Source: Parcubacteria group bacterium (lineage in GTDB: Bacteria; Patescibacteriota; Minisyncoccia; Phycocordibacterales; CALRHW01). From it: a stretch of DNA of 64,000 bases. A program made the position numbers and the translations under genes. A model generated the notes under the pieces. That model was not told the DNA's origin. It searched no databases and saw only the letters and a program-made list of their open reading frames with translations. Below, one piece after another: positions 1-64,000 of the stretch. The stretch spans positions 27,640-91,639 of the forward strand of contig JBCLGW010000001.1 of assembly GCA_039740835.1 (NCBI GenBank), in the 5' to 3' direction. How positions within the stretch are numbered: position 1 is the stretch's first letter; each line of letters opens with the position of its first letter.

Positions 1-1029
1 TTTCAAAGTGGACGTGTGGTCCTGTAGATTTTCCAGTTGAACCAATGCTACCGATGACCTGACCTTGTACTACGCGCATACCTGCAGAAACAATAGTGCG
101 TGACATGTGAGCATAAAGAGTTTGTGTTCCGTTGTCATGAGCGATAACAACATATATCCCGTATCCTCTGTTCCATCCAGTGTTTTTGCTTACAATAATC
201 GTACCTCCGGCAGAAGCCAAAAGTGGTGTGCCTGTGGGGGCGGCTAGATCAACACCGTTGTATCCATGGAGACCTTGGGAGCGTCGAGCGCTCGGCGCTG
301 GGTTTATATAATAACCCACAGAAACAGAACGGATTGGCAAAAGGTTTTTCAACACACCAGAAGATTTTGTACTTGCTTTTGCTATCACAGGCACCGCCTC
401 TCCGTCTGGTACAAGCACGATATCACCGACAACAAGCTTGTCTTCAATAGACAAATCATTAAACTGTCTGATTTCACCTGCATCACTTTTATATTTTTTA
501 GCAATACTTTCTACAGTATCACCAGACTTTACAGAATGTTGCACGCCTGAAATAGGGAGGATAACGAGAGTTTGGTCTTCAGAAAGAATGTTGCCTGAAA
601 GGTCGTTGGCCCAAACGATAGTGTTTACAGAAACACCAAACATTTTTGCAATTTGAGAAATAGTATCGTCTTTCCGTACTACATAATATAGACTGATCTG
701 GCTTGCAGACAAATGAGTATCTGAACCAATATCTCCGACAGCATTGAGTGCTGGCTCGATAGCGGTTGAGTCAACAATAGTCACATCACCACCTCCAACA
801 GAAGACTTTAAACTGTTTGGCGCTTTTAAAAGAGCGATATTTTGAGAGTTTTTGTTTGGGTCTGAGGCAGAAAACTCCTCTATATTTGAACCAAAAAAGC
901 TGGCGATTGTATTAAAAAGACTGGCATGAGCTTTTGCCGGTGCGATAAAAGAGGTAAGCATCAAGACAAGGCCTGAAACGATAAACCCCCTAAAAACAAA
1001 CCTTATGGTCTTATATCTCGCTATATGGG
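1..1029 (-). CDS. Secreted LysM-repeat / M23 (LytM-type) peptidoglycan endopeptidase. Partial: the C-terminus runs off the window and the exact start is uncertain.
   Basis: Reverse-strand translation gives an N-terminal signal-like segment RFVFRGFIVSGLVLMLTSFIAPAKA. Two LysM motifs follow (DTISQIAKMFGVSVNTIVWAN; GDTVESIAKKYKSDAGEIRQFN). The M23 active-site region reads YAHMS...GSTGKSTGPHVHFE. There is no in-frame stop down to position 1. Confidence 0.6.
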
Positions 1030-1255
1030 CGCCACATGAAGTGGCTAGAGATATTAGTGTTTGGAACTTGTGTAAAATATGGCTTAGATTAATGATAATT
1101 CGTCCTGAGTTGGAAAATATGGCTTACTTTAGCCATATTATTAAATCGTATGTCTGTTCTGGGTATCTAATTATTATACCCGACAGCATATCTACGTCAA
1201 CCACTTTATGCACCCCTGTGGATAAGTGTCCGTATGATATAGTGAGTCTTTAAAG

Positions 1256-3220
1256 ATGAAAAACTTCGACAAAAAAGATTATTTATCAAATCTAAACACA
1301 GAGCAACGCGAAGCCGTGACTACAACTGATGGTCCAGTGCTCATAGTCGCTGGCGCGGGGGCAGGAAAAACTAAAACGATCATTCATCGCATTGTCTATT
1401 TAATACAAAATGGTGTTCCGCCAGAAAAAATCCTAGCGATAACATTTACAAACAAAGCGGCAAAAGAGATGCGCGAAAGAATAGTGCGTTTTTTAGAAAA
1501 TGATGATGAATTGAAAGCTTTGACCCACTCTGGTATGCCGATGCTTTCAACCTTTCACGCACTCGGCGTCTTTATCCTAAAAACCTACGGCGACAGGATA
1601 GGGCTTTCCAGATATTTCACAATTTACGATAAAACTGACGGGAAAAGGGCGATAAAAGAGGCGACCATACAAGCAAATTACGACCCAAAACAGTTTGACT
1701 CGGGGAAAATCCAACATGCTATATCTAGAGCAAAAGGTGAGGGAATGACGCTCTCTCAATATAAAGAAAACATGGGAAATGAGTATTTTGAAAGCGTTGT
1801 GCTGTCTATTTGGACAAAATATGAAACAATTCTTTCAAAAGAGGGCGCGCTGGACTTTGATGATTTACTCCTAAAAGCACTCGGGCTTTTAGAAAATTTT
1901 GAGGACGTGCGAAATGCCTGCCAACAAAGATGGCAATATGTGCATATAGACGAATACCAAGATACAAACAAGGTGCAAGATACTATCGCTCAAATAATTT
2001 CAAAAAAACATCACAATCTATGTGTGGTGGGAGACACAGACCAAAACATTTACAGCTGGAGGGGGGCGGATATAAAAAATATGTTGCAGTTTGAAAAAAA
2101 ACATCCAAACGTGAAAATAATCCGCCTCGAAGAAAACTATCGCTCAACAAAAACGATTCTCGCTGTTGCAAACAAAATAATTCAAAAAAATAAATACCGA
2201 ATAGACAAAAAACTTTTTACAAACAATGCAGAAGGGGACAAGGTGGGTCTCATAGAAAATTATGACGAAACACAAGAAGCGCACGCTACTGTAAATAAAA
2301 TCCGCGCGCTCATGGACTCGGGTACTGTAGGCAATGAAATAGCCGTGCTTTATCGTGCCAATTTTCAGTCGCGTGCGCTTGAGGAAGCATTACTGGCGCA
2401 AAGCGTGCCATATCAAATGCTCGGCACACGATTTTTTGAACGCAAAGAAATCAAAGACACTCTTTCATATATCCGCGCATCTCTAAACCCCGCGAGCGTT
2501 TCTGATTTGAAAAGAATTATAAATGTGCCAGCGCGAGGTATAGGAAAAACCACTGTAGAAAAAGTCTTTGCAGGACAAGAGCACGAGCTTTCTGCATCTG
2601 CACAAAGTAAACTTTCTTTGTTTCGCGCTATTTTGATGCGCATAAAAGAAGAATCTCTTTTAAAAAATGCTTCCGAGCTCATAAAATACACAATAGAACA
2701 ATCTGGCATTGAAAAAGTGCTTGATATAAAAAACGAAGAGGACGCCGAGCGTTTGGAAAATATAAAAGAACTCGTAACGCTTGCGCTTTCATATGATGTA
2801 TACGGCGTACCAGAAGGTATTGAGAGACTACTTACAGACGCGTCGCTTGCCACAGACGAAGAAACTAGCGAAGAAAAAGAAAAAGCTGTAAAACTAATGA
2901 CCGTGCACTCTGCAAAAGGCTTAGAGTTTGACTGTGTTTTTGTGACAGGTCTAGAAGACGGTCTTTTTCCACACAGAAAATATGACGCAGGCATATCTGC
3001 CGAAGATGCCGAGGAAGAACGCCGACTTTTTTATGTTGCAGTCACTCGAGCGCGCAAAAAACTTTTTCTTTCATACGCACAAACACGCACCATCTTTGGA
3101 TCACGCCAAGTAAATATTCCTTCCGAATTTATTTTTGATATAGAAGACATACATATGGAAAGAGAAGAGCCCTCTGCCGACACATATCCCAAAAAACCAC
3201 TTTTTAAGATAGACTTCTAA
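1256..3220 (+). CDS. pcrA: ATP-dependent DNA helicase, UvrD/PcrA family
   Basis: Walker A motif AGAGAGKTKT. Conserved UvrD motifs ITFTNKAA, DEYQDTN, YRS and VTRARK. 654 aa. Confidence 0.85.
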   Translation: MKNFDKKDYLSNLNTEQREAVTTTDGPVLIVAGAGAGKTKTIIHRIVYLIQNGVPPEKILAITFTNKAAKEMRERIVRFLENDDELKALTHSGMPMLSTFHALGVFILKTYGDRIGLSRYFTIYDKTDGKRAIKEATIQANYDPKQFDSGKIQHAISRAKGEGMTLSQYKENMGNEYFESVVLSIWTKYETILSKEGALDFDDLLLKALGLLENFEDVRNACQQRWQYVHIDEYQDTNKVQDTIAQIISKKHHNLCVVGDTDQNIYSWRGADIKNMLQFEKKHPNVKIIRLEENYRSTKTILAVANKIIQKNKYRIDKKLFTNNAEGDKVGLIENYDETQEAHATVNKIRALMDSGTVGNEIAVLYRANFQSRALEEALLAQSVPYQMLGTRFFERKEIKDTLSYIRASLNPASVSDLKRIINVPARGIGKTTVEKVFAGQEHELSASAQSKLSLFRAILMRIKEESLLKNASELIKYTIEQSGIEKVLDIKNEEDAERLENIKELVTLALSYDVYGVPEGIERLLTDASLATDEETSEEKEKAVKLMTVHSAKGLEFDCVFVTGLEDGLFPHRKYDAGISAEDAEEERRLFYVAVTRARKKLFLSYAQTRTIFGSRQVNIPSEFIFDIEDIHMEREEPSADTYPKKPLFKIDF

Positions 3221-3221
3221 C

Positions 3222-4001
3222 ATGCGACCAAAAAAATCTCTCGGTCAAAACTTTCTGAAATCAAAACATGCATTGCGGGTTATCGTTGACTGCGCGCAGA
3301 TATCAGGGAGCGATGTCGTGCTTGAAGTCGGACCCGGCAAAGGCGCGCTCACAAAAGAGCTTTTAGTGAATGCGAAAAAAGTAATCGCTGTAGAAAAAGA
3401 TGACCTGCTCATACCGCTTTTGCAAGAAATGTTTGCGGTACAAATATCAGAAGGGAAGCTTGCACTAGTGCACGGCGACATAATGGAAATGTCGAGAGAA
3501 ACACTGGGGGTGGGTGGCGAATACAAACTCGTAGCAAATATTCCTTACTATATTACGGGCGTACTTTTGCGTACATTTTTGTCGGGCGCGCGACCGCCGA
3601 CGCGTATGGTGCTCATGTTGCAGAAAGAGGTCGCGCGCCGTATCGTAGCAAACGACAAAAAAGAAAGTTTGCTTTCTCTTTCAGTAAAAGCGTACGGCAC
3701 ACCGCGCTACATAGAAACGGTCAAAGCGATGTTTTTTTCACCAAAACCAAAAGTAGATTCTGCGATTTTGCTCATAGAAAATATTTCAAAAAAATTCTTT
3801 GATGGCTTTAGCGAAGAAAAGTTTTTCAAAGTGATAAAATCCGGCTTTGCTCATAAAAGAAAAATGCTAAAGAGAAACCTAGAAAGTAATTTCCAAAAAG
3901 AGGCAATAAAAAAAGCTTTTGAAATTTCAAAGCTTCCTCTTACTGTGCGTTCAGAAGACATCGCGCTTTCAGACTGGAAAAATCTGACCGAAAACCTATG
4001 A
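3222..4001 (+). CDS. rsmA: 16S rRNA (adenine1518/1519-N6)-dimethyltransferase, RsmA/KsgA
   Basis: N-terminus KKSLGQNFL and SAM-binding motif LEVGPGKGALT, characteristic of KsgA. Confidence 0.85.
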   Translation: MRPKKSLGQNFLKSKHALRVIVDCAQISGSDVVLEVGPGKGALTKELLVNAKKVIAVEKDDLLIPLLQEMFAVQISEGKLALVHGDIMEMSRETLGVGGEYKLVANIPYYITGVLLRTFLSGARPPTRMVLMLQKEVARRIVANDKKESLLSLSVKAYGTPRYIETVKAMFFSPKPKVDSAILLIENISKKFFDGFSEEKFFKVIKSGFAHKRKMLKRNLESNFQKEAIKKAFEISKLPLTVRSEDIALSDWKNLTENL

Positions 4002-4358
4002 TGTCCCGACCATTGTAATAATACCTTGGGCTGGTGGTCCTTGGACTGTACAATAACCATCATGCACGTTTGCACAACCCACTGGTGCACCTGTATGTAA
4101 ACCCAAAACCCAAGACCCAGTCCAGATACGATAATTCATAAAAAGCCGACTAAATTTAGGTGAGTACAGATACAACCCGCCAGACGGCGGAGAAACACTG
4201 ATCAAAAGACCGAGAGTACCACAAGTACATGCTTTTACAATAGTCATAACGCCTCCGAAAGAAGGTAATGATTGAGCATTGGCTTCTTTTGCAACAAAAA
4301 CACTAGGACCGATCAGGGTTGTTATCAAAAAAATAATTATAATAATTTTTCTTTTCAT
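3996..4358 (-). CDS. Small secreted Cys-containing hypothetical protein
   Basis: ORF with N-terminal signal peptide (MKRKIIIIIFLITTLIGPSVFVAKEANA) and several Cys. No recognisable family. Confidence 0.4.
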   Translation of the reverse strand: MKRKIIIIIFLITTLIGPSVFVAKEANAQSLPSFGGVMTIVKACTCGTLGLLISVSPPSGGLYLYSPKFSRLFMNYRIWTGSWVLGLHTGAPVGCANVHDGYCTVQGPPAQGIITMVGTS

Positions 4359-4359
4359 T

Positions 4360-5469
4360 TTACTTAAGGATAATTATAGCAGGATTATTTCTATCACTCA
4401 CACCGTTGGTGTTTACAACTGTTAGATAAATCTTCATTTCAAAATCTGCGGTAGTAAACATATCCGCAAAACCCTCTATGTAAGTCGGTGCATCAAGCCG
4501 AAATTTCAGTGTTTTTCCATCAGACGATGCTAGGTTTAAAATTTCACCAAAAGAAGTAAAAACCCTGTTTCCTGTCGGTGTAAAATTTTCTCCAGTCAAA
4601 GTAACTTCATCACCCAAAGACACTGTCTGTGGCAGGGCAGATGATATTTTTGGCGCAATAGCACCAGCGTTTGTCACAACAAAATACGCATTACTTTTAC
4701 TTTTTCCTTTTAAGTTGCCGACTTCTAAATCATAAACTCCGACCGACAAAGACGCGGGTATGGTCATTGAAATTTTGTTGGCATTTGTCGCTGGAATATT
4801 TGAGATAGCGTTGGAACCAAAATAAATAGTGTTGCTTGATAAATTAAAGCCCGTGCCAGAGAACTCAAGGGTGCTTCCTTGCACACCAACATTTGTCGAC
4901 AAAAAAGCTAGCTGTACTTTATCATTTTCACTTTCAGCAAAAATATTAAATTGTTCGATACCAGTAAAACCTGTCGCGGTTTGGGTAGCAAAAATGGGTG
5001 TGGTGGGAGATTGCACTATTTGATTTTGAGTATTTTGAGTTGTGTTATTTACGGTGTTTACTGTGTTTACTGTGTTTACTGTGTTTCCAGCGTTTCCCGT
5101 GTTGCTCACCAAAGAATTTATTTTCTGTCGTGTTGCGCTACCAAAAAATCCAGTGCCCGAAAATATTCCCAAAGGAGCCAAAACTTCGCCGGCATATTTA
5201 TTTTGAAACTTTACAACCGCAGAAAGTGTCGCTGGACCAAAATACTGCGTCTCATTTCCAGCAGAACCAGCGCCAGAAAACGCCACCACAGTATCAGGGT
5301 CTGTGTTTAGCTTTTTTTGTAATTCAAAAACCTCCACGCTAGAGTCGCCGAGCTTTAAGTTGCTGTTAAAAACAAACGCATTTGCAAAAATCGGCACGAC
5401 AAAAAACACAAAAAGTAAAAGTGGAAAAATAATCGAACCAGTTTTTTTCATATACACATTATATCGCAA
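4360..5469 (-). CDS. Secreted protein with a peptidoglycan-binding (PG_binding_1-like) domain, an NTV repeat and Ig/IPT-like repeats
   Basis: Signal peptide. Motif LKLGDSSVEVFELQKKLN...YFGPATLSAVVKFQ resembles PG_binding_1. An (NTV)n tract is encoded by a 9-bp tandem repeat. Confidence 0.5.
   Translation of the reverse strand: MRYNVYMKKTGSIIFPLLLFVFFVVPIFANAFVFNSNLKLGDSSVEVFELQKKLNTDPDTVVAFSGAGSAGNETQYFGPATLSAVVKFQNKYAGEVLAPLGIFSGTGFFGSATRQKINSLVSNTGNAGNTVNTVNTVNTVNNTTQNTQNQIVQSPTTPIFATQTATGFTGIEQFNIFAESENDKVQLAFLSTNVGVQGSTLEFSGTGFNLSSNTIYFGSNAISNIPATNANKISMTIPASLSVGVYDLEVGNLKGKSKSNAYFVVTNAGAIAPKISSALPQTVSLGDEVTLTGENFTPTGNRVFTSFGEILNLASSDGKTLKFRLDAPTYIEGFADMFTTADFEMKIYLTVVNTNGVSDRNNPAIIILK
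5041..5086. repeat. Tandem 9-bp repeat (GTGTTTACT, about 4 copies) inside a CDS
   Basis: Direct reading gives ACGGTGTTTACTGTGTTTACTGTGTTTACTGTGTTT. On the minus strand this encodes NTVNTVNTVN. Confidence 0.8.
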
Positions 5470-5525
5470 AAAAGCACTCTCACAATACGAGAAATCTGAT
5501 ATACTTATCTACATATTCTCAAACC

Positions 5526-6518
5526 ATGAAAATCCCATCAACAAAAATTATTCTGGTTTTGATTTCTTGCGTTGTTGCGGTAGCAATCATTTTTATAGGT
5601 ACAAAAACTTCAAAAAATGAGCCGGCCGTAGCTAGCCAAAACGAAACTATAGAGCCACGAGTGATGATAAGCACCTCCTTGCAGGGAACTTCAGAAATAG
5701 ACACTGACAGCGACGGACTCAAAGATTGGGAAGAAGTGCTCTGGGGTCTAGATTCCAAAAAAGCCGACACAGACGGCGATGGTATTGATGATAAAAAAGA
5801 AGTTGAACTAATACAGCTTAAAAAGGCGGATGGTGTTGTACCCACAGTATCTAGCACGACAAAAAAATCTACTGCCCCAGAAGGACCCCCCACCCTTACA
5901 GACCAACTTGCTAGACAAACATTTTCTAAATACATAAATTACAAACAAATGGGTGTGCCGATAACTAAAGAAATTACTCAGAAACTTGTGGAAGATGTCC
6001 TCGCAACAAACCTATTCAATCAAAACTTACCAAAATTTAACTCTGCGCACCTAAAAAATATTGTAGAAAGTGACGAAAAAAGCGCCTTTCACGACTACGG
6101 CAATAATTTGTGGGATATAATGGTAAAAAATACACCAAAAAATACGGTCTTGGAAAATGAATATTCTATATTTCAGAGAGCAATAGAAAAAGATGACGAG
6201 AGAGAACTAAAAAAACTAGACCCGATAATAACTGGTTACAGAAATACGGTTTTGGATATAATTTCAATGCCAGTCCCAAGAAATATGGTAGGAAAGCACC
6301 TAGAACTTATAAACTCCATGAACACACTTTTGGCATCCATAGAAGATATGCGGGTGTATTTCACAGATTCTGCGCGTGGTTTTGCGGTGCTATCATACTA
6401 TACAGACAAAGTTTCTGCACTTAAAAAAGCTTTGGTTGGTCTGGTGGATATTTTAAACAAAAATGGTGTGGAATATGTGGAGGGTGAGGGTGGATACACG
6501 CTAATGTATAGTATATAA
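5526..6518 (+). CDS. Membrane-anchored hypothetical protein with Asp-rich, calcium-binding-like repeats (thrombospondin-type-3-like)
   Basis: N-terminal transmembrane segment. The sequence DTDSDGLKDWEEV...DTDGDGIDDKKEVE follows a DxDxDG pattern. 330 aa. Confidence 0.4.
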   Translation: MKIPSTKIILVLISCVVAVAIIFIGTKTSKNEPAVASQNETIEPRVMISTSLQGTSEIDTDSDGLKDWEEVLWGLDSKKADTDGDGIDDKKEVELIQLKKADGVVPTVSSTTKKSTAPEGPPTLTDQLARQTFSKYINYKQMGVPITKEITQKLVEDVLATNLFNQNLPKFNSAHLKNIVESDEKSAFHDYGNNLWDIMVKNTPKNTVLENEYSIFQRAIEKDDERELKKLDPIITGYRNTVLDIISMPVPRNMVGKHLELINSMNTLLASIEDMRVYFTDSARGFAVLSYYTDKVSALKKALVGLVDILNKNGVEYVEGEGGYTLMYSI

Positions 6519-6536
6519 TTAAATCAAAATATCGCT

Positions 6537-8003
6537 GTGTTATTAAAATATTTTAAAAAATCTTTATTTACTGTTTTTCTTTCAATTGTTGTTTTTACCT
6601 TTTTTGTTCCAACAAAAGCTAGCGCGCAAATACCGATCGCTGTGCCAATAATGGAGGTGGGAACTCTCTTATTAACCACCATAGAGATGGCATATCAAAC
6701 AGCTCTAACGGGTTTGAGCACAGATGCAATAGCTGAGAACACTGCGATGCTCTCTGCAAAAGAAACGGGTGTAGGAATCGGCGCATTTGGAATACCTCAC
6801 AGCTCCGCAACAGTGGCGGCGACAAATTCGCTGACCCTCGACTCCATCGCTATCAAGATTATGAAAAATTTAATCTCATCTATCACAGAAGCAACTGTCA
6901 ACTGGATAAATACTGGTTTCGATGGCGGACCACAGTTTGTTACAGACCCAGCTTCTTTTTTCATAAACGTAGCGGATAGGGTGATCGGTGAGTTTATAGA
7001 GGATACTGCGGGTACGAAATCTGATTTAAGTTTTCTCTGTTCTCCTTTTCAAATCCGCTTCGCTCTACGTCTAAACTACTCAGCATCTTTTAAAAATAAA
7101 ATCAAATGTACATTGAGTGATGTCGTAGGAAACATAGAAAACTTCTATAATGATTTTAGTGCGAATGGCTGGACAGGATGGTTTAGTATGACTCAAAACA
7201 GTCAGAACAATACTTACGGAGCATTCATAGCTGCAGATATGGAGCTCAGTAAAAAGCTAGCGACCACTCTGGGAATAGAGGAAAATAAACAAAGCTGGGG
7301 TCAAGGATTTCTTTCGTGGCAAGATTGTCTTGATGTTCCCGCACCAGCGACAGGTGTTGAGTGTAAAAAGAAAGGACCAATAAAAACTCCGGGGAAGATC
7401 ATAAACAGCCAGCTAGAAGAAGTACTCGGCACAGACTTGCGCCAGCTAGAGCTTGCAGACGAGTTTGATGAAATTATCGGTGCTTTGGTACAGCAAGCGA
7501 TGAAACAAGTCATGGTGGGGTTTGGAGCTCTAACAGCTGGTCCGAAAACCCAAGCGACAAGTGAAATGAGTACAACAATAGAAACAATAAGAACAGCAGA
7601 AAAACTTGATGCTCCTGTAAAGGCTAATCTACGTAATGCGCAACTACAAGCACACCAAGTTTATACCAAAACAACACCATTCAGTTATGGTACAGTGGAT
7701 TTTTCTGCAACCGGTGGTGCTGCTGCCGCTTGTAGCAATGTGACTACTAGCACCCTGTTTGCTAACCCAATAATATTTAGTCATATCACCGCAGCTACAG
7801 TAGCCGGCGGGGGTACAAATGCTTGTAGTAGTATCGCTGTAACAGATGGTGGTAAGTGGGCTATTGCTGTTAATTTGAAAAGTGTCGCGAAATCTTTCTG
7901 GTGTGTAGACAGTACTGGAAGGGCACAAATTAGTGGTGTAGCAACATCCACCAACAGCCAAGCTTATGCTAACTCGGTCGTTGCTGGTAGTAAGTGTAAC
8001 TAA
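6537..8003 (+). CDS. Secreted hypothetical protein (488 aa) at the head of the T4SS-like cluster
   Basis: Signal peptide ending ...PTKASAQ, Thr/Ser-rich, with paired Cys near the C-terminus. No recognised family. Confidence 0.4.
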   Translation: MLLKYFKKSLFTVFLSIVVFTFFVPTKASAQIPIAVPIMEVGTLLLTTIEMAYQTALTGLSTDAIAENTAMLSAKETGVGIGAFGIPHSSATVAATNSLTLDSIAIKIMKNLISSITEATVNWINTGFDGGPQFVTDPASFFINVADRVIGEFIEDTAGTKSDLSFLCSPFQIRFALRLNYSASFKNKIKCTLSDVVGNIENFYNDFSANGWTGWFSMTQNSQNNTYGAFIAADMELSKKLATTLGIEENKQSWGQGFLSWQDCLDVPAPATGVECKKKGPIKTPGKIINSQLEEVLGTDLRQLELADEFDEIIGALVQQAMKQVMVGFGALTAGPKTQATSEMSTTIETIRTAEKLDAPVKANLRNAQLQAHQVYTKTTPFSYGTVDFSATGGAAAACSNVTTSTLFANPIIFSHITAATVAGGGTNACSSIAVTDGGKWAIAVNLKSVAKSFWCVDSTGRAQISGVATSTNSQAYANSVVAGSKCN

Positions 8004-8043
8004 TATAAAGTAAAAAAAAATGAAAAGAGCGGGAACATAAAAT

Positions 8044-10248
8044 ATGAAAAAGTTTTTTACTAAAAAATTATTCAGAAACATACTTATAGCGACTTTTGTG
8101 GTGGCAATGTTTTTGCCAATTACTGTAACTGCTCAAGGTGCTTTTGTTGAGGCTGTTGCTAATGCTACTGTTGGGCCTAATGTTGTGCTGGCGGCAAAGA
8201 TTATTGCTGGGATTGGCGGGGAGCTTTTTATGGCGAGAATACGAGCCGCTGTCAACGAGGGTGTAAACGTTCTTGTGGGGTGGCTTGGTAATCTACTACT
8301 AACAATTTCATCCTTTTTCCTTTGGCTTGCCGGACTTTTACTAACTGTTGTCCTGGACGAAACAATGATGAAAATGGGGACAAATATTGATGGCATGCGC
8401 TCAATAAATGTGGGTTGGGCTGCACTCAGAGATGTTGCAAACTTATTTTTTATTTTTATTTTACTTTATGTTGCTATAGGTAGTATTTTAAATATCAGTG
8501 GGGTACAGATTAAAAAAATGCTTGTAAATGTTGTTATTATAGCGCTTTTAATAAACTTCAGTATGTTTTTTACAAAAATGATAATAGACGCATCCAATAT
8601 CTTAACAATTAGTTTCTATAATGCGATTCAGAGCGAAACAAAAGATGGAATTTCTGGAGCAATTGTTCACAAAATGAAACTAACGGGAATATACAACCCC
8701 AGCTCTCAATGGGGAGTGGAACAAGGAGCAACTGCTACACTTGCGGCACAAACAAGGGCGAAAAACAACCCAGTAGACGAGACCATTAGAATACTTATTC
8801 TAAGTATTTTTGGCTCCGTTTTTATGTTTATAGCGGCATTTATATTTCTCGCATTCAGCGTAATGTTTATAGGAAGATTTGTAATACTAATATTTTTACT
8901 AATATTGTCTCCCGTGGCGTTTATCTCAATGGCTCTACCAGAAGATAAGTACTCAAAAAAGTGGTGGAATGCCTTGTTTGCACAGTGTATTTTTGCGCCG
9001 GCATGTATGGCTCTTTTGTGGGTCAGTATAAAAATGCTGGAGGGCATAAATTTTGCTCCCCAAGATTCAAGTTTAGCTGGTTTAAGTTCTGGAGACCCCA
9101 AAGCAGTTCTATTGGTTCTAAATTTTATCGTGATAATATCTATGCTTATTTTTACACTTGTCGTAGCAAAAGAATTTGGAGCATATGGTGCAAACAAGGG
9201 AATGAGCATGTTAAAAACTGCCGGAAATAAGGCGAGAGGGGTGGTTAGTGGGGCGGCTAAAAGAGGGGCGGGAATGGCTGCAAGAGGGGCATTGCGTGGT
9301 GTTGCGAGCGCAACGGGTCTTGACAAATTCCGAGATAGCACTAAAGCAAAAAGTAAGATCTGGCGCACTATTTTGACTCCAGTTAATGCTGTAATGAATG
9401 CAAAAATGCCAGACGGTCAATCGGTGGATTCTGTAAAAGAAAGAGAAGAAAAGTTGAATGCCAAACATTCAGATGCTGTACTAGAAGACAAAAAAGTCGC
9501 GGCAGAGGCAGAGAAGCTAGCAAATGATAAAAAAGCCACAAAAGACAAGGCGGCAGCAGAGAGTGAGATAGAGAACCTAAACAAAGAAATGGTGGGTGTG
9601 CTTGAAAAAAGTCCGGGAGGCGCGGGTAATATAAACACACTTCATTCTCTAAAAAAAGAACTTGAGGTTTTGGGAGAACAATACAACCAATCGACAAATG
9701 AGGGAGACAAAAAGGCAATAGTGGAGCAAATGAAAGCGAAGCGAGAAAAGATACAAGATACACAAAAGAGTGTTGACTCTCAGACAGATAAAATACCTAA
9801 AGCACAAGCAATTAAAGAGCGTCTTGATGCTGTAAAAGGTGAGGTCCGTGGTGCAGAAAAGACGATAGGAAAGGCTATTGATGAGTATTTAGCTGATGCT
9901 CTAAAAGCGGAGGCAGAAAAAATTGAAAGGGCTCCTAGAATATTGGATGGGGTAAGTAATTGGGCAAGTAAAAAGATAAAGCCAATGTTAGAAAAGCTCA
10001 AGATTGGTAGAAGTAGAACAAATAACGTTGGTGATGTTGTTTTTAACACTACGGGGTGGGTAAGGGGTGTGCTTAGGGACGCAATGGGACTATCTCAACA
10101 CAGAAACAATCTCGCCAAGAATCTGCGGAAGGCAGCAAAAAAACAGAGTTTGGAAGAACTGCTTAAAGAAACAAACAAACTCCAAAAGGAACGTGCGAAC
10201 GCAGAAAGCAAGCCTAAAGATTCTGGTGCTGGTAAACCAACAACATAA
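8044..10248 (+). CDS. VirB6/TrbL-like polytopic membrane protein with a long C-terminal coiled-coil tail
   Basis: Signal peptide, then a large loop, then at least five hydrophobic helices in the TrbL/VirB6 arrangement. The K/E-rich C-terminal coiled coil is about 350 aa. It lies next to the PrgI-like and VirB4 genes. Confidence 0.45.
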   Translation: MKKFFTKKLFRNILIATFVVAMFLPITVTAQGAFVEAVANATVGPNVVLAAKIIAGIGGELFMARIRAAVNEGVNVLVGWLGNLLLTISSFFLWLAGLLLTVVLDETMMKMGTNIDGMRSINVGWAALRDVANLFFIFILLYVAIGSILNISGVQIKKMLVNVVIIALLINFSMFFTKMIIDASNILTISFYNAIQSETKDGISGAIVHKMKLTGIYNPSSQWGVEQGATATLAAQTRAKNNPVDETIRILILSIFGSVFMFIAAFIFLAFSVMFIGRFVILIFLLILSPVAFISMALPEDKYSKKWWNALFAQCIFAPACMALLWVSIKMLEGINFAPQDSSLAGLSSGDPKAVLLVLNFIVIISMLIFTLVVAKEFGAYGANKGMSMLKTAGNKARGVVSGAAKRGAGMAARGALRGVASATGLDKFRDSTKAKSKIWRTILTPVNAVMNAKMPDGQSVDSVKEREEKLNAKHSDAVLEDKKVAAEAEKLANDKKATKDKAAAESEIENLNKEMVGVLEKSPGGAGNINTLHSLKKELEVLGEQYNQSTNEGDKKAIVEQMKAKREKIQDTQKSVDSQTDKIPKAQAIKERLDAVKGEVRGAEKTIGKAIDEYLADALKAEAEKIERAPRILDGVSNWASKKIKPMLEKLKIGRSRTNNVGDVVFNTTGWVRGVLRDAMGLSQHRNNLAKNLRKAAKKQSLEELLKETNKLQKERANAESKPKDSGAGKPTT

Positions 10249-10254
10249 ATAAAT

Positions 10255-10848
10255 ATGGACGAAACATTACAAAAAAACATAGCAGATCAGTGGGAGATAC
10301 TTCCAGATGACATCAAAGCTGTTTTACTTTCACCTGAATTAGAAACAAAACTTGATGTTGTTGCGGAAAAATATCAACTCGCGCCAGAGCAGGCAGTGTC
10401 TCTAAAAACAGAGGTTCAGCTTGTTTTGCTTGGCTTAGAACACATCATTGATTTTGCAAAGAATCTTACGGAAGAATTAAAAATCCAAAAAGAGCAGGCC
10501 CGCGCTATTTCTCAAGAAGTGGGCAGTCAAATATTTTTAGGTGTAAAAGAATCTCTAAAGACACTCGGTGAAATAATAGATATTTTGGATTCTGCGGTAG
10601 AAGATTATAAAAAAGAAATGGCTGAACAAAAAGAAACTCAAACCCCAACAGAACAAATAACCCCAGAAACTATTCTGCCCCCAAACCCGCCCGACATCAC
10701 TCTCATTCCAGAGCACACTGAGCTGGGCACAATAATAGACGAAAAGCTCAGTAAAATAGTGCGCACACCGACAGAAAAAGTGGTTATTTCCGAAAGACCA
10801 GCAAACACATACAAGGGAAATGACCCATATCGTGAACCAACAGAATAA
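10255..10848 (+). CDS. Acidic hypothetical protein within the T4SS-like cluster
   Basis: ORF tightly packed between the VirB6-like and PrgI-like genes. No transmembrane segment. Glu-rich. Confidence 0.35.
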   Translation: MDETLQKNIADQWEILPDDIKAVLLSPELETKLDVVAEKYQLAPEQAVSLKTEVQLVLLGLEHIIDFAKNLTEELKIQKEQARAISQEVGSQIFLGVKESLKTLGEIIDILDSAVEDYKKEMAEQKETQTPTEQITPETILPPNPPDITLIPEHTELGTIIDEKLSKIVRTPTEKVVISERPANTYKGNDPYREPTE

Positions 10849-10851
10849 ACT

Positions 10852-11277
10852 ATGAGATTTCAAGTGCCACAATTTACAGATGTTGAGGACAAAATTTTTG
10901 GTCCGCTGACATTCAAGCAGTTTGTATATCTAGCTGGAAGCGGTGGCCTTTGCGTGATTATTTACTTTTTGATACCGATAGGGTTTGTCGCATTTGCTTT
11001 GATGTTGCCTGTGGCTGCGTTTGGAGCAGCACTCGCTTTTTATAAAGTAAACGGCAAGTCTTTTATAAACATGGTGGAGGCATTTTTAAAATACTCAATA
11101 GCAGGAAAGCTCTACATCTGGAAACAAATTGAAAAAAAGCCGGTGGTGGGGTCTGCACCAAAAGAGCTTTCTAGCTCATTTTTACCAAAACTCTCGGGTA
11201 GTAAGCTAAAAGATATGACTTGGAACCTTGGCGTAACAGAGAGCATCAACCCCGTAACAAGAAATGATTTAAATTAA
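10852..11277 (+). CDS. PrgI-family (VirB3-like) T4SS membrane protein
   Basis: N-terminus VPQFTDVEDKIFGPLTFKQFVYLAGSGGL followed by two transmembrane helices. This is the PrgI (PF12666) pattern. It sits immediately upstream of VirB4, as in Gram-positive T4SS. Confidence 0.55.
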   Translation: MRFQVPQFTDVEDKIFGPLTFKQFVYLAGSGGLCVIIYFLIPIGFVAFALMLPVAAFGAALAFYKVNGKSFINMVEAFLKYSIAGKLYIWKQIEKKPVVGSAPKELSSSFLPKLSGSKLKDMTWNLGVTESINPVTRNDLN

Positions 11278-11304
11278 GAGAGAAATAAGATATAATTCTT
11301 TAAT

Positions 11305-11943
11305 ATGGCAACAAAAGCTCAAGCCACCCAAGAATTTGTTCCTTTGACTGATATCAAAGACGGCATAGTCACCCTAAAAGATGGCTCACTTCGAGCTGTG
11401 CTCATGGCTTCAAGCGTCAACTTTTCCCTAAAATCAGAAGACGAGCGTATCGCAATTCTTTATCAGTTTCAAGATTTTCTAAACTCGCTAGATTTTTCTG
11501 TGCAAATTTTTATCCAATCACGTCGTCTAGATATTCGCCCATATATCGCTCTACTAGAAGAGCGAGAGAAAAATCAGGTCAACGACCTCATGAAGATTCA
11601 GGTGCAAGAATACATTCAGTTTATAAAAAAGTTTACGGAGGATACAAACATAATGACAAAACATTTTTTTGTTGTCGTGCCGTATTCTCCAGCGACTCTA
11701 CAAGTAAAAAACCCCCTCGCAAATATTTTTGGAAAAAAGAAAAATTCCGAGGGGGAAAAGATTTCAATGCAAGAAAAGTTTGAAGAAAATCGCACACAAC
11801 TAGAGCAGAGACTTTCTGTGGTAGAGCAGGGGCTGGTGCGTAGTGGTGTGCGAATAGTACAGCTTGGCACAGAGGAAATAGTCGAGCTTTTCTACAAAAT
11901 ATTTAATCCGGGTGATGCAGAAAAACCTATTCAACTTCAATAA
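11305..11943 (+). CDS. VirB4/TraC/CagE-family N-terminal domain (first segment of a VirB4 split by an in-frame TAA)
   Basis: DGIVTLKDGSLRAVLMASSVNFSLKSEDERIAILYQFQDFLNSL-DFSVQIFIQSRR aligns with the conserved VirB4 N-terminus (A. tumefaciens VirB4: DHIVLLEDGSIMSIAHVSGLPFELEE...). It ends at TAA, with ATG three nucleotides later in the same frame. Confidence 0.55.
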   Translation: MATKAQATQEFVPLTDIKDGIVTLKDGSLRAVLMASSVNFSLKSEDERIAILYQFQDFLNSLDFSVQIFIQSRRLDIRPYIALLEEREKNQVNDLMKIQVQEYIQFIKKFTEDTNIMTKHFFVVVPYSPATLQVKNPLANIFGKKKNSEGEKISMQEKFEENRTQLEQRLSVVEQGLVRSGVRIVQLGTEEIVELFYKIFNPGDAEKPIQLQ

Positions 11944-11946
11944 CAT

Positions 11947-13761
11947 ATGAGCTTTTTAAACAAATTATTTGGAAATAGCAAAAACAAAGACGAGCTTGTC
12001 GGCATGCTTCCGCAAGAGATTTACAAAGCACAAACTCTTGAATTAAGAGATGTTATTGCGCCGAGTGCTTTGAAAATTGGGCCGAGGGGGCTCAACTTGG
12101 GGGATAAAATAGTGCGTACATTTTTTGTCATATCATATCCGCGATTTTTGGGTGAGAGCTGGTTTGCGCCGATAATAAATCTAGACCGAGTTTTTGATGT
12201 TTCTATTTTCATACACCCGATAGATACCGTAAAAGTTTTGCGACAATTCCAAAAAAAGGTCGCTGAAGTACAAAGCCAAATCCATGACCGTGAAGAAAGA
12301 GGAATGGTGCGTGACCCAATGCTAGATACTGCGTATCAAGACCTAGAAAACCTGCGCGACAATCTACAGCAAGCCCAAGAAAAGCTTTTTGATGTTGGAC
12401 TTTATATTTCAATATATGGAGAGAGCGATGCTGAGCTTGATAAAATAGAATCTGAAATAAAATCAATTCTTGAATCAAAGCTTGTGTATGTAAAACCCGC
12501 ACTGTTTCAACAAGAGCAAGGATACAAAAGCGTGCTACCCATCGGCACAGACTTGCTTGCTGTGCATTCAAAGCTAAACTCTTCTCCGCTTTCAAGTCTT
12601 TTTCCATTTATATCTTTTGACCTTACATCAGACAAGGGGATTCTTTATGGTATAAATCGTCACAACTCAAGTTTGGTACTTTTTGATAGATTTTCTCTTG
12701 AAAATTACAACTCAATCACTTTCGCAAAATCTGGTTCTGGAAAATCATACGCCACAAAACTAGAAATACTTCGCACACTGATGTTTGAAACAGAGGTGAT
12801 AGTCATTGACCCAGAACGAGAGTACGAGTACATGGCGGAGGCCGTCGGTGGAAGATATTTTAAAATATCTTTAAACTCAGAGCATCATATCAACCCTTTT
12901 GACTTACCGCCACCAACCGAGGGAGAGTCCTCTGCCAACATCTTGAGGAGTAACATCATAAATCTAGTGGGGCTTTTTAGACTTATGCTTGGGGGGATTT
13001 CTGCTGAGGAAGACGCTATCGTAGACCGCGCAATCACTGAAACATATGCATTAAAAGACATCACCTCCGAGTCTGATTTTACAAACATTGACCCGCCACT
13101 AATGTCAGACTTTGAGCTCGTACTCTCTGGAATGGAGGGGGGTGAGTCACTAGCACAGCGTCTCACAAAATATACAAAAGGTACTTGGGCTGGATTTATA
13201 AACAGACCGACAAATATAGATATAAACAAAAAGTTTATCGTTTTTTCTTTGCGCGATATGGAAGACGAGCTCAAACCGATAGCGATGTATATCGTAATGC
13301 ATTACATTTGGGGAGCAATACGCCGAGAACTCAAAAAGCGTCTACTCGTCATTGACGAGGCTTGGTGGATGATGAAATCAGACGACACAGCGTCTTTTCT
13401 ACTTTCGCTTGCAAAACGTGGACGAAAATATTATCTCGGTCTAGCAACCATTACCCAAGACGTGGACGACTTTCTCAAATCTCCGTACGGTCTACCTATC
13501 ATCACCAACTCATCTATTCAGATTTTACTCAAACAGTCACCAACATCTATAGACAAACTTCAACAAACCTTCAACCTTACCGACGAAGAAAAATATTTAC
13601 TATTGGAGTCTGGATTAGGAGAAGGAATATTCTTTGCCGGACTAAAGCATGTTGCGATAAAAATTATTGCTTCTTATACCGAAGACCAAATCATCACCTC
13701 AGATCCGTCTCAGATTTTATCTATCCAACGAGCGAAAAAAGAATTGGAGGGTGCGAAATAA
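11947..13761 (+). CDS. VirB4/TraC-family T4SS ATPase (second segment, carrying the ATPase domain)
   Basis: Walker A motif AKSGSGKSYAT and Walker B LLVIDEAWWMM, which is the VirB4 DEAW signature. Also contains the second N-terminal VirB4 subdomain. 604 aa. Confidence 0.75.
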   Translation: MSFLNKLFGNSKNKDELVGMLPQEIYKAQTLELRDVIAPSALKIGPRGLNLGDKIVRTFFVISYPRFLGESWFAPIINLDRVFDVSIFIHPIDTVKVLRQFQKKVAEVQSQIHDREERGMVRDPMLDTAYQDLENLRDNLQQAQEKLFDVGLYISIYGESDAELDKIESEIKSILESKLVYVKPALFQQEQGYKSVLPIGTDLLAVHSKLNSSPLSSLFPFISFDLTSDKGILYGINRHNSSLVLFDRFSLENYNSITFAKSGSGKSYATKLEILRTLMFETEVIVIDPEREYEYMAEAVGGRYFKISLNSEHHINPFDLPPPTEGESSANILRSNIINLVGLFRLMLGGISAEEDAIVDRAITETYALKDITSESDFTNIDPPLMSDFELVLSGMEGGESLAQRLTKYTKGTWAGFINRPTNIDINKKFIVFSLRDMEDELKPIAMYIVMHYIWGAIRRELKKRLLVIDEAWWMMKSDDTASFLLSLAKRGRKYYLGLATITQDVDDFLKSPYGLPIITNSSIQILLKQSPTSIDKLQQTFNLTDEEKYLLLESGLGEGIFFAGLKHVAIKIIASYTEDQIITSDPSQILSIQRAKKELEGAK

Positions 13762-13767
13762 AAAATT

Positions 13768-14280
13768 ATGCAAAAAATTCCGAAAACAACTGCTGTATTG
13801 ATGGTCTTGTTGGCTGTGTCCGTGGATGTTTTGGGGTTTTTAATAGGACTTCTTCACTTTATTCCTGTTTTGGGCAATATTATCGCTGCTGTTGTTATTT
13901 GGATTATGTCTCTTATTGCTGTGTTTGTTTTTTATATTTGGTTAAAAATGAAAAATGTTAGTTTTGTAAGTGCAAAAAGAGTTTTGAGTTTTTTTGGTAG
14001 TTTTTTTGGAGAGATGATACCAGTAATAGACGCCTTCCCACTGTGGACAACAGGAATAGCCCTTACAATAGGGTCTGTTTGGATGGAGGAGGCCCTAGAG
14101 CAAATAACGGGAATGAAAGTAAGTATAAATGCAATGGCTTCTGGTGGTGTTAAGAATAAGGCAGGAGCTGATGCTGGAACACAAAGACTTGGCGAACCAA
14201 GCCTTGAAAGGGCAGGAATAGACGAAAAAACAGTGCGTTCGGCAGACGCTGTGCAAAGCAAAATTCCTCCAACTGCATAA
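13768..14280 (+). CDS. Hypothetical multi-pass membrane protein within the T4SS-like cluster
   Basis: Three or four hydrophobic helices at the N-terminus. 170 aa. Confidence 0.4.
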   Translation: MQKIPKTTAVLMVLLAVSVDVLGFLIGLLHFIPVLGNIIAAVVIWIMSLIAVFVFYIWLKMKNVSFVSAKRVLSFFGSFFGEMIPVIDAFPLWTTGIALTIGSVWMEEALEQITGMKVSINAMASGGVKNKAGADAGTQRLGEPSLERAGIDEKTVRSADAVQSKIPPTA

Positions 14281-14286
14281 AACCTA

Positions 14287-15339
14287 TTGAAGAAAGTGTT
14301 TGGTGTGCTAAAATTAAAGTGTAATTTCCATATGTTGCATTTATCTAAAAAAATTATTCTAAATACACTCTTTGCCTTTTTCTTTTTGGGTAGTACAGTC
14401 GCGCTAGCACAAACACCACAGACAATGGGGGGGTTATCAACATTTCCAAAATATCCCAGGCCAAACGAGCTCGTGACTGTCCACCTAAACGACTACTCTA
14501 TAAACCTAAACGCAACGGAGGTCACTTGGTCACTAGACGGCAAAATACAGAAAAAAGGAATCGGTGAAAAACAATTTCAATTTACAGCTGGAGCTATTGG
14601 TAAAAAATCGGTCGTAAAAGCGTCAACAAATACTTACACCCTAACCCTCAACATTAATCCTGTCGGACTAGATATTTTCTGGCAGACACAGACCTACACA
14701 CCGCCATTTTACAAAGGTAAGGCATTGTTTTCATATCAAAGCGCCGTTGATTTTGTCGCGCTTCCGGTTTTCCTAAATTCAAGTGGTGTCCTGATAGATC
14801 CAAAAACTCTCATTTACACTTGGTCAAAAAATAATGCGGTGGCAGGCAATCTTTCTGGATACGGCAAAAACAGCATATCTTTAGTGGGTGGTGTATTAGC
14901 AAAGCCAATGACCATTGGCGTGAAAGTATCATCTATAGACGACACCCTAGAATCAGAAACGGAAATCTCTCTCACAGCAAATTCTCCACAAACAATATTG
15001 TACGAAAATCATCCACTATATGGCATTACCTATAATAAATCCTTACCGTATCAACTTAGTTTGGATGAAAAAGAAATTACTCTATCTGTCGCACCGTACT
15101 TTTTTGATGTGAATAGAAAAGACAAACCGACAATTTCTTATGTTTGGAAAATGAACGGAAAAGAAATACAAAATCTGGAAAAACCATTTTCACTAGTACT
15201 CAGAAAACCCGAGGGTGGGGGAGCTGGATCAGCTATACTTTCTTTGCTAATCACTCAGACAGAAAAAATGTTTCAGTTTGCCAACAGCTCCATTTCTATA
15301 TTTTTTAAGTCCGAAGAGGAAACACAAACAAACATATGA
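14287..15339 (+). CDS. Secreted hypothetical protein with Ig-like repeats within the T4SS-like cluster
   Basis: Signal peptide (..FFFLGSTVALAQ). No recognised family. The start may instead be the internal Met at 14332. Confidence 0.4.
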   Translation: MKKVFGVLKLKCNFHMLHLSKKIILNTLFAFFFLGSTVALAQTPQTMGGLSTFPKYPRPNELVTVHLNDYSINLNATEVTWSLDGKIQKKGIGEKQFQFTAGAIGKKSVVKASTNTYTLTLNINPVGLDIFWQTQTYTPPFYKGKALFSYQSAVDFVALPVFLNSSGVLIDPKTLIYTWSKNNAVAGNLSGYGKNSISLVGGVLAKPMTIGVKVSSIDDTLESETEISLTANSPQTILYENHPLYGITYNKSLPYQLSLDEKEITLSVAPYFFDVNRKDKPTISYVWKMNGKEIQNLEKPFSLVLRKPEGGGAGSAILSLLITQTEKMFQFANSSISIFFKSEEETQTNI

Positions 15340-15764
15340 TAAAAAGGTTTAGAAAAAATTTTGGATTTGTTTTTTTACTTCTGGCGTTTTCTGCTGTGTT
15401 TTTTGGTGGTGTAAATGTAAAAGTATCTACAGCTGAACATAACTATGTGCCTCTAGCTCCAATAACTGGGGTAGTAGAGGGCAGAAACGTCACCCTAAAC
15501 ACCTACCTACCTGCAATGTTTAAATTTTTGATCGGAGTGGCGGCTGTGCTTGCTGTTATTATGATCACTATCGGTGGTATTCAATATATGTCGACAGACG
15601 CTATATTCGAAAAAAGTGAGGGAAAGGAGCGCATAAGACGGGCTCTTGGCGGACTTTTTCTGGCTCTTGTTGCTTGGCTTGTACTACAAACAATAAACCC
15701 CAAACTACTGAATACCAATCTTAATATGCAAAATATGGACGCGGGAACAACCCAAACACCTTAA
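15336..15764 (+). CDS. TrbC/VirB2-type T4SS pilin-like protein
   Basis: Long signal peptide followed by two hydrophobic helices (FLIGVAAVLAVIMITIGGIQYM ... LGGLFLALVAWLVLQTINP). Size is 142 aa. The start overlaps the previous stop by 4 nt. Confidence 0.45.
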   Translation: MIKRFRKNFGFVFLLLAFSAVFFGGVNVKVSTAEHNYVPLAPITGVVEGRNVTLNTYLPAMFKFLIGVAAVLAVIMITIGGIQYMSTDAIFEKSEGKERIRRALGGLFLALVAWLVLQTINPKLLNTNLNMQNMDAGTTQTP

Positions 15765-15773
15765 TCTTACAAA

Positions 15774-17018
15774 ATGTTAAAAAAAATAATCACAATACTT
15801 TTCATACTTATAGTCCTCATTGCTGGCGTTTTTGCTTTTTTGTATTTCACACAAAAAGATAGCGGTAGTGGGGGTAGAGGAATAAGTGTACGGGATTTTT
15901 TCCCTTTTGGACAAGAGTCGAGTACTCCAGCCACAACACCGAGTCAAGAAACAGAAAATAGAGTGCCCGTTGAAACAGCAAAAACACCGACAGTACCTCC
16001 AGATTTACGACAAATATATGCATACCCAGTATCGGGGGCTGGTGCGTTTTCTAGTACAAGTACTACTGTGGTGCGTTTTATAGACAAAGCTACCGGCAAC
16101 CTATACGAAGCAGAGACAGATTTAGATATTGTTACTAGAATTTCAAACACAACAATACCAAAAGTTTATAGTGCAATATTTTCAGACAAAAATTCTGTTG
16201 TACTAAGGTACGCACAAGATGACACAGACCTCATAGAAACCGTTTATGGAAAAGTTGCTACAAGTACTGCGACCAGCACAGCGGGTTCTGTTGTTGAACT
16301 AAAAACCGTATACCTTGACCCAAACATAAAAGAGCTTGTTTTGTCAGATAAAAACGACCGCATTCTTTCTATCACACAATCTGGCACTGGCTCAATCGGC
16401 ACACTTTCAAAACCAGACGGCACAACAAAAACCCAACTTTTTACATCACCGATACGCGAGTGGGTACCACAGTGGCTAAAAACAAACACAGTCACCCTCA
16501 CAACAAAAGCTAGTACAGAGGTCGCTGGATTTATGTATTCAGTGAATACAACAAACGGTGTGATGCAACCAATACTTTCAAACATCTTTGGGCTAACAAC
16601 ACTCACAAACAACATCGCCTCAACAACACTTTTCACATACAGCACCACAGACGGGATTTTCGCATTACAAACATACGATTGGAATAAAAAAGTCACCACA
16701 CAATTTCCACTCTCACCAACTTTTGTAGATAAATGTGTATGGAGTAAAAAAAATGCGGACCTAGTTTACTGCGCGGTGCCACATACCATGCCAAAGGGGG
16801 ATTATCCTGACGCATGGTACAAAGGCCTTGTGTCTTTCTCAGACGACATCTGGCGTGTAAATGTATCCACCGGCAACAAAGAGCTTGTCGCCGAGCTAAA
16901 AACGATATCGGGCAGAGACCTAGATGTCATAAACCCATCTCTAGACGGGGCAGAAAATTACTTTGTATTCACAAACAAAACAGACCTTACCCTTTGGAGT
17001 TATAAATTAAAAAACTAG
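15774..17018 (+). CDS. Membrane-anchored hypothetical protein, possibly a beta-propeller-like periplasmic domain
   Basis: N-terminal transmembrane segment, Pro/Thr-rich linker, then repeated beta-strand-rich segments. Last gene of the cluster. Converges on yidC. Confidence 0.4.
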   Translation: MLKKIITILFILIVLIAGVFAFLYFTQKDSGSGGRGISVRDFFPFGQESSTPATTPSQETENRVPVETAKTPTVPPDLRQIYAYPVSGAGAFSSTSTTVVRFIDKATGNLYEAETDLDIVTRISNTTIPKVYSAIFSDKNSVVLRYAQDDTDLIETVYGKVATSTATSTAGSVVELKTVYLDPNIKELVLSDKNDRILSITQSGTGSIGTLSKPDGTTKTQLFTSPIREWVPQWLKTNTVTLTTKASTEVAGFMYSVNTTNGVMQPILSNIFGLTTLTNNIASTTLFTYSTTDGIFALQTYDWNKKVTTQFPLSPTFVDKCVWSKKNADLVYCAVPHTMPKGDYPDAWYKGLVSFSDDIWRVNVSTGNKELVAELKTISGRDLDVINPSLDGAENYFVFTNKTDLTLWSYKLKN

Positions 17019-17746
17019 TTTTTATTGTATTTTTTTCGCAAAAATAGTTCTTGACCGATAGCAAAAAGATTGCTTGTAATCCAGTATAAAGAGATGGCTG
17101 TAGAAATACTGTAGGCGAAAACAACAGACAAAACAGGGAAGATGTATTTCATTTGAATACTCATACTTCTAGCGAGATCGTGTTTGAAAGAGTCGGATGC
17201 ACTAGCGCCTTCTTTTTTAGCCTGTGCCTTTGGGGTAATAAATTTCATCTGAAAATAAGTTGTTACACCAACCAAAATAGCTAGTGGTATGTTCTTTTGG
17301 GAAATATCCAAAAAACCAAGAAAAAACATGTTTATCGTCTCTGGTGCGTGCACAAAACCATACAAAATGTCAGCAGTAACTTTTGGTAGACCTGACTGCC
17401 AAAAAAGTCTGTACAAAGCAAAAATTATTGGCAGCTGTATAAGAATGAGTAGTATGCTTAAAAACGGCTGAACTTTTTTTTCTTTATACAAAGCAAACGT
17501 TTTTCGCGCCTGCTCCTGCTTGTCGTCTTTGTATTTTTCTTTTATGCGGTCTATGTCTGGCTGAATTTCCTTCATCTTTATCTGTGTTATCACAGATTTT
17601 TTTGAAAGAGGAAAAAGAACAAGCTTTACTAAAACAGTGAGCAAAATCACCAACATTCCAGCATCTGCCCAAGGAAACGTGTTTATTAAAAAAATAAAAC
17701 CGTTGTAAAGCGGGTGATAGATGAGCGTATTGTATATTGATAACAT
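17015..17746 (-). CDS. yidC: Membrane protein insertase YidC/Oxa1, short form
   Basis: Multi-pass membrane protein with the conserved YidC core (..FPLSKKS..PFLSILLILIQLPIIFALYRLF..). Sits in the canonical position next to rnpA and rpmH. Confidence 0.8.
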   Translation of the reverse strand: MLSIYNTLIYHPLYNGFIFLINTFPWADAGMLVILLTVLVKLVLFPLSKKSVITQIKMKEIQPDIDRIKEKYKDDKQEQARKTFALYKEKKVQPFLSILLILIQLPIIFALYRLFWQSGLPKVTADILYGFVHAPETINMFFLGFLDISQKNIPLAILVGVTTYFQMKFITPKAQAKKEGASASDSFKHDLARSMSIQMKYIFPVLSVVFAYSISTAISLYWITSNLFAIGQELFLRKKYNKN

Positions 17747-17782
17747 CAGATTATTGTAGCTTATTGAGAGGACTATTTCAAA

Positions 17783-18112
17783 CTATATTATTTGGGCTTT
17801 TTTCATCAAACCCACGATTTCTTCTTTTTGTTTTTCAAAAGATAATGTCAGAGCTCCTTTTTTTGCCGAAAAAACGGCTTTGGCTGGTTTTTTTATATCA
17901 CTCAAATGTTCTCGGATTAAAGAGTATACTCTTCGGCGGATTCTGTTTCTATCTACTGCATTTTGGGCTACTTTTTTTGAAACAAGCACGGCATAAGAGT
18001 CTGTATTTGAGGGTAGAGCTCTAAGGGTAAAATAGGTTGAGTGGTACAAAGACCCTTGTAGTAGAATCGGTTTAAAAGAATCTTTTGAAATTCTTTTATG
18101 CTTTGGCAACAT
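17783..18112 (-). CDS. rnpA: Ribonuclease P protein component
   Basis: Basic protein with RNase P motif KKVAQNAVDRNRIRRRVYSLIRE. Located between rpmH and yidC. Confidence 0.7.
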   Translation of the reverse strand: MLPKHKRISKDSFKPILLQGSLYHSTYFTLRALPSNTDSYAVLVSKKVAQNAVDRNRIRRRVYSLIREHLSDIKKPAKAVFSAKKGALTLSFEKQKEEIVGLMKKAQII

Positions 18113-18121
18113 AAAATATGG

Positions 18122-18256
18122 CTATACAGAGAGCTTTGTTCGGCCTTTTCGTCGGCGTCGAGTGATGACCTTTTTACCCCCAGCTGTTCTAGACCGCACT
18201 AGAAAACCGTGAGATCTTGCTCGTTTTCGTTTTTTTGGTTGGTATGTTTGAGACAT
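18122..18256 (-). CDS. rpmH: 50S ribosomal protein L34
   Basis: Manual translation gives [44 protein letters not shown] (44 aa), which is canonical L34. It was missed by the ORF track because it is under 60 aa. Confidence 0.8.
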
Positions 18257-18412
18257 ATAGGGGGATTATATATGAGTAATCTGATTATTTCAAGGTTTTT
18301 GGTGCTATTAGACTTATTCACAGTATATACACAGAGTATCAACATAATTAGGTATTTACCGCAAGTATAAAACAACTCATCATCATATATAATAAACCTT
18401 AAGAAATTTAAA

Positions 18413-19774
18413 ATGCAGACTCAAATTATGGATAGTAAAAAAATGTGGGATAGTGTACTTGTGGATGTTGAAATAAATGTTTCAAAAGCAAATTTTAATA
18501 CGTGGTTTAAAGATACCTTTATTTACAAAATAGAAGAGGGAATTGTTTACTTGAGCGTACCAAATTCATTTGTAAAACAGTGGTTGATGGATAAATATCA
18601 CGCCTTTATACTCAAATCTCTACGAAATCTCTCAGAAAACATCCGATCTTTGGATTATATAGTCAACAAGGGGGATATAAAGAAAAAAGAGGATGAAATG
18701 CCTAAAAATATTACTGCGAGTACAAACGAGCTACCACTTTCAGAGTTTTATATAAACAAAGATGATAATTTAAATCCGAAATACACATTTGATTCTTTTG
18801 TTATCGGCCCATTCAACGAGCTAGCTCACGCTGCATCTCAAGCAATAATCAAAAAACCGGGGATTATTTACAACCCGCTTTTTATTTACGGAAATACTGG
18901 CCACGGAAAAACTCATCTCATCCAAGCGATAGGTAACACAATGAAGCACAACTACCCCGACAGAAAAATCTGTTATGTAACTTCAGAAAAATTTACTGTT
19001 GACTACGTAAACTCTGTTCAAAACAACAAAGTAAATCAGTTTAAGGATAAATATAGAAAATACGACATTCTAATAATGGACGACATCCAGTTTTTCTCAA
19101 AAAAAGAAAGCACACAGGAGGAGCTTTTCCATCTTTTCAACCACCTATACGACAACAACAAACAAATTATATTCTCTTCTGATAAACACCCCAACTACAT
19201 TCAAAACCTAGAAGAGCGCCTCAAATCACGCTTTGGGGCTGGAATGATAGTGGACATACCAGCGCCTAATCACGAATCTAGGGTGGCTATATTAAACGCT
19301 AAACTAAAGTTTCATAACTTTAATCTTCAGCCAGAGATAGTAGACTTTCTAGCTGGGACGCTCTCCTCCAACATCCGCGAGCTTGAGGGTGCTTTAAACA
19401 GCATCATCTGCCAAGCAGAACTTAAACAAAAAGATCTCACACTAGCTGATGTAAAAAATCTCCTTAAAAACAGTGTCAAACCAAAGAAAAATCTTTCTCC
19501 AAAGGAAATTATAAAAATAATCGCTGATTTTTATAATATAAACGAGGAAAGTATATACGAAAAAACTCGTAAAAAAGAAATTATCAAACCTCGCCAACTA
19601 GCAATGTATGTGTTGAGAGAAGATTTCAATATATCTTACCCATCAATAGGGGAGAAAATGGGGGGGAGAGATCACACCACAGTTATTCATTCCTGTGAAA
19701 AGATAAAAAAGGATTTGAAATATGATAATCTTTTAATGCAGGAGTTAAACCAAATCCGGTCGATGTTGGTTTGA
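18413..19774 (+). CDS. dnaA: Chromosomal replication initiator DnaA
   Basis: AAA+ Walker A motif GNTGHGKTHL, sensor motifs, and a C-terminal DnaA-box-binding domain (..KPRQLAMYVLRE..). Gene order is rpmH, dnaA, dnaN. Confidence 0.9.
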   Translation: MQTQIMDSKKMWDSVLVDVEINVSKANFNTWFKDTFIYKIEEGIVYLSVPNSFVKQWLMDKYHAFILKSLRNLSENIRSLDYIVNKGDIKKKEDEMPKNITASTNELPLSEFYINKDDNLNPKYTFDSFVIGPFNELAHAASQAIIKKPGIIYNPLFIYGNTGHGKTHLIQAIGNTMKHNYPDRKICYVTSEKFTVDYVNSVQNNKVNQFKDKYRKYDILIMDDIQFFSKKESTQEELFHLFNHLYDNNKQIIFSSDKHPNYIQNLEERLKSRFGAGMIVDIPAPNHESRVAILNAKLKFHNFNLQPEIVDFLAGTLSSNIRELEGALNSIICQAELKQKDLTLADVKNLLKNSVKPKKNLSPKEIIKIIADFYNINEESIYEKTRKKEIIKPRQLAMYVLREDFNISYPSIGEKMGGRDHTTVIHSCEKIKKDLKYDNLLMQELNQIRSMLV

Positions 19775-20004
19775 CCTTTTTAGTGCTGTGTATATGATGT
19801 GAATAAAGTGCAATAGATGTGGATAAGATTGGGGTGTTTTAAAAAAGAGATTACTTATAAACAAACCGCCAAAAATAATCAACACCTTTTTAAACTTAAA
19901 CCCATAAAAAACGTTGCAAAATATAGTTAAATAAAGTTATCCAGTTATCAACACCCCTAGTATTAATAATAAATTTATATATAGATATATATTAAATACT
20001 GCTT
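19775..20004. promoter_or_regulatory. Putative oriC: DnaA boxes plus an AT-rich unwinding element between dnaA and dnaN
   Basis: Perfect DnaA box TGTGGATAA at 19818-19826. Near-consensus boxes TTATCCAGT at 19935-19943 and TTATCAACA at 19944-19952. An AT-rich stretch lies at 19958-19995. An additional box-like TTATTCACA sits upstream of dnaA near 18313. Confidence 0.6.
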
Positions 20005-21108
20005 ATGAAAGTAGAATGCCTAACAGAAAAATTAAGTAAAAGTATTTTACAAGCAGAAAGAATTGCTGGTAAAACACACTCACTTCCTATTATTAATTGT
20101 GTGTTTATACAAGCTAAGGATAATTCTTTAATAATACGGTCAACAAATCTTGATTTGGGTGTTGAGATAATAATTCCTGTAAAAGTTTTTGAGGAAGGGG
20201 TGGTGGTGGTGCCGGCGCAAATTTTAGGGGTTTTTCTATCTAGTCTTTTAGGTGATAAAACAGTGACACTACACACAGAGGATAATGTTTTATTAGTTTC
20301 ATCTCAAAAAAACTCAACAAAAATAAAAACTCATATAAATGAAGATTTCCCAACAATACCAGTAGTTTCTAAAGAAAAAAGTTTTAATATAAAAGCATTA
20401 GATTTTATAAAAGGTTTGAAGTCTGTGTGGTATAGCTCGTCTGTTTCAAGTATAAAGTCAGAACTAGCTAGTGTTTATGTTTACTATGATGAGGATGATA
20501 ATTTTGTTTTTGTGGCAACAGATTCATTTAGACTTGCGGAGAAAAAAATAAAAGTAAATAAAATAAAAGATTTTGACCATATTTTAATACCATTTAAAAA
20601 TATTCCAGAAATAATAAGGGTTCTTGAGGGGGCAACAAACGACGTGAGTATTTGTTTAGAAAAAAACCAAATATCTTTTAGTTATGAAAATATTTATCTA
20701 ACATCTCGTGTTATTGATGGTGTTTTCCCAGATTACAAACAAATTATTCCAAAAACACAAACAACAGAAGTTGTTATGTTGAAACAAGATTTTATAAATT
20801 CTTTAAAAATCGCAAACATTTTCTCAAATAAATTAAATCAAATAAATATAAAAGCCGTACCTTCTAAGAAAATATTTGAATTACAAACAAAAAACTCGGA
20901 TGTTGGAGAAAATATAAACGAAATAGACGCTATTTTTAGTGGGGAAGACGTAGATATAAACTTTAATTATAAGTATATAGTTGATTGTTTACAGTCTATA
21001 GATTCAGATAGTATCTCTTTAAATTTCAACGGCATAAGTAAACCAATGGTTATTCGTGGTGTTTCTGATAAATCATTTCTTTATCTTGTGATGCCTATGA
21101 ATAAATAG
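20005..21108 (+). CDS. dnaN: DNA polymerase III beta sliding clamp
   Basis: 367 aa, three-domain clamp. N-terminus MKVECLTEKL.. It sits directly after dnaA and oriC. Confidence 0.85.
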   Translation: MKVECLTEKLSKSILQAERIAGKTHSLPIINCVFIQAKDNSLIIRSTNLDLGVEIIIPVKVFEEGVVVVPAQILGVFLSSLLGDKTVTLHTEDNVLLVSSQKNSTKIKTHINEDFPTIPVVSKEKSFNIKALDFIKGLKSVWYSSSVSSIKSELASVYVYYDEDDNFVFVATDSFRLAEKKIKVNKIKDFDHILIPFKNIPEIIRVLEGATNDVSICLEKNQISFSYENIYLTSRVIDGVFPDYKQIIPKTQTTEVVMLKQDFINSLKIANIFSNKLNQINIKAVPSKKIFELQTKNSDVGENINEIDAIFSGEDVDINFNYKYIVDCLQSIDSDSISLNFNGISKPMVIRGVSDKSFLYLVMPMNK

Positions 21109-21112
21109 GTTT

Positions 21113-21367
21113 ATGGAAAATATTTCATCTTTTTTAGAAAAATTTAAGAAATTTCTATCCTCTAGTGTTTCAGTAAAACAATCTGTCGTGGAGGTTTTAA
21201 AAGATGTTTTAGGTGTTGATGTTGATACTAAATCTATCAATATAAAAAATAGTTTTGTTTTTATAAAATGTTCCCCAGCGCTAAAAAACGCAATCTTTTT
21301 AAAAAAGAAATTAATTATTGATGGTATCAACCAAAAAACTAAAGCCAGTATCTCTGATATTCGCTAG
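21113..21367 (+). CDS. Small DUF721/DciA-like protein, a putative replicative-helicase loader
   Basis: 84 aa immediately downstream of dnaN. The C-terminal segment FVFIKCSPALKNAIFLKKKLIIDGINQ resembles the DciA/DUF721 core. This assignment is tentative. Confidence 0.3.
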   Translation: MENISSFLEKFKKFLSSSVSVKQSVVEVLKDVLGVDVDTKSINIKNSFVFIKCSPALKNAIFLKKKLIIDGINQKTKASISDIR

Positions 21368-23898
21368 GGTTGGTTGTTTATTGTAAAAATAGACCTCACC
21401 TCACCTCTATTAAAAATAGAGTCATAGAGCACCACTCGCATCTCGTTTTCACCGTTTTTTATGTATTCCAAATCTTTTGGAATAAAAGAGAAAGAAAAAG
21501 TAGACGACACACTACTTCCAACAAAGTTTTCATTTATATAATACTCAGCTTTTGTGATTGGGTAGTTTGCAGAATATTCAATAGAAGATGTTATTTTTTT
21601 ATCAGACTCGTAAACTTGATTGTTTTGTGGTTCTTCAATAAACACCACCGGTTTGTTTTCTGGTATGTGTACATCGTCGAATTCTGTTGGGATACTACTT
21701 TCATCTACTGGACGGATGTTGTTTTGTATAAGCCATTTTTGTACACCATACTCCCAACTTATAAATTGAGAATCATCCTCAGGTCTTAATGGTGGGTCTT
21801 CTCTCGGACTCTCTTTTTTAATCCAGTATAAAATATCGTGTGTCTCTCCAGTGACTATTTCAGATGTTGTCTCTATTGGTGTGTACTCTGTCGCAAGTTT
21901 TCCTGACACAGTGTCTATAAAATAACTTGTACCACCCTGCCATTTTCCACGAAGCACTGGTTTTAGATTAAAAGAATTTTCTACTTCTGGTTTTTTGAAA
22001 AATTCTTTAGGATAATTTTCCAGAGCTTTTTTCATCACCTGATTCCAAAATGGGGCGATGATATATCCAGCCACTTTTTTATTCATTGGAGTATTATTGT
22101 TGTTTCCAGCCCAAGCACCAATAACAAGACTTGGTGTATAGCCGATTATCCAAGCATCTTTATAGTTGTTGGTGGTACCGGTTTTTACAGCCACATCTCT
22201 GCCGGATATATAGAGTGGTGAATTAACTCCAAAAGTAGGCGCACGTGCATCGTTGTCTGATAGAATGTTTGAAATTTGTAGAGCAATATTTTCTGGTAAA
22301 ACATTTGTTGAGGTGTTTGTTGGTTTTTCTACTACAGTTTCGTTTTTTGTGCGGATCTCAAGTATTGGCTGGTATGGATATCGCATACCGTTGTTTGCAA
22401 AAACACCATAAGCGCTAGTCATATCAAGTAAAGAAACCTCTCCACCTCCCAAAACAAGCGTTAGGCCGTACTGACCGGCATTTGTGAGACTTTGTATACC
22501 CATATCTTTTGCTAGTCGTAGCACATCATTTATGCCCGCTAGATAGAGTGTTTTTACTGCGGGAATGTTTATGGATTGTCCCAAAGCATTTCTAATTGAT
22601 ATTGGTCCACGAAAACTACTGTCGTAATTTGTTGGAGAGTAGCACCCCTCATCACTTGTTTCGTTTTCTGGTGGGCAAGTGGTAGAAAACTGAGTTTTAA
22701 CATCAAAAAGCATTGTGTCTGGCGTATAACCTTTCATAAAAGCTGTTGCGTACGCAAAAGGTTTAAATGCAGACCCTGGCTGTCTTTTTGCTAGAGCGAC
22801 ATTGAAGTTACCGTCTATTTCTTTATCAAAATAATCACGAGAGCCAACCAAAGAAAGTATCTCTCCATTTTTTGGATCAATAGCTACCACCGCAATGTTT
22901 TCTGCTTGGTATTCTTTTGCGTTTTTTAGAGCAAAAATCTTTGCTTGCTTCTCCAACATTTCTTGGAGCTTGTAATCTAGGGTGGTTATTACTTTTAGAC
23001 CACCCTCTTCTAGTACTTGCGCGCCGTATTTTTTCTCAAGCAAGTCTTTTACAAACATTACAAAATGCGGGGCTTTTATGCCGAGACTTTGTTGGTCTTT
23101 AAAAATAACTTTTTCATCTTTTGCTTGGTTGTACTCAACTTCAGAAATATAATTGTTTTTTAACATTTCTTGCAAGACAAGATTTTTTCGGAAATCCAAA
23201 CCCTCGCGATTTTTGTACGGAGAATAAAAACTCGGGGCTTTTGGTAGAGCGGCTAGGTATGCCGACTCTGCGATAGTCACATCAGACGCGCGTTTACCAA
23301 AAAAGGCGTTGCTAGCTTCTTCTATACCATAAAGACTACCCCCATAAGGGATTTCATTTAAATACATTCCCAAAATTTCTTGTTTTGTAAGAATTTTTTC
23401 TAGTTTTATAGCCAACACCCACTCCTTTGCTTTTCTAGTGATACTTTTTTCTCTAGTGAGTAGTGAGTTTTTTACAACCTGCTGGGTGATAGTAGACCCG
23501 CCCTGACTAAACTTCCGGGTTTGGAGGTTTGCAAACGCCGCTCTGATAAGAGAAGACGGTTTTACTCCTTTATGGCTATAAAATTCTTTGTCTTCTATGG
23601 AGATTGTTGCATTTTTTATGTGTTTGGAAATACTATCAAATGGCACAACCGTTCTTTTTATGTTTTGATACACATCGTAGAGTAAAACCTCCCCAGTGCG
23701 GTCATATATTTTTGTAGATTGAGAAACCTTTCTTTCCTGAAATGAGTCTAGGGTGGGGAGTTGAAATGTTGAAATCCAAAAAATAAAACCAGAAACAAAC
23801 AAAAGGAATGCCCCAACGCTAAAAAGGAAGATGTTTTTTAAACCAGTTTTTCTCGACCATTTTTTAATAAATGAAATACGTTTTTTCATAATGTCCAT
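21364..23898 (-). CDS. Class A penicillin-binding protein (bifunctional transglycosylase/transpeptidase, PBP1A-type) with a C-terminal extension
   Basis: N-terminal transmembrane segment. GT51 motifs IEDKEFYSHKG and RQPGSAFKP. Transpeptidase SxxK (GSAFK), SxN and KTG motifs. 844 aa. Confidence 0.85.
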   Translation of the reverse strand: MDIMKKRISFIKKWSRKTGLKNIFLFSVGAFLLFVSGFIFWISTFQLPTLDSFQERKVSQSTKIYDRTGEVLLYDVYQNIKRTVVPFDSISKHIKNATISIEDKEFYSHKGVKPSSLIRAAFANLQTRKFSQGGSTITQQVVKNSLLTREKSITRKAKEWVLAIKLEKILTKQEILGMYLNEIPYGGSLYGIEEASNAFFGKRASDVTIAESAYLAALPKAPSFYSPYKNREGLDFRKNLVLQEMLKNNYISEVEYNQAKDEKVIFKDQQSLGIKAPHFVMFVKDLLEKKYGAQVLEEGGLKVITTLDYKLQEMLEKQAKIFALKNAKEYQAENIAVVAIDPKNGEILSLVGSRDYFDKEIDGNFNVALAKRQPGSAFKPFAYATAFMKGYTPDTMLFDVKTQFSTTCPPENETSDEGCYSPTNYDSSFRGPISIRNALGQSINIPAVKTLYLAGINDVLRLAKDMGIQSLTNAGQYGLTLVLGGGEVSLLDMTSAYGVFANNGMRYPYQPILEIRTKNETVVEKPTNTSTNVLPENIALQISNILSDNDARAPTFGVNSPLYISGRDVAVKTGTTNNYKDAWIIGYTPSLVIGAWAGNNNNTPMNKKVAGYIIAPFWNQVMKKALENYPKEFFKKPEVENSFNLKPVLRGKWQGGTSYFIDTVSGKLATEYTPIETTSEIVTGETHDILYWIKKESPREDPPLRPEDDSQFISWEYGVQKWLIQNNIRPVDESSIPTEFDDVHIPENKPVVFIEEPQNNQVYESDKKITSSIEYSANYPITKAEYYINENFVGSSVSSTFSFSFIPKDLEYIKNGENEMRVVLYDSIFNRGEVRSIFTINNQP

Positions 23899-23923
23899 TT
23901 TATCATATTGGGGGCTACATTAT

Positions 23924-25187
23924 ATGAATACCAAAAACAATGCAAATATGATACATTTACGGAATATGAAGAACCCGTTTAAGAAATCTTTTGTGAGTGT
24001 GGATAAGGATAAAATCAACGAAATTCTCAATCGTGGCGTTGAAGATGTTTTTGTAAAAGAGAGCTTGGAAAACAAGCTTCTTTCTGGGAGGTCACTGCGA
24101 GTAAAACTCGGCTTTGATCCTACTGGAGAAAATATTCACATAGGTAGAGCAGTAGCGCTCCGCAAACTCCGCGCTTTCCAAGACCTCGGGCACACCATTG
24201 TATTTATTGCCGGTGATTTTACCGCACAAATAGGAGACCCCTCAGACAAGCTAGCCAAACGCCCAATGATTTCAAAAGAAGTTATCAAAAAAAATCTCAC
24301 CCACTACAAAACACAGATCGGCAAAATAATAGATTTGAAAAAAGCTGAGTTTCATTACAACAGCAAGTGGCTTTCAAAACTCAACTTTCAAGAAATATCA
24401 GAGCTTGCTGAAAGTTTTTCTGTCCAGCAAATGTCGGCGCGACGCAATTTTAAAGACCGGTTTGAGGGGGGGGGAGGAAGTGTCTTTGCGAGAGTTTTTG
24501 TACCCACTGATGCAGGGCTACGACTCTGTGATGGTAAAAGCCGATGTTGAGATTGGTGGTTTTGATCAGCTTTTCAATCTAAAAGCTGGGCGCATCATTC
24601 AAAAACATTTTAAAATGCCTGAGCAAGACGTACTCACTACGCAAATGCTCGAAGGCACCGACGGCAGAAAAATGTCTACTAGCTGGGGTAATGTGATAAA
24701 TATTGTTGATGAACCAAATGATATGTTTGGGAAAATTATGTCTATCAGAGACAACCTTATTTCAAAATATTTTTTGCTTTGTACAAATAAGCCAGAAGCA
24801 GAAATAAATGCATTAGAGAAAGCTTTTGAAATGGGCTCAAATCCTCGTGATGCAAAAATGAAACTCGCTGTAGCGATAGTATCTTCTTACTACGGAGAAA
24901 AAACGGCACTCAAAGCAAGGCAATCTTTTGTAGATACTTTTCAAAAAGGAGCTGTGCCCGAGGACGTGCTTACTATAAGTCTTGCACCAAACGCCGTGCT
25001 TGTCGACGCGCTTTTATCAAACGGTATTGTAAAATCAAAATCAGATTTTCGCCGTCTTATAGAAGATGGTGCTGTGCAAAATATGGATGATGGTACAAAG
25101 ATTTCTGACCCACTCTTTGTTGTTTGGAAGGACGCAGTGATAAAGGTGGGCAAGCGTCGGTTTATAAAAATTAAAATAGAGTCATAA
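23924..25187 (+). CDS. tyrS: Tyrosine--tRNA ligase, disrupted by a +1 frameshift in a 9-G homopolymer at 24466-24474
   Basis: Class I HIGH-type motif GFDPTGENIHIGRAV. The KMSKS-type motif is KMSTS. The C-terminal S4 domain is present. The reading frame switches between ORF 23831-24550 and ORF 24405-25187 exactly at the G run. With 8 G the product would read ...DRFEGGEEVSLREFLYPLMQGYD, matching the TyrRS consensus. Confidence 0.7.
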
Positions 25188-25189
25188 AC

Positions 25190-25216
25190 AAAAAAGGACC
25201 CGAGGGTCCTTTTTTG
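25190..25216. terminator. Bidirectional rho-independent terminator
   Basis: Hairpin GGACCCGAGGGTCC flanked by an A run and a T run (AAAAAAGGACCCGAGGGTCCTTTTTT). Confidence 0.6.
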
Positions 25217-25360
25217 TTACGCTGAGTCGCTGTCACTACTGCTGTCACTATCTGAATCATCCTCCTCCTCTTCTTCATCCTCTTCGCTATCTGGTGAGCT
25301 TGGACTTACTTCAGTAGTTTCTTTATCATCTGCAGACACATTTGCATCATCATTGTCCAT
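25217..25360 (-). CDS. Small (47 aa) highly acidic Ser/Asp/Glu-rich hypothetical protein
   Basis: Manual translation gives MDNDDANVSADDKETTEVSPSSPDSEEDEEEEEDDSDSDSSSDSDSA. It lies downstream of ruvC on the same strand and is followed by a terminator. It could be non-coding. Confidence 0.25.
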   Translation of the reverse strand: MDNDDANVSADDKETTEVSPSSPDSEEDEEEEEDDSDSDSSSDSDSA

Positions 25361-25487
25361 GTTTGCTTTAAATTATTTTTATTAATTTTTCCACAAAATC
25401 GCTCTTGGCTAATTGTGGATACCTATTTTTAACAAATCTATATTTTTTTGCAAGAGGTTTATAGAAAGTTGGGGATAACTCATTTTT

Positions 25488-26012
25488 TTAGAGAGGGAAT
25501 CTTTTTGTTGCAGTGTGGGTTAATGCTATAGCAATAGCGTCAAATTCATCGTCTACTGTTTTTTTAATAGGCATTTTAATGAGTCTTTGTACCATTTTTG
25601 TCACCTGATCTTTGGTGCTTCTGCCGTATCCAGTAACCGCCACCTTTATTGTAACGGGTTTGTATTCGTAGACAGAAAGTCCAGCTAGGGCGGACTCTGC
25701 AAGTATTACTCCGCGGGCCTCAGCCACCTTTATTGCTGTTTTTTTGTTGTCACCAAAAAAAAGTTCTTCTATTGCTAGGTCGTTGGGTTTAAATTTTTCT
25801 ATAATTTTTTTTATTTCGGTCGCAATGAGCCCCAGTCGCTCCGCATGCTTTGATTTTGGAGATGTTTTAAAACAAGCGGAGTAGATGAGTGTTTCTTTTT
25901 CTCCACCTACCTTTTCAACAACAGCAATACCCACTCGCTCATAACCAGGATCTATGCCGAGCACGAGAATATTTTTTTTATTCTGCATTTGTATAAATGT
26001 CTTGAACCTCAT
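25488..26012 (-). CDS. ruvC: Holliday junction resolvase RuvC
   Basis: N-terminus ILVLGIDPGYERVGIAVVE, which is the RuvC catalytic-Asp motif. 174 aa. Confidence 0.85.
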   Translation of the reverse strand: MRFKTFIQMQNKKNILVLGIDPGYERVGIAVVEKVGGEKETLIYSACFKTSPKSKHAERLGLIATEIKKIIEKFKPNDLAIEELFFGDNKKTAIKVAEARGVILAESALAGLSVYEYKPVTIKVAVTGYGRSTKDQVTKMVQRLIKMPIKKTVDDEFDAIAIALTHTATKRFPL

Positions 26013-26505
26013 CGCTTTCTTCGAGTTCAGAAATTAGTGCCCCAAGCGTTTGAGAATCTTCTTCTGATATCGGTGTTGTTGTTTTTGGTACCCAACCACC
26101 AATGTTTTTTTCAAAAGCCCAAGTAGCCGAGCCCATACCAGCCAAAGCGAAACCGTGGTTTGAAAGTATGTGTTTTATTTCTTGTGCCGCTTTGTTGCGA
26201 TTGTCGGTAAGTGCTTCGATGACGAGCGCACAACCTCCCGGACCATAGCTTTCATAGGTAATAGATTCTAAATCTGCAGACAAAGTCGCCGCTTTTTTTA
26301 TTGCTCTTTCAATGTTGTCGCTCGGCATATTTTCTGCGCGAGCTTTTTCTATCGCAGATTTTAGTCCGGGCGTGTTTACATTTCCACCAGATTTTTTTGC
26401 TTCTTGAGTAATGAGTTTTGCATATTTTGCAAAAACTTTACTTTTTTGCCCGTCAGTTTTTGCTTTCTGTCTTTTGATTTGTGACCACTTATTATGTCCA
26501 GACAT
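25978..26505 (-). CDS. yebC: YebC/PmpR-family transcriptional regulator, short
   Basis: N-terminus MSGHNKWSQIKRQKAKTDGQKSKVFAKYAK is the YebC signature. Ordered yebC, ruvC as in many bacteria. Confidence 0.8.
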   Translation of the reverse strand: MSGHNKWSQIKRQKAKTDGQKSKVFAKYAKLITQEAKKSGGNVNTPGLKSAIEKARAENMPSDNIERAIKKAATLSADLESITYESYGPGGCALVIEALTDNRNKAAQEIKHILSNHGFALAGMGSATWAFEKNIGGWVPKTTTPISEEDSQTLGALISELEESDEVQDIYTNAE

Positions 26506-26516
26506 ATTTTTTTATT

Positions 26517-27557
26517 TTAAAGTAATTTTCCTGTTTTCCCGTCGCTTTTTACTGCGTTTATGTGAGCATGCCCAGCATCAGTGACGACTCTGCCACGAGG
26601 CGTGCGTTCTAAAAAGCCGATTTGTAGCAGGTAGGGCTCATTAAACTCTTCTATTGTCGCTTGTTCTTCGGACAGAGATGCGGCAAGGGTGTTTAGACCC
26701 ACAGGCCCACCTTTAAATTTTTTTACTACAGTTTGCAGAATAGTCCTGTCAGATGGTGTCAGTCCAACACCGTCTACACCGAGCAATAAAAGCGCTTTGT
26801 CCACCACATTTTTTGTTAGAGTTTTTCCGTGCACTTGAGCAAAGTCTCTACATCTTTTCAAAAAATAGTTGGCGGTACGCGGAGTAAATCTACTGCGCTT
26901 TGCTATCTCTGTGGTCGCCGAGCTTTCTATAACAATGCCTAAAATTTTTGCAGAGCGTCGTACGATTTCTTCTATTTCACTTTGACTATAGTACTCAAGT
27001 CGAAATATTCCGCCAGAAAAACGTGAACGAAGCGGAGAGGAAATGAGGGCAATACGAGTAGTCGCAGATATCATTGTAAAAAGCGGAAGCTCTAGCTGAA
27101 TAGTGCGCGCTGACGGACCTTTGCCGATGATTATATCTAAAACACCAGACTCCATTGCGGGGTAGAGTACTTCTTCTATTGTTTTATTGAGGCGATGAAT
27201 TTCGTCTATAAAAAGAATGTCGCCAGCAGAAAGATTGGTGAGGATGGAGGCAAGGTCGCCCACCTTTTCAATAGCTGGACCAGAAGTTATTTTTATCTGC
27301 GCGCCGATTTCTTTTGCGATGAGATGGGCGAGTGTTGTTTTACCAAGTCCGGGCGGTCCGTAAAAAAGAATGTGCTCTGGCGGATGATTTCTCTGTTTTG
27401 CCGCGGTTAAAAGTATGTGCAGATTATCTTTTATATTTTTTTGACCAATGTACTCGTTCCATTTTGATGGCCTGAGAGTTTGGTCTAGTGAAAGCAAGTC
27501 TTTTTCTGACTCCTCTACATCCGAAGCGTTGTTTTTTTGCTTATCTATCTTTGACAT
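26517..27557 (-). CDS. ruvB: Holliday junction branch-migration ATPase RuvB
   Basis: AAA+ Walker A motif GPPGLGKTTLA. Walker B DILFIDEIHRL. A C-terminal winged-helix domain is present. Confidence 0.9.
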   Translation of the reverse strand: MSKIDKQKNNASDVEESEKDLLSLDQTLRPSKWNEYIGQKNIKDNLHILLTAAKQRNHPPEHILFYGPPGLGKTTLAHLIAKEIGAQIKITSGPAIEKVGDLASILTNLSAGDILFIDEIHRLNKTIEEVLYPAMESGVLDIIIGKGPSARTIQLELPLFTMISATTRIALISSPLRSRFSGGIFRLEYYSQSEIEEIVRRSAKILGIVIESSATTEIAKRSRFTPRTANYFLKRCRDFAQVHGKTLTKNVVDKALLLLGVDGVGLTPSDRTILQTVVKKFKGGPVGLNTLAASLSEEQATIEEFNEPYLLQIGFLERTPRGRVVTDAGHAHINAVKSDGKTGKLL

Positions 27558-27955
27558 ATAGGTATTATATACAAAAATAGGGGACGCTCACACCCACTTG
27601 ACAGCGGTGTTTTTATATGATAAACTTTTGGAGACCTTGATTTTTATTACGCAATGCGTAGTATATGTAGCTTCCGGCAATTTCTTGCTCATCCAAGATA
27701 TAAATCTCTAAGCAACGAAGCCTTTATGGCTTAGTAGTATCTATTTAGAGGACGTTCTGGTTATCACCTTGTGTGATTTGCTGGGGTTATCCTTTGATAA
27801 GTACTTAACTTTTGGTGCAATATTAAAAGTGTTGCTTAGAGATTTATGTCTTTGATCCTTCGCGGACCCAATCTCTCTTGTGTCAATTATTCACAATAAA
27901 AGCCGGCGTGCAATATTGTAAATTTTTTAAATTGTTTCTTAATGTAACAGAGTCT

Positions 27956-29653
27956 TTACATGTCTTCATCTAGGTCAAGAACACGCTTCAACTCTTCTAT
28001 AGACGTCATTCCTTGGAGAACCTTTAGGATTCCGTCTTGTTTCATATCAAGCATATGTTGCGGCTCGGCCGCTTTTTTTATTTCTCGTTCGCTTGGATTT
28101 TCTTGAACAATTTTTTCTATATTTGCATCTGTTTTTATCGCTTCATACACTCCAATGCGTCCTTTGTAGCCAGTAAAGTTACATTTCAAACACCCTTTTG
28201 CTTCCCACATTGTGTTTATATCTATGCCGTCTAGATATGTTTTGTCTACAATACCACCAGTAATTTTTACGACATATTTTTTTTCTTGCTCCGTTTGTTC
28301 TTTTTTTGTTTTGCAGTCATTACAAAGTTTACGAATGAGACGTTGTGCTATACAAATACTGAGAGCAGAAACTATCACTTTTGGATTTACACCAAGGTCT
28401 ATGAGGCGAGGGAAGGTACCAGCTGCATTATTGGTGTGTAGAGTAGAGAACACCAAATGACCTGTGAGCGCAGAGTTTATCGCGATTTCTGCTGTTTCAC
28501 TATCGCGGATTTCTCCCACCATTATGACGTCTGGATCTTGTCGCAGAGCGGAGCGCAGACCTTCTAGAAAAGTATAACCCTCATTAGTTTGTGTTTGCAC
28601 GATGCCTGGTAAATGATATTCAATAGGATTTTCAATAGTAATTATTTTTATTTCTGATGAATGAATTTTTTTCAGGAAAGCATAAAGAGTGGTGGTTTTT
28701 CCAGAGCCAGTCGGACCAGTGGTAAGTATCATTCCGTTTGGTTTTTGTAGCTCATGCTCTAGTACTTTTAGTAGTCGTGGGTGGATACCGAGCTCTTCTA
28801 GGGGCACAGATATGGCTTTTGGGTTGAGAACTCGAAGCACCAGAGAGTCGTTGTAAGCTCCGGGCAAAAGAGAAGTACGGATTTCTATTTCGTCGTCATT
28901 TATTTTTATACTAAAACGTCCGTCTTGTGCCTTTCCTTTTATATTTAGTTTTAAATTTGAAAGAAGCTTGAGGCGAGAAAGTAAAAGACGGTATGTTTCG
29001 TGGTCAAATTTCAAAATATCTGTCAGCACACCGTCGAGTCGATACCGTAAACGCACATAGCCCTCTTCTGGCTCTAGATGAAGATCAGAAGCTCTGTTGG
29101 CCAGTGCTCCAGCAAGCATTGTTTCAAGTAGGTGAGATATGCGATATGTTTTTTTTGAGGTCAGGACCTCCGCAAGTATTTTTTTTAACTCTTCTAGTGT
29201 TGAAACTTTTTCTAAAAGCTCAACGATACCATCACTTGAAATATCAAGTGCGCCACCCTTTGTTTCCATAGACATTGAAAGGTCTTTGTATCGCCCCCAA
29301 ACTTTTTTTAGACTTTCTGGTGAGACGAGGTAGAGGATTGGCGAGTAGCCTCTTTTTTCCAAGCTGGCGAGAGCGTCTTTTGTTTCTTGTGTTGAAGGAG
29401 AGAGGAGTCCGATGTGGATTTTTTTATCTACGATATTAAATATAGCTATTTGTGCTTTTAGGGCGTCTTCTTCTTTTATCACGCGCAAAGCATCTATGTT
29501 TATAGGTATGGTGGATAAATCAAGATATGGAATGCCATATTTTTTTGAAAGTGCTAGTGTCAGACCTTCTGCCTCTTTTCTTTTTAGCTCTTCTACGCGG
29601 GCGTTTTGTTTTTCTTCGTCAAATTGAACCATAGATAGATTATATACTATCAT
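27956..29653 (-). CDS. pilB: Type IV pilus assembly / type II secretion ATPase, PilB/GspE family
   Basis: Walker A motif GPTGSGKTTT. Asp and His boxes. Tetracysteine motif CNDCK...C. N-terminal GSPII-type domain. 565 aa. Confidence 0.8.
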   Translation of the reverse strand: MIVYNLSMVQFDEEKQNARVEELKRKEAEGLTLALSKKYGIPYLDLSTIPINIDALRVIKEEDALKAQIAIFNIVDKKIHIGLLSPSTQETKDALASLEKRGYSPILYLVSPESLKKVWGRYKDLSMSMETKGGALDISSDGIVELLEKVSTLEELKKILAEVLTSKKTYRISHLLETMLAGALANRASDLHLEPEEGYVRLRYRLDGVLTDILKFDHETYRLLLSRLKLLSNLKLNIKGKAQDGRFSIKINDDEIEIRTSLLPGAYNDSLVLRVLNPKAISVPLEELGIHPRLLKVLEHELQKPNGMILTTGPTGSGKTTTLYAFLKKIHSSEIKIITIENPIEYHLPGIVQTQTNEGYTFLEGLRSALRQDPDVIMVGEIRDSETAEIAINSALTGHLVFSTLHTNNAAGTFPRLIDLGVNPKVIVSALSICIAQRLIRKLCNDCKTKKEQTEQEKKYVVKITGGIVDKTYLDGIDINTMWEAKGCLKCNFTGYKGRIGVYEAIKTDANIEKIVQENPSEREIKKAAEPQHMLDMKQDGILKVLQGMTSIEELKRVLDLDEDM

Positions 29654-29798
29654 TTATAGCTTTTTTCTGACAATTTTAGGGGTAAAAATGAGGTTGACTT
29701 TGCGTGCCCGTTGTGATACAGTGGTAGTGAACAGAACGGGTGAGGGAGTGTTTCCCAAAACCTTTACAGATAGTTCGGAAAACCTATTTTAGGGCCAA

Positions 29799-30110
29799 GT
29801 GCCCGAGGAGCCAGTCATGACGGAGAAGAATAAGTTCTTTGTAAAGAAAGTGTTGTTTGCTGGTTTGTTGGTTCTTGTGGCGGTTTTTGTTTTTGCTAAT
29901 CTGGTGGGGTGCGGCCCAATGAGATTTTATGCTGTTTCAACGGAACAGTACTATCCGCCCGTCCACTACGAAGGTTGGGATACTCATACGAGTATCAACC
30001 TCCATGGTTACCCAGGTGGCGTTCATACCTCTACACACACTGTGTATAGAGAGACTCACCGCCATCATCAAAGCCGTTTTGGGGCCAAACCCGATCGACA
30101 CTGTCGTTGA
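29799..30110 (+). CDS. Small His-rich lipoprotein, hypothetical
   Basis: Signal peptide with lipobox LVGC. The mature part is His-rich (HTSINLHGYPGGVHTSTHTVYRETHRHH). It lies in a locally GC-rich segment of about 50% GC. The start may be the Met at 29817. Confidence 0.35.
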   Translation: MPEEPVMTEKNKFFVKKVLFAGLLVLVAVFVFANLVGCGPMRFYAVSTEQYYPPVHYEGWDTHTSINLHGYPGGVHTSTHTVYRETHRHHQSRFGAKPDRHCR

Positions 30111-30180
30111 GACAACAACAAACCCCACCCAGCTCCAGACGGATACTGAGTGGACAAGACAGAGAGGAAAGACTCTCATA

Positions 30181-30215
30181 ATACGCCAACTCCTCGGAGC
30201 TGGCGTATTTTCTTT
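30181..30215 (+). terminator. Rho-independent terminator after the lipoprotein gene
   Basis: Hairpin ACGCCAACTCC / GGAGCTGGCGT followed by TTTTCTTT. Confidence 0.4.
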
Positions 30216-30231
30216 GTGTTAATATATCAAT

Positions 30232-30684
30232 ATGAAAACGACCAAAACCCTCGCCGAAACGCACACTCTTGCTGGTGATTTTATAAAAAAACTCATTGAA
30301 ATAGATACAAAAGGGTCGGTTGTTGTGGGTCTTTACGGCGACCTTGGTTCTGGCAAAACAGCTTTTGTGCAAGGTGTTGCAAAAGCATTCAACATTTCAG
30401 ATCAGGTTGCAAGCCCAACTTTTGTTTTAGAAAAAATATATAAACTAGACGAAAAAATTCAGACACGATTTACACACCTCATACATATAGACGCGTATCG
30501 TATGGACTCGCCAGAGGAGCTTGTGCATATCGGCTGGGAGGAGTTACTCAAAGATTCTGGTAATCTCATATGTATTGAATGGCCAGAAAAAGTCGCAACA
30601 GAGATGCCAGACAGACACATTCGCATCGTCTGTGGTTTTGTAGATGAAAGTACACACACTTTTGATATTCAAAAAAATGTCTAG
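30232..30684 (+). CDS. tsaE: tRNA threonylcarbamoyladenosine biosynthesis protein TsaE (YjeE)
   Basis: P-loop GLYGDLGSGKT and PTF motif SPTFVLEKIY. 150 aa. Confidence 0.75.
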   Translation: MKTTKTLAETHTLAGDFIKKLIEIDTKGSVVVGLYGDLGSGKTAFVQGVAKAFNISDQVASPTFVLEKIYKLDEKIQTRFTHLIHIDAYRMDSPEELVHIGWEELLKDSGNLICIEWPEKVATEMPDRHIRIVCGFVDESTHTFDIQKNV

Positions 30685-33091
30685 CACCACAAAAAAACAA
30701 ACAATAGTTTTACTTGATGTTCACGCCATTATTCACCGCGCGTATCATGCGCTCCCAGATTTTTCTTCTACAAAAGGTGAGCCCACTGGAGCGCTTTACG
30801 GACTTTGCACAATGTTACTCAAAATCGCAGACGAAATAAAACCAGAACACATTATCGCTTGCTATGATTTACCAGAAAAAACTCACAGACACGAAATATA
30901 TGAAGCGTACAAAGGCACACGCAAGAAAATAGACGACGCGCTCATTGCACAAATTATTCGCTCAAACGATGTTTTTAATGCGTTTAATATTCCGATTTAT
31001 TCCTGTGCTGGTTTTGAAGCGGACGATATTTTAGGCACGATTGTAGAAAAACTAAAAAACGACAAGGACGCAAATATTGTGATTGCGTCTGGGGATATGG
31101 ACACCCTACAGCTCGTGGATGATAAAAAAGTGCAGGTTTACACTTTGCGAAAGGGGATAAAAGATACGGTTCTTTATGATGAAAAGGCAGTAATTGAGCG
31201 TTTTGGTTTTGGTCCGCGTCTATTGCCAGATTTCAAGGGACTTCGCGGTGACCCGTCCGACAATATTATCGGCATCGCTGGCATAGGTGAAAAAACAGCG
31301 ACGACGCTCATCACTACTTTTGGTTCTATTGAGGATATTTATAAAAAACTTAAAAAAGACGCGACACCTTTTAGAGAAGCAAAAATAACTCCGCGTATTA
31401 TTGACTTACTTTTGAAAGGAGAAGAAGAGGCGCTTTTTTCAAAAACACTTGCGACTATTCGCAGAGATGCGCCGATAGATTTTGTGGTTGCAGAAAAAAC
31501 TTGGAAAGAATCTATAAACATACCAGCACTAGAAAAACTTTTTGCCGAGCTTGATTTCAAAACTTTGCTCGCGCGTGTTGAGAATGTGGTGCTTGGCAAA
31601 AAAACTTTCAAACAATCGTCGCTTTTGGGCGTAGCTGAAAATGAACAGCAAAAACCCGTCGGCGAAACTCTTCCAGAACATGAAGAAAAACTTTTACTTT
31701 TAGCTCTCTGGATAATTGATTCAAACAATGCAAACCCAACACGCTTAGACATTTTGCGTTTTGCGCACACTGAATCTATTTCAAAAGCTCGCGATTTTAT
31801 TTATTCTGAAATTGAAAAGCGAAATCTGACGCGGGTTTTTAAGGAGATAGAAATGCCGTTGATGAAAGTGATAGATGCGATGCAGATGCGGGGTATAAAA
31901 ATAGATACGCAATATCTGGGAATGCTTTCAAAGGAATACAACGCCGAGCTCCGTGTGCTTGAGAAAAAGATATATGAATCTGCTGGCGAGGAGTTTAATA
32001 TAAACTCACCAAAACAAATGGGTGTAATTCTTTTTGACAAGCTCGGTCTTTTTGTGAAGGGGCAAAAGAAAACGGCGGGCGGAGCAAAGTCTACGCGTGA
32101 AAGCGAGCTTGAAAAATTGGCGGGGCTTCATCCTGTCATTGAACACATTTTGCGCTATCGTACACTTCAAAAGCTCGTTTCTACATATATTGATAATATT
32201 CCGACAATGCTCGGTGCTGATGGTCGTCTACACACTACGTTTTTACAGACTGGCACGACGACAGGGCGCATGTCTTCAAATAATCCAAACCTACAAAATA
32301 TTCCTATCAAAACAGAGGAAGGTAGACGCATTCGCAACGCCTTTGTTGTGGAAAAAGGTTTCAAGCTCGTCACTTTTGATTATTCGCAAATAGAGCTCCG
32401 TATTGCGGCTTTTTTGTCTGGTGATGAAAAGCTCGTGGAGATTTTCAAATCAGGAGGGGACATTCACCAAGCGGTGGCATCGCAAGTTTTTGGCGTACCT
32501 CGTGACAAGGTAGACAGAGAAATGCGTCGCAAAGCAAAGGTTATCAATTTCGGAATTCTCTATGGTATGGGCGTAAATGCTTTGCGTGCAAATCTTGGTG
32601 CAGGCACAACTCGCGAAGAAGCCCAAAAGTTTTTTGACGAATATTTCAATACTTTTACCGGACTTGCAAAATATTTAGAAAATGTGAAAGCGAGCGCGCA
32701 CAAGGTTGGTTTTACCGAAACTTTTTTTGGACGACGCAGATATTATCCAAACATCAGATCAAAACTGCCATTCATTCAGGCGGCCCAAGAAAGAATGGCG
32801 ATAAACGCGCCGATACAAGGCACATCTGCTGATGTTATAAAAATAGCGATGATTCGTATTTTTGATTTTATCCAAAAGGAAAAACTCAGTGACGAAGTTT
32901 TTCTGCTCTTGCAGGTGCACGACGAGCTTGTGTTTGAAATAAAAGAATCATCTGTAAAGAGTGTTGTGCCAGAGCTCGAGCGAATAATGGAAACAGTATT
33001 GATGCCGAGAGAAATGCTCGGCGTGCCACTCGTCGTCAACGGCAAAATGGGGGATAATTGGGGCGAGACGGAGGAGATAAATAAAAAATAA
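30677..33091 (+). CDS. polA: DNA polymerase I (5'-3' exonuclease plus polymerase domains, short form)
   Basis: N-terminal 5'-nuclease/HhH domain. Polymerase motif A DYSQIELR, motif B RRKAKVINFGILYG, motif C LLQVHDELVFE. The likely start is ATG at 30677; the track ORF begins at 30644. Confidence 0.85.
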   Translation: MSSTTKKQTIVLLDVHAIIHRAYHALPDFSSTKGEPTGALYGLCTMLLKIADEIKPEHIIACYDLPEKTHRHEIYEAYKGTRKKIDDALIAQIIRSNDVFNAFNIPIYSCAGFEADDILGTIVEKLKNDKDANIVIASGDMDTLQLVDDKKVQVYTLRKGIKDTVLYDEKAVIERFGFGPRLLPDFKGLRGDPSDNIIGIAGIGEKTATTLITTFGSIEDIYKKLKKDATPFREAKITPRIIDLLLKGEEEALFSKTLATIRRDAPIDFVVAEKTWKESINIPALEKLFAELDFKTLLARVENVVLGKKTFKQSSLLGVAENEQQKPVGETLPEHEEKLLLLALWIIDSNNANPTRLDILRFAHTESISKARDFIYSEIEKRNLTRVFKEIEMPLMKVIDAMQMRGIKIDTQYLGMLSKEYNAELRVLEKKIYESAGEEFNINSPKQMGVILFDKLGLFVKGQKKTAGGAKSTRESELEKLAGLHPVIEHILRYRTLQKLVSTYIDNIPTMLGADGRLHTTFLQTGTTTGRMSSNNPNLQNIPIKTEEGRRIRNAFVVEKGFKLVTFDYSQIELRIAAFLSGDEKLVEIFKSGGDIHQAVASQVFGVPRDKVDREMRRKAKVINFGILYGMGVNALRANLGAGTTREEAQKFFDEYFNTFTGLAKYLENVKASAHKVGFTETFFGRRRYYPNIRSKLPFIQAAQERMAINAPIQGTSADVIKIAMIRIFDFIQKEKLSDEVFLLLQVHDELVFEIKESSVKSVVPELERIMETVLMPREMLGVPLVVNGKMGDNWGETEEINKK

Positions 33092-33092
33092 A

Positions 33093-33809
33093 ATGCTCTA
33101 TTTTCTACACGGCAAAGATACAAAAGCATCACGCGCAAAACTCCATGAGCTTTTGGATACTTTGCAGAAAAAAAAGCCGGATGCGAGCGTATTTAAAATA
33201 GAAGCAGAAAGTTTTGACTCGGCGCGTTTTGAGGAGTTTCTCAGTGGGCAAGGACTTTTTGAGAATAAATATATTGTTGTCTGTGACAAGATTTTTGAAA
33301 ATGCGGAGGCGAAAGAACAAATGGTCGCAAGCGTAAAAGAAATGAGTGAGTCAGACAACGTGTTTTTGTGTTTAGAGGAAGATGTTGATGCACCAACGCT
33401 GAAAAAAATAGAAAAGTACGCACAAAAAACTCAGAAATTTGAAGAAAATAAAAAGGTTGAGAGCAAGTCTTTCAATATTTTTTCTTTGACAGATGCGCTC
33501 GGTAGGCGAGATAAAAAAGAGCTTTGGGTGCTATATCAACAGGCGCTTGCGAGCGGGTCTGAGCCAGAAGAAATTCACGGTATTCTTTTTTGGCAGGTAA
33601 AAAGTATGTTGCTCTCAAGCCAGTCAAAGAGTAGCGACGAAGCAGGACTCAAACCTTTTGTTTTTCAAAAAGCGTCTGGCTTTGCAAAAAAATATTCGCC
33701 CGCAGAACTACGCGCACTGTCTGCACGGTTTGTGGAAATATACCACAATGCTCATCGGGGAATATCTGAGATGGGTATCGCGCTAGAAAAACTTATTCTG
33801 AGTATTTAA
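33093..33809 (+). CDS. holA: DNA polymerase III delta subunit (HolA-like), short
   Basis: 238 aa directly after polA. The N-terminal pattern (LYFLHGKD...LFENKYIVVCD) resembles the delta subunit. Low-complexity, so tentative. Confidence 0.45.
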   Translation: MLYFLHGKDTKASRAKLHELLDTLQKKKPDASVFKIEAESFDSARFEEFLSGQGLFENKYIVVCDKIFENAEAKEQMVASVKEMSESDNVFLCLEEDVDAPTLKKIEKYAQKTQKFEENKKVESKSFNIFSLTDALGRRDKKELWVLYQQALASGSEPEEIHGILFWQVKSMLLSSQSKSSDEAGLKPFVFQKASGFAKKYSPAELRALSARFVEIYHNAHRGISEMGIALEKLILSI

Positions 33810-33859
33810 AAAGACCGCTCAACTAGGAGCAATCTTTTTTCTGGAAAGTCGCTAACTTG

Positions 33860-33932
33860 TCCGCCCACCAGGACTCGAACCTGGGACCAAGTGCTTAAAA
33901 GGCACCTGCTCTACCAACTGAGCTATAGGCGG
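33860..33932 (-). tRNA. tRNA-Lys (anticodon UUU)
   Basis: Reverse strand reads GCCTATAGCTCAGTTGGTAGAGCAGGTGCCTTTTAAGCACTTGGTCCCAGGTTCGAGTCCTGGTGGGCGGA. The anticodon loop is CUUUUAA and a TPsiC loop is present. CCA is not encoded. Confidence 0.8.
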
Positions 33933-34014
33933 ATATAAAACAGCGCACGTTTTCGCCAAAAAACTTTCAGGCGAATATCAGAAAATATAACAGAATTGAG
34001 CTAAAAGTCTAGAC

Positions 34015-34380
34015 TTACAGCCTAGTAATATCGATTGCAAACCAGCCAGCACCAGAGAATAAGAGAGAGCAAGATATTGCGATTGTAAAAATATGCAACA
34101 TCATCTGATGCGTGGTGATAGTCTGCAAGCGTGATTTTATATAAACCACGCGCCCGACTGAGAGCGCAATGAGGAGTAGTGCGCCGACCTGAGTATATAT
34201 TCCAAAAAAGATTAAAAGCCCCGCAAACACAAAAAATCCGGAAAGAATTTTTGTTGTGATGTCGCGAGTGTTTTTGAAAATAGAATAATCTCTAGAGATA
34301 ATAAAAACACCGAGCACCAGACGGAGAATGAGTGGCGCGACGAGGACGTATGTAAATAATGCTGGAAATGGATTTAACAT
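34015..34380 (-). CDS. DoxX-family small membrane protein
   Basis: 121 aa with four hydrophobic helices (..RLVLGVFIISRDYSIF..). Confidence 0.4.
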   Translation of the reverse strand: MLNPFPALFTYVLVAPLILRLVLGVFIISRDYSIFKNTRDITTKILSGFFVFAGLLIFFGIYTQVGALLLIALSVGRVVYIKSRLQTITTHQMMLHIFTIAISCSLLFSGAGWFAIDITRL

Positions 34381-34401
34381 AACTGGATTATATCAAAGTC
34401 T

Positions 34402-34926
34402 TTGAAAATAATGTATGGTGTTGTTATGAAAAAGACAATTTCTCGCAAGGTTGTAGCAAAAGAAGTATATGTGATATTGCACAATATTCGCAGTATTCAT
34501 AATGTTGGGTCAATATTTCGTACTTCTGATGCTGTGGGTGTGAGTAAAATATTTCTCACTGGGTATACACCGACTCCACACGACAGGTTTGGACGAGTGA
34601 GGGGGGATGTCGCAAAAGTCGCTCTCGGCGCAGAAAAAAGTGTTGCGTGGGAATATTGTAAAAGTCCGATGGCGCTTATAAAAAGACTGCGCGCGCAGGG
34701 GGTGCAAGTCGTAGCCATTGAACAGAGTTCGCGCGCAGTGAGCTATCGAAAAGTAAAAATAAAGTTGCCGAGCGCTTTTTTGTACGGAAATGAGGTGGAG
34801 GGGGTGTTGCCCGCGATACTACGAGAGTGTGACGTGGTCGCGGAAATCCCGATGAGCGGGCGCAAAGAATCATTAAATGTCTCCGTCTCAGCGGGCATTA
34901 CACTTTTTGCAATGCTTAATAAGTAA
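34402..34926 (+). CDS. SpoU/TrmH-family RNA 2'-O-methyltransferase
   Basis: Motifs VILHNIRSIHNVGSIFRTSDAVG and a C-terminal SPOUT knot (..SLNVSVSAGITLF..). Confidence 0.7.
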   Translation: MKIMYGVVMKKTISRKVVAKEVYVILHNIRSIHNVGSIFRTSDAVGVSKIFLTGYTPTPHDRFGRVRGDVAKVALGAEKSVAWEYCKSPMALIKRLRAQGVQVVAIEQSSRAVSYRKVKIKLPSAFLYGNEVEGVLPAILRECDVVAEIPMSGRKESLNVSVSAGITLFAMLNK

Positions 34927-35773
34927 GTGTGTCTACGATTTTTCCTTGAGTATCGAGTAGTCTTATCGTTTCTCTCTTGCTTTTCCACAGAGGGACTCTA
35001 CTGTTTAAAAAAACTCGCCATTCTGACGTCAAAAAATATTTATCGTTTCTGTGAAGTCTCACACAGTTTTCGTATGACACAGTTTTATCTACAAAATCTT
35101 CACAGTACTGTGGGATGTTGTCATCTTCATTACTCTGGTATCTCGCACGCGTCTCACATCTTTTGAAACTATTTATATATCCTTGGCAAACATCACTGTC
35201 TTCTACTCTTTCTGGCATTTCTTCATTGTAAAGCATTGGACATTGCATTGGTAGAGAAGGTAGAAAACCCATTTTTTCCTCAAAATACCCAGTACAAATA
35301 TTTGTTTGGAAAGAATATTTTAAAGGAGAGTTTCCTGTAGCCACAATAATTTCACTACCACCTTTTACTAAAATAGGAACAGCAACACCTTCTTGTGGTA
35401 TTGCATATCCACCACCGATAAATATTTTGTTGCCAGTCACAGTGCTCTCTAGACTCCACCCAGTGATATTTATCGGCGTATCATTTCCCGAAACTCGTAT
35501 CGTCACATACTCAGAAACAGCGAGCCTGCCCGGATCTTTTATATCGCTTAAATAAACACGGTCAGAAAAAGCGGATTCGTTTGTGGGTGGGTCTTGGGGG
35601 GGATAGATTTTTCCACCAGTTAGAGATTGGCTTGAGTTAGAAACCGGATTAGAAAAAGAACTGATAACCTTTTTTGCCTCATTTGGATTGAAAAGTAGAC
35701 CGTCTTTGTGAAGAGATATCGCTACTGCAATAGTGAGGACTATAAATGCGATTATTGTGCCAGATTCTTTCAT
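34916..35773 (-). CDS. Secreted hypothetical protein with a Cys-rich C-terminal region
   Basis: Signal/anchor sequence MKESGTIIAFIVLTIAVAISL. 285 aa with eight Cys in the C-terminal half. Confidence 0.4.
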   Translation of the reverse strand: MKESGTIIAFIVLTIAVAISLHKDGLLFNPNEAKKVISSFSNPVSNSSQSLTGGKIYPPQDPPTNESAFSDRVYLSDIKDPGRLAVSEYVTIRVSGNDTPINITGWSLESTVTGNKIFIGGGYAIPQEGVAVPILVKGGSEIIVATGNSPLKYSFQTNICTGYFEEKMGFLPSLPMQCPMLYNEEMPERVEDSDVCQGYINSFKRCETRARYQSNEDDNIPQYCEDFVDKTVSYENCVRLHRNDKYFLTSEWRVFLNSRVPLWKSKRETIRLLDTQGKIVDTLTY

Positions 35774-35779
35774 ATAGCA

Positions 35780-36694
35780 CTATTGTAGAGGTTTTTGGTG
35801 CCTAGTGCAAAAGTGAGAACTTCGACCACCGATCATTTTTCTTGCGATTGTTCCCGTGCACCCCCGTTTTTTACACTTTTCTCCTTTACATTGATATGCT
35901 TTGTGCGTATGTTGAAACTCTCCGCGCATGCCGTGAATGTTTCTATAGTCAGACATTGAGTCGCCACCAAAGTCTATACCCTTCAGTAAAAGTTTTTTTG
36001 TTGAGTCATACATTTTTTTGAGTATTGAGTCGGAAATATTTTCTGGCTTGGTCTCTGGATGCACACCACTTTCCCAAAGTATTTCATCGGAATAAATGTT
36101 TCCGATACCAGCGATAAGTGTTTGGTCCATCAAAACTGTTTTTATTTTTCCACGAGGTTTTTTGAGCAGTCGCTCTTTGAAAATTTTAAATGTAAAACTT
36201 TTTTTTAGTGGTTCAGGACCAAGCTCGCGTAGGTCAGGGGAGTGAGTGAGATTGTTTGTTTTAAGTATTGTCACTTTTGCAAACTTGCGCAGGTCAGAAA
36301 GTGCAACGTGTTTTCCATTTGAAAGAGAGATTACAAAGTGAATCCATGCGTTGAAAGGGTCATCTCGCAGTGGCCCAGCACTGATAGCTTTCCAAACTTT
36401 CCCTTTTTTCTCATATTTTCCATATAGTACGTGGCCAGTCATTTTCATGTGAATGAGAATTGTCTGATTGCCCTCTATATGAATCAAAACATTTTTTGCC
36501 CGACGACCGACTGAGATGATTTTTTTATTAACACAAAGCTTTTTGAATTTTTTAAAAAAGAGAGGATTTTTTATATTATCCTTGCCGGCATAAAAATCGC
36601 TACGATAGTCTGTCCAAACATCTTTTATGTAAAGCCCCGGCAAGACACTTTGCAAACCCGAGCTTGTAGTGTGTACTTCTGGTAATTCTGGCAT
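35780..36694 (-). CDS. fpg: Formamidopyrimidine-DNA glycosylase / Nei-family DNA glycosylase
   Basis: N-terminus MPELPEV, the catalytic Pro2/Glu3 signature. H2TH domain. C-terminal zinc finger C..C...C..C. Confidence 0.8.
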   Translation of the reverse strand: MPELPEVHTTSSGLQSVLPGLYIKDVWTDYRSDFYAGKDNIKNPLFFKKFKKLCVNKKIISVGRRAKNVLIHIEGNQTILIHMKMTGHVLYGKYEKKGKVWKAISAGPLRDDPFNAWIHFVISLSNGKHVALSDLRKFAKVTILKTNNLTHSPDLRELGPEPLKKSFTFKIFKERLLKKPRGKIKTVLMDQTLIAGIGNIYSDEILWESGVHPETKPENISDSILKKMYDSTKKLLLKGIDFGGDSMSDYRNIHGMRGEFQHTHKAYQCKGEKCKKRGCTGTIARKMIGGRSSHFCTRHQKPLQ

Positions 36695-36723
36695 GCGGTG
36701 ATTATACAGGATATACTTTTGTC

Positions 36724-37569
36724 ATGAAACTATTTTTATTAATCGCTGTTGCTCTTGTCGGCTCGGCTTTTTTGATGCCATTTTTACCGCGTGCGGAGAC
36801 AAAAAATGTGTATGTAGCAAAAATTATACCCAAAAAAATACTTGTGGTGGTGGGACACGACAACATTGTCTGGGGTTCAAAATTTCTAAAAACAAAAGAG
36901 GTTGATTTAAACAGAATTTTGGCGAGAGACTTATACAACTTTCTCAAAAACGACCCACTTTTTGACCCAACAGTCACACAAGTAGACGGCGATTATATTC
37001 CAGAGCTAAAGAATTTTCTTGATACAGAAAAAGAAAATATTGTGGTATACAGAGCAGAAAGAAAGAAAGAGTTCCCTGATATGCAAGATAATTTAAATGA
37101 AGACGTGCAACACAACAAAGTTACAAATGATGTTGCCAACAAACTCTATGGCACAAGTCTTTGGGCACAGAAAGAAAAATTTGATTTGCTTGTCCACGTT
37201 CATTTCAACGATTATCCAGGTCGTCCAAAAAATACAGCAGGGAAATATCGTGGTTTTGTTATGTATGTACCAGACCCTGAATTAAAAAACGGCGAAGCTA
37301 GTAAACCATTTGCTGAAGCGGTGTACGCCAGACTTTTGTCTACTGAAAAGCCAAGCAACTTACCTGTCGAAAAAGAGGGTATTTTAGAAAGTAGAGAACT
37401 CATAGGACTCGGCGCGCGCAACAGTCTGAGTATGCCATCGATAATCGTAGAATACGCATATATTGCCGAGCCACGTTTATACGGAGATGCTAGGACAGAG
37501 ACAATACGCAATATGGCGTATCAAACGTATCTAGGTGTAAAAGACGTTTATTTCCCAGACAACAAATGA
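36724..37569 (+). CDS. N-acetylmuramoyl-L-alanine amidase (Amidase_3/CwlD-like), secreted
   Basis: Signal peptide, then ILVVVGHD... and DLLVHVHFNDYPGR, which are the Amidase_3 metal-binding motifs. Confidence 0.5.
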   Translation: MKLFLLIAVALVGSAFLMPFLPRAETKNVYVAKIIPKKILVVVGHDNIVWGSKFLKTKEVDLNRILARDLYNFLKNDPLFDPTVTQVDGDYIPELKNFLDTEKENIVVYRAERKKEFPDMQDNLNEDVQHNKVTNDVANKLYGTSLWAQKEKFDLLVHVHFNDYPGRPKNTAGKYRGFVMYVPDPELKNGEASKPFAEAVYARLLSTEKPSNLPVEKEGILESRELIGLGARNSLSMPSIIVEYAYIAEPRLYGDARTETIRNMAYQTYLGVKDVYFPDNK

Positions 37570-38807
37570 GAGAGCTCTTCTCTTGAAACTTTTGCATCAC
37601 TCCACGGTTCTTTTTTGCCGTTTGCTCGTATGATATATGGGTCGGTACCTTTTCCTGTGATGAGTACTACATCGCCATCGCGTGCTTTTGATATCGCTGT
37701 GCGTATTGCCTCGCGTCTGTCCATAATTATTTCACTTGGTTTATTTTTTATACCTTCAGACATTGCTTCAACAATAGAACGCGGTTCATCATCATACGGA
37801 TCTTCATCAGTTAAAATTATTTCATCACAATATTTATCAGCTACCGCGCCCATTTCTTTTCTTTTCCAAGTATCTCGTCCACCACCACAATTTCCGAGAA
37901 CACAGATTTTGTGTTGAGTGGGGAATGCCTCGTAGAGTTTGCAAAGCGAGTCAGCGGTGTGAGCGTAGTCTACTATCACATCAAAGTTTTGCCCGACGTT
38001 TATGCGTTCAACTCGGCCTTTTATCGGTGCCACTTTTTTTAAGGCCCTTTTTATATTTTCTAAAGAAACACCGAGCGCATGCGCACAGGTCATCGCGCCA
38101 AGCGCATTATAAATATTGAAAATTCCGGTAAGTGGAGCAGATATTTTTTCGCCTTTAAATGTAAAATTAACACTGTTTATGCCTAAAGTGTACGGCTCCG
38201 CATCTTTTATACAAAAACCGAGTTTGTGTTCTACTGGCAGGGAAAGATAGAAAGCGCTTTCAGTGTCGTCCTTGTTGGCGATGATAAAGCGCTGTTTTTT
38301 GCGAGACCTAGCGAGGGCTTGCCCGATAGATCTTTTTGCATCACGATATTTTTCAAACGACCCATGTGACTCTATGTGTTCAGGTGAAAGATTTGTAAAT
38401 ATAAAAGCGTCTAGCTCTATGCCGTGATGTCTAAATTGTTTTGCGCCCTCTGATGTCATTTCTACAACAGCGTGTGTACAGCCAGCATTCACAGCGTCAC
38501 GCAAAAACTTTTGCATAAAAAATCTGCCAGGCATCGACATTTTGTACAGGTTCGGGGTTTCTTTTTTACCGATTTTGAAACGAATTGTGCCAGATAGAGC
38601 GGTGTTGTATCCTGCTTCTTCTAGAATCGCGTTGAGTATTTCTGCTGTGCTGGATTTTCCTTTTGTTCCTGTGATACCGATGACTACGAGTTTTTTAGAA
38701 GGAAAGTGATAGAGTATTGTGCCGATGTAAACAAGGGCTAGGTGATATGCGGGCATCAATGCTTTTAACACAAAGCTAGGAATTATTTTTTTTAGTATTC
38801 TTTTCAT
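37548..38807 (-). CDS. murE: Mur ligase family protein, MurE-like, lacking the N-terminal domain
   Basis: Motifs VIGITGTKGKSST (P-loop), DYAHTADSL, and GNCGGGRDTWKR at the C-terminal domain. Confidence 0.6.
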   Translation of the reverse strand: MKRILKKIIPSFVLKALMPAYHLALVYIGTILYHFPSKKLVVIGITGTKGKSSTAEILNAILEEAGYNTALSGTIRFKIGKKETPNLYKMSMPGRFFMQKFLRDAVNAGCTHAVVEMTSEGAKQFRHHGIELDAFIFTNLSPEHIESHGSFEKYRDAKRSIGQALARSRKKQRFIIANKDDTESAFYLSLPVEHKLGFCIKDAEPYTLGINSVNFTFKGEKISAPLTGIFNIYNALGAMTCAHALGVSLENIKRALKKVAPIKGRVERINVGQNFDVIVDYAHTADSLCKLYEAFPTQHKICVLGNCGGGRDTWKRKEMGAVADKYCDEIILTDEDPYDDEPRSIVEAMSEGIKNKPSEIIMDRREAIRTAISKARDGDVVLITGKGTDPYIIRANGKKEPWSDAKVSREELSHLLSGK

Positions 38808-39376
38808 TATCTTGACCCTAAAATTTTTAGAGCTTGTTTTACTTTTTCTCCGGCGTTGTCGATATCTGCCGATACTTTTTTGAGCGCTTCGCGAGCTTCA
38901 CTTTGAGAATAACCAAGCGCTTTCAGTGCCTCTGTTGCATCCGAATCTTTTTGTAATTGCAAATGACTGCCGTCTAGCCCTTCAAACTTTCCCCGTAGCT
39001 CTATGATTATTTTTTCCGCAATTTTTTTTCCGACTCCTGCAACTTTTGTGAGATATGAGCTGTCGCCGGATGAAATAGCGATGCGGACAGTTTCAGGAAG
39101 TACAGCAGTAAGTACGCTGAGCGCTGTTTTTGGGCCGATACCAGAGACGGTGATGAGCATTTCAAAAAGCTCAAGGTCGGCTTTTTGGAGAAAACCATAG
39201 AGGTCTAGAGCATTTTCTCGCACAGCCAAAAATGTCCAAACGGTTGTTTCTTTATTTATACGCATGCCGTTTATCATCGCCGAAGTACAAAAAACCTTGT
39301 ATCCAACGCCTGAAACGTCGACTACGACATATCGCTCGTCTTTAAAGGTGACAGTGCCTCTGAGTTGGGAAATCAT
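38807..39376 (-). CDS. ruvA: Holliday junction DNA helicase RuvA
   Basis: N-terminus MISQLRGTV...VVDVSGVGYKV (OB fold) and HhH motifs. 189 aa. Confidence 0.85.
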   Translation of the reverse strand: MISQLRGTVTFKDERYVVVDVSGVGYKVFCTSAMINGMRINKETTVWTFLAVRENALDLYGFLQKADLELFEMLITVSGIGPKTALSVLTAVLPETVRIAISSGDSSYLTKVAGVGKKIAEKIIIELRGKFEGLDGSHLQLQKDSDATEALKALGYSQSEAREALKKVSADIDNAGEKVKQALKILGSR

Positions 39377-39449
39377 GGCTGTAATGATAGCAGAATTTGC
39401 GTTTTTGAGCGATATTTGCTACGATGTTTTCACATTTCAATATATAGAT

Positions 39450-39713
39450 ATGCCAATCACATCTTCAGCAAAAAAAGCCCTACGAAACTCAGCGCGCAAG
39501 CGAATTTTTAACATGCGTAAAAAAGACAGTCTTCAGGTTGCTTTCAAAAAACTCCGAAAACTCGTAGCAGACAAAGACAAAAAGGGTGCAGAAAAGTTTA
39601 TGTCAAATATTCAGAAGATTCTAGACAAGTCAGCAAAAACAGGACTACTTAAAGAAAACACCGCTTCTCGCAAAAAATCTCGCCTCTCTGCAATGATAAG
39701 AAAGATGGCTTAA
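39450..39713 (+). CDS. rpsT: 30S ribosomal protein S20
   Basis: Sequence MPITSSAKKALRNSARKRIFNMRKKDSL...RKKSRLSAM is canonical S20. The track ORF starting at 39264 is an upstream extension overlapping ruvA. Confidence 0.8.
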   Translation: MPITSSAKKALRNSARKRIFNMRKKDSLQVAFKKLRKLVADKDKKGAEKFMSNIQKILDKSAKTGLLKENTASRKKSRLSAMIRKMA

Positions 39714-39737
39714 ATCAAAAGTAAAACAAAAACACAA

Positions 39738-39768
39738 AACCACCCGAGAGGGTGGTTTTATTTTGGAA
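39738..39768. terminator. Bidirectional rho-independent terminator
   Basis: Hairpin CCACCCGAGAGGGTGG followed by TTTTATTTT. On the opposite strand it overlaps the stop codon of the 39758-41248 gene. Confidence 0.5.
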
Positions 39769-41248
39769 TTTTGCTAAATCTATAGCCAGTTTGTTTGTTA
39801 AAGATAGTCTTCTCAAGACTGTTTTGATATGAAGCCAAACACGGATCTATTACTTTTTTAATATCTTCTAACTTTTTCAACTCCGGCTCCACATCAATAC
39901 CTTTGCCCTTTAAAAACCTTACTATCATTATTGCATGAGCCCACGCATCTCGTTCTTCTGATACATAAGTATCCATTGTTTTTTGAAAAGCAGCACTTTT
40001 TATAGGATAAAAACGTATTTGCGATTTCGTTTTAGCAAGCATAGATGGTAGCTCATCCCTCCCTGATTGAGAAATTTTAGTATCGGGCAGACCAAGTGTT
40101 TCCACATACTTAGCAAGTTCAAAATAGGCGTTGGGAATATTTATCACACCCTCTTGATTTGTGGGAATCTCTGTACCATTTTTATCCAAACATTCGATTC
40201 CAGATTTTTCTAATTGCTCCCAAATCTTGTCAGGTTCTTCATAGTCTTCACTATCTTTTGGAAGTTCGAGTTTAGAAATAAGTGTCGTAACAGTCTCATA
40301 AATTCCTTCAAACCCTGCTCTACCTTGATCAGAAGTATGGTAATACTTATTTTGCCAAGCATGAGCAACTTCGTGGAGAAGAGAAAGTATACCGCCAGTT
40401 TTTTTTAAATCTCCATAATTTACTATCTTATGCGACGGTCTCATTGCAAAACCCTCTGGGTCAGATTCTCCCATTTTATAATTTTTTAGATCTGCAACTT
40501 CTTTTTGCTTGTAACTTTTTCCAGTAATACTTTCGGCATCAGGTTGAAAAAAAAGCTCTTTATCCATAGCTCGCGGTACAAATTTGCAATTGGATGGCAA
40601 AAGAGCATTCAGGTCTAGAGTAATTCCATTTTTAATATCTTGAATTACCAACGAAGATTCAGCGTAATTTGTATTCCCTGGTCTGTCTATGGTATTAGAA
40701 ACTCTTTCGTAAATAAGATTTTGATTTCCATCTTGTTTTGACGCGTTAGTAGTCGTTTGTTCCACAACGCCATTTAATCTTTCGTTCTCCTCAACCCCCC
40801 CTTCAAAAGTTAACCTTTCTCTCCCATGAAGAGAGTCTTTTAATATTTCATTTCTTTGATTTTTGTATTCTTTTAGTGATAGTTCTTCAACTTCGTCAGT
40901 AAATAATTTGTGCCGTTCTGTACTCTCTGACGCCATTATCCAATTAGCTGAACCAACATTTGGGACACCGTCAATTTCCGGCTTTCTCAAACCATCGGGA
41001 ATTAGACCTCGAAAAAATTCTCCGGCCTCAGTGCTTAATTGTTTGGCATCTTGCTGTGCGTCAGCAAGTCTCTCAAAATCTTTTTGAATCTCTTTTGTAT
41101 CAAAAAGTTTACGTAAAATTTGGTCAAGAGCATTAAGCACCTTTTCTCTTAATTGTTCTCTGAATGCCTTACCACTCTCCGCTTTTATCATTTCAGAAGT
41201 TTCTGGTGAATTAGGGAATCTTTCGTTCATATTATGATTATAACTCAT
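39758..41248 (-). CDS. Hypothetical 496-aa protein with a HExxHxxQ motif (putative zincin-like metallopeptidase, DUF4157-like)
   Basis: No signal peptide. The only recognisable element is LLHEVAHAWQN, an HExxH followed by Gln. The remainder is Glu/Lys-rich. Confidence 0.4.
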   Translation of the reverse strand: MSYNHNMNERFPNSPETSEMIKAESGKAFREQLREKVLNALDQILRKLFDTKEIQKDFERLADAQQDAKQLSTEAGEFFRGLIPDGLRKPEIDGVPNVGSANWIMASESTERHKLFTDEVEELSLKEYKNQRNEILKDSLHGRERLTFEGGVEENERLNGVVEQTTTNASKQDGNQNLIYERVSNTIDRPGNTNYAESSLVIQDIKNGITLDLNALLPSNCKFVPRAMDKELFFQPDAESITGKSYKQKEVADLKNYKMGESDPEGFAMRPSHKIVNYGDLKKTGGILSLLHEVAHAWQNKYYHTSDQGRAGFEGIYETVTTLISKLELPKDSEDYEEPDKIWEQLEKSGIECLDKNGTEIPTNQEGVINIPNAYFELAKYVETLGLPDTKISQSGRDELPSMLAKTKSQIRFYPIKSAAFQKTMDTYVSEERDAWAHAIMIVRFLKGKGIDVEPELKKLEDIKKVIDPCLASYQNSLEKTIFNKQTGYRFSKIPK

Positions 41249-41322
41249 CCTGAGCGAGTTGAAAGGAGTCGCACCACTGACAATTTCAAATTTTTCTTTG
41301 GCTGCAACTAATTCTAATAATT

Positions 41323-41919
41323 TTATTTAACCTTTGGAAACTTTTTTGATTTCATAATTTTATATACCACCCCCATGACAGCAAGAGCAACAATGCCAGC
41401 CACAATTTCTATAGAGAAACTATTCGCAGACTTCGGTTCAGATGTCTGGACCGCTTCCGTTGGAAGTGTTCCTTTCCCTAGCTTAGTTAAGTCTTCGTTG
41501 GCTCGGGCTAATATAGTTGTTCGTTTGCAAAAACTTGTTCCTAAAGTTCCATCATCTTGCTTGGACGCATACACCAGATATTCTTCGTTTTCCTTGAACC
41601 AGAACCCATTACAAGTGAAATAATTATGGACAGTATGCAAGACAGCTTGTTTCTCATTTGAGCCCTTCCACCATTGTGAAACATTAAAAGTTACAATAGT
41701 TCTTGGTTCGGGCGACTTTTGCAGTGGATTATCCAAATATTCTATCTTGCTGACTTTACCAGTAAAGACAGCATCAGAACTTGAAAGTGCGCCCTCTATC
41801 GACGCCAGTGTACAATCACAAGCGAAGGCATTTGGTGTTTGTGAGAAAACAAACAATGAAAAAACAATGAGGGTGAGAAGTGCAGTGCGTAATTTTTTTG
41901 TAAAATTCTCAAAATTCAT
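41323..41919 (-). CDS. Secreted, C-terminally membrane-anchored TIMP/NTR-like protein (putative metalloprotease inhibitor fold)
   Basis: Signal peptide ending ..PNAFA, after which the mature protein begins CDC. Spacing matches TIMP N-domains: C-x-C...FTGKV...WKG...C...EYLV...C. A C-terminal transmembrane helix plus KKFPKVK follows. Confidence 0.35.
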   Translation of the reverse strand: MNFENFTKKLRTALLTLIVFSLFVFSQTPNAFACDCTLASIEGALSSSDAVFTGKVSKIEYLDNPLQKSPEPRTIVTFNVSQWWKGSNEKQAVLHTVHNYFTCNGFWFKENEEYLVYASKQDDGTLGTSFCKRTTILARANEDLTKLGKGTLPTEAVQTSEPKSANSFSIEIVAGIVALAVMGVVYKIMKSKKFPKVK

Positions 41920-41964
41920 AAGGATTAAAAAATTTTATTCCTTTCAAACTTGCAATTTCATTTC

Positions 41965-42039
41965 TGGTGCTCTCAGTAGGAATCGGACCTACATCGCAAG
42001 CTCCGCAAGCTCGCATTCTATCCATTGAACTATGAGAGC
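41965..42039 (-). tRNA. tRNA-Arg (anticodon GCG as read; CCA encoded)
   Basis: Reverse strand reads GCTCTCATAGTTCAATGGATAGAATGCGAGCTTGCGGAGCTTGCGATGTAGGTCCGATTCCTACTGAGAGCACCA. The cloverleaf is consistent and the anticodon loop is UUGCGGA. Confidence 0.65.
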
Positions 42040-42070
42040 GATAGACGAGGGGTAGATTATCACGAAAAAC

Positions 42071-42532
42071 CTAAAATCCCAAGTATTCCATAATTTTTTG
42101 AAAAAGTGGTTCTTGAAGTTTTTCTGCGTGCAAAAACCGGTCGAGATAATTGTGCACCTCATCAACATTCATATCTTCTAAACGCACAACTATCAAAGGC
42201 AAGAAAAACCTTTTTGATTTTAAAAGTAATGCTGGTGGATGTTCCTCGTCATTTACCCAAAAAGATTCAAGCACTCCGTACGGATATTTTGTTTTGTCTA
42301 TGGCCACACCAGTCGCATCAATGTGAATGCGAAGTACACGAGGCGCGCGAGCTGTTTGTAAGACGAGCGCAACTGTTGCAATGACAACAAAAATTGCAAA
42401 AATAATATTACTCAAAATCACCGCAGTCACGGCAATAGATACAGCAATAATACCAACAACCCAAAACCAGTCGTTTGATTTTTCATCATGATGGTGTTCT
42501 AGAGCTTCCCATTCAAGAGGAGAGTTTTCCAT
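42071..42532 (-). CDS. Hypothetical membrane protein
   Basis: 153 aa with two adjacent transmembrane helices (WFWVVGIIAVSIAVTAVILSNIIFAIFVVIATVALVL). Confidence 0.4.
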   Translation of the reverse strand: MENSPLEWEALEHHHDEKSNDWFWVVGIIAVSIAVTAVILSNIIFAIFVVIATVALVLQTARAPRVLRIHIDATGVAIDKTKYPYGVLESFWVNDEEHPPALLLKSKRFFLPLIVVRLEDMNVDEVHNYLDRFLHAEKLQEPLFQKIMEYLGF

Positions 42533-42685
42533 GCATATATTGTAGCATGCAAATATGTTGTGGTGAAGATTGTTGTGGGCATTGCTTTATTAGTGTTTTG
42601 GTTTTATACTAGGAAATCTAAAGCATATTCAGTTTAGTCAGCTAAATGTCTTTATGTTTGATTATTCAATTAGTTTTTTTAAAAT

Positions 42686-42775
42686 ATGGAACCAACAGCA
42701 AAATGTGCAGTTTGTAACAATGAGACTTGTTCTTGTCCACCAGCAGTAACAACAACTCCAGAAGCTACAGCTTAG
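42686..42775 (+). CDS. Candidate 29-aa Cys-rich small protein (MEPTAKCAVCNNETCSCPPAVTTTPEATA)
   Basis: Short ORF immediately followed by a very strong terminator. Cys pattern C-x2-C-x4-C-x-C. No obvious Shine-Dalgarno sequence. It could instead be an sRNA. Confidence 0.2.
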   Translation: MEPTAKCAVCNNETCSCPPAVTTTPEATA

Positions 42776-42780
42776 TTTAC

Positions 42781-42820
42781 TAAAAACCCCCGAAAGGGGG
42801 TTTTTGTTTTGTTTTTTTTG
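42781..42820 (+). terminator. Strong rho-independent terminator
   Basis: AAAAACCCCCGAAAGGGGGTTTTTGTTTTGTTTTTTTT: a 5-bp G/C stem with GAAA loop followed by a T tract. Confidence 0.6.
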
Positions 42821-42888
42821 GCGACACCTCGTAGAGGTTGTTGGAACTTATTATATAGACAAGGTGCTATTCTGCTCCAACCGCCAGT

Positions 42889-43440
42889 TTAGTTGGTCGG
42901 CACAGTAACCGCAAGAGAAAGAGCGTTGCTAGTTCCTCTTCCATCAACACTGACAGATAATGAGTACTGGCCTGGAGTTATTTTCGTATATCTATCTGCT
43001 GGACAACCACCAGCTCCATCTGCATTAATCATGCAGATGGATTGGGGTAGAGTAAAAGTAATTTTATTTGAAATTGGATGTGGACCATCACTAGCAGGTG
43101 CCCCACCCCTCCACAATATTGTTACTTGACCAGTGTCTTTGTTTTTGATTTTTACAAAAATATGAGGACTAGTCATCCAGCCAATACCTGAGTACCCACC
43201 AAGTGGATCAAGATTTGTTCCTTTGATTGTTACTGATGAACCGATGGGTGTGGTGGCAGAAGAAACTAGACTAATCACAGGATTAGTTGTGGTGGCTGGA
43301 GAAGTTTCTGTAGATAAATTATTAATTGAGGCCGGTGATTCTACTTTTTTGTTTTCATAAACATAGAGACCGCCAATAATTAACAATGCAATAGCTCCAA
43401 GAATCGCGGAAACTACGAAACCCTTATTTTGATTTTTCAT
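42889..43440 (-). CDS. Secreted hypothetical protein (Ig-like)
   Basis: N-terminal transmembrane/signal segment (FVVSAILGAIALLIIGGLYVY). Thr/Ser-rich. 183 aa. Confidence 0.4.
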   Translation of the reverse strand: MKNQNKGFVVSAILGAIALLIIGGLYVYENKKVESPASINNLSTETSPATTTNPVISLVSSATTPIGSSVTIKGTNLDPLGGYSGIGWMTSPHIFVKIKNKDTGQVTILWRGGAPASDGPHPISNKITFTLPQSICMINADGAGGCPADRYTKITPGQYSLSVSVDGRGTSNALSLAVTVPTN

Positions 43441-43496
43441 ATATTACATTGTAGCTTGGATTCAACTATTTTGCTTCCGAACCTGATTTCGTTTTT

Positions 43497-43587
43497 TGGC
43501 GGAGGAAGTGAGATTCGAACTCACGATCCAGTTACCCAGATTCCGCTTTTCAAGAGCGGTGCCTTAAACCTCTCGAGCCATTCCTCC
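43497..43587 (-). tRNA. tRNA-Ser (anticodon UGA), long variable arm, CCA encoded
   Basis: Reverse strand reads GGAGGAATGGCTCGAGAGGTTTAAGGCACCGCTCTTGAAAAGCGGAATCTGGGTAACTGGATCGTGAGTTCGAATCTCACTTCCTCCGCCA. Confidence 0.8.
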
Positions 43588-44064
43588 ATATTTTGTTTTT
43601 TGTAACCAACTTTTCTCTAAAAAATGTTCTTCATAATGACAGTTTGGACAAATTAATTCTAAATTTTCCAACCGGTTATTTTTTCTGTCCCTATCCTTGT
43701 GATGCACCTGTAAAATCTCATATTTATTATAATCACACCTTTCGCACTTTGTTCCTCTCTGGTCTAATAACCTAATTTTTAAGGCTCTTTGGTGTTTGAC
43801 TTTGTCTTTTGGTTTACCAATATGATATTTTGTACCCGATCTATTAATGTTTGAGCAACTTCTACTGCAGGTTTTTTTGTTTAAACCAGCCAAGATTAAT
43901 TTGCCACAAACCAGACAAGAAACCTCTTTTCTAGAAAAAATACCGTAACAAACCGCACCACAAAATACATTGCCACTGTTTTGTTTAATCTGGGAAGGTC
44001 TTTTGTAAATGAGATTTGCGCAAATCACACACTGAGTATTGGGTTTCCTTTTGTATGTTTCCAC
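43564..44064 (-). CDS. HNH endonuclease with N-terminal Cys4 zinc ribbons
   Basis: HNH motif CERCDYNKYEILQVHHKDRDRKNNRLENLELICPNCH. The N-terminal half has three CxxC pairs. The 3' end overlaps tRNA-Ser by about 24 nt. Confidence 0.7.
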   Translation of the reverse strand: METYKRKPNTQCVICANLIYKRPSQIKQNSGNVFCGAVCYGIFSRKEVSCLVCGKLILAGLNKKTCSRSCSNINRSGTKYHIGKPKDKVKHQRALKIRLLDQRGTKCERCDYNKYEILQVHHKDRDRKNNRLENLELICPNCHYEEHFLEKSWLQKTKYGGMAREV

Positions 44065-44089
44065 TCACCCAGTATACCACAAACATATT

Positions 44090-44326
44090 TTACTCACCTT
44101 CAGACACCACTGTATATTTTTTTGCGACGAAATACAAGTAGATTATGTCTAGTATTCCCACTGTGTTTAAAAGCAAAAGAACGATAAACCAACGCTTGTG
44201 TGATAGGCGAGCAGACTGCCAAAGCGCAATCCCTTTCCATAAAATAGTCCACGCCACAAGCACTGTGGACAAAATCGGATTTGCCAAAAACAAAGCTTGA
44301 ACCGTTTGAATATTTGTTGAAAACAT
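44090..44326 (-). CDS. Small two-transmembrane-helix membrane protein (DUF5652-like)
   Basis: 78 aa. Sequence ..VLVAWTILWKGIALWQSARL..WFIVLLLLNTVGILDIIYLYF. Confidence 0.35.
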   Translation of the reverse strand: MFSTNIQTVQALFLANPILSTVLVAWTILWKGIALWQSARLSHKRWFIVLLLLNTVGILDIIYLYFVAKKYTVVSEGE

Positions 44327-44418
44327 ACCGTTATAATATCAAAAAAAGTAGACAATGCAATTGCAAAAAAGGTATGGCTCTCGACTCTACTCTACGGTAT
44401 AGTGGGGAGGTGAAATAT

Positions 44419-44802
44419 ATGGGAATTGATTATGGTGAAAAGCGCGTAGGGCTGGCTCTCTCAAACGAAAGCAATGAATTTTCTCTGCCTTTTAAGGTTT
44501 TGCCGAATAATAAAATTCTTTTACAGGAGATACAAAAAATTTGCGTTGAAAAAAATGTGACGGATGTCGTGGTGGGTGAGTCAAAAGATTTTCACGGCAA
44601 CAAAAATCCGATAATGGAACGCATCTCCATTTTTGTATCTGAGTTGGAAAAAACATCTGGTGTAAAAGTGCATCTTGAACCAGAGTTTTTGACATCGCAT
44701 CAAGCACAGCATATTCAAGGAAAGACCGATATGATAGACGCGTCTGCGGCGGCGATTATTTTAAAAAGTTTTTTGGAGAGAAATAATAATGTAAGCGTAT
44801 GA
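44419..44802 (+). CDS. ruvX: Putative pre-16S rRNA nuclease / Holliday junction resolvase-like YqgF (RuvX)
   Basis: N-terminus MGIDYGEKRVGLALS (RNase H-like fold). The likely start is the internal Met; the track ORF begins upstream at 44281. Confidence 0.75.
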   Translation: MGIDYGEKRVGLALSNESNEFSLPFKVLPNNKILLQEIQKICVEKNVTDVVVGESKDFHGNKNPIMERISIFVSELEKTSGVKVHLEPEFLTSHQAQHIQGKTDMIDASAAAIILKSFLERNNNVSV

Positions 44803-45125
44803 TAAATATTGACGATTTTAAAAAAGTAGAAATAAAGACGGGAAAAATTTTGACCGCAGAAAAAGTGCCAGAGACCGACAAGCTTTTGCGACTTACGGTG
44901 GATTTTGGTGAAGAGGCACCGCGACAGATAGTGTCAGGTATTGCTATGTTTTTTCCAGATGAGTCTGTGCTTGTGGGCAAAACTTATATGTTTGTAACAA
45001 ATCTAGAGCCGAGAAATATAAAAGGTTTGGAGAGCAACGGTATGATACTAGCGCTTTCAAGCGATACAGAATTTTCTTTGCTTGAGCCCTCTCAGCCAGT
45101 CTCCACTGGTCTTTCTGCTCATTAA
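44799..45125 (+). CDS. tRNA-binding domain protein (CsaA/Trbp111/EMAP-type OB fold)
   Basis: N-terminus DFKKVEIKTGKILTAEKVPETDKLLRLTVDFGEE is a typical tRNA-binding OB-fold N-terminus. Confidence 0.7.
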   Translation: MINIDDFKKVEIKTGKILTAEKVPETDKLLRLTVDFGEEAPRQIVSGIAMFFPDESVLVGKTYMFVTNLEPRNIKGLESNGMILALSSDTEFSLLEPSQPVSTGLSAH

Positions 45126-45185
45126 TTTTTTTGTAGGGGAAAACCTACTGCGTTTGGGTGGCGAATAGTATATAATTATTCTTAC

Positions 45186-46142
45186 ATGAGTAAGAATTTC
45201 TTTGATTTTTTTCCTCCGCCACATTTTTTGGAAATGCCGTCTTTCGGTTTTTCTATTTCTGATACGAGTTTGCGTTTTGTTGAGCTCCGACCGCACGAAG
45301 GTTCTTTTGTTGTGGGGGACTATGCCGAGCGACCGCTACCGCTAGGAGCAGTAGACGCTGGCTATATTCACAAGCCAGAGCAGGTAGTGGAGGTTCTAAA
45401 GTCGCTAAAAAAAGAATACAACCTAAAATTTGTGCGAGTGACTTTGCCAGAAGAAAAAGCTTTTGTCTACAAAACACAGATACCAGCTGTCGCGCCAGAA
45501 GAAATGCGCAGTAGTGTTGAGTTTACGCTCGAGGGAAATGTGCCAGTCACTTCTGCTGATTCTGTTTTTGATTTTACTGTTATGCCACAAAAAAAATCTG
45601 ATCCATTGCATGTAGATGTTGCGGTATGTGTTGTGCCAAACAAAGTTGTAGATGCATATCTGTCACTTTTTTCTTCGGCTGGACTTGTCGTGACAGCTTT
45701 TGGTCTAGAGTCTCAGGCGGTCGTACATTCTATTATTGAGCAAGGGGACACAAACACTTATCTAATTTTGAATTTAGATAAATATAAAACTGGTTTTTAT
45801 ATAGCCACAGGCAATGCCGTGCATTTTACATCTACAATGTCTATTACCACAGACTCTTTGCCAGAATTGGCGAGGGAGATAAATAAAATATATTGGCATG
45901 AATATGGAGAGAAAAAAGAAAAGGGAAGCTCTATAAACAAAATACTTTTGTGTGGCGATGGCGCTGACAAAAATGGAGTGAGGGAATATATTTTCAACAA
46001 CCTAGGCATAGAGGCGGAAATAGCAAATGTTTGGAAAAATGTTTTTGTTTTTGATATTTATGTTCCAGATATTTCGTACAAAGATTCTGTTAGCTTTGCG
46101 GGAGCGATAGGTCTGGCACTGCCTTCTTTTTTACAAATATGA
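45186..46142 (+). CDS. pilM: Type IV pilus assembly protein PilM (actin-like ATPase fold)
   Basis: N-terminus ..FGFSISDTSLRFVEL... followed by the PilM-like domain order. It is followed by pilN-like and pilO-like genes. Confidence 0.6.
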   Translation: MSKNFFDFFPPPHFLEMPSFGFSISDTSLRFVELRPHEGSFVVGDYAERPLPLGAVDAGYIHKPEQVVEVLKSLKKEYNLKFVRVTLPEEKAFVYKTQIPAVAPEEMRSSVEFTLEGNVPVTSADSVFDFTVMPQKKSDPLHVDVAVCVVPNKVVDAYLSLFSSAGLVVTAFGLESQAVVHSIIEQGDTNTYLILNLDKYKTGFYIATGNAVHFTSTMSITTDSLPELAREINKIYWHEYGEKKEKGSSINKILLCGDGADKNGVREYIFNNLGIEAEIANVWKNVFVFDIYVPDISYKDSVSFAGAIGLALPSFLQI

Positions 46143-46681
46143 CAAATTTACTTCCACAAGACTATCAAAAAAAGATAGCCAAAGAATACAAATACAGAAA
46201 AGAGGTAGTGGCTCTTTTGGGTCTCGCGGTGACGATTTTTGTTTCCGCTAGTTTTCTCGTGCCATCTTTTGTGCTTTCAAAAGTAAAGCTTGGAGAGATG
46301 ACGACGAGAGTGGAGCAGGTGCGCAAAGTAAATGAAGGTGTGGCAAAAAAACATTCATCCAGCACAATACTCAAAGATGCAGAAGAAAAAATCAGATTGC
46401 TTGCGGACACAAAAGGTCAAGAGTCTATAGATAAACTGGTGGGAATTATTACAGACGAAAAATCTGATACGATAAAAATAAAGTCTATTTCGTATGCTCA
46501 TGCACAGGGGGCGCCGTCTACAATATCTGTTGTTGGGCTTGCAAAAGACAGAGAGAGTTTGACTCAGTTTTTAAAGAAAATGCAAAGTCAGAGTCTTTTT
46601 GCGTCGGTCGACCTGCCAGTTTCAAATTTTGCAAAGGGTAAAGACATTACTTTTTCAATGTCGATATCTGGAACATTTTAA
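46139..46681 (+). CDS. pilN: Type IV pilus assembly protein PilN-like
   Basis: Short cytoplasmic N-terminus, a single transmembrane helix (VALLGLAVTIFVSASFLVPSFVL), and a periplasmic domain. 4-nt overlap with pilM. Confidence 0.5.
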   Translation: MTNLLPQDYQKKIAKEYKYRKEVVALLGLAVTIFVSASFLVPSFVLSKVKLGEMTTRVEQVRKVNEGVAKKHSSSTILKDAEEKIRLLADTKGQESIDKLVGIITDEKSDTIKIKSISYAHAQGAPSTISVVGLAKDRESLTQFLKKMQSQSLFASVDLPVSNFAKGKDITFSMSISGTF

Positions 46682-46684
46682 TTT

Positions 46685-47260
46685 ATGAAATTTTCAACAA
46701 AAAAAATCTTGATACTTGTTTCGGTTTTAGTACTGATATTTTTGTCAGGATATGCTTTTTTGTTTTTTGGTATAAAATGGAAAAATGAAAAGTCTTTTGT
46801 TCTGTCTCAAGAAATAGATGAATATGTGATTCGGGAGTCTACGTTGAAAAGTAATGATAAAACAGCTCAAGATTTGGCAAGTCAGATAAATCTGCTCGGC
46901 CCATACTTTGTAAAAGAAGCGGACGTTGTGAGTTTTATTGAAATAATAGAGGACGCTGGCAAGAAAAATGACGCCGTGGTCACGATAGGTACTATTGGTG
47001 TTGTTGTGGGGGGTGACGAAAGTGTAAAACAACAAACACTTTCTTTGCGTTTTGATGCAAAGGGTTCTTGGAGCAATTTGCGCAACCTCATTTCATATTT
47101 AGAAAATTTGCCGTACAAGATTACTTTTGAAAAAGTTTCTTTGAATGCGGAATTTTCACCAGTACCATTTTTCAAAGACCCAGAAATTGAGGGTGTTGAA
47201 AAAAGTGATCTACAGACGTGGGGTGGGGTATTTGAAATAAATGTTGTAACTCATAAATAA
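46685..47260 (+). CDS. pilO: Type IV pilus assembly protein PilO-like
   Basis: N-terminal transmembrane helix plus a periplasmic domain. Position in the operon supports the call. Confidence 0.4.
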   Translation: MKFSTKKILILVSVLVLIFLSGYAFLFFGIKWKNEKSFVLSQEIDEYVIRESTLKSNDKTAQDLASQINLLGPYFVKEADVVSFIEIIEDAGKKNDAVVTIGTIGVVVGGDESVKQQTLSLRFDAKGSWSNLRNLISYLENLPYKITFEKVSLNAEFSPVPFFKDPEIEGVEKSDLQTWGGVFEINVVTHK

Positions 47261-47261
47261 T

Positions 47262-47588
47262 ATGAAGATAGATTTTAAATCATTAAGAAAAATATTCCGC
47301 GGGGAATTTCATAAGTCACACTTGCATGTGATAAGTCCAGAGCAAGACTGGAAATTTATCGTTCTATCTTTTTTTGTGCTGGCTCTTTTGCTCGGAGCTC
47401 TCAGCACATTTCTTTTTTTCAAAATAAATAAAGGCGAGATTTTTAACACAGAACAAAAAGTGCAGGGTGAGGGGAGCCGTATTGATAGTCAAAAACTAAG
47501 CGAGACTGTTGGACGCTTTGAAGCAAAGAAAGCAAATCTTTTGGAGTTTGAGCAAAACAAAAAATCTTTTCCCGACCCGTCTTTGTAG
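47262..47588 (+). CDS. Small single-pass membrane protein, last gene of the pilMNO operon (PilP-like?)
   Basis: 108 aa. Transmembrane helix FIVLSFFVLALLLGALSTFLFF. Confidence 0.3.
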   Translation: MKIDFKSLRKIFRGEFHKSHLHVISPEQDWKFIVLSFFVLALLLGALSTFLFFKINKGEIFNTEQKVQGEGSRIDSQKLSETVGRFEAKKANLLEFEQNKKSFPDPSL

Positions 47589-47667
47589 AAGTTTATAAAA
47601 TACTTGGAAATTGGGCCTATTGGATTATTTTGCATTATCCAGTAATATGTGAAATGTCTGCCATTTT

Positions 47668-47739
47668 GCCCCTGTAGTTCAATGGATAGAACATCGGACT
47701 TCTAAGCCGGTTATGTAGGTTCGATTCCTGCCAGGGGCA
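47668..47739 (+). tRNA. tRNA-Arg (anticodon UCU)
   Basis: GCCCCTGTAGTTCAATGGATAGAACATCGGACTTCTAAGCCGGTTATGTAGGTTCGATTCCTGCCAGGGGCA. The anticodon loop is CUUCUAA and a TPsiC loop is present. Confidence 0.75.
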
Positions 47740-47827
47740 CAAAATTATTAAATGGAAAATTAGGCGAAACAAAGTGGGCGTGCCTTCGGCACGCCCACCT
47801 CTTGATTAGTTCTCAACCAGAAAAACC

Positions 47828-49492
47828 TTAGATACTGCCGTAATGACTAATGAGCAAGTTGGAATCGAGGTAATTCACTACACCATCTCGGTTAAAATCT
47901 GTTCTACAAAAGATGTTGCTTGGACAAGTACCAAAAGAAGCCAAAACAAATGCGAGGTCAGCTCCATCCACTCGTCCGTTTTCGTCTAGGTCATAACTAA
48001 TTATATGAATTCTAGCTGGACTCACTGAATCTGGGGCCTTTTTTACTGATAAACCAACACTATAGACTCCTGGATTTAGATTACCCTCACCACCCGAACA
48101 CGTTACATTATGACCGAGAGCAAATGATGCTGAACCCGAAGATACCCTTGCTGATCCAAGCTCACATCTATTTTGACCCATTCCTAAAAGATAGGCACTA
48201 ACTTTTCCTTTAAGATTAATAGATGACCATGTTATCGGGAGTTTGTTACCTAATATAAATGTCGTATCTACCACAGGTGAGGTGATGTTAATTGATGGTT
48301 GACCACTAGGTTGACCACCAACAGCAATGGTTTGTGATGAATTTGTACCACCAGTACTTACCTTAAATGGTGCAGACTCGGCAAACAAGCTTCTGTTATT
48401 GTAATCAGTAACTCGCACAACCCACTCCCCAGAACTATTTAGTAAACCAGTTGGTAAACTTTGATAAGGATATGAGCCAGTGTTGTCTGCATATGAATTG
48501 ATCATTATGAAAGATTTAGACTCTGAACCACTTTGCCACCCACGAATTTCTACCATTACACCTGAAGAAGGAAATTGTTTTCTTGTCCACGTGATAGTTG
48601 TCGGCACGTCGGTGAATTGTGTGCTGTTGCCTGTGACGGTGGGAGCATATTGCGTCGTGCCGGCTTGGAACGGACCGCTTAGCGCGATAGTTTTGTTCGG
48701 GTTGTAATAGTCCGTTGCGCGCAAGTAGTACTTGCCGTTCGGCAAATCATTCGGAACCGTAATGCTAAGCGGTCCGCTTCCTCCCACCCTGACTATTGTG
48801 CTCTGTGCATCGTAGTGCTGCCCTGTGTCAGCATTGACGAATCGTATTTGTGAATTGGCAGGAAGATTGGCGAATGAACCGATGACGTTACCGGAAGAAA
48901 TGTAACTAAACGTAATGCTCGGCGATGTGTTCGTGGTCGGTGCAGTTGGATTGCCAACAGTAATAATGCCGCTACGCGCTGTGTATTGTCCTTGCAATTG
49001 CGCAATTTGTGCTTGGAGTGCTTTAACTTGATCGAACAAAGCCTGGATTTTAGCGGTAACATCCGTTGTCTGTGTAATTAAAGAAGTTGCTGGAAAAACG
49101 CTAACTGTGATATTACGAGAGTCCTGTTCAGCCCCAGCTCCATTGTAAGAAGTTAGAGTGGCAATAACATTCAGCATCGTTGAAGTAGTATTTACGAATT
49201 TTACAGAATAACTATTTGGTCCATCAAGTGCAGAAACTGAAAGTGTCCCACACTGATTCCCCTCAGGAGAGCGTGCTGTAATACCCTGAGGACATTTCAA
49301 CGAAAGTTTATTCGATATACCGTCACTACCGTAAATGAAATCTACGAGATTATTAGAGATAACATTTACTGGTGTCGCACTGAACGACGTGATGTTAAAA
49401 TCAGCGTGTGTAGCGTGTACAGTATTAGAAAGAAAAACTATAGTGGCGACTAATATAATTGTAAAGAAAATATTTAAGTTACGATTTGTCAT
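47828..49492 (-). CDS. Large secreted surface protein with Ig-like repeats and a C-terminal dockerin-like module
   Basis: Signal peptide. 554 aa, Ser/Thr/Gly-rich. The C-terminus DENGRVDGADLAFVLASFG...DFNRDGVVNYLDSNLL follows a dockerin type I repeat pattern. A hairpin terminator follows at about 47765-47812. Confidence 0.5.
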   Translation of the reverse strand: MTNRNLNIFFTIILVATIVFLSNTVHATHADFNITSFSATPVNVISNNLVDFIYGSDGISNKLSLKCPQGITARSPEGNQCGTLSVSALDGPNSYSVKFVNTTSTMLNVIATLTSYNGAGAEQDSRNITVSVFPATSLITQTTDVTAKIQALFDQVKALQAQIAQLQGQYTARSGIITVGNPTAPTTNTSPSITFSYISSGNVIGSFANLPANSQIRFVNADTGQHYDAQSTIVRVGGSGPLSITVPNDLPNGKYYLRATDYYNPNKTIALSGPFQAGTTQYAPTVTGNSTQFTDVPTTITWTRKQFPSSGVMVEIRGWQSGSESKSFIMINSYADNTGSYPYQSLPTGLLNSSGEWVVRVTDYNNRSLFAESAPFKVSTGGTNSSQTIAVGGQPSGQPSINITSPVVDTTFILGNKLPITWSSINLKGKVSAYLLGMGQNRCELGSARVSSGSASFALGHNVTCSGGEGNLNPGVYSVGLSVKKAPDSVSPARIHIISYDLDENGRVDGADLAFVLASFGTCPSNIFCRTDFNRDGVVNYLDSNLLISHYGSI

Positions 49493-49598
49493 ATTAAAAA
49501 ATAATTATAATGCTAATAATTCCTAACAAGACCACTATACCACAAATCAAAGTGTCAAGGTGCCCGCCGCCCTTGCCTCCTGCCGCTCGTTTCCATTT

Positions 49599-49674
49599 TG
49601 GTGCGCGATGAGGGACTTGAACCCCCGACCTTCCCCGTGTAAAGGGGCTGCTCTACCAACTGAGCTAATCGCGC
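49599..49674 (-). tRNA. tRNA-Val (anticodon UAC), CCA encoded
   Basis: Reverse strand reads GCGCGATTAGCTCAGTTGGTAGAGCAGCCCCTTTACACGGGGAAGGTCGGGGGTTCAAGTCCCTCATCGCGCACCA. Confidence 0.8.
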
Positions 49675-49810
49675 GCACTGTCGACACTGTCAACACGGCT
49701 AACAATAAACCATTTTAGGCTTTTTTTCAACTTTTTCGCTCTATGTGATACCGTGATACTATAGAAAGCAAGAAGTCGTAATTATTAGCAATTTTATATA
49801 ATATATTTAT

Positions 49811-50116
49811 ATGCCAGATATAGCAGGACAAATACAAAGACTTATTCAGGATTTAGCAACACATCAGTCAGCAATGCGAAAGATTGAGGTTGATCTCAGC
49901 CAATTGTCTACAAAGAAAACCGAACTTGTAAACTCTATCGCAGAAATGAAACGCGAGTTACCTAAAAAAGAAAAGGAATTGCGTGATTTGGAAACAGAAG
50001 AAAGAAAGTTGGAACAAAAAAATAAGGAATTACAACGAGAAGAGGGTAATATTAGACGAGAAATAGAAGAGCTAAAAAGACAGTTGGAAAAAATGGAGCG
50101 AGAAAATAAAAAATAA
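49811..50116 (+). CDS. Coiled-coil hypothetical protein
   Basis: 101 aa, K/E-rich heptad repeats. Confidence 0.35.
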   Translation: MPDIAGQIQRLIQDLATHQSAMRKIEVDLSQLSTKKTELVNSIAEMKRELPKKEKELRDLETEERKLEQKNKELQREEGNIRREIEELKRQLEKMERENKK

Positions 50117-50118
50117 GC

Positions 50119-50841
50119 ATGACCATTCCAGTTTTGTTCGAAAACAAAAACTATATCATCATCAACAAGCCCGCGGGGCTTGTTGTTCACTATGATGGTA
50201 AAACAAAAGAGCCAAATGTGACAGACTGGGTTCTCAAAAATTATCCAGATATAGCGGGTGTGGGGGAGCCGTTAAAACTTTCTTCAGGTGAGACTATAGA
50301 TAGGCCGGGCATTGTGCATCGCATAGACAGAGATACTTCAGGCACTCTCGTGATTGCTCGCACACAAGAATCTTTTTTACACCTCAAAGCTCATTTTCAA
50401 GAACGCGATGTAAAAAAAACTTACAATGCATTTGTGTACGGTGTTGTAAAAAAGGACGATGACATCATAAACCGCCCAATAGGTCGCAGTAGAAAAGATT
50501 TTCGACTTTGGTCTGCACAGCGTCTCGCTCGTGGTGAACTCCGCGAAGCAATCACAGACTATGTTGTTTTAAACCGAGGTAAAGATGTGACATTTATAGA
50601 AACAAAGCCACACACCGGTCGTACTCATCAGATTCGCGTACATTTCAAAGCCATAAATCATCCAGTCGTCTGCGACAAACTTTATGCCCCAAAACGTGAG
50701 CCGATGCTTGGTTTTTCACGCCTCGCTTTGCACGCTAGGTCTATAGAGTTTAAAGATATAGACGGCTCAATAGTCACAGCGATAGCCCCGTATCCGGAGG
50801 ATTTTGCTAAAGCTATAAAGCTCATAGAAAAACAGGCGTAA
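50119..50841 (+). CDS. rluD: RluA/RluD-family 23S rRNA pseudouridine synthase
   Basis: Catalytic motif HRIDRDTSGTLVIAR, and a C-terminal ..HARSIEFKD.. motif. Confidence 0.8.
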   Translation: MTIPVLFENKNYIIINKPAGLVVHYDGKTKEPNVTDWVLKNYPDIAGVGEPLKLSSGETIDRPGIVHRIDRDTSGTLVIARTQESFLHLKAHFQERDVKKTYNAFVYGVVKKDDDIINRPIGRSRKDFRLWSAQRLARGELREAITDYVVLNRGKDVTFIETKPHTGRTHQIRVHFKAINHPVVCDKLYAPKREPMLGFSRLALHARSIEFKDIDGSIVTAIAPYPEDFAKAIKLIEKQA

Positions 50842-50884
50842 TCCTTGCCAAAATATGGCTACCGTGATACATTAACCGCTACTT

Positions 50885-51337
50885 ATGAATACCCACAACA
50901 TAGCAATTTCACCAGTCTTTGCCGAGCGAAAAAAGCTTGATATTCGAGCTGGAGACAACGTAAAAGTTTGGCAGAAAATTCAAGAAAAAGGCAAAACACG
51001 TTTACAGCTTTTTGATGGTCTTGTTCTTGCGGTAAAACACGGAAAAGAAGCTGGAGGTACTTTTACAGTACGAAAGGTAGCTAGCGGAGTAGGGGTAGAG
51101 AAAATTTTCCCAATATATTCTCCAATGATTGACAAGATTGAGGTTGTAAAACGATCAAAGGTTCGCCGAAGCAAGCTCTATCACATCCGAGACCAAGCGG
51201 CAAAAGAAATTCGCCGACAAATGAGAAACTTGAGAATTATAAAACCAGTAGAGGATGATGCAGTAGAAACAGAATCGGCGACCTCAGCACCAGAAGCCGA
51301 AGTTGTCGCAGAAATTATTCCAGAAGAAACAAAATAA
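50885..51337 (+). CDS. rplS: 50S ribosomal protein L19, with an acidic C-terminal extension
   Basis: Sequence ..IRAGDNVKVWQKIQEKGKTRLQLFDGLVLAVKHGK..FTVRKVASGVGVEKIFPIYSP is canonical L19. Confidence 0.85.
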   Translation: MNTHNIAISPVFAERKKLDIRAGDNVKVWQKIQEKGKTRLQLFDGLVLAVKHGKEAGGTFTVRKVASGVGVEKIFPIYSPMIDKIEVVKRSKVRRSKLYHIRDQAAKEIRRQMRNLRIIKPVEDDAVETESATSAPEAEVVAEIIPEETK

Positions 51338-51339
51338 AA

Positions 51340-51365
51340 AAACGGCCAAGCGCCGTTTTTTGTTT
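51340..51365 (+). terminator. Rho-independent terminator after rplS
   Basis: AACGGCCAAGCGCCGTTTTTTTG. Confidence 0.5.
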
Positions 51366-51423
51366 TCCTTGAAAATTATGTGTTAGTAGGGCATAATGAC
51401 GAAACAAAGGCGCTTGCCTTTAT

Positions 51424-51508
51424 GCCCGGGTGGAGAAATTGGTAGACTTACTACCTTGAGGTGGTAGCGCCGTAAGGCATGCAGGTTCGAGTCCTGTCCC
51501 GGGCACCA
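51424..51508 (+). tRNA. tRNA-Leu (anticodon GAG), long variable arm, CCA encoded
   Basis: GCCCGGGTGGAGAAATTGGTAGACTTACTACCTTGAGGTGGTAGCGCCGTAAGGCATGCAGGTTCGAGTCCTGTCCCGGGCACCA. Confidence 0.8.
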
Positions 51509-51529
51509 GTGCGAGGTTGCGAGATGTAT

Positions 51530-51605
51530 GGTGGCTATGGTGTAACGGTTAACACTGGAGCTTGTGGAGCTCTCGATTCGGGTTCGATTCCCGATAGTCA
51601 CCCCA
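51530..51605 (+). tRNA. tRNA-His (anticodon GUG) with encoded G-1 and CCA
   Basis: G-GTGGCTATGGTGTAACGGTTAACACTGGAGCTTGTGGAGCTCTCGATTCGGGTTCGATTCCCGATAGTCACCCCA. The extra 5' G pairs with discriminator C, which is the His identity element. Confidence 0.8.
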
Positions 51606-51615
51606 TTTAAAAAAA

Positions 51616-51660
51616 GACTCTAGACTAGAAAAAATATGCTAAAGTCTAGAGTTTTTTTGT
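51616..51660 (+). terminator. Rho-independent terminator after the tRNA-Leu/tRNA-His pair
   Basis: 10-bp stem ACTCTAGACT / AGTCTAGAGT followed by TTTTTTTG. Confidence 0.5.
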
Positions 51661-51675
51661 TATATACTTATCTTC

Positions 51676-52260
51676 ATGACTTTTGCATCTTATGTTCTTG
51701 ATTTTATTTCTAATTATGGATATCTTGCCGTTTTTGTTGGGTCTATTTTTGATGGAGAGAGTGTTGTTTTTTTAGCTGGTTTTTTTGCTCACGAAGGACG
51801 TCTATTTCTGCCTTTGGTAATTTTTTATGCTTGGCTTGGTGCAACTCTAAATGATTATTTTTGGTTTTTTCTCGGGCGTTATCGGGGTCAGCAAATTATA
51901 CAAAAATGGGCGTGGACAAAAAAACTCGGTGACAAGTCTGTGGGTATGTTAAACAAAAGCCCAGCTCTCGCATCATTTTTTGTTCGCTTTATGTACGGCT
52001 TACGAACAATTATTCCATTTGGTCTGGGTATGTCTGGTATTTCAGCGCGAACTTTTTTAATTTTTAATTCTCTTGGCGCATTCGTATGGGTTTTCTCGCT
52101 CTCTCTACTTGGATATGTACTCAGTGATACTCTGGAATCTTTTTTAGGAAAACTAAAACACTTTGAAATCGTACTTATCGTGATTGTCATCTTTGTTTTT
52201 GCGTGCATTCATTTTATGTTCAAGTGGATTCAACTTTTTATTAAAAAGGTTACAAAATAG
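51676..52260 (+). CDS. DedA/SNARE-associated family membrane protein
   Basis: 194 aa multi-pass membrane protein. The N-terminus ..SNYGYLAVFVGSIFDGESVVFLAGFFA.. matches the DedA pattern. Confidence 0.7.
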   Translation: MTFASYVLDFISNYGYLAVFVGSIFDGESVVFLAGFFAHEGRLFLPLVIFYAWLGATLNDYFWFFLGRYRGQQIIQKWAWTKKLGDKSVGMLNKSPALASFFVRFMYGLRTIIPFGLGMSGISARTFLIFNSLGAFVWVFSLSLLGYVLSDTLESFLGKLKHFEIVLIVIVIFVFACIHFMFKWIQLFIKKVTK

Positions 52261-52283
52261 TTTTTCTGTGTACTATATATAGT

Positions 52284-53153
52284 ATGAATCATAAAATACT
52301 CATCATACAGAGGGAAAAGGACTATGAGCTCATAGACTCAGGCGACGGTGAAAAGCTTGAACGCTACGGGGCGTTTATTTTGTCTCGTCCAGACCCGCAG
52401 GCACTATGGCCCAAAAATCTACCGAAAGAGTGGGAGCGGGCTAGTGGTGTTTTTGTGAGAAATGCAGAAAAAGCTTGTTGGAAAATGAAACCCAATGTCC
52501 CGAAAGATTGGCAGATAGAGCTTGGGGGTTTGCATTTTATTATTTCTCCAACATCTTTCAAGCACACCGGACTTTTTCCAGAACAAGCGAGCAACTGGAA
52601 ATGGATAAGTGAGCGTATCGCGGGTGAAAAAAGAAAAGTCAGTGTGCTCAATCTTTTTGGTTACACTGGTGGTGCGACATTGGCTTGCGCAAAAGCTGGT
52701 GCTGAAGTCACACATATTGATGGTTCAAAAAGCGCAATCACATGGGCAAAGGATAATGCTTTTGCTTCAGGTCTCGCTGACGCTCCAGTACGCTGGATAC
52801 TAGATGATTGTCGTAAGTTTGTGGCACGAGAAATAAAACGTGGAAAAAAGTACGACGCTATCATAATGGATCCGCCAGCTTTTGGTCATGGCGCAGGAAA
52901 GGAGATTTGGAAAATAGAAGAGCATCTGCCAGAGCTTTTAGGTATGTGCAGGAAAATCCTCAGCGATGACCCTTTATTTTTCCTAATAAACGGCTATGCT
53001 TCGGGCTATTCTGCTATTGCTTATGCAAACAATGTTCTGCACTTGATGCAGGATTTTTCTGGTGAAATAGAAATGGGGGAGCTTGCAATAAAAGAATCAA
53101 AAAGTGAGCGCCTGCTCCCTTGTGGCATATTTGCGCGTTGGCAAAAAAAGTAA
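52284..53153 (+). CDS. Class I SAM-dependent RNA methyltransferase (RlmI/RlmK-like)
   Basis: SAM-binding motifs LNLFGYTGGATLA and IIMDPPAFG. 289 aa. Confidence 0.6.
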   Translation: MNHKILIIQREKDYELIDSGDGEKLERYGAFILSRPDPQALWPKNLPKEWERASGVFVRNAEKACWKMKPNVPKDWQIELGGLHFIISPTSFKHTGLFPEQASNWKWISERIAGEKRKVSVLNLFGYTGGATLACAKAGAEVTHIDGSKSAITWAKDNAFASGLADAPVRWILDDCRKFVAREIKRGKKYDAIIMDPPAFGHGAGKEIWKIEEHLPELLGMCRKILSDDPLFFLINGYASGYSAIAYANNVLHLMQDFSGEIEMGELAIKESKSERLLPCGIFARWQKK

Positions 53154-53776
53154 TGACTGAAAAACAAAGACAAAAAAAGTTTTTTCTATATTCTGTCGGC
53201 GCATTTCTCTCATGTGTCGCGCTAGGGTTTTTTGTGTCACGCGGATTTGTGTCCGACCTTGACCAAGGAGTACTTTCTTTTGTAAAACAAATTCGTACAC
53301 CACTCCTTACTTCAATAATGGTTTTTATCACAAACATCGCCAGTCCGATTTCACTTTATATTCTCTCGGCCGTTTCTTTTGTTGTTCTTGTTTCGTTAAA
53401 TAAAATCCGAGAAAGTTTTGAATTTGTTGCAGCAATGGTTTTTGGTGTCACCATTTTTTCTATATTAAAAAATATTTTTGATGTTGTGAGACCTTTTGGT
53501 GGTATCACCAACGCCTCGGGTTTTGGTTTTCCAAGCGGACACGTTACGATGTCGACAATTATTTTTCTGATTATGACATATGTTTGCGCTAGTTTTTTTG
53601 CGAGAAAATTATACAAAAATCTTTACATCCTAGCATCTTTCTTTATCGTAATTCTCATTGCTTTTAGCCGTATTTATCTCGACGTACATTGGCTAAGCGA
53701 CATTTTTGGAGGCTTATTTTTTGGCCTAAGTGTCGTTTTCCTTTTCATCGCCCTCTCTAAAAATTCAAAAACATAA
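53153..53776 (+). CDS. PAP2-family membrane phosphatase (undecaprenyl-diphosphate phosphatase-like)
   Basis: PAP2 motifs KxxxxxxRP (..VVRPFGG), PSGH (FPSGHVT) and SRxxxxxHxxxD (SRIYLDVHWLSD). The start codon overlaps the upstream stop (TAATG). Confidence 0.7.
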   Translation: MTEKQRQKKFFLYSVGAFLSCVALGFFVSRGFVSDLDQGVLSFVKQIRTPLLTSIMVFITNIASPISLYILSAVSFVVLVSLNKIRESFEFVAAMVFGVTIFSILKNIFDVVRPFGGITNASGFGFPSGHVTMSTIIFLIMTYVCASFFARKLYKNLYILASFFIVILIAFSRIYLDVHWLSDIFGGLFFGLSVVFLFIALSKNSKT

Positions 53777-54624
53777 TGCTTTTACTTGATGGCAAAATTG
53801 CTCGAGATTATTTTTCTTCCGAGCTTCAAAAAACTATTGCTAACTTGGAACAAAAACCATGCCTCGCTATCATTCAAGTAGGCGAGCGTGAAGAATCTAG
53901 TGCGTACATAAAACAGAAAAAAATATTTGGCGAAAAAATCGGCGCCACTGTAAAACACATTTTGTTACCAGAAAATGTTTCTGAAGATGATGTTTGCGAT
54001 AGAATTCAAGATTTAAACACAGATGAGTCTGTACACGGCATTATCGTTCAGCTTCCTTTGCCCGCACATATCGACAAAAACAACGTCATTCAAATCATTG
54101 ATCCGATAAAAGATATTGACGGTCTGACTTCTGTAAATATAAAACTTCTTTGGAGCAAAATGTCTGGACATGTTCCAGCAACAGCGCGGGGCATCATTAC
54201 ACTTCTTGAATATTACAAAATTCCGATAAAAGGAAAAAAGGTGGTCGTGGTGGGGCGGTCTGATCTAGTCGGCAAACCCACAGCGATTATTTTTTTAAAC
54301 AAGGGAGCGATAGTGACGGTATGTCATAGAGAGACGATAGATTTGCCAACAGAAACAAAACGCGCAGATATTTTGATAGTCGCAACAGGAAAACACGGAC
54401 TCATTACAAAAGACTTTGTTTCTGTGGGGCAGGTAGTAGTAGATGTCGGTATAAGTGTTTTGTCGGATAAAAGACTGGTGGGCGATGTGGTATTTGATGA
54501 TGTAAAAAACATTGTATCTGCTATTTCTCCTGTACCGGGTGGAGTGGGGCCAATGACCGTACTTTCTCTTTTTCAAAATCTTTTAGACGCATATTTTATG
54601 CAGGGACACAAAATAGAACTGTAA
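53776..54624 (+). CDS. folD: Bifunctional methylenetetrahydrofolate dehydrogenase/cyclohydrolase
   Basis: N-terminal pattern LLDGK.IA...LAIIQVGE...YI..K, the Rossmann GxGxxxG motif VVVGRSDLVGKP, and a C-terminal PVPGGVGPMT motif. Confidence 0.85.
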   Translation: MLLLDGKIARDYFSSELQKTIANLEQKPCLAIIQVGEREESSAYIKQKKIFGEKIGATVKHILLPENVSEDDVCDRIQDLNTDESVHGIIVQLPLPAHIDKNNVIQIIDPIKDIDGLTSVNIKLLWSKMSGHVPATARGIITLLEYYKIPIKGKKVVVVGRSDLVGKPTAIIFLNKGAIVTVCHRETIDLPTETKRADILIVATGKHGLITKDFVSVGQVVVDVGISVLSDKRLVGDVVFDDVKNIVSAISPVPGGVGPMTVLSLFQNLLDAYFMQGHKIEL

Positions 54625-54692
54625 GCTTTCTCTACCTTTCTCGTCTAAATAGGGTACAATTTAAATAATTATCAATTTAATTTTTATTTTAT

Positions 54693-55514
54693 ATGTTTGA
54701 TAACAATACAGATGCAGGCAAAAGAACGCACAAGCTAGTCATGATTTTGGTGGTGTTTTTTATAATCTTTTTAGGAGCTCAGACATTACGCACGCTTGGA
54801 GGCGCGGGCGGCGTTTTTGGTATCGATGGTATCGATGGTATCAATGGTAGCGAGAAAAACTCTATAAGTGTTTCTGGTAAGGGCGAGCTTGTGGTTTTGC
54901 CTGATATTGCAACTATAACTTTTGCTGTTGTTGAGCAAGCAAAGACAGTAGCTGAAGCACAGAGCAAAGCTACATCAAAAATGAATTTCACTCTTGATTC
55001 ATTAAAGGCGCTCGGTATTGAGGAGAGGGATATAAAAACTACAGATTACAATGCATATCCTAGATACGAATATTTCACTCAGGTTTGTACTCAGTATAGT
55101 TGTCCGCCGTCAGGAGGTCAGACTATTGTTGGCTATGAAGTGCGACAAAGTATTTTGGTAAAGATTCGAAAGATAGAGGACGCTCCAAATGTTTTGGCTA
55201 CTATCGGCAAGGCAGGAGTATCTGATATCAGCGGACTAAACTTTACAGTAGACAATCAAGATGAAAAACTACAGGAAGCTCGACGGCTTGCTATTGAAGA
55301 TGCAAAAGCTCAAGCAAAAACCCTTGCAAAAGATTTGGGAGTAAAGCTCGGAGATATTATAAGTTTCAGTGAATCAGGAGACTATCCTATGCTAATGTAT
55401 TCTACAAGAGATATGATTGGGGGAATGGGGGGCTCTGTAGAATCTGCCCCACAACTTCCGACTGGTGAAAACAAGATAATTTCTAATGTGACTATTACGT
55501 ACGAGATTAGGTAG
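54693..55514 (+). CDS. SIMPL-domain (DUF541 / BP26-like) periplasmic protein
   Basis: N-terminal transmembrane segment. Sequences SVSGKGELVVLPDIATITFAV... and later ..ITYEI match the SIMPL pattern. Contains a GIDGIDGING tract encoded by a 9-bp tandem repeat at 54823-54849. Confidence 0.65.
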   Translation: MFDNNTDAGKRTHKLVMILVVFFIIFLGAQTLRTLGGAGGVFGIDGIDGINGSEKNSISVSGKGELVVLPDIATITFAVVEQAKTVAEAQSKATSKMNFTLDSLKALGIEERDIKTTDYNAYPRYEYFTQVCTQYSCPPSGGQTIVGYEVRQSILVKIRKIEDAPNVLATIGKAGVSDISGLNFTVDNQDEKLQEARRLAIEDAKAQAKTLAKDLGVKLGDIISFSESGDYPMLMYSTRDMIGGMGGSVESAPQLPTGENKIISNVTITYEIR

Positions 55515-55606
55515 TCTTAGCCAAAAAATAAAAAGTGTCTAAAAAGAGTACGCGTAAAACGCTGGTGCGTTTTCGCTCCGTCTCGGCTACCCGCCTGCTA
55601 AAACTC

Positions 55607-55635
55607 TTGACATACGACTAATAAGAGTGTATAAT
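55607..55635 (+). promoter_or_regulatory. Perfect-consensus sigma70-type promoter (TTGACA, 17 nt spacer, TATAAT)
   Basis: TTGACA at 55607-55612, exactly 17 nt spacer, TATAAT at 55630-55635. It drives the structured leader of the 55807 gene. Confidence 0.5.
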
Positions 55636-55806
55636 AGTAGTATAAGTTCTTTGATACAAACTTGTAAGTGGTCATAGCCAAAAGAGCCTTATTTTTGGGC
55701 TTTCCTGGCTATGACCACCAACGTCGGTGGTACTAGCTTTTGTTGCCACAATTCGTGGCATTGTGTCCAATGGGCACAAATAAATACCGACTATTAGTCG
55801 GAGAAA

Positions 55807-56412
55807 ATGGAAAGTACTATGTCTATAGTGAAGTCTACAATGAAGTATGCGGATGTAAATTTGGGGTTTGTTGAGGGGGTACTGAATAAACTCGGGGGAA
55901 TTGAAGGAGCTGAAAGGTTTCTTCGTGGAGAATTTATTCTCACCCAGTCCTCAGTGGTTTTATGTATCGTGGACGGCAACGCCGAGCCCCTCTTACAAAA
56001 AGGATGTATAATAGTTGAGCACGACAAGCAGGGTAATCTCACGCTCAAGCGTGAAGGCGACAATCTTTTGGTTAACGGAAGGAAGATTGAATTTTATCTT
56101 TCCGAAGACCAACAGAAAGGACACAGCATTTCTGGTTACAAACTCCAAAAGGAACTAGCAATGAAACCGGTTCTCAACTCCAACCTTCTTGATGGCTTAC
56201 TGGCTAATCCAGAGCTCATCCCAGAAAGTTACAAGAAGGACGCAGATGGCGAAACTCGTCTCATCTACTTTTGGGGAACTGTCTACCGTACCTCCTCCGG
56301 CTTCCTCTGTGTTCGTTACCTGTATTGGGGCAACGGTGAGTGGCGCTGGAGCAACCGTTGGGTTGGTGGAGACTGGTTCTATAACCAACCTGCGGCCTTG
56401 CTCGCAAGTTAG
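55807..56412 (+). CDS. Hypothetical protein with a Trp-rich C-terminus
   Basis: 201 aa. No recognised family. The C-terminus reads YLYWGNGEWRWSNRWVGGDWFYNQ. Locally higher GC than flanking DNA. Confidence 0.35.
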   Translation: MESTMSIVKSTMKYADVNLGFVEGVLNKLGGIEGAERFLRGEFILTQSSVVLCIVDGNAEPLLQKGCIIVEHDKQGNLTLKREGDNLLVNGRKIEFYLSEDQQKGHSISGYKLQKELAMKPVLNSNLLDGLLANPELIPESYKKDADGETRLIYFWGTVYRTSSGFLCVRYLYWGNGEWRWSNRWVGGDWFYNQPAALLAS

Positions 56413-56740
56413 TGCTTCGGACTTTGTTCCTTGAGTCTTTTTGATTATTTGAACTTAGTCCTTCGCAAACGCTTTGAAGAATAGCGTCTTAAACTTCAAC
56501 CTCATACAGCGATGTGTGAGGTTTTACTTTTGTATATGATAAAATATTGAACGGCAGTAGGTGAATATGCGGTAGATTAAGATTTCTCACTACCGAGACC
56601 AATATCCGCAAGTTGAGATCGCCTGCGATTACGGTTTCAGACGGACAAAATCATTTGACACATTTTAAAAAAAGAGTATTATTGTATTTGTAACGCCTCT
56701 GGGGCGTTTTTTAGTAGGGGAATTAAACTCCGCAAAATCT

Positions 56741-56920
56741 ATGAAAATTATTGATTACATCAAAGATACACGAGCAGAATTAAAGCATGTTAGCTGGCCA
56801 TCACGTCGGTTGACTATTGTTTATACTATTATCGTTATCCTTATTTCTCTTGCAACCGCAATCTTTCTCGGTTTTTTTGATTTTGTATTCGCAGAAATTT
56901 TAGCAAAATTTGTTATTTAA
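56741..56920 (+). CDS. secE: Preprotein translocase subunit SecE (59 aa)
   Basis: Manual ORF MKIIDYIKDTRAELKHVSWPSRRLTIVYTIIVILISLATAIFLGFFDFVFAEILAKFVI. It has the SecE single transmembrane helix plus the KxVxWP motif and sits directly upstream of nusG. It was missed by the track because it is under 60 aa. Confidence 0.6.
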   Translation: MKIIDYIKDTRAELKHVSWPSRRLTIVYTIIVILISLATAIFLGFFDFVFAEILAKFVI

Positions 56921-56951
56921 GTTGGAACACTTTTTAGTGTTTTAAACATAT

Positions 56952-64000: not shown

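Follow-up and report, generated by a model that had tools for sequence, protein, structure and literature searches.

Non-conjugative, origin-proximal type IV secretion systems (T4SS) of episymbiotic CPR bacteria have been described by Wang et al. in 2023, by Quinonero-Coronel et al. in 2025 and in a 2025 review, and the locus reported here matches them (PMC10633639, PMC12102498, PMC12857230). In Paceibacteria these systems include TrsD, PrgI, VirB6 and VirB2 pilins, have no relaxase and a distant coupling protein (T4CP) gene, and lie near dnaA, dnaN, ksgA, rnpA and rpmH (PMC12102498). TrsD is the commonest T4SS component in Patescibacteria, and separate TrsD proteins are also known in pGO1-type systems (PMC12102498). 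The 2025 survey counted 5,713 T4CP homologues, most of them encoded far away from virB4, across 2,918 Patescibacteria genomes, and found relaxases in only 103 of 3,035 genomes (PMC12102498). Epibiotic growth of Southlakia requires its T4SS (SEML1_0006-0019; PMC10633639), and a cultivated Minisyncoccota strain has tubular structures that extend to the host and may be T4SS pili (bioRxiv 10.64898/2026.06.21.733656). The block analyzed here is probably a vertically inherited chromosomal T4SS of the Patescibacteria clade with the Paceibacteria arrangement, derived from the monoderm MPF_FATA type, non-conjugative and serving episymbiosis.

Extent and conservation of the cluster

The window, the whole 64-kb stretch of DNA that was analyzed, contains a single plus-strand operon of 11 tightly packed genes (positions 5526-17018) with intergenic gaps of -4 to 51 nucleotides (Table 1). 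Gene order is conserved in related CPR genomes: the core order g488-virB6-prgI-trsD-virB4-g350-pilin-g414-yidC-dnaA is kept in nearly all of 42 full-length loci, taken from different Paceibacteria MAGs within a wider set of 80 related loci, and each core gene is present in all 42 with the exception of g488, which is found in 41. Conservation of arrangement to this degree is far beyond chance. In these loci ksgA usually precedes the cluster, which occupies the same chromosomal site, between ksgA and yidC-dnaA. Judged from its sequence, the cluster is a real, strongly conserved, relaxase-less CPR-type T4SS locus near the replication origin.

Table 1. Genes of the cluster and its neighbors, with positions in the window
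Feature	Position	Strand	Remarks
Two secreted proteins (120 aa; 369 aa)	3996-5469	-	Divergent from operon; variable neighborhood, outside conserved apparatus
g330, N-terminally anchored protein	5526-6518	+	First operon gene; variably present, 28/42 full-length loci
g488, secreted protein	6537-8003	+	Conserved N-terminal domain of about 330 aa; 41/42 loci
Extended VirB6/TrbL-like polytopic membrane protein	8044-10248	+	42/42 loci
g197, soluble helical protein, predicted cytoplasmic	10255-10848	+	No hydrophobic 19-mer
PrgI/VirB3-like small membrane protein	10852-11277	+	Pfam PF12666; 42/42 loci
TrsD-like protein, detached VirB4 N-terminal domain	11305-11943	+	212 aa; NCBIfam alignments
VirB4 ATPase, C-terminal two-thirds of canonical VirB4	11947-13761	+	604 aa; NCBIfam CD1110
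g170, small membrane protein	13768-14280	+	Position conserved, fast-evolving
g350, N-terminal membrane helix and three tandem Ig-like beta-sandwich domains	14332-15339	+	
VirB2-type T4SS pilin	15336-15764	+	Signal peptide and two-helix hairpin; PF18895
g414	15774-17018	+	Last operon gene; N-terminal membrane anchor, Ser/Thr/Pro-rich linker, probable beta-propeller; 42/42 loci
yidC	17015-17746	-	Pfam
rnpA	17783-18112	-	Translation
rpmH	18122-18256	-	L34 translation
dnaA	18413-19774	+	Pfam
dnaN	20005-21108	+	Pfam

The original prediction placed the start of the cluster at 3996, and this boundary does not hold. The minus-strand open reading frames 3996-4358 and 4360-5469 occur in just 5 and 21 of the 80 loci and are therefore not core; the 369-residue protein has a weak peptidoglycan-binding domain (PG_binding_1, 20 bits, cut-off 23). 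The other predicted reading frames are present as described, apart from 11305-13761, which is not a single one. At the opposite end, yidC (convergent with g414), rnpA, rpmH, dnaA and dnaN are confirmed as neighbors of the cluster. The 230-bp dnaA-dnaN spacer is AT-rich (GC 0.245-0.25 at 19800-20100) and contains three DnaA-box-like 9-mers, at 19798, 19818 and 19945. From the gene synteny and these boxes we infer the position of oriC, for which GC skew, with no sign change at the spacer, gives no confirmation.

Core components of the apparatus

The prediction of one VirB4 gene at 11305-13761 was correct as to family but not as to gene number, because a TAA interrupts the frame at 11941-11943 and an ATG follows at 11947. 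The downstream product scores 367.6 bits (cut-off 325) with the NCBIfam CD1110 family over profile positions 182-733, matches Pfam P-loop_TraG at 4.5e-27, and aligns with residues 228-772 of PrgJ of pCF10 (BLASTP E 7e-43). Its Walker A (AKSGSGKS, residue 260) and Walker B (LLVIDE, residue 466) motifs are intact. The upstream TrsD-like protein aligns in NCBIfam with the N termini of VirB4-family proteins (VirB4_plasma positions 100-252, E 2.7e-11), with CD1110 positions 3-137, so that the two products jointly cover the CD1110 profile, and with positions 13-199 of the 201 of TrsD/TraD NF041427; its precomputed Pfam assignment is PF26593, TraC-like.

An internal stop codon could mark a pseudogene, and the cluster would then be a decaying, non-functional remnant. 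This reading is scarcely credible and is contradicted by the conservation data. TrsD and VirB4 are separate open reading frames in all 77 relatives and lie in different reading frames in 62 of them, so that the split can stem neither from a recent nonsense mutation nor from an error in sequencing. Median identities across relatives are 64% for the TrsD-like protein and 82% for VirB4, the Walker motifs are intact, and the separate TrsD of pGO1-type systems and its prevalence in Patescibacteria also speak against decay.

The VirB6-like protein has seven hydrophobic segments within residues 13-365, followed by a hydrophilic, Lys/Glu-rich C-terminal tail of roughly 350 residues. It has no Pfam TrbL match and reaches no curated family cut-off, its score with the NCBIfam Mbov_0396 ICE membrane protein family (E 4.4e-8; 32.9 bits, cut-off 70) being sub-threshold. 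The predicted VirB6/TrbL-like assignment is supported instead through homologues with 30-36% identity (P0137, P0140, P0210, P0211 and P0236) that match nearly the whole TrbL profile with 26.4-32.4 bits, above the gathering score of 25.9; TrbL matches were obtained for 4 of 46 VirB6-like orthologues. The PrgI/VirB3-like protein scores 47.3 bits with PF12666 (cut-off 27), as anticipated, and the predicted pilin 32.2 bits with T4SS_pilin PF18895 (cut-off 26.6). Profile searches and synteny support the proposal of a minimal, chromosomal, Gram-positive/CPR-style T4SS with VirB6-like, PrgI/VirB3, VirB4 and VirB2-like pilin components.

The pilin gene is the sole copy within the window, and its start overlaps the stop of g350 by 4 nucleotides. 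The protein has hydrophobic segments at residues 10-28, 64-82 and 103-121; among 56 orthologues, 47 match T4SS_pilin and two match TrbC/VirB2. Pilin homologues in relatives bear polymorphic C-terminal domains.

Accompanying proteins of the operon

The accompanying proteins had been described as seven secreted or membrane proteins of no recognizable family, and both parts of this description need amendment. The g197 product is probably cytoplasmic because it lacks a hydrophobic segment (maximum KD 1.21). It has a C-terminal DPYRE(P) motif in which D190, Y192, R193 and E194 are invariant, and no PDB or Pfam match was found. In 56 of 60 loci an open reading frame of about 227 residues lies between virB6 and prgI, and 52 of the 56 have no hydrophobic segment. 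Nor are all of these proteins featureless, as g350 has three Ig-like domains and g414 is weakly TolB/PD40-like. The longest open reading frame of g350 begins at 14287, but its invariant Met16 is the true start. The protein is membrane-anchored with three Ig-like domains and is not VirB8/TcpC-like. The g414 profile matched four TolB entries of the PDB over the same region (E 0.04-0.5), and a few orthologues match PD40, DPPIV_N or DUF5050; a TolB/PD40-like beta-propeller is therefore probable.

The first gene, g330, has an NCBI-annotated start at 5559 (319 residues). Its product has a hydrophobic segment at residues 8-26, an acidic DxDxDG motif of calcium-binding type and a helical C-terminal part; TSP3_bac and CglD matches are weak, and its profile matches only calcium-binding motifs in the PDB. 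The conserved part of g488 has no Pfam match in any of 154 homologues, and its first 60 or so residues match DUF4141 just under the cut-off (29.7 against 30) in two relatives. The AF2 model of g488 is poor (pLDDT 57.5), and a Foldseek search with it gave no match. The C termini of g488 homologues vary and are adhesin-like, with Ig-like, F5/8 type C, fn3 or InlB B-repeat domains. Two segments of the g170 product, residues 4-22 and 39-57, are hydrophobic. Of 67 loci, 50 have a reading frame between virB4 and g350, with hydrophobic segments in 48 of the 50. No VirB8-, VirB5- or VirB1-like protein was found among the accompanying proteins tested.

Function and relationship to known systems

As originally proposed, no coupling ATPase or relaxase is visible. 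A scan of window reading frames of at least 280 residues identified no VirD4, relaxase or integrase domain, and PcfC, PcfG, PrgK and PrgL of pCF10 had no match in the window or in the 80 related loci (±10 kb). The inspection covers the 64-kb window, and other parts of the genome may carry a gene for a VirD4-like T4CP. The cluster could accordingly still transfer DNA, as a conjugation module or ICE remnant with a coupling protein and relaxase supplied in trans, as the conjugative CD1110/MPF_FATA type of its VirB4 and the abundance of distant T4CP genes in Patescibacteria (PMC12102498) would allow. We regard this as very unlikely. The distant T4CP homologue of Southlakia is non-essential whereas its T4SS is essential, and relaxases are scarce in the phylum (PMC12102498). 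The cluster occupies the same chromosomal position in 42 of 42 related genomes, its surroundings contain no integrase, no tRNA gene (within 16 kb) and no compositional break (GC 0.399, against 0.412 and 0.401 in the flanks), and a VirB2 pilin is atypical of monoderm conjugation systems.

The archaeal Ced DNA importer also has a VirB4-family ATPase and no relaxase or coupling protein, a possible functional analogy for import. An uptake machine, with a VirB4-driven conduit that imports nucleic acids or other cytoplasmic material of the host, seems rather unlikely here. The missing relaxase and T4CP and a weak similarity of VirB4 to CedB speak for it, nucleotide biosynthesis is generally missing in Patescibacteria (PMC10633639), and host RNA is taken up by the cultivated Minisyncoccota strain, which forms host-envelope-penetrating tubes that may be T4SS pili, but the authors call the uptake mechanism unresolved (bioRxiv 10.64898/2026.06.21.733656). 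The CedB match of VirB4 reaches only 30.6 bits (cut-off 700), RNA import has so far been demonstrated for no bacterial T4SS, and the direction of transport is unreadable from sequence.

In the preferred reading, a non-conjugative T4SS that serves episymbiosis, the extended VirB6, PrgI/VirB3 and the motor split into TrsD-like protein and ATPase constitute a translocon set of the inner membrane. It is accompanied by the pilin and by lineage-specific envelope proteins: g488, g350, the probable propeller, the small g170 and the soluble g197. Docked on PrgI and VirB6, VirB4/TrsD would supply the energy for building a VirB2-type pilus or conduit through the monoderm envelope, with the Ig-like and propeller proteins as a scaffold spanning the cell wall and g488 as an exposed, adhesin-like part. 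Such a machine would dispense with classical relaxase-dependent conjugation and could mediate host contact and the transfer of proteins or host-derived macromolecules, a role also proposed in Saccharibacteria, whose homologous locus is needed for growth on the host. Neither a VirB8-like nor a VirB1-like component was identified in the window, which makes the envelope-spanning part of the model speculative. That the product is a surface organelle for host interaction we infer by analogy with published work on other CPR lineages.

Mbov_0396 and Mbov_0397 of Mycoplasma ICEs (VirB6-like and VirB4) are the best NCBIfam matches of the VirB6-like and TrsD-like proteins, respectively, but all scores are far under the equivalog cut-offs and the window has no ICE context. 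The Prg/Pcf system of Enterococcus pCF10 and the Trs systems of Staphylococcus pGO1 and pSK41 (MPF_FATA) share the PrgJ-like VirB4, the PrgI family and a VirB6-type polytopic protein, and in pGO1 a separate TrsD likewise precedes the VirB4 homologue. In contrast, the window lacks PcfC/VirD4, the PcfG relaxase, the PrgK hydrolase and the VirB8-like PrgL, has a VirB2-type pilin that is missing from monoderm conjugation systems, and is chromosomal and syntenic rather than on a mobile element.

The cluster of Southlakia epibionticum ML1 is similarly chromosomal and, judged by its locus tags, origin-proximal, with Gram-positive-like subunits, pilins and no recognizable coupling protein or relaxase; it differs in belonging to the class Saccharimonadia, in its array of six divergent pilins, in having virB4 followed by peptidase and lysozyme genes, and in that its essentiality was shown by experiment (PMC10633639). 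From the Patescibacteria-clade T4SS there is no essential difference: TrsD lies beside VirB4, PrgI/VirB3, VirB6 and a VirB2-like pilin are near virB4, the relaxase is absent, no T4CP is nearby, and the dnaA/dnaN/ksgA/rnpA/rpmH neighborhood is the same (PMC12102498). In place of a pilin array the window has a single short pilin, its operon yielded no VirB1 homologue whereas the survey associates VirB1 with virB4 in Paceibacteria, and g488, the triple-Ig protein and the probable propeller are conserved, unannotated partners that are uncharacterized in the survey (PMC12102498). The cluster is thus a further example of the system and layout published in 2023-2025 rather than a discovery; the polymorphic C-terminal domains on homologues of the pilin and g488 in relatives are possibly new.

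Core secretion genes and the TrsD/VirB4 pair

The ORFs listed in the original prediction of a block resembling a type IV secretion system (T4SS) are present in the region, and two of its core assignments, a PrgI-like protein and a pilin, are borne out by Pfam scores above the family cut-offs. By hydrophobicity, the window pilin consists, as expected, of a signal peptide followed by a hairpin of two helices, and PF18895 is also matched by 47 of 56 of its orthologues. Family HMMs found no paralogues of the pilin, VirB6 or the accompanying proteins g350, g414 and g488 elsewhere in the window. The VirB6-like protein itself reaches no curated family cut-off in NCBIfam or Pfam, its top match being the mycoplasma ICE VirB6-type membrane protein Mbov_0396 (E 4.4e-8, 32.9 bits vs a cut-off of 70). 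Several of its homologues, at 30–36% identity and E values from 1e-10 to 1e-54, score above the Pfam gathering threshold for TrbL/VirB6 over nearly the whole profile, and the family is matched by 4 of 46 positional orthologues (E ≤ 0.01); because of these TrbL matches, we accept the product as an extended VirB6. An hhalign comparison of the VirB6 profile with PrgH of the Enterococcus conjugative plasmid pCF10 gave a probability of 5%, with a single-sequence template that is too weak for the comparison.

A single VirB4 gene had been predicted at 11305–13761. The VirB4 identity holds, but two genes are present: the first ends with a TAA at 11941–11943, and the ATG of the ATPase lies three bases further on. 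The first product aligns with the N-terminal 140–200 positions of VirB4 family profiles, matches TrsD/TraD NF041427 over positions 13–199 of 201 (NCBIfam) and has a precomputed Pfam "TraC-like" match. TrsD-like and VirB4 proteins are encoded by separate ORFs in 77/77 related loci, in 62 of them in different frames, so that the split appears to be ancestral in the group; the same conservation rules out a pseudogene or a sequencing error at the stop inside "VirB4". The reading of the cluster as a decaying, non-functional remnant, to which such a stop would belong, is rejected; the Walker A (AKSGSGKS) and Walker B (LLVIDE) motifs of the ATPase are both intact. VirB4 also matches Pfam P-loop_TraG at 4.5e-27 and aligns with residues 228–772 of pCF10 PrgJ (E 7e-43), and among 13 pCF10 T4SS proteins used in tblastn only PrgJ/VirB4 gave matches.

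Coordinates of the cluster genes, the origin genes and other features (window positions unless a related locus is named)
Feature	Position	Strand	Match or description
g330	5526-6518	+	
g488	6537-8003	+	
VirB6-like protein	8044-10248	+	734 aa; 7 hydrophobic segments, then ~350-aa hydrophilic tail
g197	10255-10848	+	
PrgI/VirB3-family protein	10852-11277	+	PF12666, 47.3 bits vs cut-off 27 (Pfam)
TrsD-like protein	11305-11943	+	212 aa
VirB4 ATPase	11947-13761	+	604 aa; NF045971 (CD1110 family), 367.6 bits vs cut-off 325 (NCBIfam)
g170	13768-14280	+	
g350	14332-15339	+	
T4SS pilin	15336-15764	+	PF18895, 32.2 bits vs cut-off 26.6 (Pfam)
g414	15774-17018	+	
yidC	17015-17746	-	
rnpA	17783-18112	-	
rpmH	18122-18256	-	
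dnaA	18413-19774	+	
dnaN	20005-21108	+	
Aminoacyl-tRNA synthetase	23831-25187	+	class Ib (Trp/Tyr type)
PilB-like T2SSE ATPase	27956-29653	-	with MshEN domain
PilM	45186-46142	+	
Secreted protein	47828-49492	-	554 aa
Extended pilin, locus L007	12286-13131		equivalent to window 15336-15764
Extended pilin, locus L018	12922-13770		equivalent to window 15336-15764
Extended pilin, locus L006	13215-14198		equivalent to window 15336-15764
Extended pilin, locus L036	13882-15306		equivalent to window 15336-15764; tandem pilin-pilin-SLT

Gene order in relatives and the accompanying proteins

With VirB4 as the query, a scan that took a single genome from each species returned at least 594 relatives, and the best 80 (78–91% identity) were used. 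All 80 are CPR MAGs labelled Paceibacterota, Parcubacteria, Zambryskibacteria or Taylorbacteria, some with a generic "Saccharibacteria" label, which is consistent with a VirB4 of the Patescibacteria clade, the list being one of similarity and not a tree. Median identity to the window across these loci is 82% for VirB4 vs 63% for DnaA, 53% for DnaN and 49% for YidC, a contrast that is inflated by the choice of the loci by VirB4 similarity. In the full-length set of 42 loci with complete 10-kb flanks, virB6, prgI, trsD, virB4, g350, pilin, g414, yidC and dnaA are each present in 42/42, and g488 and dnaN in 41 each. Only two of these loci depart from the common gene order; g350 lies upstream of virB6 in one exception, and the best prgI match is on the opposite strand in the other. 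The block is flanked by ksgA (39/42) and pbp (35/42) where the flanks extend to them. The slot between virB6 and prgI is occupied by a soluble ORF of ~227 aa in 56 of 60 loci and that between virB4 and g350 by a small membrane protein in 50 of 67. The comparison with the 80 loci defines a conserved 10-gene core that includes three uncharacterised envelope proteins, and it also yields a confident model with three Ig-like domains for one partner.

The gaps between the eleven plus-strand genes at 5526–17018 are only -4 to 51 nt, which indicates that these genes form one operon. A promoter and terminator scan of 3000–20200 gave counts not above those for shuffled sequence and was uninformative. 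An ICE or other mobile element is ruled out: the cluster occupies the same chromosomal site in 42/42 relatives, no integrase was seen, no tRNA gene lies nearer than 33.8 kb, and the GC content of the cluster (0.399) shows no break from that of its flanks (0.412 and 0.401). The minus-strand genes at 3996–5469, originally included in the block, occur in only 5 and 21 of the 80 relatives, a distribution that marks them as neighbourhood and not as apparatus.

Nor does the description of all the accompanying proteins as secreted or membrane-bound extend to g197, the ORF between virB6 and prgI. It has no hydrophobic segment whatever, as is also the case for the ORF in this slot in 52 of 56 relatives, and its product is probably cytoplasmic. 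The alignment of the family (A11, 33 sequences) shows a C-terminal DPYRE(P) motif with D190, Y192, R193 and E194 invariant, and this end may be a docking peptide. PDB profile searches gave no meaningful match for g197 or g488; for g330, which has an acidic calcium-binding-type motif, they matched calcium-binding motifs only. The g414 protein has an N-terminal anchor and a Ser/Thr/Pro-rich linker. Its profile reaches TolB chains in the PDB at E 0.04–0.5, and a few orthologues match PD40, DPPIV_N or DUF5050, weak but consistent signals that make a TolB/PD40-type β-propeller probable.

The secreted protein g488 has a conserved N-terminal domain of ~330 aa without detectable relatives of known fold. 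A role as an exposed binding protein is suggested by its C-terminal domains, which vary among relatives (Ig-like, F5/8 type C (discoidin), fn3 and InlB B-repeat). The N-terminal ~60 residues score just under the DUF4141 cut-off in two relatives (29.7 vs 30). The AlphaFold2 model of g488 from a 115-sequence alignment is poor (pLDDT 57.5), Foldseek with this model against the PDB returned nothing below E=4, and a VirB5-like role is no more than a conjecture. The anchored protein g350 resembles VirB8/TcpC in size and in its N-terminal TM helix, but this identity is ruled out by its confident model, which comprises three Ig-like sandwiches. Comparison of the g350 and g414 profiles with PrgL by hhalign was non-significant, the single-sequence template being too weak.

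Of 61 related Paceibacteria loci, 51 have a pilin ORF that is extended at its C terminus by 100 aa or more; the window pilin is a short form without such an extension. BLAST sorts the extensions into at least 27 unrelated clusters, so that they are polymorphic. An H-x(3-8)-D...HxH signature is present in the two largest, which have 11 and 10 members, and the profile of one of these two matches the N-domain of Sonic hedgehog, a LAS zinc-hydrolase fold, at E ~0.002. Such fusions are unmentioned in a 2025 survey (PMC12102498), and the extensions may be new.

Origin region and DNA-processing genes

The right boundary of the cluster is a classical origin gene set, and the dnaA-dnaN spacer (230 bp, AT-rich) contains three DnaA-box-like 9-mers. 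Both features favour the predicted position of the cluster beside oriC, but the GC skew in the window has no sign change at dnaA, so that this position of oriC is reasonably inferred rather than demonstrated. The T4SS operon is transcribed toward yidC and dnaA (18413–20004 region), an orientation that is kept in all 42 full-length relatives. Since it points toward dnaA, the operon would be head-on to the leftward replication fork if the origin lies there, an arrangement that fits poorly with the gene-dosage and high-expression rationale of the literature.

Pfam scans of a set of window ORFs that included all those of at least 280 aa, with the two lacking a Pfam match inspected by eye, detected no VirD4, TraG or relaxase domains. 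In tblastn searches, pCF10 PcfC (VirD4), PcfG (relaxase), PrgK (VirB1) and PrgL (VirB8) matched nothing in the window or the 80 loci. For the 64-kb window, the Pfam scans and the PcfC and PcfG searches uphold the claim that no coupling ATPase or relaxase lies near the cluster. Identical proteins are encoded in assembly GCA_039740795.1. No VirB1-like cell-wall hydrolase domain was detected in the operon with Pfam and NCBIfam, and the hydrolase-like domains of relatives are fused to the pilin. Neither the PrgL comparisons nor the Ig-like model of g350, the best candidate by size, revealed a VirB8-like NTF2-fold protein. The cluster is T4SS-like in its working, yet it is no conjugation module; conjugation with DNA-processing partners acting in trans, which would accommodate a T4SS with none of these genes beside it, is unlikely.

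The remaining window contains housekeeping and type IV pilus genes. The latter encode a PilB-like ATPase and PilM, so that a type IV pilus and a T4SS occur together in this genome, a combination also reported from other CPR bacteria. The aminoacyl-tRNA synthetase gene consists of two overlapping ORFs in different frames, and the break falls exactly at a nine-G run (24466–24474), unusual in a 39% GC genome; either the homopolymer was misread in sequencing, or the site is slippery or phase-variable. The secreted protein at 47828–49492 has no Pfam match at 1e-5, and its C terminus, judged by eye, is similar to a calcium-binding repeat of the dockerin type (DxNGxVDxxD ... DxNRDGxVN). Essential envelope proteins of Southlakia include dockerin-domain proteins (PMC10633639).

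Proposed working and comparison with known systems

By established T4SS biology, VirB4 (TrsD plus the ATPase) would be docked at the membrane on VirB3/PrgI and VirB6 and would power the extraction of the VirB2-type pilin and its polymerisation, which would yield a pilus or conduit. The cell wall would be bridged or organised by the anchored Ig-like and propeller proteins, with g488 exposed, and the literature points to a role in host-cell interaction that would not involve relaxase-dependent conjugation. The gene set, the operon structure, chromosomal fixity, intact ATPase motifs and the lack of DNA-processing genes nearby are directly observed. The machine could plausibly import rather than export, and the sequence cannot tell the two apart. 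A 2026 preprint (bioRxiv 10.64898/2026.06.21.733656) describes tubes that extend into the host and may be T4SS pili, as well as host RNA uptake, and leaves the mechanism open. We consider it rather improbable that the Paceibacteria apparatus is a feeding conduit that breaches the host envelope and not a secretion or conjugation device. The VirB2-type pilin and g488 would then be polymorphic delivery scaffolds, with interchangeable modules at the C terminus in most relatives (LAS/hedgehog-type peptidase-like, SLT, Ig-like and discoidin) that cut or bind the host wall, and TrsD/VirB4 would draw host macromolecules, e.g. RNA, into the epibiont. On that reading, the window pilin, which lacks such a module, would be a minimal variant.

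Few machines other than the patescibacterial T4SS are known to be essential for epibiotic life in this very large and mostly uncultured part of bacterial diversity. Southlakia cannot grow on its host without the homologous locus, SEML1_0006-0019, from which a coupling protein and relaxase are likewise absent; the requirement for epibiotic growth has been demonstrated for Southlakia only (PMC10633639). A 2025 review regards these systems as a distinct newcomer in the T4SS superfamily (PMC12857230). Compared with the conjugative monoderm T4SS of pCF10 (Prg/Pcf), the cluster lacks the coupling protein, relaxase, VirB8-like and VirB1-like components. The VirB7/VirB9/VirB10 outer-membrane core, VirB5 and VirB11 of the Gram-negative VirB/D4 system (MPF_T) have no Pfam or NCBIfam match among the cluster ORFs, and the CedB-type ATPase of the archaeal Ced DNA importer scores 30.6 bits vs a cut-off of 700.

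In contrast, a survey of 3,035 Patescibacteria genomes reports exactly the composition found here, with the Paceibacteria locus near dnaA, dnaN, ksgA, rnpA and rpmH (PMC12102498). The cluster shares with this Patescibacteria-clade T4SS a CD1110/MPF_FATA-type VirB4, an adjacent TrsD-like protein, PrgI/VirB3, VirB6/TrbL and a VirB2-like pilin, as well as the chromosomal location near the same five genes and the lack of a relaxase or coupling protein nearby. Clade membership of VirB4 aside, it thus has every testable defining feature of the published system. The main conclusions are already published, and the window, which opens no new question, is a correctly read, clean and complete Paceibacteria example of a known system.

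Follow-up and report, generated by a model that had tools for sequence, protein, structure and literature searches.

The T4SSs of Patescibacteria contain TrsD, which is remotely homologous to the N-terminal part of VirB4 and is described with its function unassigned (Quinonero-Coronel et al. 2025, Microb Genom, PMC12102498). By that account, TrsD is the most abundant T4SS component of the Patescibacteria, with 1,664 of its 2,272 homologues associated with VirB4; its gene usually adjoins virB4 and lies near dnaA. The same source reports TrsD as essential in Ca. Southlakia epibionticum and states that, in the single species tested, epibiotic growth requires the T4SS (PMC12102498). The term 'TrsD' is absent from the main text of Guglielmini et al. 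2014 (PMC4027160), and the statement on TrsD homology is thus taken from PMC12102498. Published clusters sit near dnaA, dnaN and ksgA, and the literature suggests that origin-proximal chromosomal clusters of such kind were co-opted for a non-conjugative role.

A VirB4 N-terminal homologue encoded upstream of a VirB4 ATPase is also known from the staphylococcal plasmids pGO1 and pSK41 (TrsD/TraD and TrsE/TraE; MPF-FATA pGO1 subclass, NF041427). On plasmids of Bacillus thuringiensis, Clostridium botulinum and Halobacillus, a TrsD/TraC-like gene is followed by a short VirB4 gene. As in the locus analysed here, the N-terminal homologue of such plasmid systems (approximately 200–345 aa) is encoded directly upstream of an ATPase of approximately 620–660 aa. 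prgI precedes the TrsD/TraC-like gene in both plasmids with an annotated PrgI, and on the third, TrsD and the short VirB4 are seen alone.

The window analysed in this study comprises 64,000 nucleotides of a Parcubacteria group bacterium. It contains two adjacent open reading frames, ORF A and ORF B, which together correspond to VirB4. With a probability of roughly 0.93, the locus represents an evolved, conserved and already known VirB4 fission, in which a trsD/TraC-like ORF A and a short virB4 ORF B are part of an origin-proximal, MPF-FATA-like T4SS cluster of Patescibacteria (class Paceibacteria/Parcubacteria). Added here to the description of the pair in PMC12102498 are the non-overlapping tiling of VirB4 by the two proteins, their colinearity with a fused relative and the variation in spacing and frame at the junction. 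The result refines what has been published to a modest degree and does not define a new kind of system.

Gene content and chromosomal setting

ORF A (11305–11943, forward strand) starts with ATG and encodes 212 aa; ORF B (11947–13761, forward strand), with its ATG at 11947–11949, encodes 604 aa. Directly upstream of ORF A lies a prgI/virB3-like gene (10852–11277, forward strand), which matched PF12666 (PrgI) with 47.3 bits at a cut-off of 27. It is preceded by the gene of a VirB6-like polytopic membrane protein (8044–10248, forward strand), assigned from a weak match below the cut-off (NF045889 ICE_Mbov_0396_TM, E 4.4e-8). Downstream of ORF B, a VirB2-like T4SS pilin is encoded (15336–15764, forward strand; PF18895 T4SS_pilin, 32.2 bits, cut-off 26.6). 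VirB4, TrsD, PrgI/VirB3, VirB6 (from the weak match) and a VirB2-like pilin are encoded together in this cluster. The family scan returned no match for the cluster ORFs 6537–8003, 10255–10848, 13768–14280, 14287–15339 and 15774–17018.

A ksgA-like gene (3222–4001), yidC (17015–17746), dnaA (18413–19774) and dnaN (20005–21108) flank the cluster. Measured against the Patescibacteria T4SS as it is presented in PMC12102498, the gene set is the same, trsD is directly upstream of virB4 here too, and the position beside yidC, dnaA, dnaN and ksgA matches without substantive difference. The Gram-positive systems, in contrast, are plasmid-borne conjugation machines, whereas the system described here is chromosomal and origin-proximal; the TrsD/TraC-like proteins of the plasmids are distant from ORF A (21–31% identity).

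The two parts of VirB4

The protein encoded by ORF A matches the first ~180–215 residues of full-length VirB4, and in NCBIfam five VirB4/TrbE models were matched in part, each at its N-terminal positions. The TrsD/TraD model NF041427 was aligned end to end (positions 13–199 of 201), but the score of 24.9 bits is below the curated cut-off of 200; ORF A is a distant relative of staphylococcal TrsD that stands outside the family of this model. Its assignment to PF26593 ('TraC-like') comes from the precomputed annotation of the identical protein P0001 and of the gene in a second NCBI record (L085), since scanning ORF A locally against Pfam gave no family. More than 7,900 homologues of ORF A were found, the best 120 of which are all 211–229 aa long. 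In 25 aligned homologues, the C-terminal end is conserved (...EKPIQL) and is followed by a tail of 0–9 aa. When the AF2 model of ORF A (mean pLDDT 65, moderate) was compared with PDB structures using Foldseek, the best matches were TrwK/VirB4 chains, with modest E-values (8rtb_A: E 8e-4, TM-score 0.53 normalised to the query). The search of PDB sequences with the ORF A family profile gave no match at E ≤ 1, so that VirB4 was reached among the PDB entries by fold comparison only.

ORF B matched the CD1110-family VirB4 model NF045971 with 367.6 bits (cut-off 325) over model positions 182–733 of 752, and the P-loop_TraG family PF19044 with 95.2 bits (cut-off 25.8). Residues 229–585 matched the VirB4 C-terminal domain of PDB 4ag5 (E 1.9e-39), and residues 255–559 align with TrwK 446–741. 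The Walker A (KSGSGKSY) and Walker B (LLVIDEAW) motifs are present. By these matches, ORF B comprises the later half of the N-terminal domain of VirB4 together with the C-terminal ATPase domain; as it starts at model position 182 of 752, its chain does not hold a complete VirB4 N-terminal domain.

The two proteins tile VirB4 models without overlap. ORF A covers positions 3–137 and ORF B positions 182–733 of the CD1110 model (752 positions). The corresponding segments are 100–252 and 270–893 in the VirB4_plasma model (894 positions), and 3–179 and 279–724 in the VirB4_CagE model (792 positions). Both are colinear with P0193 (locus L081), a natural fused Patescibacteria VirB4 of 797 aa: residues 1–207 of ORF A share 44% identity with P0193 residues 1–214, and residues 33–593 of ORF B share 56% identity with residues 230–791.

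Domain order and ATPase core are the same as in single-chain VirB4 proteins (TrwK of R388, PDB 7O41/8RTB; the CD1110 family; P0193). Unlike these, the locus encodes two polypeptides, and the break falls inside the N-terminal domain, near residue 215 of ~800, rather than where this domain meets the C-terminal one. The conserved fission marks a natural break inside the VirB4 N-terminal domain and could help to dissect VirB4–VirB3 docking by structural or biochemical means. 'TraC family proteins' of Clostridium botulinum were also considered as fused comparators and were rejected, because they are split as well.

The trsD–virB4 junction

At the junction, CAA (11938–11940) is followed by the trsD stop codon TAA (11941–11943), the 3-nt intergenic spacer CAT (11944–11946), the ATG of ORF B (11947–11949) and AGC, all on the forward strand. 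ORF coordinates and translation agree with the original prediction in that both ORFs are in frame (start coordinate modulo 3 is 1 for both), with a single TAA between them and an ATG 3 nt downstream; a continuous translation across both contains one stop in total. The original prediction had placed the stop at 11944–11946 when it named the reads that would refute it, which is incorrect, as these positions are occupied by CAT.

The junction was surveyed in 78 related species-representative loci holding both parts. In all 78, the two parts are separate ORFs with the trsD-like gene upstream of virB4. The comparison of orthologues that had been proposed along with the prediction therefore revealed separate genes with intergenic spacing throughout, as is expected for an evolved split and not for a lesion. 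Of the best 150 representative clusters of the ORF A family, 149 consist of stand-alone proteins, 42 of them with free low-complexity C-terminal tails, and the remaining cluster is that of the fused P0193. All of the relatives are MAGs of Paceibacteria, Parcubacteria or Zambryskibacteria. The locus encodes two distinct polypeptides, and its TAA is a genuine stop that is conserved. The expectation that VirB4 is seldom split in nature is not correct: the split is the norm in the phylum, occurs on Firmicute plasmids and is published, within the account of PMC12102498, as the TrsD–VirB4 pair. ORF A is best annotated as trsD (TraC-like VirB4 N-terminal homologue) and ORF B as virB4, and the junction calls for no pseudogene, frameshift or recoding flag.

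Translation of the pair and alternative readings

Translation of ORF B probably follows that of ORF A within one operon, in a genome where Shine-Dalgarno sequences are rarely used. After terminating at the TAA, ribosomes would most likely re-initiate 3 nt downstream, which would represent ordinary translational coupling and yield roughly equimolar products. Coupling is favoured by the scarcity of Shine-Dalgarno cores in the window, by close spacing within the operon, by the short spacers of most orthologues and by the unstructured RNA of the junction. TrsD and VirB4 may next combine, without a covalent bond, into a protomer resembling VirB4. If the N-terminal domain of TrwK in R388 is a guide, TrsD would help to anchor the ATPase at VirB3/PrgI and at the membrane platform; in R388, the VirB4 N-terminal domains touch VirB3 and VirB8 (review PMC12857230).

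A two-polypeptide VirB4 made by termination-reinitiation was among the explanations originally offered. That two polypeptides are encoded is correct, and termination-reinitiation or coupling is a plausible mechanism; the cues named in its support are not specific to the junction. The ATG of ORF B lacks a Shine-Dalgarno sequence, as had been stated, and so do 62 of the 67 ORFs in the window, the core motif being present in the other five. The anti-Shine-Dalgarno sequence is not readable here, because the Rfam scan of the window detected no rRNA. Operon spacers of 1–6 nt are common, and gaps of 3 nt occur at three gene pairs in the window, including 10848/10852 and 46681/46685. The missing Shine-Dalgarno sequence and the proximity of stop and start are hence genome-wide properties and nothing special to this junction.

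These properties also bear on the idea of a specialised termination-reinitiation device, selected here beyond ordinary operon coupling to fix the TrsD:VirB4 stoichiometry, which we regard as highly unlikely. Such a device would be in line with the prevalence of short spacers among the orthologues (range −4 to 466 nt, mode 1 nt, ≤15 nt in 55 of 78; 3 nt also in L007 and L056) and with a junction that is free of a Shine-Dalgarno motif and unstructured (minimum free energy of the RNA −11.3 kcal/mol, z +1.32 versus shuffles). Against it, the unrelated neighbour pairs 10848/10852, 13761/13768 and 14280/14287 are alike in close spacing and likewise have no Shine-Dalgarno sequence. Furthermore, 23 of the 78 orthologues have spacers of 16–466 nt, five of them with an inserted gene, which also indicates that tight coupling is not obligatory for the split pair. 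When compared across the orthologues, the spacers vary in both length and sequence.

It is similarly improbable that rare readthrough of the TAA adds a minor fused VirB4 isoform where trsD and virB4 are in frame with a 3-nt spacer, or, more broadly, that TrsD is a dissociable, separately tunable docking adaptor of VirB4, with lineages toggling between split and fused forms; P0193 represents the fused form, and the sequence ...QGMGGVAS... in its linker could be what is left of the start of the downstream gene.

Programmed readthrough or another recoding of the in-frame TAA, with full-length VirB4 as the functional product, had been proposed as well and is extremely unlikely to be the way in which the locus works. 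The shared frame of ORF A and ORF B, with only TAA-CAT between them, would permit it, and in 12 of the 17 in-frame orthologous junctions the spacer contains no further in-frame stop. However, all three relative frames were observed and 61 of the 78 orthologues are out of frame, while the other five in-frame junctions carry 2–16 extra stops. As only 17 of 78 junctions are in frame, fewer than the one third expected by chance, the shared frame in the present locus is a coincidence. All three stop codons are used at the end of the orthologous trsD genes (TAA 54, TAG 15, TGA 9; n = 78), and TAA is the main genuine stop in the window, where it terminates 43 of 67 ORFs. RNA structure able to drive recoding was sought around the TAA, and no stable structure was found flanking it. 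The tRNA scan of the window detected seven ordinary tRNAs and no suppressor tRNA.

It can practically be dismissed that virB4 is a pseudogene with a nonsense mutation, or that faulty sequencing or assembly introduced the TAA into one full-length gene. The fused form is the textbook VirB4 and has one Patescibacteria representative (P0193), and a single stop between two in-frame ORFs would fit a lesion, but the stop occurs at the same place in all 78 related species and in each of the 25 aligned homologues. Conservation among the related loci is strong for both halves (amino acid identity 64–85% for ORF A and 77–92% for ORF B, apart from one contig-truncated locus with 63% for ORF B), and ORF B begins with an ATG of its own and carries a 32-aa head without counterpart in the fused P0193. 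The junction is also identical in L085 (100% identity over 6,639 nt); because this record may not be an independent sample, it is weak evidence against a sequencing error, and the comparative evidence carries that point.

For transcription of the conserved trsD–virB4 pair, a promoter-like site (TTTAAA-17-TATAAT, 11268–11296, forward strand) was found that ends 8 nt before the ATG of trsD. With 10 of 12 matching positions, it is the best site between 7800 and 17200, in a set of promoter-like matches whose total number is not above the shuffled expectation. The position of this site suggests that the trsD–virB4 transcript could be leaderless or near-leaderless.

The trsD–virB4 junction and its two products

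In the window, the trsD-like ORF A (11305-11943, plus strand, 212 amino acids) directly precedes the short virB4 gene ORF B (11947-13761, plus strand, 604 amino acids), and the sequence at 11938-11952 reads ...CAA TAA CAT ATG AGC.... Both ORFs lie in the same frame, and their continuous translation contains a single stop, the TAA at 11941-11943. The window sequence, the ORF listing, and this translation agree with the original prediction that one in-frame TAA parts the two halves of VirB4; one position it gave for this stop was a codon off. The break falls at about residue 215 of approximately 800, within the VirB4 N-terminal domain and away from its border with the C-terminal domain.

Judged by its sequence, ORF B encodes an ATPase of the VirB4 type: it scored 367.6 bits (cut-off 325) against the CD1110-family VirB4 model NF045971, matched PF19044 (P-loop_TraG), and contains a Walker A (GSGKS) and a Walker B (LLVIDEAW) motif. 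Among solved structures, 4ag5, a VirB4 C-terminal domain, aligned with residues 229-585 (E 1.9e-39), and TrwK 446-741 with residues 255-559. For ORF A, no family was found in the local Pfam copy. It aligned end to end with a 201-position TrsD/TraD model, and five full-length VirB4/TrbE models matched it at their N-terminal positions. The two ORFs tile the full-length models without overlap (CD1110 model, 752 positions: ORF A 3-137, ORF B 182-733; VirB4_plasma, 894 positions: 100-252 and 270-893; VirB4_CagE, 792 positions: 3-179 and 279-724), which indicates a fission of VirB4 rather than an extra paralogous domain. The AlphaFold model of the ORF A protein (mean pLDDT 65) found its best PDB matches in TrwK/VirB4 chains of the R388 machine (8rtb_A, E 8e-4, query-normalised TM-score 0.53).

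Conservation of the split

A search of 5.8 billion proteins yielded more than 7,900 ORF A homologues. The best 120 of these (66-100% identity) are all 211-229 amino acids long, carry PF26593 (named "TraC-like" in other outputs), and come from Parcubacteria, Paceibacterota, and Zambryskibacteria. Each of 25 aligned homologues terminates at ...EKPIQL, extended by 0-9 further residues. When 1.84 billion cluster representatives were searched exhaustively with a profile (family representatives P0142-P0265), 149 of the best 150 were stand-alone proteins (median 227 amino acids). Low-complexity C-terminal extensions of 60-230 amino acids, rich in Pro, Gln, Thr, and Ala, occur in 42 of the 150 (~28%), which also argues for a free C-terminus; the ORF A protein of the window has no such tail. 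The remaining representative, P0193, is a true 797-amino acid fusion of TraC-like protein and VirB4 from another Patescibacteria MAG (L081:544-2937), whose gene adjoins prgI near dnaA. ORF A 1-207 aligns to P0193 1-214 and ORF B 33-593 to P0193 230-791, confirming colinearity. The 15-amino acid linker of P0193 includes ...QGMGGVAS..., which could be where the downstream gene once started and hence the mark of a secondary fusion.

The GTDB species-representative genomes were scanned for the pair, which gave 80 loci, 78 of them with both parts. In all 78, trsD and virB4 are separate ORFs, which confirms the two-polypeptide VirB4 considered in the original prediction. The trsD stop codon is TAA in 54, TAG in 15, and TGA in 9 loci, and the spacer ranges from -4 to 466 nt (mode 1 nt, 21 loci; ≤15 nt in 55). 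Relative to trsD, virB4 starts in the same frame in 17 loci and in frame +1 or +2 in 41 and 20 loci, respectively. In the three closest relatives (79-85% identity for ORF A, ~91-92% for ORF B), the spacers measure 5, 5, and 1 nt, the trsD stop position is unchanged, and virB4 is in a different frame. The shared frame in the window is thus coincidental, and the form that is conserved and functional cannot be a fused product. Programmed readthrough of the stop codon, a second option, was rejected on the same grounds, since only 17 of the 78 junctions are in frame and 61 are not. A nonsense mutation or assembly error is rejected in view of the split in all 78 loci, the shared C-terminal end of the 25 homologues, and the stand-alone representatives. 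A second NCBI record has the identical junction, but its 100% identity over 6.6 kb means that it may not be an independent sample.

Distant relatives of the ORF A protein (21-31% identity, 65 records) were found among the PLSDB plasmids. Those on plasmids from Bacillus thuringiensis Bt407 and Clostridium botulinum (pCLJ) are proteins of 257-328 amino acids, encoded directly 3' of a PrgI-family gene and directly upstream of, or overlapping, a DUF87/ATP-binding VirB4 gene (620-661 amino acids). On a Halobacillus plasmid, a gene annotated as TrsD (345 amino acids) lies directly 5' of one for a 622-amino acid DUF87 protein. The occurrence of the split in such distantly related Firmicute systems suggests that it is old.

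Expression of virB4

The absent Shine–Dalgarno sequence and the abutting stop and start, taken previously as cues for termination–reinitiation, are real, but both are genome-wide traits: a GGAG/GAGG/AGGA core occurs within 22 nt of the start in only 5 of 67 window ORFs, ORFs on the same strand are commonly spaced by -4 to 6 nt, and a 3-nt spacer is found three times. At the junction, the RNA shows less structure than its shuffled controls do (z +1.32). The strongest promoter-like match in the region, TTTAAA-17-TATAAT (TATAAT at 11291-11296; a consensus match only), ends 8 nt upstream of the trsD ATG, which suggests that the transcript is of leaderless type and carries virB4 as a downstream cistron. 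Taken together, these features make ordinary translational coupling with trsD the most likely mode by which virB4 would be translated. With spacers of 16-466 nt in 23 of the 78 orthologues, such coupling cannot be a requirement throughout the family. TATAAT-like boxes 5-12 nt upstream of many other window starts (e.g., ORFs starting at 45186 and 49811, and at 27557 and 36694 on the minus strand) suggest that leaderless or near-leaderless mRNAs are widespread in this genome.

The T4SS locus, the role of TrsD, and spacer insertions

The passages of Quinonero-Coronel et al. (2025; PMC12102498) considered here place Patescibacteria T4SS clusters near dnaA, dnaN, ksgA, rnpA, and rpmH. They describe TrsD as remotely homologous to the VirB4 N-terminus, count 2,272 TrsD homologues, 1,664 of them VirB4-associated, and outside these clusters limit TrsD to the pGO1 subclass of MPF-FATA. 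The window fits this description with genes for a ksgA-like protein (3222-4001), a VirB6-like protein (8044-10248), PrgI (10852-11277), trsD, virB4, a pilin (15336-15764), yidC (17015-17746, minus strand), dnaA (18413-19774), and dnaN (20005-21108), so that its trsD–virB4 pair is an instance of the published arrangement. The split, which had been thought unusual, is a real feature, but one that is normal in this lineage and has been described before. The last three genes lie directly downstream of the T4SS cluster (17015-21108). The G+C content falls to 0.31-0.34 around 18-22 kb (18001-22000), probably marking the replication origin region. Five tightly packed ORFs of the T4SS operon had no Pfam or NCBIfam match (6537-8003, 10255-10848, 13768-14280, 14287-15339, and 15774-17018) and are candidates for VirB8-, VirB1-, or adhesin-like components.

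The same passages assign TrsD no function and report it as essential in Ca. Southlakia epibionticum. VirB4 dimers in the R388 structure have their protomers joined through the N-terminal domains, which also touch VirB3 and VirB8 (reviewed in PMC12857230). TrsD would, by analogy, bind non-covalently to the short VirB4 and help to dock it onto PrgI/VirB3 and the membrane platform.

Five of the 78 related genomes have trsD–virB4 spacers of 421-466 nt (L010:4634-5057, L017:4634-5083, L026:4637-5105, L011, and L063). The four with an ATG-initiated ORF in the spacer encode ~114-134 amino acids there, and PF05635, "23S rRNA-intervening sequence protein", is the family of the two ORFs scanned (E 6e-33 for L010, 1e-39 for L026). 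Imperfect inverted repeats of 18-34 nt lie on either side of the insert in the three spacers checked (L010, L017, and L026). By its sequence, the insert looks like an intervening-sequence-like mobile insertion within a protein-coding operon. Other relatives have spacers of 97-122 nt that lack an ORF and consist of long, AT-rich, imperfect inverted repeats with arms of 25-45 nt (L019:1606-1728, L024:4637-4752, L046:4629-4727, and L057:3650-3787), which may be empty hairpin elements akin to those flanking IVP genes.

Follow-up and report, generated by a model that had tools for sequence, protein, structure and literature searches.

A frameshift at a nine-G run in tyrS of a Patescibacteria genome is most likely not a real feature

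How can tyrS, an essential gene, be written in two reading frames? In the 64-kb stretch of DNA analysed here (the window), a run of nine G at 24466-24474 is the point at which the frame switches between the two halves of the gene for tyrosyl-tRNA synthetase (TyrRS). Where an aminoacyl-tRNA synthetase gene is present in single copy, a frameshift in it would be lethal or nearly so, and a truly non-functional tyrS allele is therefore not possible as the consensus of a population. The nine-G consensus thus represents either an error or a real insertion, the latter being bypassed or else masked by another source of TyrRS. We examined the anatomy of the gene, its counterparts in relatives, and the signals around the run.

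Anatomy of the split gene and its one-base repair

As written, tyrS is not one uninterrupted frame and needs a +1 shift at the nine-G run. Two overlapping ORFs cross the run, at 23831..24550 and, in the next frame, at 24405..25187. The first of these frames holds the HIGH-type motif HIGR, and the second holds EFLYPLMQGYD, KMSTS and the C-terminal part. When the repaired protein described below was searched against the window with tblastn, residues 1-169 matched 23966-24472 in frame 2 at 100% identity and residues 125-406 matched 24339-25184 in frame 3, the two pieces meeting at the G run. This bore out the claim of the initial annotation that tyrS is frameshifted within this homopolymer, and the anatomy given there proved accurate throughout. 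The start of the gene at MKNPF lines up with the starts of two orthologues (P0001 and P0003). The start called in the source record, MNTKNN, gives a truncated product of 208 aa. The features of the gene are as follows.

23966..24473, + strand: N-terminal part of tyrS, residues 1-169 of the repaired protein (tblastn; matches to PF00579 and TIGR00234)
24137-24148, + strand: HIGH-type motif HIGR, in the N-terminal part
24212-24244, + strand: GDFTAQIGDPS, in the N-terminal part
24466..24474, + strand: nine-G run and frame switch; with eight G the gene is in one frame, with GAG GGG GGG GAG reading E-G-G-E
24475..25187, + strand: C-terminal part of tyrS in the +1 frame, including the putative C-terminal RNA-binding region
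24492-24524, + strand: EFLYPLMQGYD, tyrosine-binding motif, in the C-terminal part
24548..24550, + strand: stop in the unshifted frame, reached when the run is translated as nine G, after the unrelated tail GGSVFARVFVPTDAGLRLCDGKSRC
24669-24683, + strand: KMSTS, in the C-terminal part
25185-25187, + strand: stop codon of tyrS, in the downstream frame

Removal of one G yielded a 406-aa protein reading ...DRFEGGEEVSLREFLYPLMQGYD... across the site. The repaired protein scored 327.3 bits against TIGR00234 (tyrS; cut-off 113.8), covering profile positions 4-405 of 406, and 230 bits against PF00579 (tRNA-synt_1b); matches to the structures 6bqy, 6byq and 1h3e in the PDB had E values of 1e-73 to 1e-77. 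It aligned without gaps across the site with 6bqy and 6byq as well as with 18 orthologues, and HIGR, KMSTS and EFLYPLMQGYD aligned with their counterparts in the orthologues and in these two structures. The class I signature motifs (of the HIGH and KMSKS types) and the tyrosine-binding segment EF.YP..Q.YD are thus all present in the repaired protein. The alignment with 6byq reached residue 404 of 406 and spanned the C-terminal domain of that structure; the Pfam S4 domain (PF01479) was not reported at E ≤ 0.001. Judged by these profile and structure matches, the repaired gene would encode an ordinary, Thermus-type bacterial TyrRS, and the earlier proposal that eight G restore a protein fitting the TyrRS consensus held up on its reading across the site, its TIGR00234 score and its ungapped fit to the structures. 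No second tyrS was found in the 64-kb window, where all other tblastn matches had E > 1, in agreement with what had been noted before.

The gene in relatives and its neighbourhood

The nearest proteins are tyrosine-tRNA ligases from uncultured Paceibacterota/Patescibacteria genomes (72-81% identity), the 15 closest of them full length. Among related loci in genome and metagenome collections, tyrS lies in one frame and gives a single tblastn piece in 166 of 166; a few pieces that end early run on in frame to the normal ...GKKxF.K.. C-terminus. At the site of the G run the relatives read E/D-K/R/A/N-G-E-E and the closest relatives (74-81% identity) E-K/R-G-E-E, the closest of all (L161, 81% identity) having GAA AAG GGG GAA GAG. 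The G run at the site was at most five in all 50 loci in which a regular expression located the site exactly, the remainder of the 166 being covered by the tblastn frame check. The 919 kb of related loci contain one G or C run of at least eight, a ten-C run in a distant relative (L159, 3997-4006), ~800 bases downstream of tyrS.

Since the frameshift is found in none of the 166 relatives and the G run at the site does not exceed five, a conserved programmed recoding site is excluded; the relatives have the gene in one frame and lack a long G run. The same observation bears on the readings in which nine G are real and the break is an evolved device, whether a programmed +1 frameshift, programmed slippage, a phase switch, or a split enzyme that restarts at GTG 24480. 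A programmed signal would be expected to be conserved, and non-conservation largely refutes these readings, which we regard as barely credible.

We then compared the two halves of the gene. The mean identity of the window protein to the 18 orthologues was 75.2% upstream of the run and 73.5% downstream, compared to 74.3% and 71.1%, respectively, for the intact orthologues against each other. From otherwise invariant columns the window protein departed at 0 of 76 positions upstream and 2 of 90 downstream, and the intact genes at 0-4 positions upstream and 0-3 downstream. By this comparison, the downstream half of tyrS is not decaying and shows no sign of relaxed selection. The frameshift is accordingly very recent, or bypassed, or not real.

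A freshly inactivated pseudogene with nine real G would leave tyrosine charging to a second tyrS or to a host or partner cell. A second copy is conceivable beyond the 64 kb in view, and Patescibacteria are generally regarded as dependent on partner cells. However, no bacterium is known to import an aminoacyl-tRNA synthetase from such a cell. The downstream half carries no further stops, indels or excess changes at invariant positions, so that any inactivation could only be extremely recent, and the relatives retain an intact tyrS at the same syntenic position. We consider a pseudogene very improbable.

The species is assembled once in public collections. The truncated TyrRS product (P0121) and the adjacent YebC (P0122) are both singleton clusters, and the protein collection holds no intact version of the window TyrRS. 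Searches of the gene-position index for exact matches to RuvC, YebC and the truncated TyrRS product gave none, and scans of genome and metagenome contigs for an independent assembly of the species gave only relatives at ≤70% identity. Being a singleton, the species offers no second assembly with a run of eight G.

The gene order around tyrS is rnpA, dnaA, dnaN, PBP1A, tyrS, a small acidic ORF, ruvC, yebC, ruvB and a T2SS-type ATPase, and the neighbouring genes of tyrS all have complete domain coverage. The closest relatives share the order PBP1A, tyrS, small acidic ORF, ruvC, yebC, ruvB. tyrS lies ~4.7 kb from dnaA (region 17783-23898), and the order rnpA, dnaA, dnaN, PBP1A, tyrS is that of the related locus L162; on the basis of this proximity and shared order, the replication origin region is probably within the window. 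The window also has genes for type IV pilus/secretion components at scattered places (45126-46681, 15309-15764, 27956-29653), namely PilM, PilN, a T4SS-type pilin and a T2SS-E ATPase.

Immediately downstream of tyrS are a hairpin and a small, extremely acidic ORF that is convergent with tyrS. Acidic ORFs of 38-41 aa lie between tyrS and ruvC in relatives, with no Pfam matches on record.

25187..25218, no strand assigned: hairpin terminator consisting of an A-run, GGACCC-GA-GGGTCC and a T-run (fold -20 kcal/mol, z = -6.8)
25217-25360, - strand: acidic ORF of 47 aa (MDNDDANVSADDKETTEV...EEDEEEEEDDSDSDSSSDSDSA)
25978-26505, - strand: YebC/TACO1-family protein, 175 aa
L161 4082-4207, L163 7271-7390, L165 3744-3863 and L166 3825-3941: acidic ORF in relatives

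The hairpin would serve as a predicted two-way terminator for tyrS and the convergent acidic ORF. It is supported by folding and was not listed in the consensus terminator scan; equivalent hairpins follow tyrS in L161, L163 and L166. The acidic ORF is conserved in position and composition. The YebC/TACO1-family protein is 175-176 aa long in relatives, and its best matched stretch in the window covers only positions 1-55 of the 160-position profile of the second and third domains. In this lineage YebC/TACO1 seems to be shortened.

Error, bypass or device at the nine-G run

Among the G and C runs of the window (39% G+C), the nine-G run stands first in length, ahead of three G7 and one C7, and is the only one of at least eight in the 64 kb. 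It is the window's single most error-prone site, and the only broken gene in the window, tyrS, is broken at this longest run. We counted homopolymers of at least seven A or T and at least six G or C. The ~130 others in the window, some two dozen A8 or T8 among them, lie in intergenic DNA or within ORFs that are intact. Where ORFs on the same strand overlap elsewhere (TsaE/PolA, methyltransferase/PAP2, Mur ligase/RuvA and PilM/PilN), the two members of the pair are distinct genes. A general homopolymer problem in the assembly was rejected on these two grounds.

Gly-Gly is repeatedly written GGG GGG in this genome, for example in FEGGVEE at 40795-40801, giving runs of G6-G7 in intact genes (12991, 14427, 19660, 40795, 63151 and others). 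Eight G encoding E-G-G-E would therefore be natural for the genome. Four G7 or C7 runs occur in the 64-kb window versus 12 in the 919 kb of related loci, and the lineage seems unusually tolerant of G runs. The reliability of short-read platforms drops at 8-mers (PMC11140927), and read-level homopolymer accuracy of Nanopore R10.4 varies at lengths of 8-9, especially for C (PMC9262707); a run of G read from the opposite strand is a run of C. Bioinformatic methods in general also create artefacts at homopolymer tracts (PMC8808543).

We next looked for signals that could support recoding at the run. No stop or slow codon is present at the shift position, and the original frame stays open for 25 more codons, to 24548-24550. 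Gly codons GGG (14%) and GGA (28%) are ordinary rather than rare in the window. No stimulatory RNA structure was detected when 24420-24560 (141 nt) was folded against shuffles (z = +0.89). Rfam detected neither a T-box nor any other known RNA element close to tyrS; its only matches in the window were seven tRNAs, all away from tyrS, and the window contains no gene for tRNA-Gly or tRNA-Tyr. Programmed +1 ribosomal frameshifting of the prfB type was rejected for lack of a conserved shift site, a slow codon or stimulatory RNA. Programmed transcriptional slippage, as in dnaX of Thermus and in IS elements, was rejected because the run is of G rather than of ~9 or more A or T, and is not conserved.

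Two other observations could be taken to favour an evolved device. In GGGGGGGGGAGGAAGTG, a Shine-Dalgarno-like GGAGG formed from the end of the run stands two bases before the in-frame GTG 24480 of the downstream frame, and G tracts of at least eight are the classic switches of phase variation in Campylobacter and Bordetella (PMC8808543). The GGAGG-GTG arrangement is missing in the relatives, and stimulatory structure is lacking. A distance of two bases is too short for normal initiation, and restarting there would split the enzyme inside its catalytic domain, just before the tyrosine-binding motif. A phase-variable contingency locus was likewise rejected: tyrS is an essential housekeeping gene, unlike the known contingency genes, and the 64 kb hold a single G or C tract of at least eight.

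We infer that the ninth G is probably a homopolymer-length error of sequencing or assembly, and that the true run is G8 in an ordinary, intact tyrS. One base would have been miscounted at G8 when this Patescibacteria (Paceibacteria-like) genome was sequenced or assembled from a metagenome; the gene itself would have eight G, as GAG GGG GGG GAG for E-G-G-E, and encode an intact, single-copy bacterial tyrosyl-tRNA synthetase. The locus has what is looked for in such an artefact, in that a one-base repair gives a colinear, ungapped, full-length gene, the change is not shared with relatives, and the sequence downstream has not decayed. We favour an error because it needs a miscount of one base and nothing else, while a bypassed insertion or a masked one each needs an unusual and unsupported extra assumption. 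Of the two origins between which the initial annotation had not chosen, sequencing or assembly error on the one hand and transcriptional or translational slippage on the other, the former is thus the one favoured here. Two considerations weigh against an artefact. The rest of the window is free of homopolymer errors and the assembly is otherwise accurate, so that an artefact must be specific to the nine-G site; and G8-9 runs are genuine mutational hot spots for indels.

The second consideration leads to a real one-base insertion, recent in origin, in a hypermutable G8 tract, with partial restoration of the frame making it tolerable. We judge this reading unlikely. No evolved signal would be involved: unprogrammed frameshifting would supply enough full-length TyrRS for a slow-growing bacterium with a small genome, the likeliest route being ribosomal +1 re-pairing of tRNA-Gly on GGG-G and a less likely one the skipping of one G by RNA polymerase. 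At three successive codons of the nine-G run a Gly tRNA could re-pair perfectly in the +1 frame, and low-level +1 slippage of ribosomes on a G run is possible, with precedents (PMC5009743, PMC3812077). In E. coli, frameshifts in G and C repeats can be bypassed enough to yield functional protein (PMC3812077). The downstream frame is fully open and conserved, as it would be if still in use or if the insertion were very recent, and the clean homopolymers in the remaining assembly fit a real insertion as well. However, none of the 166 relatives has the frameshift; the shift position lacks a slow or stop codon, with the stop of the original frame 25 codons on and ordinary Gly codons; and the site has no RNA structure. 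The yield of unprogrammed frameshifting, very low in the case of thymidine kinase (PMC5009743), would impose a heavy cost on an essential enzyme, and a single back-mutation in the hypermutable tract would at once restore tyrS.

The polymerase route meets a further difficulty, since repair here requires a one-base deletion and slippage insertions were absent from G or C runs in transcriptome-wide data (PMC5574713). In the E. coli and Buchnera transcriptomes, every insertion within a homopolymer fell in a run of A or T, runs of G and C were considered not to be slippage-prone, and the frame was restored in no case (PMC5574713). Transcriptional slippage at the nine-G run, one of the routes raised in the initial annotation, is specifically disfavoured. 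That nine G are real and that the only TyrRS of the cell is made by unprogrammed +1 re-pairing or by slippage of RNA polymerase on poly-G seems to us quite unlikely.

Implications and comparison with known systems

The tyrS frameshift is most likely not a real feature. If the ninth G is an artefact, the proper annotation is an intact tyrS and not a pseudogene, and estimates of completeness or of metabolism for this genome should not treat tyrosine charging as missing. If nine G are real, rescue by decoding infidelity, as at the poly(A) tracts of endosymbionts, would extend to poly-G and to an essential synthetase in a candidate-phyla bacterium; decoding infidelity would then sustain an essential housekeeping enzyme in a lineage that is environmental and free-standing, not an insect endosymbiont.

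Frameshifted genes in insect endosymbionts are rescued by polymerase slippage at poly(A) tracts (discussed in PMC5574713). Those cases likewise combine a small genome, a homopolymer frameshift in a needed gene, and a conserved downstream frame, but their tracts are of A or T, ~9 or more in length, whereas the tract in the window is of G. Closer in the nature of the tract are thymidine kinase mutants of herpes simplex virus in which a run of seven G carries an indel (reviewed in PMC5009743); they share the G-run indel and a possible rescue by re-pairing. The thymidine kinase case was shown experimentally, with eukaryotic ribosomes and under drug selection; the tyrS studied here is an essential bacterial gene known from its DNA sequence. 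The poly-G/C contingency loci of Campylobacter and Bordetella (PMC8808543) also have a tract of 8-9 G in a low-G+C genome and switch frame by replication slippage. However, they are non-essential surface or modification genes with many tracts per genome, while the window has a single tract, in an essential synthetase.

The Thermus thermophilus-type TyrRS enzymes (1h3e, 6bqy, 6byq) have their motif set in common with the repaired protein, and the gene in the window differs from them in lying in two frames. Homopolymer-length assembly errors (PMC9262707), which polishing and IDEEL-type checks are meant to deal with, resemble the locus in each of four respects: a one-base change, a split into overlapping ORFs, a repair that restores full length, and absence of the change from relatives. 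In unpolished long-read assemblies such indels are general, whereas the window has one isolated break.

Follow-up and report, generated by a model that had tools for sequence, protein, structure and literature searches.

The DNA considered here, a stretch of 64,000 nt from a Parcubacteria group bacterium (hereafter the 64-kb window), raises the question of whether a prokaryote can encode a homologue of the tissue inhibitors of metalloproteinases (TIMPs; MEROPS family I35), and whether such a protein belongs together with the product of the HExxH gene beside it. A first-pass annotation had read the smaller protein as secreted and TIMP/NTR-like, and had suggested that it forms a protease/inhibitor or effector/immunity pair with its neighbour. 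Both ORFs were found where that annotation had placed them. The two genes, the parts of the smaller one and the adjoining tRNA gene are located as follows.

41323..41919, minus strand: TIMP-like gene, an ORF of 198 aa with predicted signal peptide, NTR/TIMP N-domain, linker and C-terminal membrane anchor.
41821..41919, minus strand: putative signal peptide, residues 1-33, ending A-F-A, of the signal peptidase I type (rule-based).
41812..41820, minus strand: Cys34-Asp35-Cys36 (CxC; codons tgt gat tgt), predicted mature N-terminus.
41470..41820, minus strand: TIMP N-domain-like OB/NTR fold, residues 34-150, including Cys103 and Cys131 (from the model).
41353..41469, minus strand: polar linker (residues ~151-166), predicted C-terminal transmembrane helix (~167-189) and basic tail (from model and hydropathy).
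41965..42039, minus strand: tRNA-Arg(gcg), directly preceding the TIMP-like gene.
39758..41248, minus strand: HExxH gene, an ORF of 496 aa (or 490 aa).

The N-terminal region of the TIMP-like protein reads as a signal peptide. Basic residues in the n-region (K8, K9, R11) are followed by the hydrophobic stretch TALLTLIVFSLFVF, and the c-region has A-F-A at its end, with C34-D35-C36 directly after. In the AlphaFold2 model this region is a helix (residues 3-26). Cleavage by signal peptidase I after Ala33 is predicted from the A-x-A rule and from conservation in the family. Among the 225 family sequences with CxC over which architecture was counted, 218 have Ala at -1 and 215 have an AxA-like site before the motif. 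The rule-based site, the family conservation and an alignment to TIMP-2 that starts at Cys1 (see below) all agree with the first-pass claim that CDC lies at the mature N-terminus. That the N-terminal Cys marks a lipoprotein was rejected, because positions -3 and -4 are Ala and Asn and a classical lipobox occurs in just 10 of the 225 relatives. Beyond residue 150, a polar linker leading into a transmembrane helix with a basic tail makes up the whole of the protein. The model places the C-terminal hydrophobic helix at residues 168-191, then KSKKFPKVK, and the 19-residue Kyte-Doolittle maximum of this segment is 2.24, in line with the membrane anchor that had been noted before. A C-terminal transmembrane segment is likewise present in 184/225 family members. 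The 3' end of the tRNA-Arg gene is not repeated elsewhere in the 64-kb window; such a repeat would have marked an island around both genes.

For sequence comparison, the TIMP-like protein was set against the Pfam TIMP profile (PF00965), which matched residues 33-132 over profile positions 2-108 with E=1.4e-4 and 22.1 bits (gathering cut-off 23.1). A precomputed PF00965 match exists for three of four close homologues, and many relatives exceed the cut-off with 27-39 bits. In the PDB, the family profile matched solely TIMP-2, TIMP-3 and TIMP-1 (best match TIMP-2, E=9.7e-10). Its alignment to human TIMP-2 opens exactly at mature Cys1, and 21/97 residues of the TIMP-like protein are identical to TIMP-2. 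Cys1, Cys3, Cys72 and Cys101 of TIMP-2 align with Cys34, Cys36, Cys103 and Cys131, respectively, with Cys34-Asp35-Cys36 standing at Cys1-Ser2-Cys3. Ser46 occupies the position of TIMP-2 Cys13, so that the third N-domain disulfide (Cys13-Cys124/126) has no counterpart, and the TIMP C-terminal domain with its three further disulfides is absent from the protein. The TIMP-like motifs listed in the first-pass annotation (FTGKV, WKG, C, EYLV, C) are all present and lie on columns of the family alignment that are invariant or nearly so. Because homologues pass the Pfam cut-off and the family profile reaches TIMP-2 at this E-value, homology is established: the TIMP-like protein is a true prokaryotic homologue of the TIMP N-domain.

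The predicted structure gives the same result. The AlphaFold2 model (pLDDT 90.1) has strands at residues 50-61, 73-85, 91-97 and 113-120 and helices at 41-47 and 141-147, and it forms an OB-fold/NTR barrel. A Foldseek search of the PDB with this model, which had been proposed as a check on the TIMP assignment, returned TIMP-1, TIMP-2 and TIMP-3 as its top 15 matches (E 6e-6 to 1.5e-4), with a best target-normalised TM-score of 0.68 against N-TIMP-3. The resemblance to TIMPs in the Pfam, family profile and Foldseek searches is well beyond chance. Sequence, predicted fold and family conservation together bear out the first-pass view of the small protein as TIMP/NTR-like.

The protein belongs to a very large prokaryotic family, which comprises no fewer than 11,410 clusters (50% identity), ranges over Patescibacteria, Bacillales, Proteobacteria, Acidobacteria, Nitrosopumilus-type archaea and Nanoarchaeota, and has a profile that the window protein matches with E=1.5e-51. 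UniRef names within the family include 'Tissue inhibitor of metalloproteinase' (Halobacillus, Peribacillus) and 'LPXTG cell wall anchor domain-containing protein' (Chungangia). The window protein falls into a small sub-clade from Patescibacteria with 63-74% identity, in which position 2 of the mature sequence is variable (D, S, E, S, R). The gene is therefore a new member of a family that is already visible in databases and uncharacterised; a literature search found no biochemical work on any prokaryotic member.

The conserved CxC at a free N-terminus could also be read as a metal site. The motif and the free amine would then bind Cu or Zn on a surface protein, with reduced Cys residues serving as ligands and not as disulfides. 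Redox genes near the TIMP-like gene in two Gracilibacteria loci are consistent with this: L022 and L023 carry AhpC/TSA-type peroxiredoxin and FUR genes within 5 kb, and L022 additionally a glutathione peroxidase gene within 5 kb. This neighbourhood is, however, limited to one clade. The four conserved Cys match one-to-one the four Cys of two TIMP-2 disulfides, and exactly four Cys are found in the domain of 211/225 family sequences, as paired structural cysteines would show. A metal site is accordingly regarded as highly improbable.

The Foldseek matches that follow the TIMPs are other NTR modules, namely PCOLCE, agrin NtA, complement C345C and Metrnl. These modules are non-inhibitory and suggest another reading, according to which the NTR/TIMP fold is kept while protease inhibition is not, and the protein acts as a surface binding or adhesion module like agrin NtA or a netrin-type NTR, perhaps for host-cell attachment in an episymbiotic Patescibacterium. 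Surface anchoring of the protein, the Asp at position 2 and TIMP-like loci that show no genomic link to a protease all fit this reading, as do other relatives in which the domain is fused to beta-propeller or DUF4377 domains. At the sequence level, however, the family profile matches TIMPs alone and no other NTR modules. The CxC directly follows the signal peptidase site in 215-218 of the 225 sequences, and the TIMP-like domain is N-terminal in all long multi-domain relatives checked, both of which make sense if a free N-terminus matters. Non-inhibitory NTR modules, to our knowledge, stand inside a protein or at its C-terminus. Fusions to a serpin (relative P0107, E=4e-113) and to Kazal domains (P0250, P0174) point to protease inhibition. 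We consider a non-inhibitory binding or adhesion role unlikely.

The neighbouring gene was analysed analogously. Its further features are given below.

40352..40375, minus strand: HEVAHAWQ, residues 292-299, the HExxHxxQ motif, invariant and within model helix 286-302.
39935..39958, minus strand: EERDAWAH, residues 431-438, second invariant block and candidate third metal ligand, within model helix 419-448.
39734..39761, minus strand: terminator-like hairpin past the HExxH gene, recognised in the sequence.

The segment LLHEVAHAWQN, which the first-pass annotation had singled out, lies at residues 290-300 of the HExxH protein. In an alignment of 30 HExxH sequences H292, E293, H296 and Q299 are invariant, as are E432, R433, D434, A435, W436 and H438 of the second block, which is a candidate to supply a metal ligand. 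The true product may have 490 aa rather than 496, because most homologues begin at the second Met (MNERF...). The 33 homologues of the protein are confined to Patescibacteria MAGs and metagenomes. Fold searches of the PDB and BFVD with the AlphaFold2 model (pLDDT 82.8; first 26 residues predicted disordered) gave no match, and Pfam and NCBIfam searches assigned no family. No signal peptide or membrane segment was detected in the HExxH protein (maximum hydropathy 0.8). The caveat of the first-pass annotation holds, namely that the neighbour lacks a signal peptide and the two proteins may not share a compartment.

The assignment of the neighbour to a DUF4157-type domain did not hold. PF13699 did not match the window protein, any of 30 members of its family (E up to 5) or any of nine 105-aa segments cut out around the active site (E up to 10), and the bare pattern HExxHxxQ is all that DUF4157 and the HExxH protein have in common. 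DUF6782, SprT-like and Peptidase_M91 zincins gave weak sub-threshold matches on the HExxH helix in several family members (E 0.05-0.12), but none of the HExxH-family matches was significant or reached a Pfam cut-off. Metzincins, the class inhibited 1:1 by TIMPs, have the motif HExxHxxGxxH. Metzincin identity was rejected for the HExxH protein (motif HEVAHAWQNKYYH) because Q stands in place of the G and distant homologues do not conserve the later His. It is probably a cytoplasmic zincin-like protein of a small, Patescibacteria-restricted family.

The genomic arrangement bears on the suggestion that the two proteins are a cognate inhibitor/protease or immunity/effector pair, in which the HExxH protein would be exported by a non-Sec route and neutralised by the tethered inhibitor. 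The genes adjoin on the same strand with a gap of 74 nt, no terminator-like hairpin was found in this gap, and among ORFs of 120 aa or more in the 64-kb window the neighbour is the only one with an HExxH. The predicted disorder of its first 26 residues could in principle represent a non-classical export signal, and a metzincin/TIMP-like precedent exists in Listeria (PMC8235301).

Against such a pair, the adjacency is unique to the window. No TIMP-like ORF was found at any of 35 other HExxH loci (about 31 distinct; ~22 of the 35 extend 700 nt or more upstream), and no HExxH-family ORF or adjacent zincin was found at 12 distinct TIMP-like loci, where a recurrent genomic link to any metalloprotease was not seen either. 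The co-occurrence check that had been proposed for the pair was hence negative on both sides. Other neighbours are present in L001 and L004, the closest TIMP-like homologues with downstream sequence, and the syntenic locus L008 carries the HExxH ortholog without a TIMP-like gene. L008 and L025 have an inverted-repeat cassette, and the HExxH gene might occur there in both orientations. A second copy of the HExxH protein (P0009, 81% identical) is recorded on a contig of identical length, presumably the same one, for which no second TIMP-like protein is on record. Neighbours of the HExxH family clustered to rpsT (5 loci) and to housekeeping synteny among close relatives, and no functional partner emerged. 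The neighbour is, moreover, neither secreted by any recognisable signal nor a metzincin. The cognate pair thus appears highly improbable, and the pairing is not conserved and probably coincidental. The 74-nt terminator-free gap leaves room for the genes to be co-transcribed, and a lineage-specific pairing may exist. The claim of a TIMP/zincin pair should be dropped, so that a chance adjacency is not reported as an effector/immunity system.

The locus search with a 7-sequence alignment yielded 6 genome loci. A phage or mobile origin was rejected for either gene, with no match in 50,697 phage records, IMG/VR and PADLOC. Matches of the TIMP-like protein to Shiga toxin B subunit (NCBIfam and PHROG; E 0.003-0.06, 14-18 bits versus cut-offs >165) were likewise discarded; they cover only the signal peptide and first strand, and PHROGs gave nothing meaningful, with one 0.058 match to subunit B over the signal-peptide region.

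Taken together, we lean towards the view that the window encodes a surface-tethered prokaryotic homologue of the TIMP N-domain, an inhibitor by analogy, beside a separate HExxH protein that is not its cognate target. By this analogy, the TIMP-like protein is most likely a surface-tethered metalloprotease inhibitor. It would be exported by Sec and cut by signal peptidase I after Ala33, which would leave Cys34 as free N-terminus. Disulfides Cys34-Cys103 and Cys36-Cys131, corresponding to TIMP Cys1-Cys70/72 and Cys3-Cys99/101, would then keep the N-terminal stretch rigid, as a ridge on the OB-fold barrel, and the short linker and C-terminal transmembrane helix would tether the domain outside the cell. 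As in TIMPs, Cys34 would use its free amino group and its carbonyl to chelate the catalytic zinc of the target, an extracellular metalloprotease, whose S1' pocket would take up residue 35. In this way the inhibitor could shield the cell surface from metalloproteases secreted by neighbours, by hosts or by the cell itself. The HExxH protein would be a separate, probably cytoplasmic protein whose adjacency is specific to this genome.

Some observations speak against inhibition, among them that no recurrent genomic link to a metalloprotease was seen. The window protein has Asp at position 2, whereas TIMP-2 has Ser and the CxC middle residue of the family is Ser in 183/225 sequences and Asp in 15/225; in mutagenesis of TIMP-1, an acidic residue at position 2 weakens MMP binding. 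In addition, the third N-domain disulfide and the whole TIMP C-domain are missing. The variation of position 2 (D/S/E/S/R) among close relatives is as expected if specificity is retuned versus host or competitor metalloproteases.

It is possible, if somewhat doubtful, that the prokaryotic TIMP-like members are genuine surface-displayed inhibitors which act by zinc chelation through their N-terminal Cys and share ancestry with animal TIMPs. TIMPs have been described as a metazoan family (PMC9409782), the origin of the family has been placed in eumetazoans (PMC10755359), and a study in Listeria states that TIMP-like proteins had, as far as it could find, not been recorded in bacteria (PMC8235301). 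If true, inhibitory prokaryotic TIMPs of shared ancestry would contradict the published eumetazoan origin (PMC10755359). TIMP-type inhibition, in which a free N-terminal Cys plugs the catalytic zinc, would then be no innovation of animals linked to the extracellular matrix but a widespread means of surface protection in prokaryotes. For ultrasmall episymbiotic Patescibacteria, a tethered inhibitor could help survival on or near other cells.

Compared to known systems, the TIMP-like protein resembles the metazoan TIMP N-domain, especially that of TIMP-2, in several ways: Cys-x-Cys comes directly after the signal peptide, the cysteines of Cys1-Cys72 and Cys3-Cys101 have counterparts, the third Cys is followed by a 'C-G-aromatic' motif, and helices flank an OB-fold/NTR barrel. 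It differs from metazoan TIMPs in its prokaryotic host, in the lack of a C-domain and of the third disulfide (Ser46), in its C-terminal transmembrane anchor, in Asp instead of Ser/Thr at position 2 and in an activity that is predicted. Nematode single-domain N-TIMP-like (hookworm netrin-domain) proteins are soluble, secreted and eukaryotic. They share the N-domain-only architecture without TIMP C-domain, but the window protein is prokaryotic and membrane-tethered.

Within bacteria, Tim of Listeria monocytogenes is a lipoprotein that is TIMP-like in structure only (Phyre2, ~60% confidence) and is consistently paired with the secreted metzincin Mtz, which cleaves it (PMC8235301). Both systems have a surface-anchored TIMP-like protein encoded beside an HExxH-type gene (PMC8235301). 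Unlike in Mtz-Tim, homology is found here at the sequence level and the anchor is a transmembrane segment, while the neighbour is a non-secreted non-metzincin and the pairing is unconserved. With the uncharacterised prokaryotic TIMP-like family the window protein shares a length of ~185-200 aa, signal peptide, A-CxC, four Cys and C-terminal anchor; it departs from this family in scoring 1 bit under the Pfam cut-off and in belonging to a sub-clade in which position 2 varies.

Two neighbouring ORFs, which the first-pass annotation had read as a TIMP-like inhibitor and a zincin, were present on the minus strand of the window, separated by 74 nt. No terminator-like hairpin was found between them. 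The features of the locus are:

41965-42039, minus strand: tRNA-Arg(gcg), upstream neighbour of the TIMP-like gene
41323-41919, minus strand: TIMP-like gene, ORF of 198 aa
39758-41248, minus strand: HExxH gene, ORF of 496 aa
39761-39734, minus strand: terminator-like hairpin downstream of the HExxH gene

The 198-aa protein consists of a signal peptide, a TIMP-N-homologous domain of predicted NTR fold, a linker and a transmembrane anchor. In its N-terminal part (MNFENFTKKLRTALLTLIVFSLFVFSQTPNAFA, then CDC), a basic n-region leads into a hydrophobic core of 14 residues and a site reading A-F-A, directly followed by Cys34-Asp35-Cys36 (tgt gat tgt, 41820-41812). At the C-terminal end, the model shows a hydrophobic helix at residues 168-191, and a basic tail follows it. 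Both the CDC at the predicted signal peptidase site and the C-terminal anchor had thus been described correctly.

The Pfam TIMP model aligned to residues 33-132 (profile positions 2-108, E=1.4e-4) with 22.1 bits, one bit under the curated cut-off, and a precomputed PF00965 match was present in three of four close homologues (63-74% identical). When a 100-member family profile was searched against all PDB sequences, only TIMPs were matched (TIMP-2 with E=9.7e-10, next TIMP-3 and TIMP-1), with mature Cys1 of TIMP-2 as the very first aligned residue. An AlphaFold2 model calculated from the 100-sequence alignment was confident (mean pLDDT 90.1). Foldseek against PDB returned TIMP-1, -2 or -3 as the best 15 matches, with a target-normalised TM-score up to 0.68 (N-TIMP-3), followed by other NTR modules (PCOLCE, agrin NtA, complement C345C, Metrnl). 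That the domain is, like these, an NTR module that binds without inhibiting is unlikely. The protein is a homologue of the TIMP N-domain, as anticipated from sequence.

For the wider family, a profile of seven close relatives was searched against 1.84 billion cluster representatives. Of the 11,410 proteins found at E<=1e-3, 4,199 also passed E<=1e-10; most are 180-200 aa long. In a sample of 230 sequences, 225 had CxC within the first 80 residues and were used for counting. Ala preceded the first Cys in 218/225. The -3/-1 pattern was of signal peptidase I type in 215 sequences; only 10 fitted a classical lipobox. Between the two cysteines of CxC, 183 sequences have Ser, the TIMP-2 residue, and 15 have Asp; exactly four Cys were found in the domain in 211. 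A C-terminal transmembrane helix was present in 184 sequences, 30 had no anchor, 10 were longer proteins with several domains and one had LPxTG. Wherever a longer relative was checked in the profile-search list, the domain started within the first 26 residues, a strict N-terminal placement that is predicted by a mechanism using the free alpha-amino group. It is very improbable that the CxC instead serves as a metal-binding site. Three relatives were fused to protease-inhibitor domains, one serpin (P0107, E=4e-113) and two Kazal (P0250, P0174), and are predicted from their domain content to be dual-class protease inhibitors; others carried beta-propeller or DUF4377 domains.

The 496-aa neighbour carries LLHEVAHAWQN at residues 290-300, as annotated. 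Its 33 homologues came from metagenomes or, in the few cases where a source was named, from Patescibacteria-type MAGs. H292, E293, H296 and Q299 are conserved, as is a second block of E432-R433-D434-A435-W436 and H438. In the model (pLDDT 82.8) these blocks lie on helices 286-302 and 419-448, which follow a beta-sheet domain, a layout compatible with a zincin having its third ligand downstream. The protein had no Pfam or NCBIfam family match, and Foldseek of the model against PDB and BFVD gave nothing significant. Across 30 family members and nine isolated active-site segments, sub-threshold matches to DUF6782, SprT-like, M91 and M61 recurred; PF13699 (DUF4157), the family first proposed, was absent. 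Metzincins are the class inhibited by TIMPs; metzincin identity was rejected because the motif differs from HExxHxxGxxH. The maximum 19-residue hydropathy of 0.8 indicates a protein without signal peptide or membrane segment, in agreement with the caveat attached to the original proposal.

Co-occurrence was analysed in 31 metagenome HExxH loci and four from exact look-ups, about 22 distinct ones extending 700 nt or more upstream. Every locus was scanned with both family HMMs. No TIMP-like ORF was detected in any HExxH locus other than the window, no HExxH-family ORF in the TIMP-like loci, and no adjacent zincin in 12 distinct TIMP-like loci (Patescibacteria, Gracilibacteria, Bacillales, a nanoarchaeote). 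Apart from rpsT (5 loci), no gene recurred beside the HExxH family. Locus L008 shows synteny with the window (PilM, tRNA-binding protein and RuvX on one side; S20, RuvA and Fpg on the other) and has the HExxH ortholog, but lacks the TIMP-like gene. No second TIMP-like protein is recorded with P0009, a second HExxH-family copy (81% identical) recorded on a contig equal in length to that of the window. The adjacency is therefore specific to the window's genome. Of the inhibitor/zincin proposal, the structural insight stood and the functional pairing did not; a cognate pair is very improbable, and the adjacent HExxH product is an orphan zincin-like protein unrelated to the TIMP-like one.

Several HExxH orthologs in related genomes are bracketed by long, perfect inverted repeats, of 399 nt in L008 (5548-5946 and 7528-7926) and of 169 nt to the contig end in L025 (63-231 and 1802-1970; arms sharing about 78% identity with the L008 arms). 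In L009 the repeat positions are 1-30 and 1612-1641. Many family members lie on contigs of only 1.5-2.0 kb, and in about ten of the retrieved loci the sequence stops some 400 nt or less past the gene, the expected assembler output for a segment between inverted repeats. The repeat-flanked gene may be an invertible whole-gene cassette; no such repeats surround the window copy. In L008 it is adjoined by a 537-aa large serine recombinase, and 21 nt of the tRNA-Ser(tga) 3' end (3746-3766) are repeated at 8112-8132 (95% identity), which suggests that a stretch of about 4.4 kb (L008:3653-8132), including the HExxH gene, is an integrated element.

By comparison with L008, the RuvX-to-rpsT stretch of the window appears to be a variable region. 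Just upstream of the TIMP-like gene, two further surface or membrane proteins are encoded on the minus strand: a 153-aa membrane protein without family assignment (42071-42532), kept beside the HExxH gene region in L008 and in locus L028, and a 183-aa protein combining an N-terminal hydrophobic helix with an IPT/TIG domain (E=1.9e-6; 42889-43440). An HNH endonuclease ORF (43564-44064, minus strand; Pfam HNH_3/HNH, many PHROG HNH families, ZorE-like in PADLOC) shares about 24 nt with the 5' part of tRNA-Ser(tga) (43497-43587, minus strand). G+C is 0.31-0.34 at 18001-22000 and about 0.40 elsewhere in the window; this segment, holding ORFs 18413-19774, 20005-21108 and the start of 21364-23898, may be foreign or fast-evolving. 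The Patescibacteria locus L001 has a TIMP-like gene of 63% identity and, about 1.6 kb downstream of it, a type IV secretion-like cluster (PrgI, TraC-like, VirB4/TraG-type ATPase; 8202-11333), an arrangement seen in one genome only.

Named TIMP-like members are bacterial (Halobacillus, Peribacillus, Chungangia, Gracilibacteria, Peribacteria, a gammaproteobacterium, an acidobacterium) and archaeal (Nitrosopumilus, Nitrosarchaeum, a nanoarchaeote). Two bear the UniRef label 'Tissue inhibitor of metalloproteinase', so the family is visible in databases; it was not discussed in the literature searched. A 2023 study placed TIMP origin in eumetazoans (PMC10755359), a 2022 review treated TIMPs as metazoan (PMC9409782), and in the Listeria Mtz-Tim paper the authors state that they found no record of TIMP-like proteins in bacteria (PMC8235301). 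The 198-aa protein joins, as a new member, a prokaryotic family that is very large and visible in databases, though experimentally untouched, and the interest lies at this level, in prokaryotic TIMPs against the view of a eumetazoan origin, rather than in the window locus.

Signal peptidase I would expose Cys34, and the tethered ectodomain would act as an inhibitor of extracellular zinc endopeptidases: the amine and carbonyl of Cys34 would chelate the catalytic zinc, and residue 35 would sit in the S1' pocket. Five close relatives carry D, S, E, S and R at position 2, variation that could reflect diverging specificity. Acidic residues at this position reportedly weaken MMP binding in TIMP-1 mutagenesis, so Asp35 also calls for caution. 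In TIMPs, the disulfides Cys1-Cys70/72 and Cys3-Cys99/101 fix the inhibitory N-terminal ridge. In the family-HMM alignment to TIMP-2, 21 of 97 aligned residues are identical and Ser46 occupies the position of Cys13; Cys34, Cys36, Cys103 and Cys131 correspond to Cys1, Cys3, Cys72 and Cys101, and two disulfides would likewise lock the N-terminal ridge.
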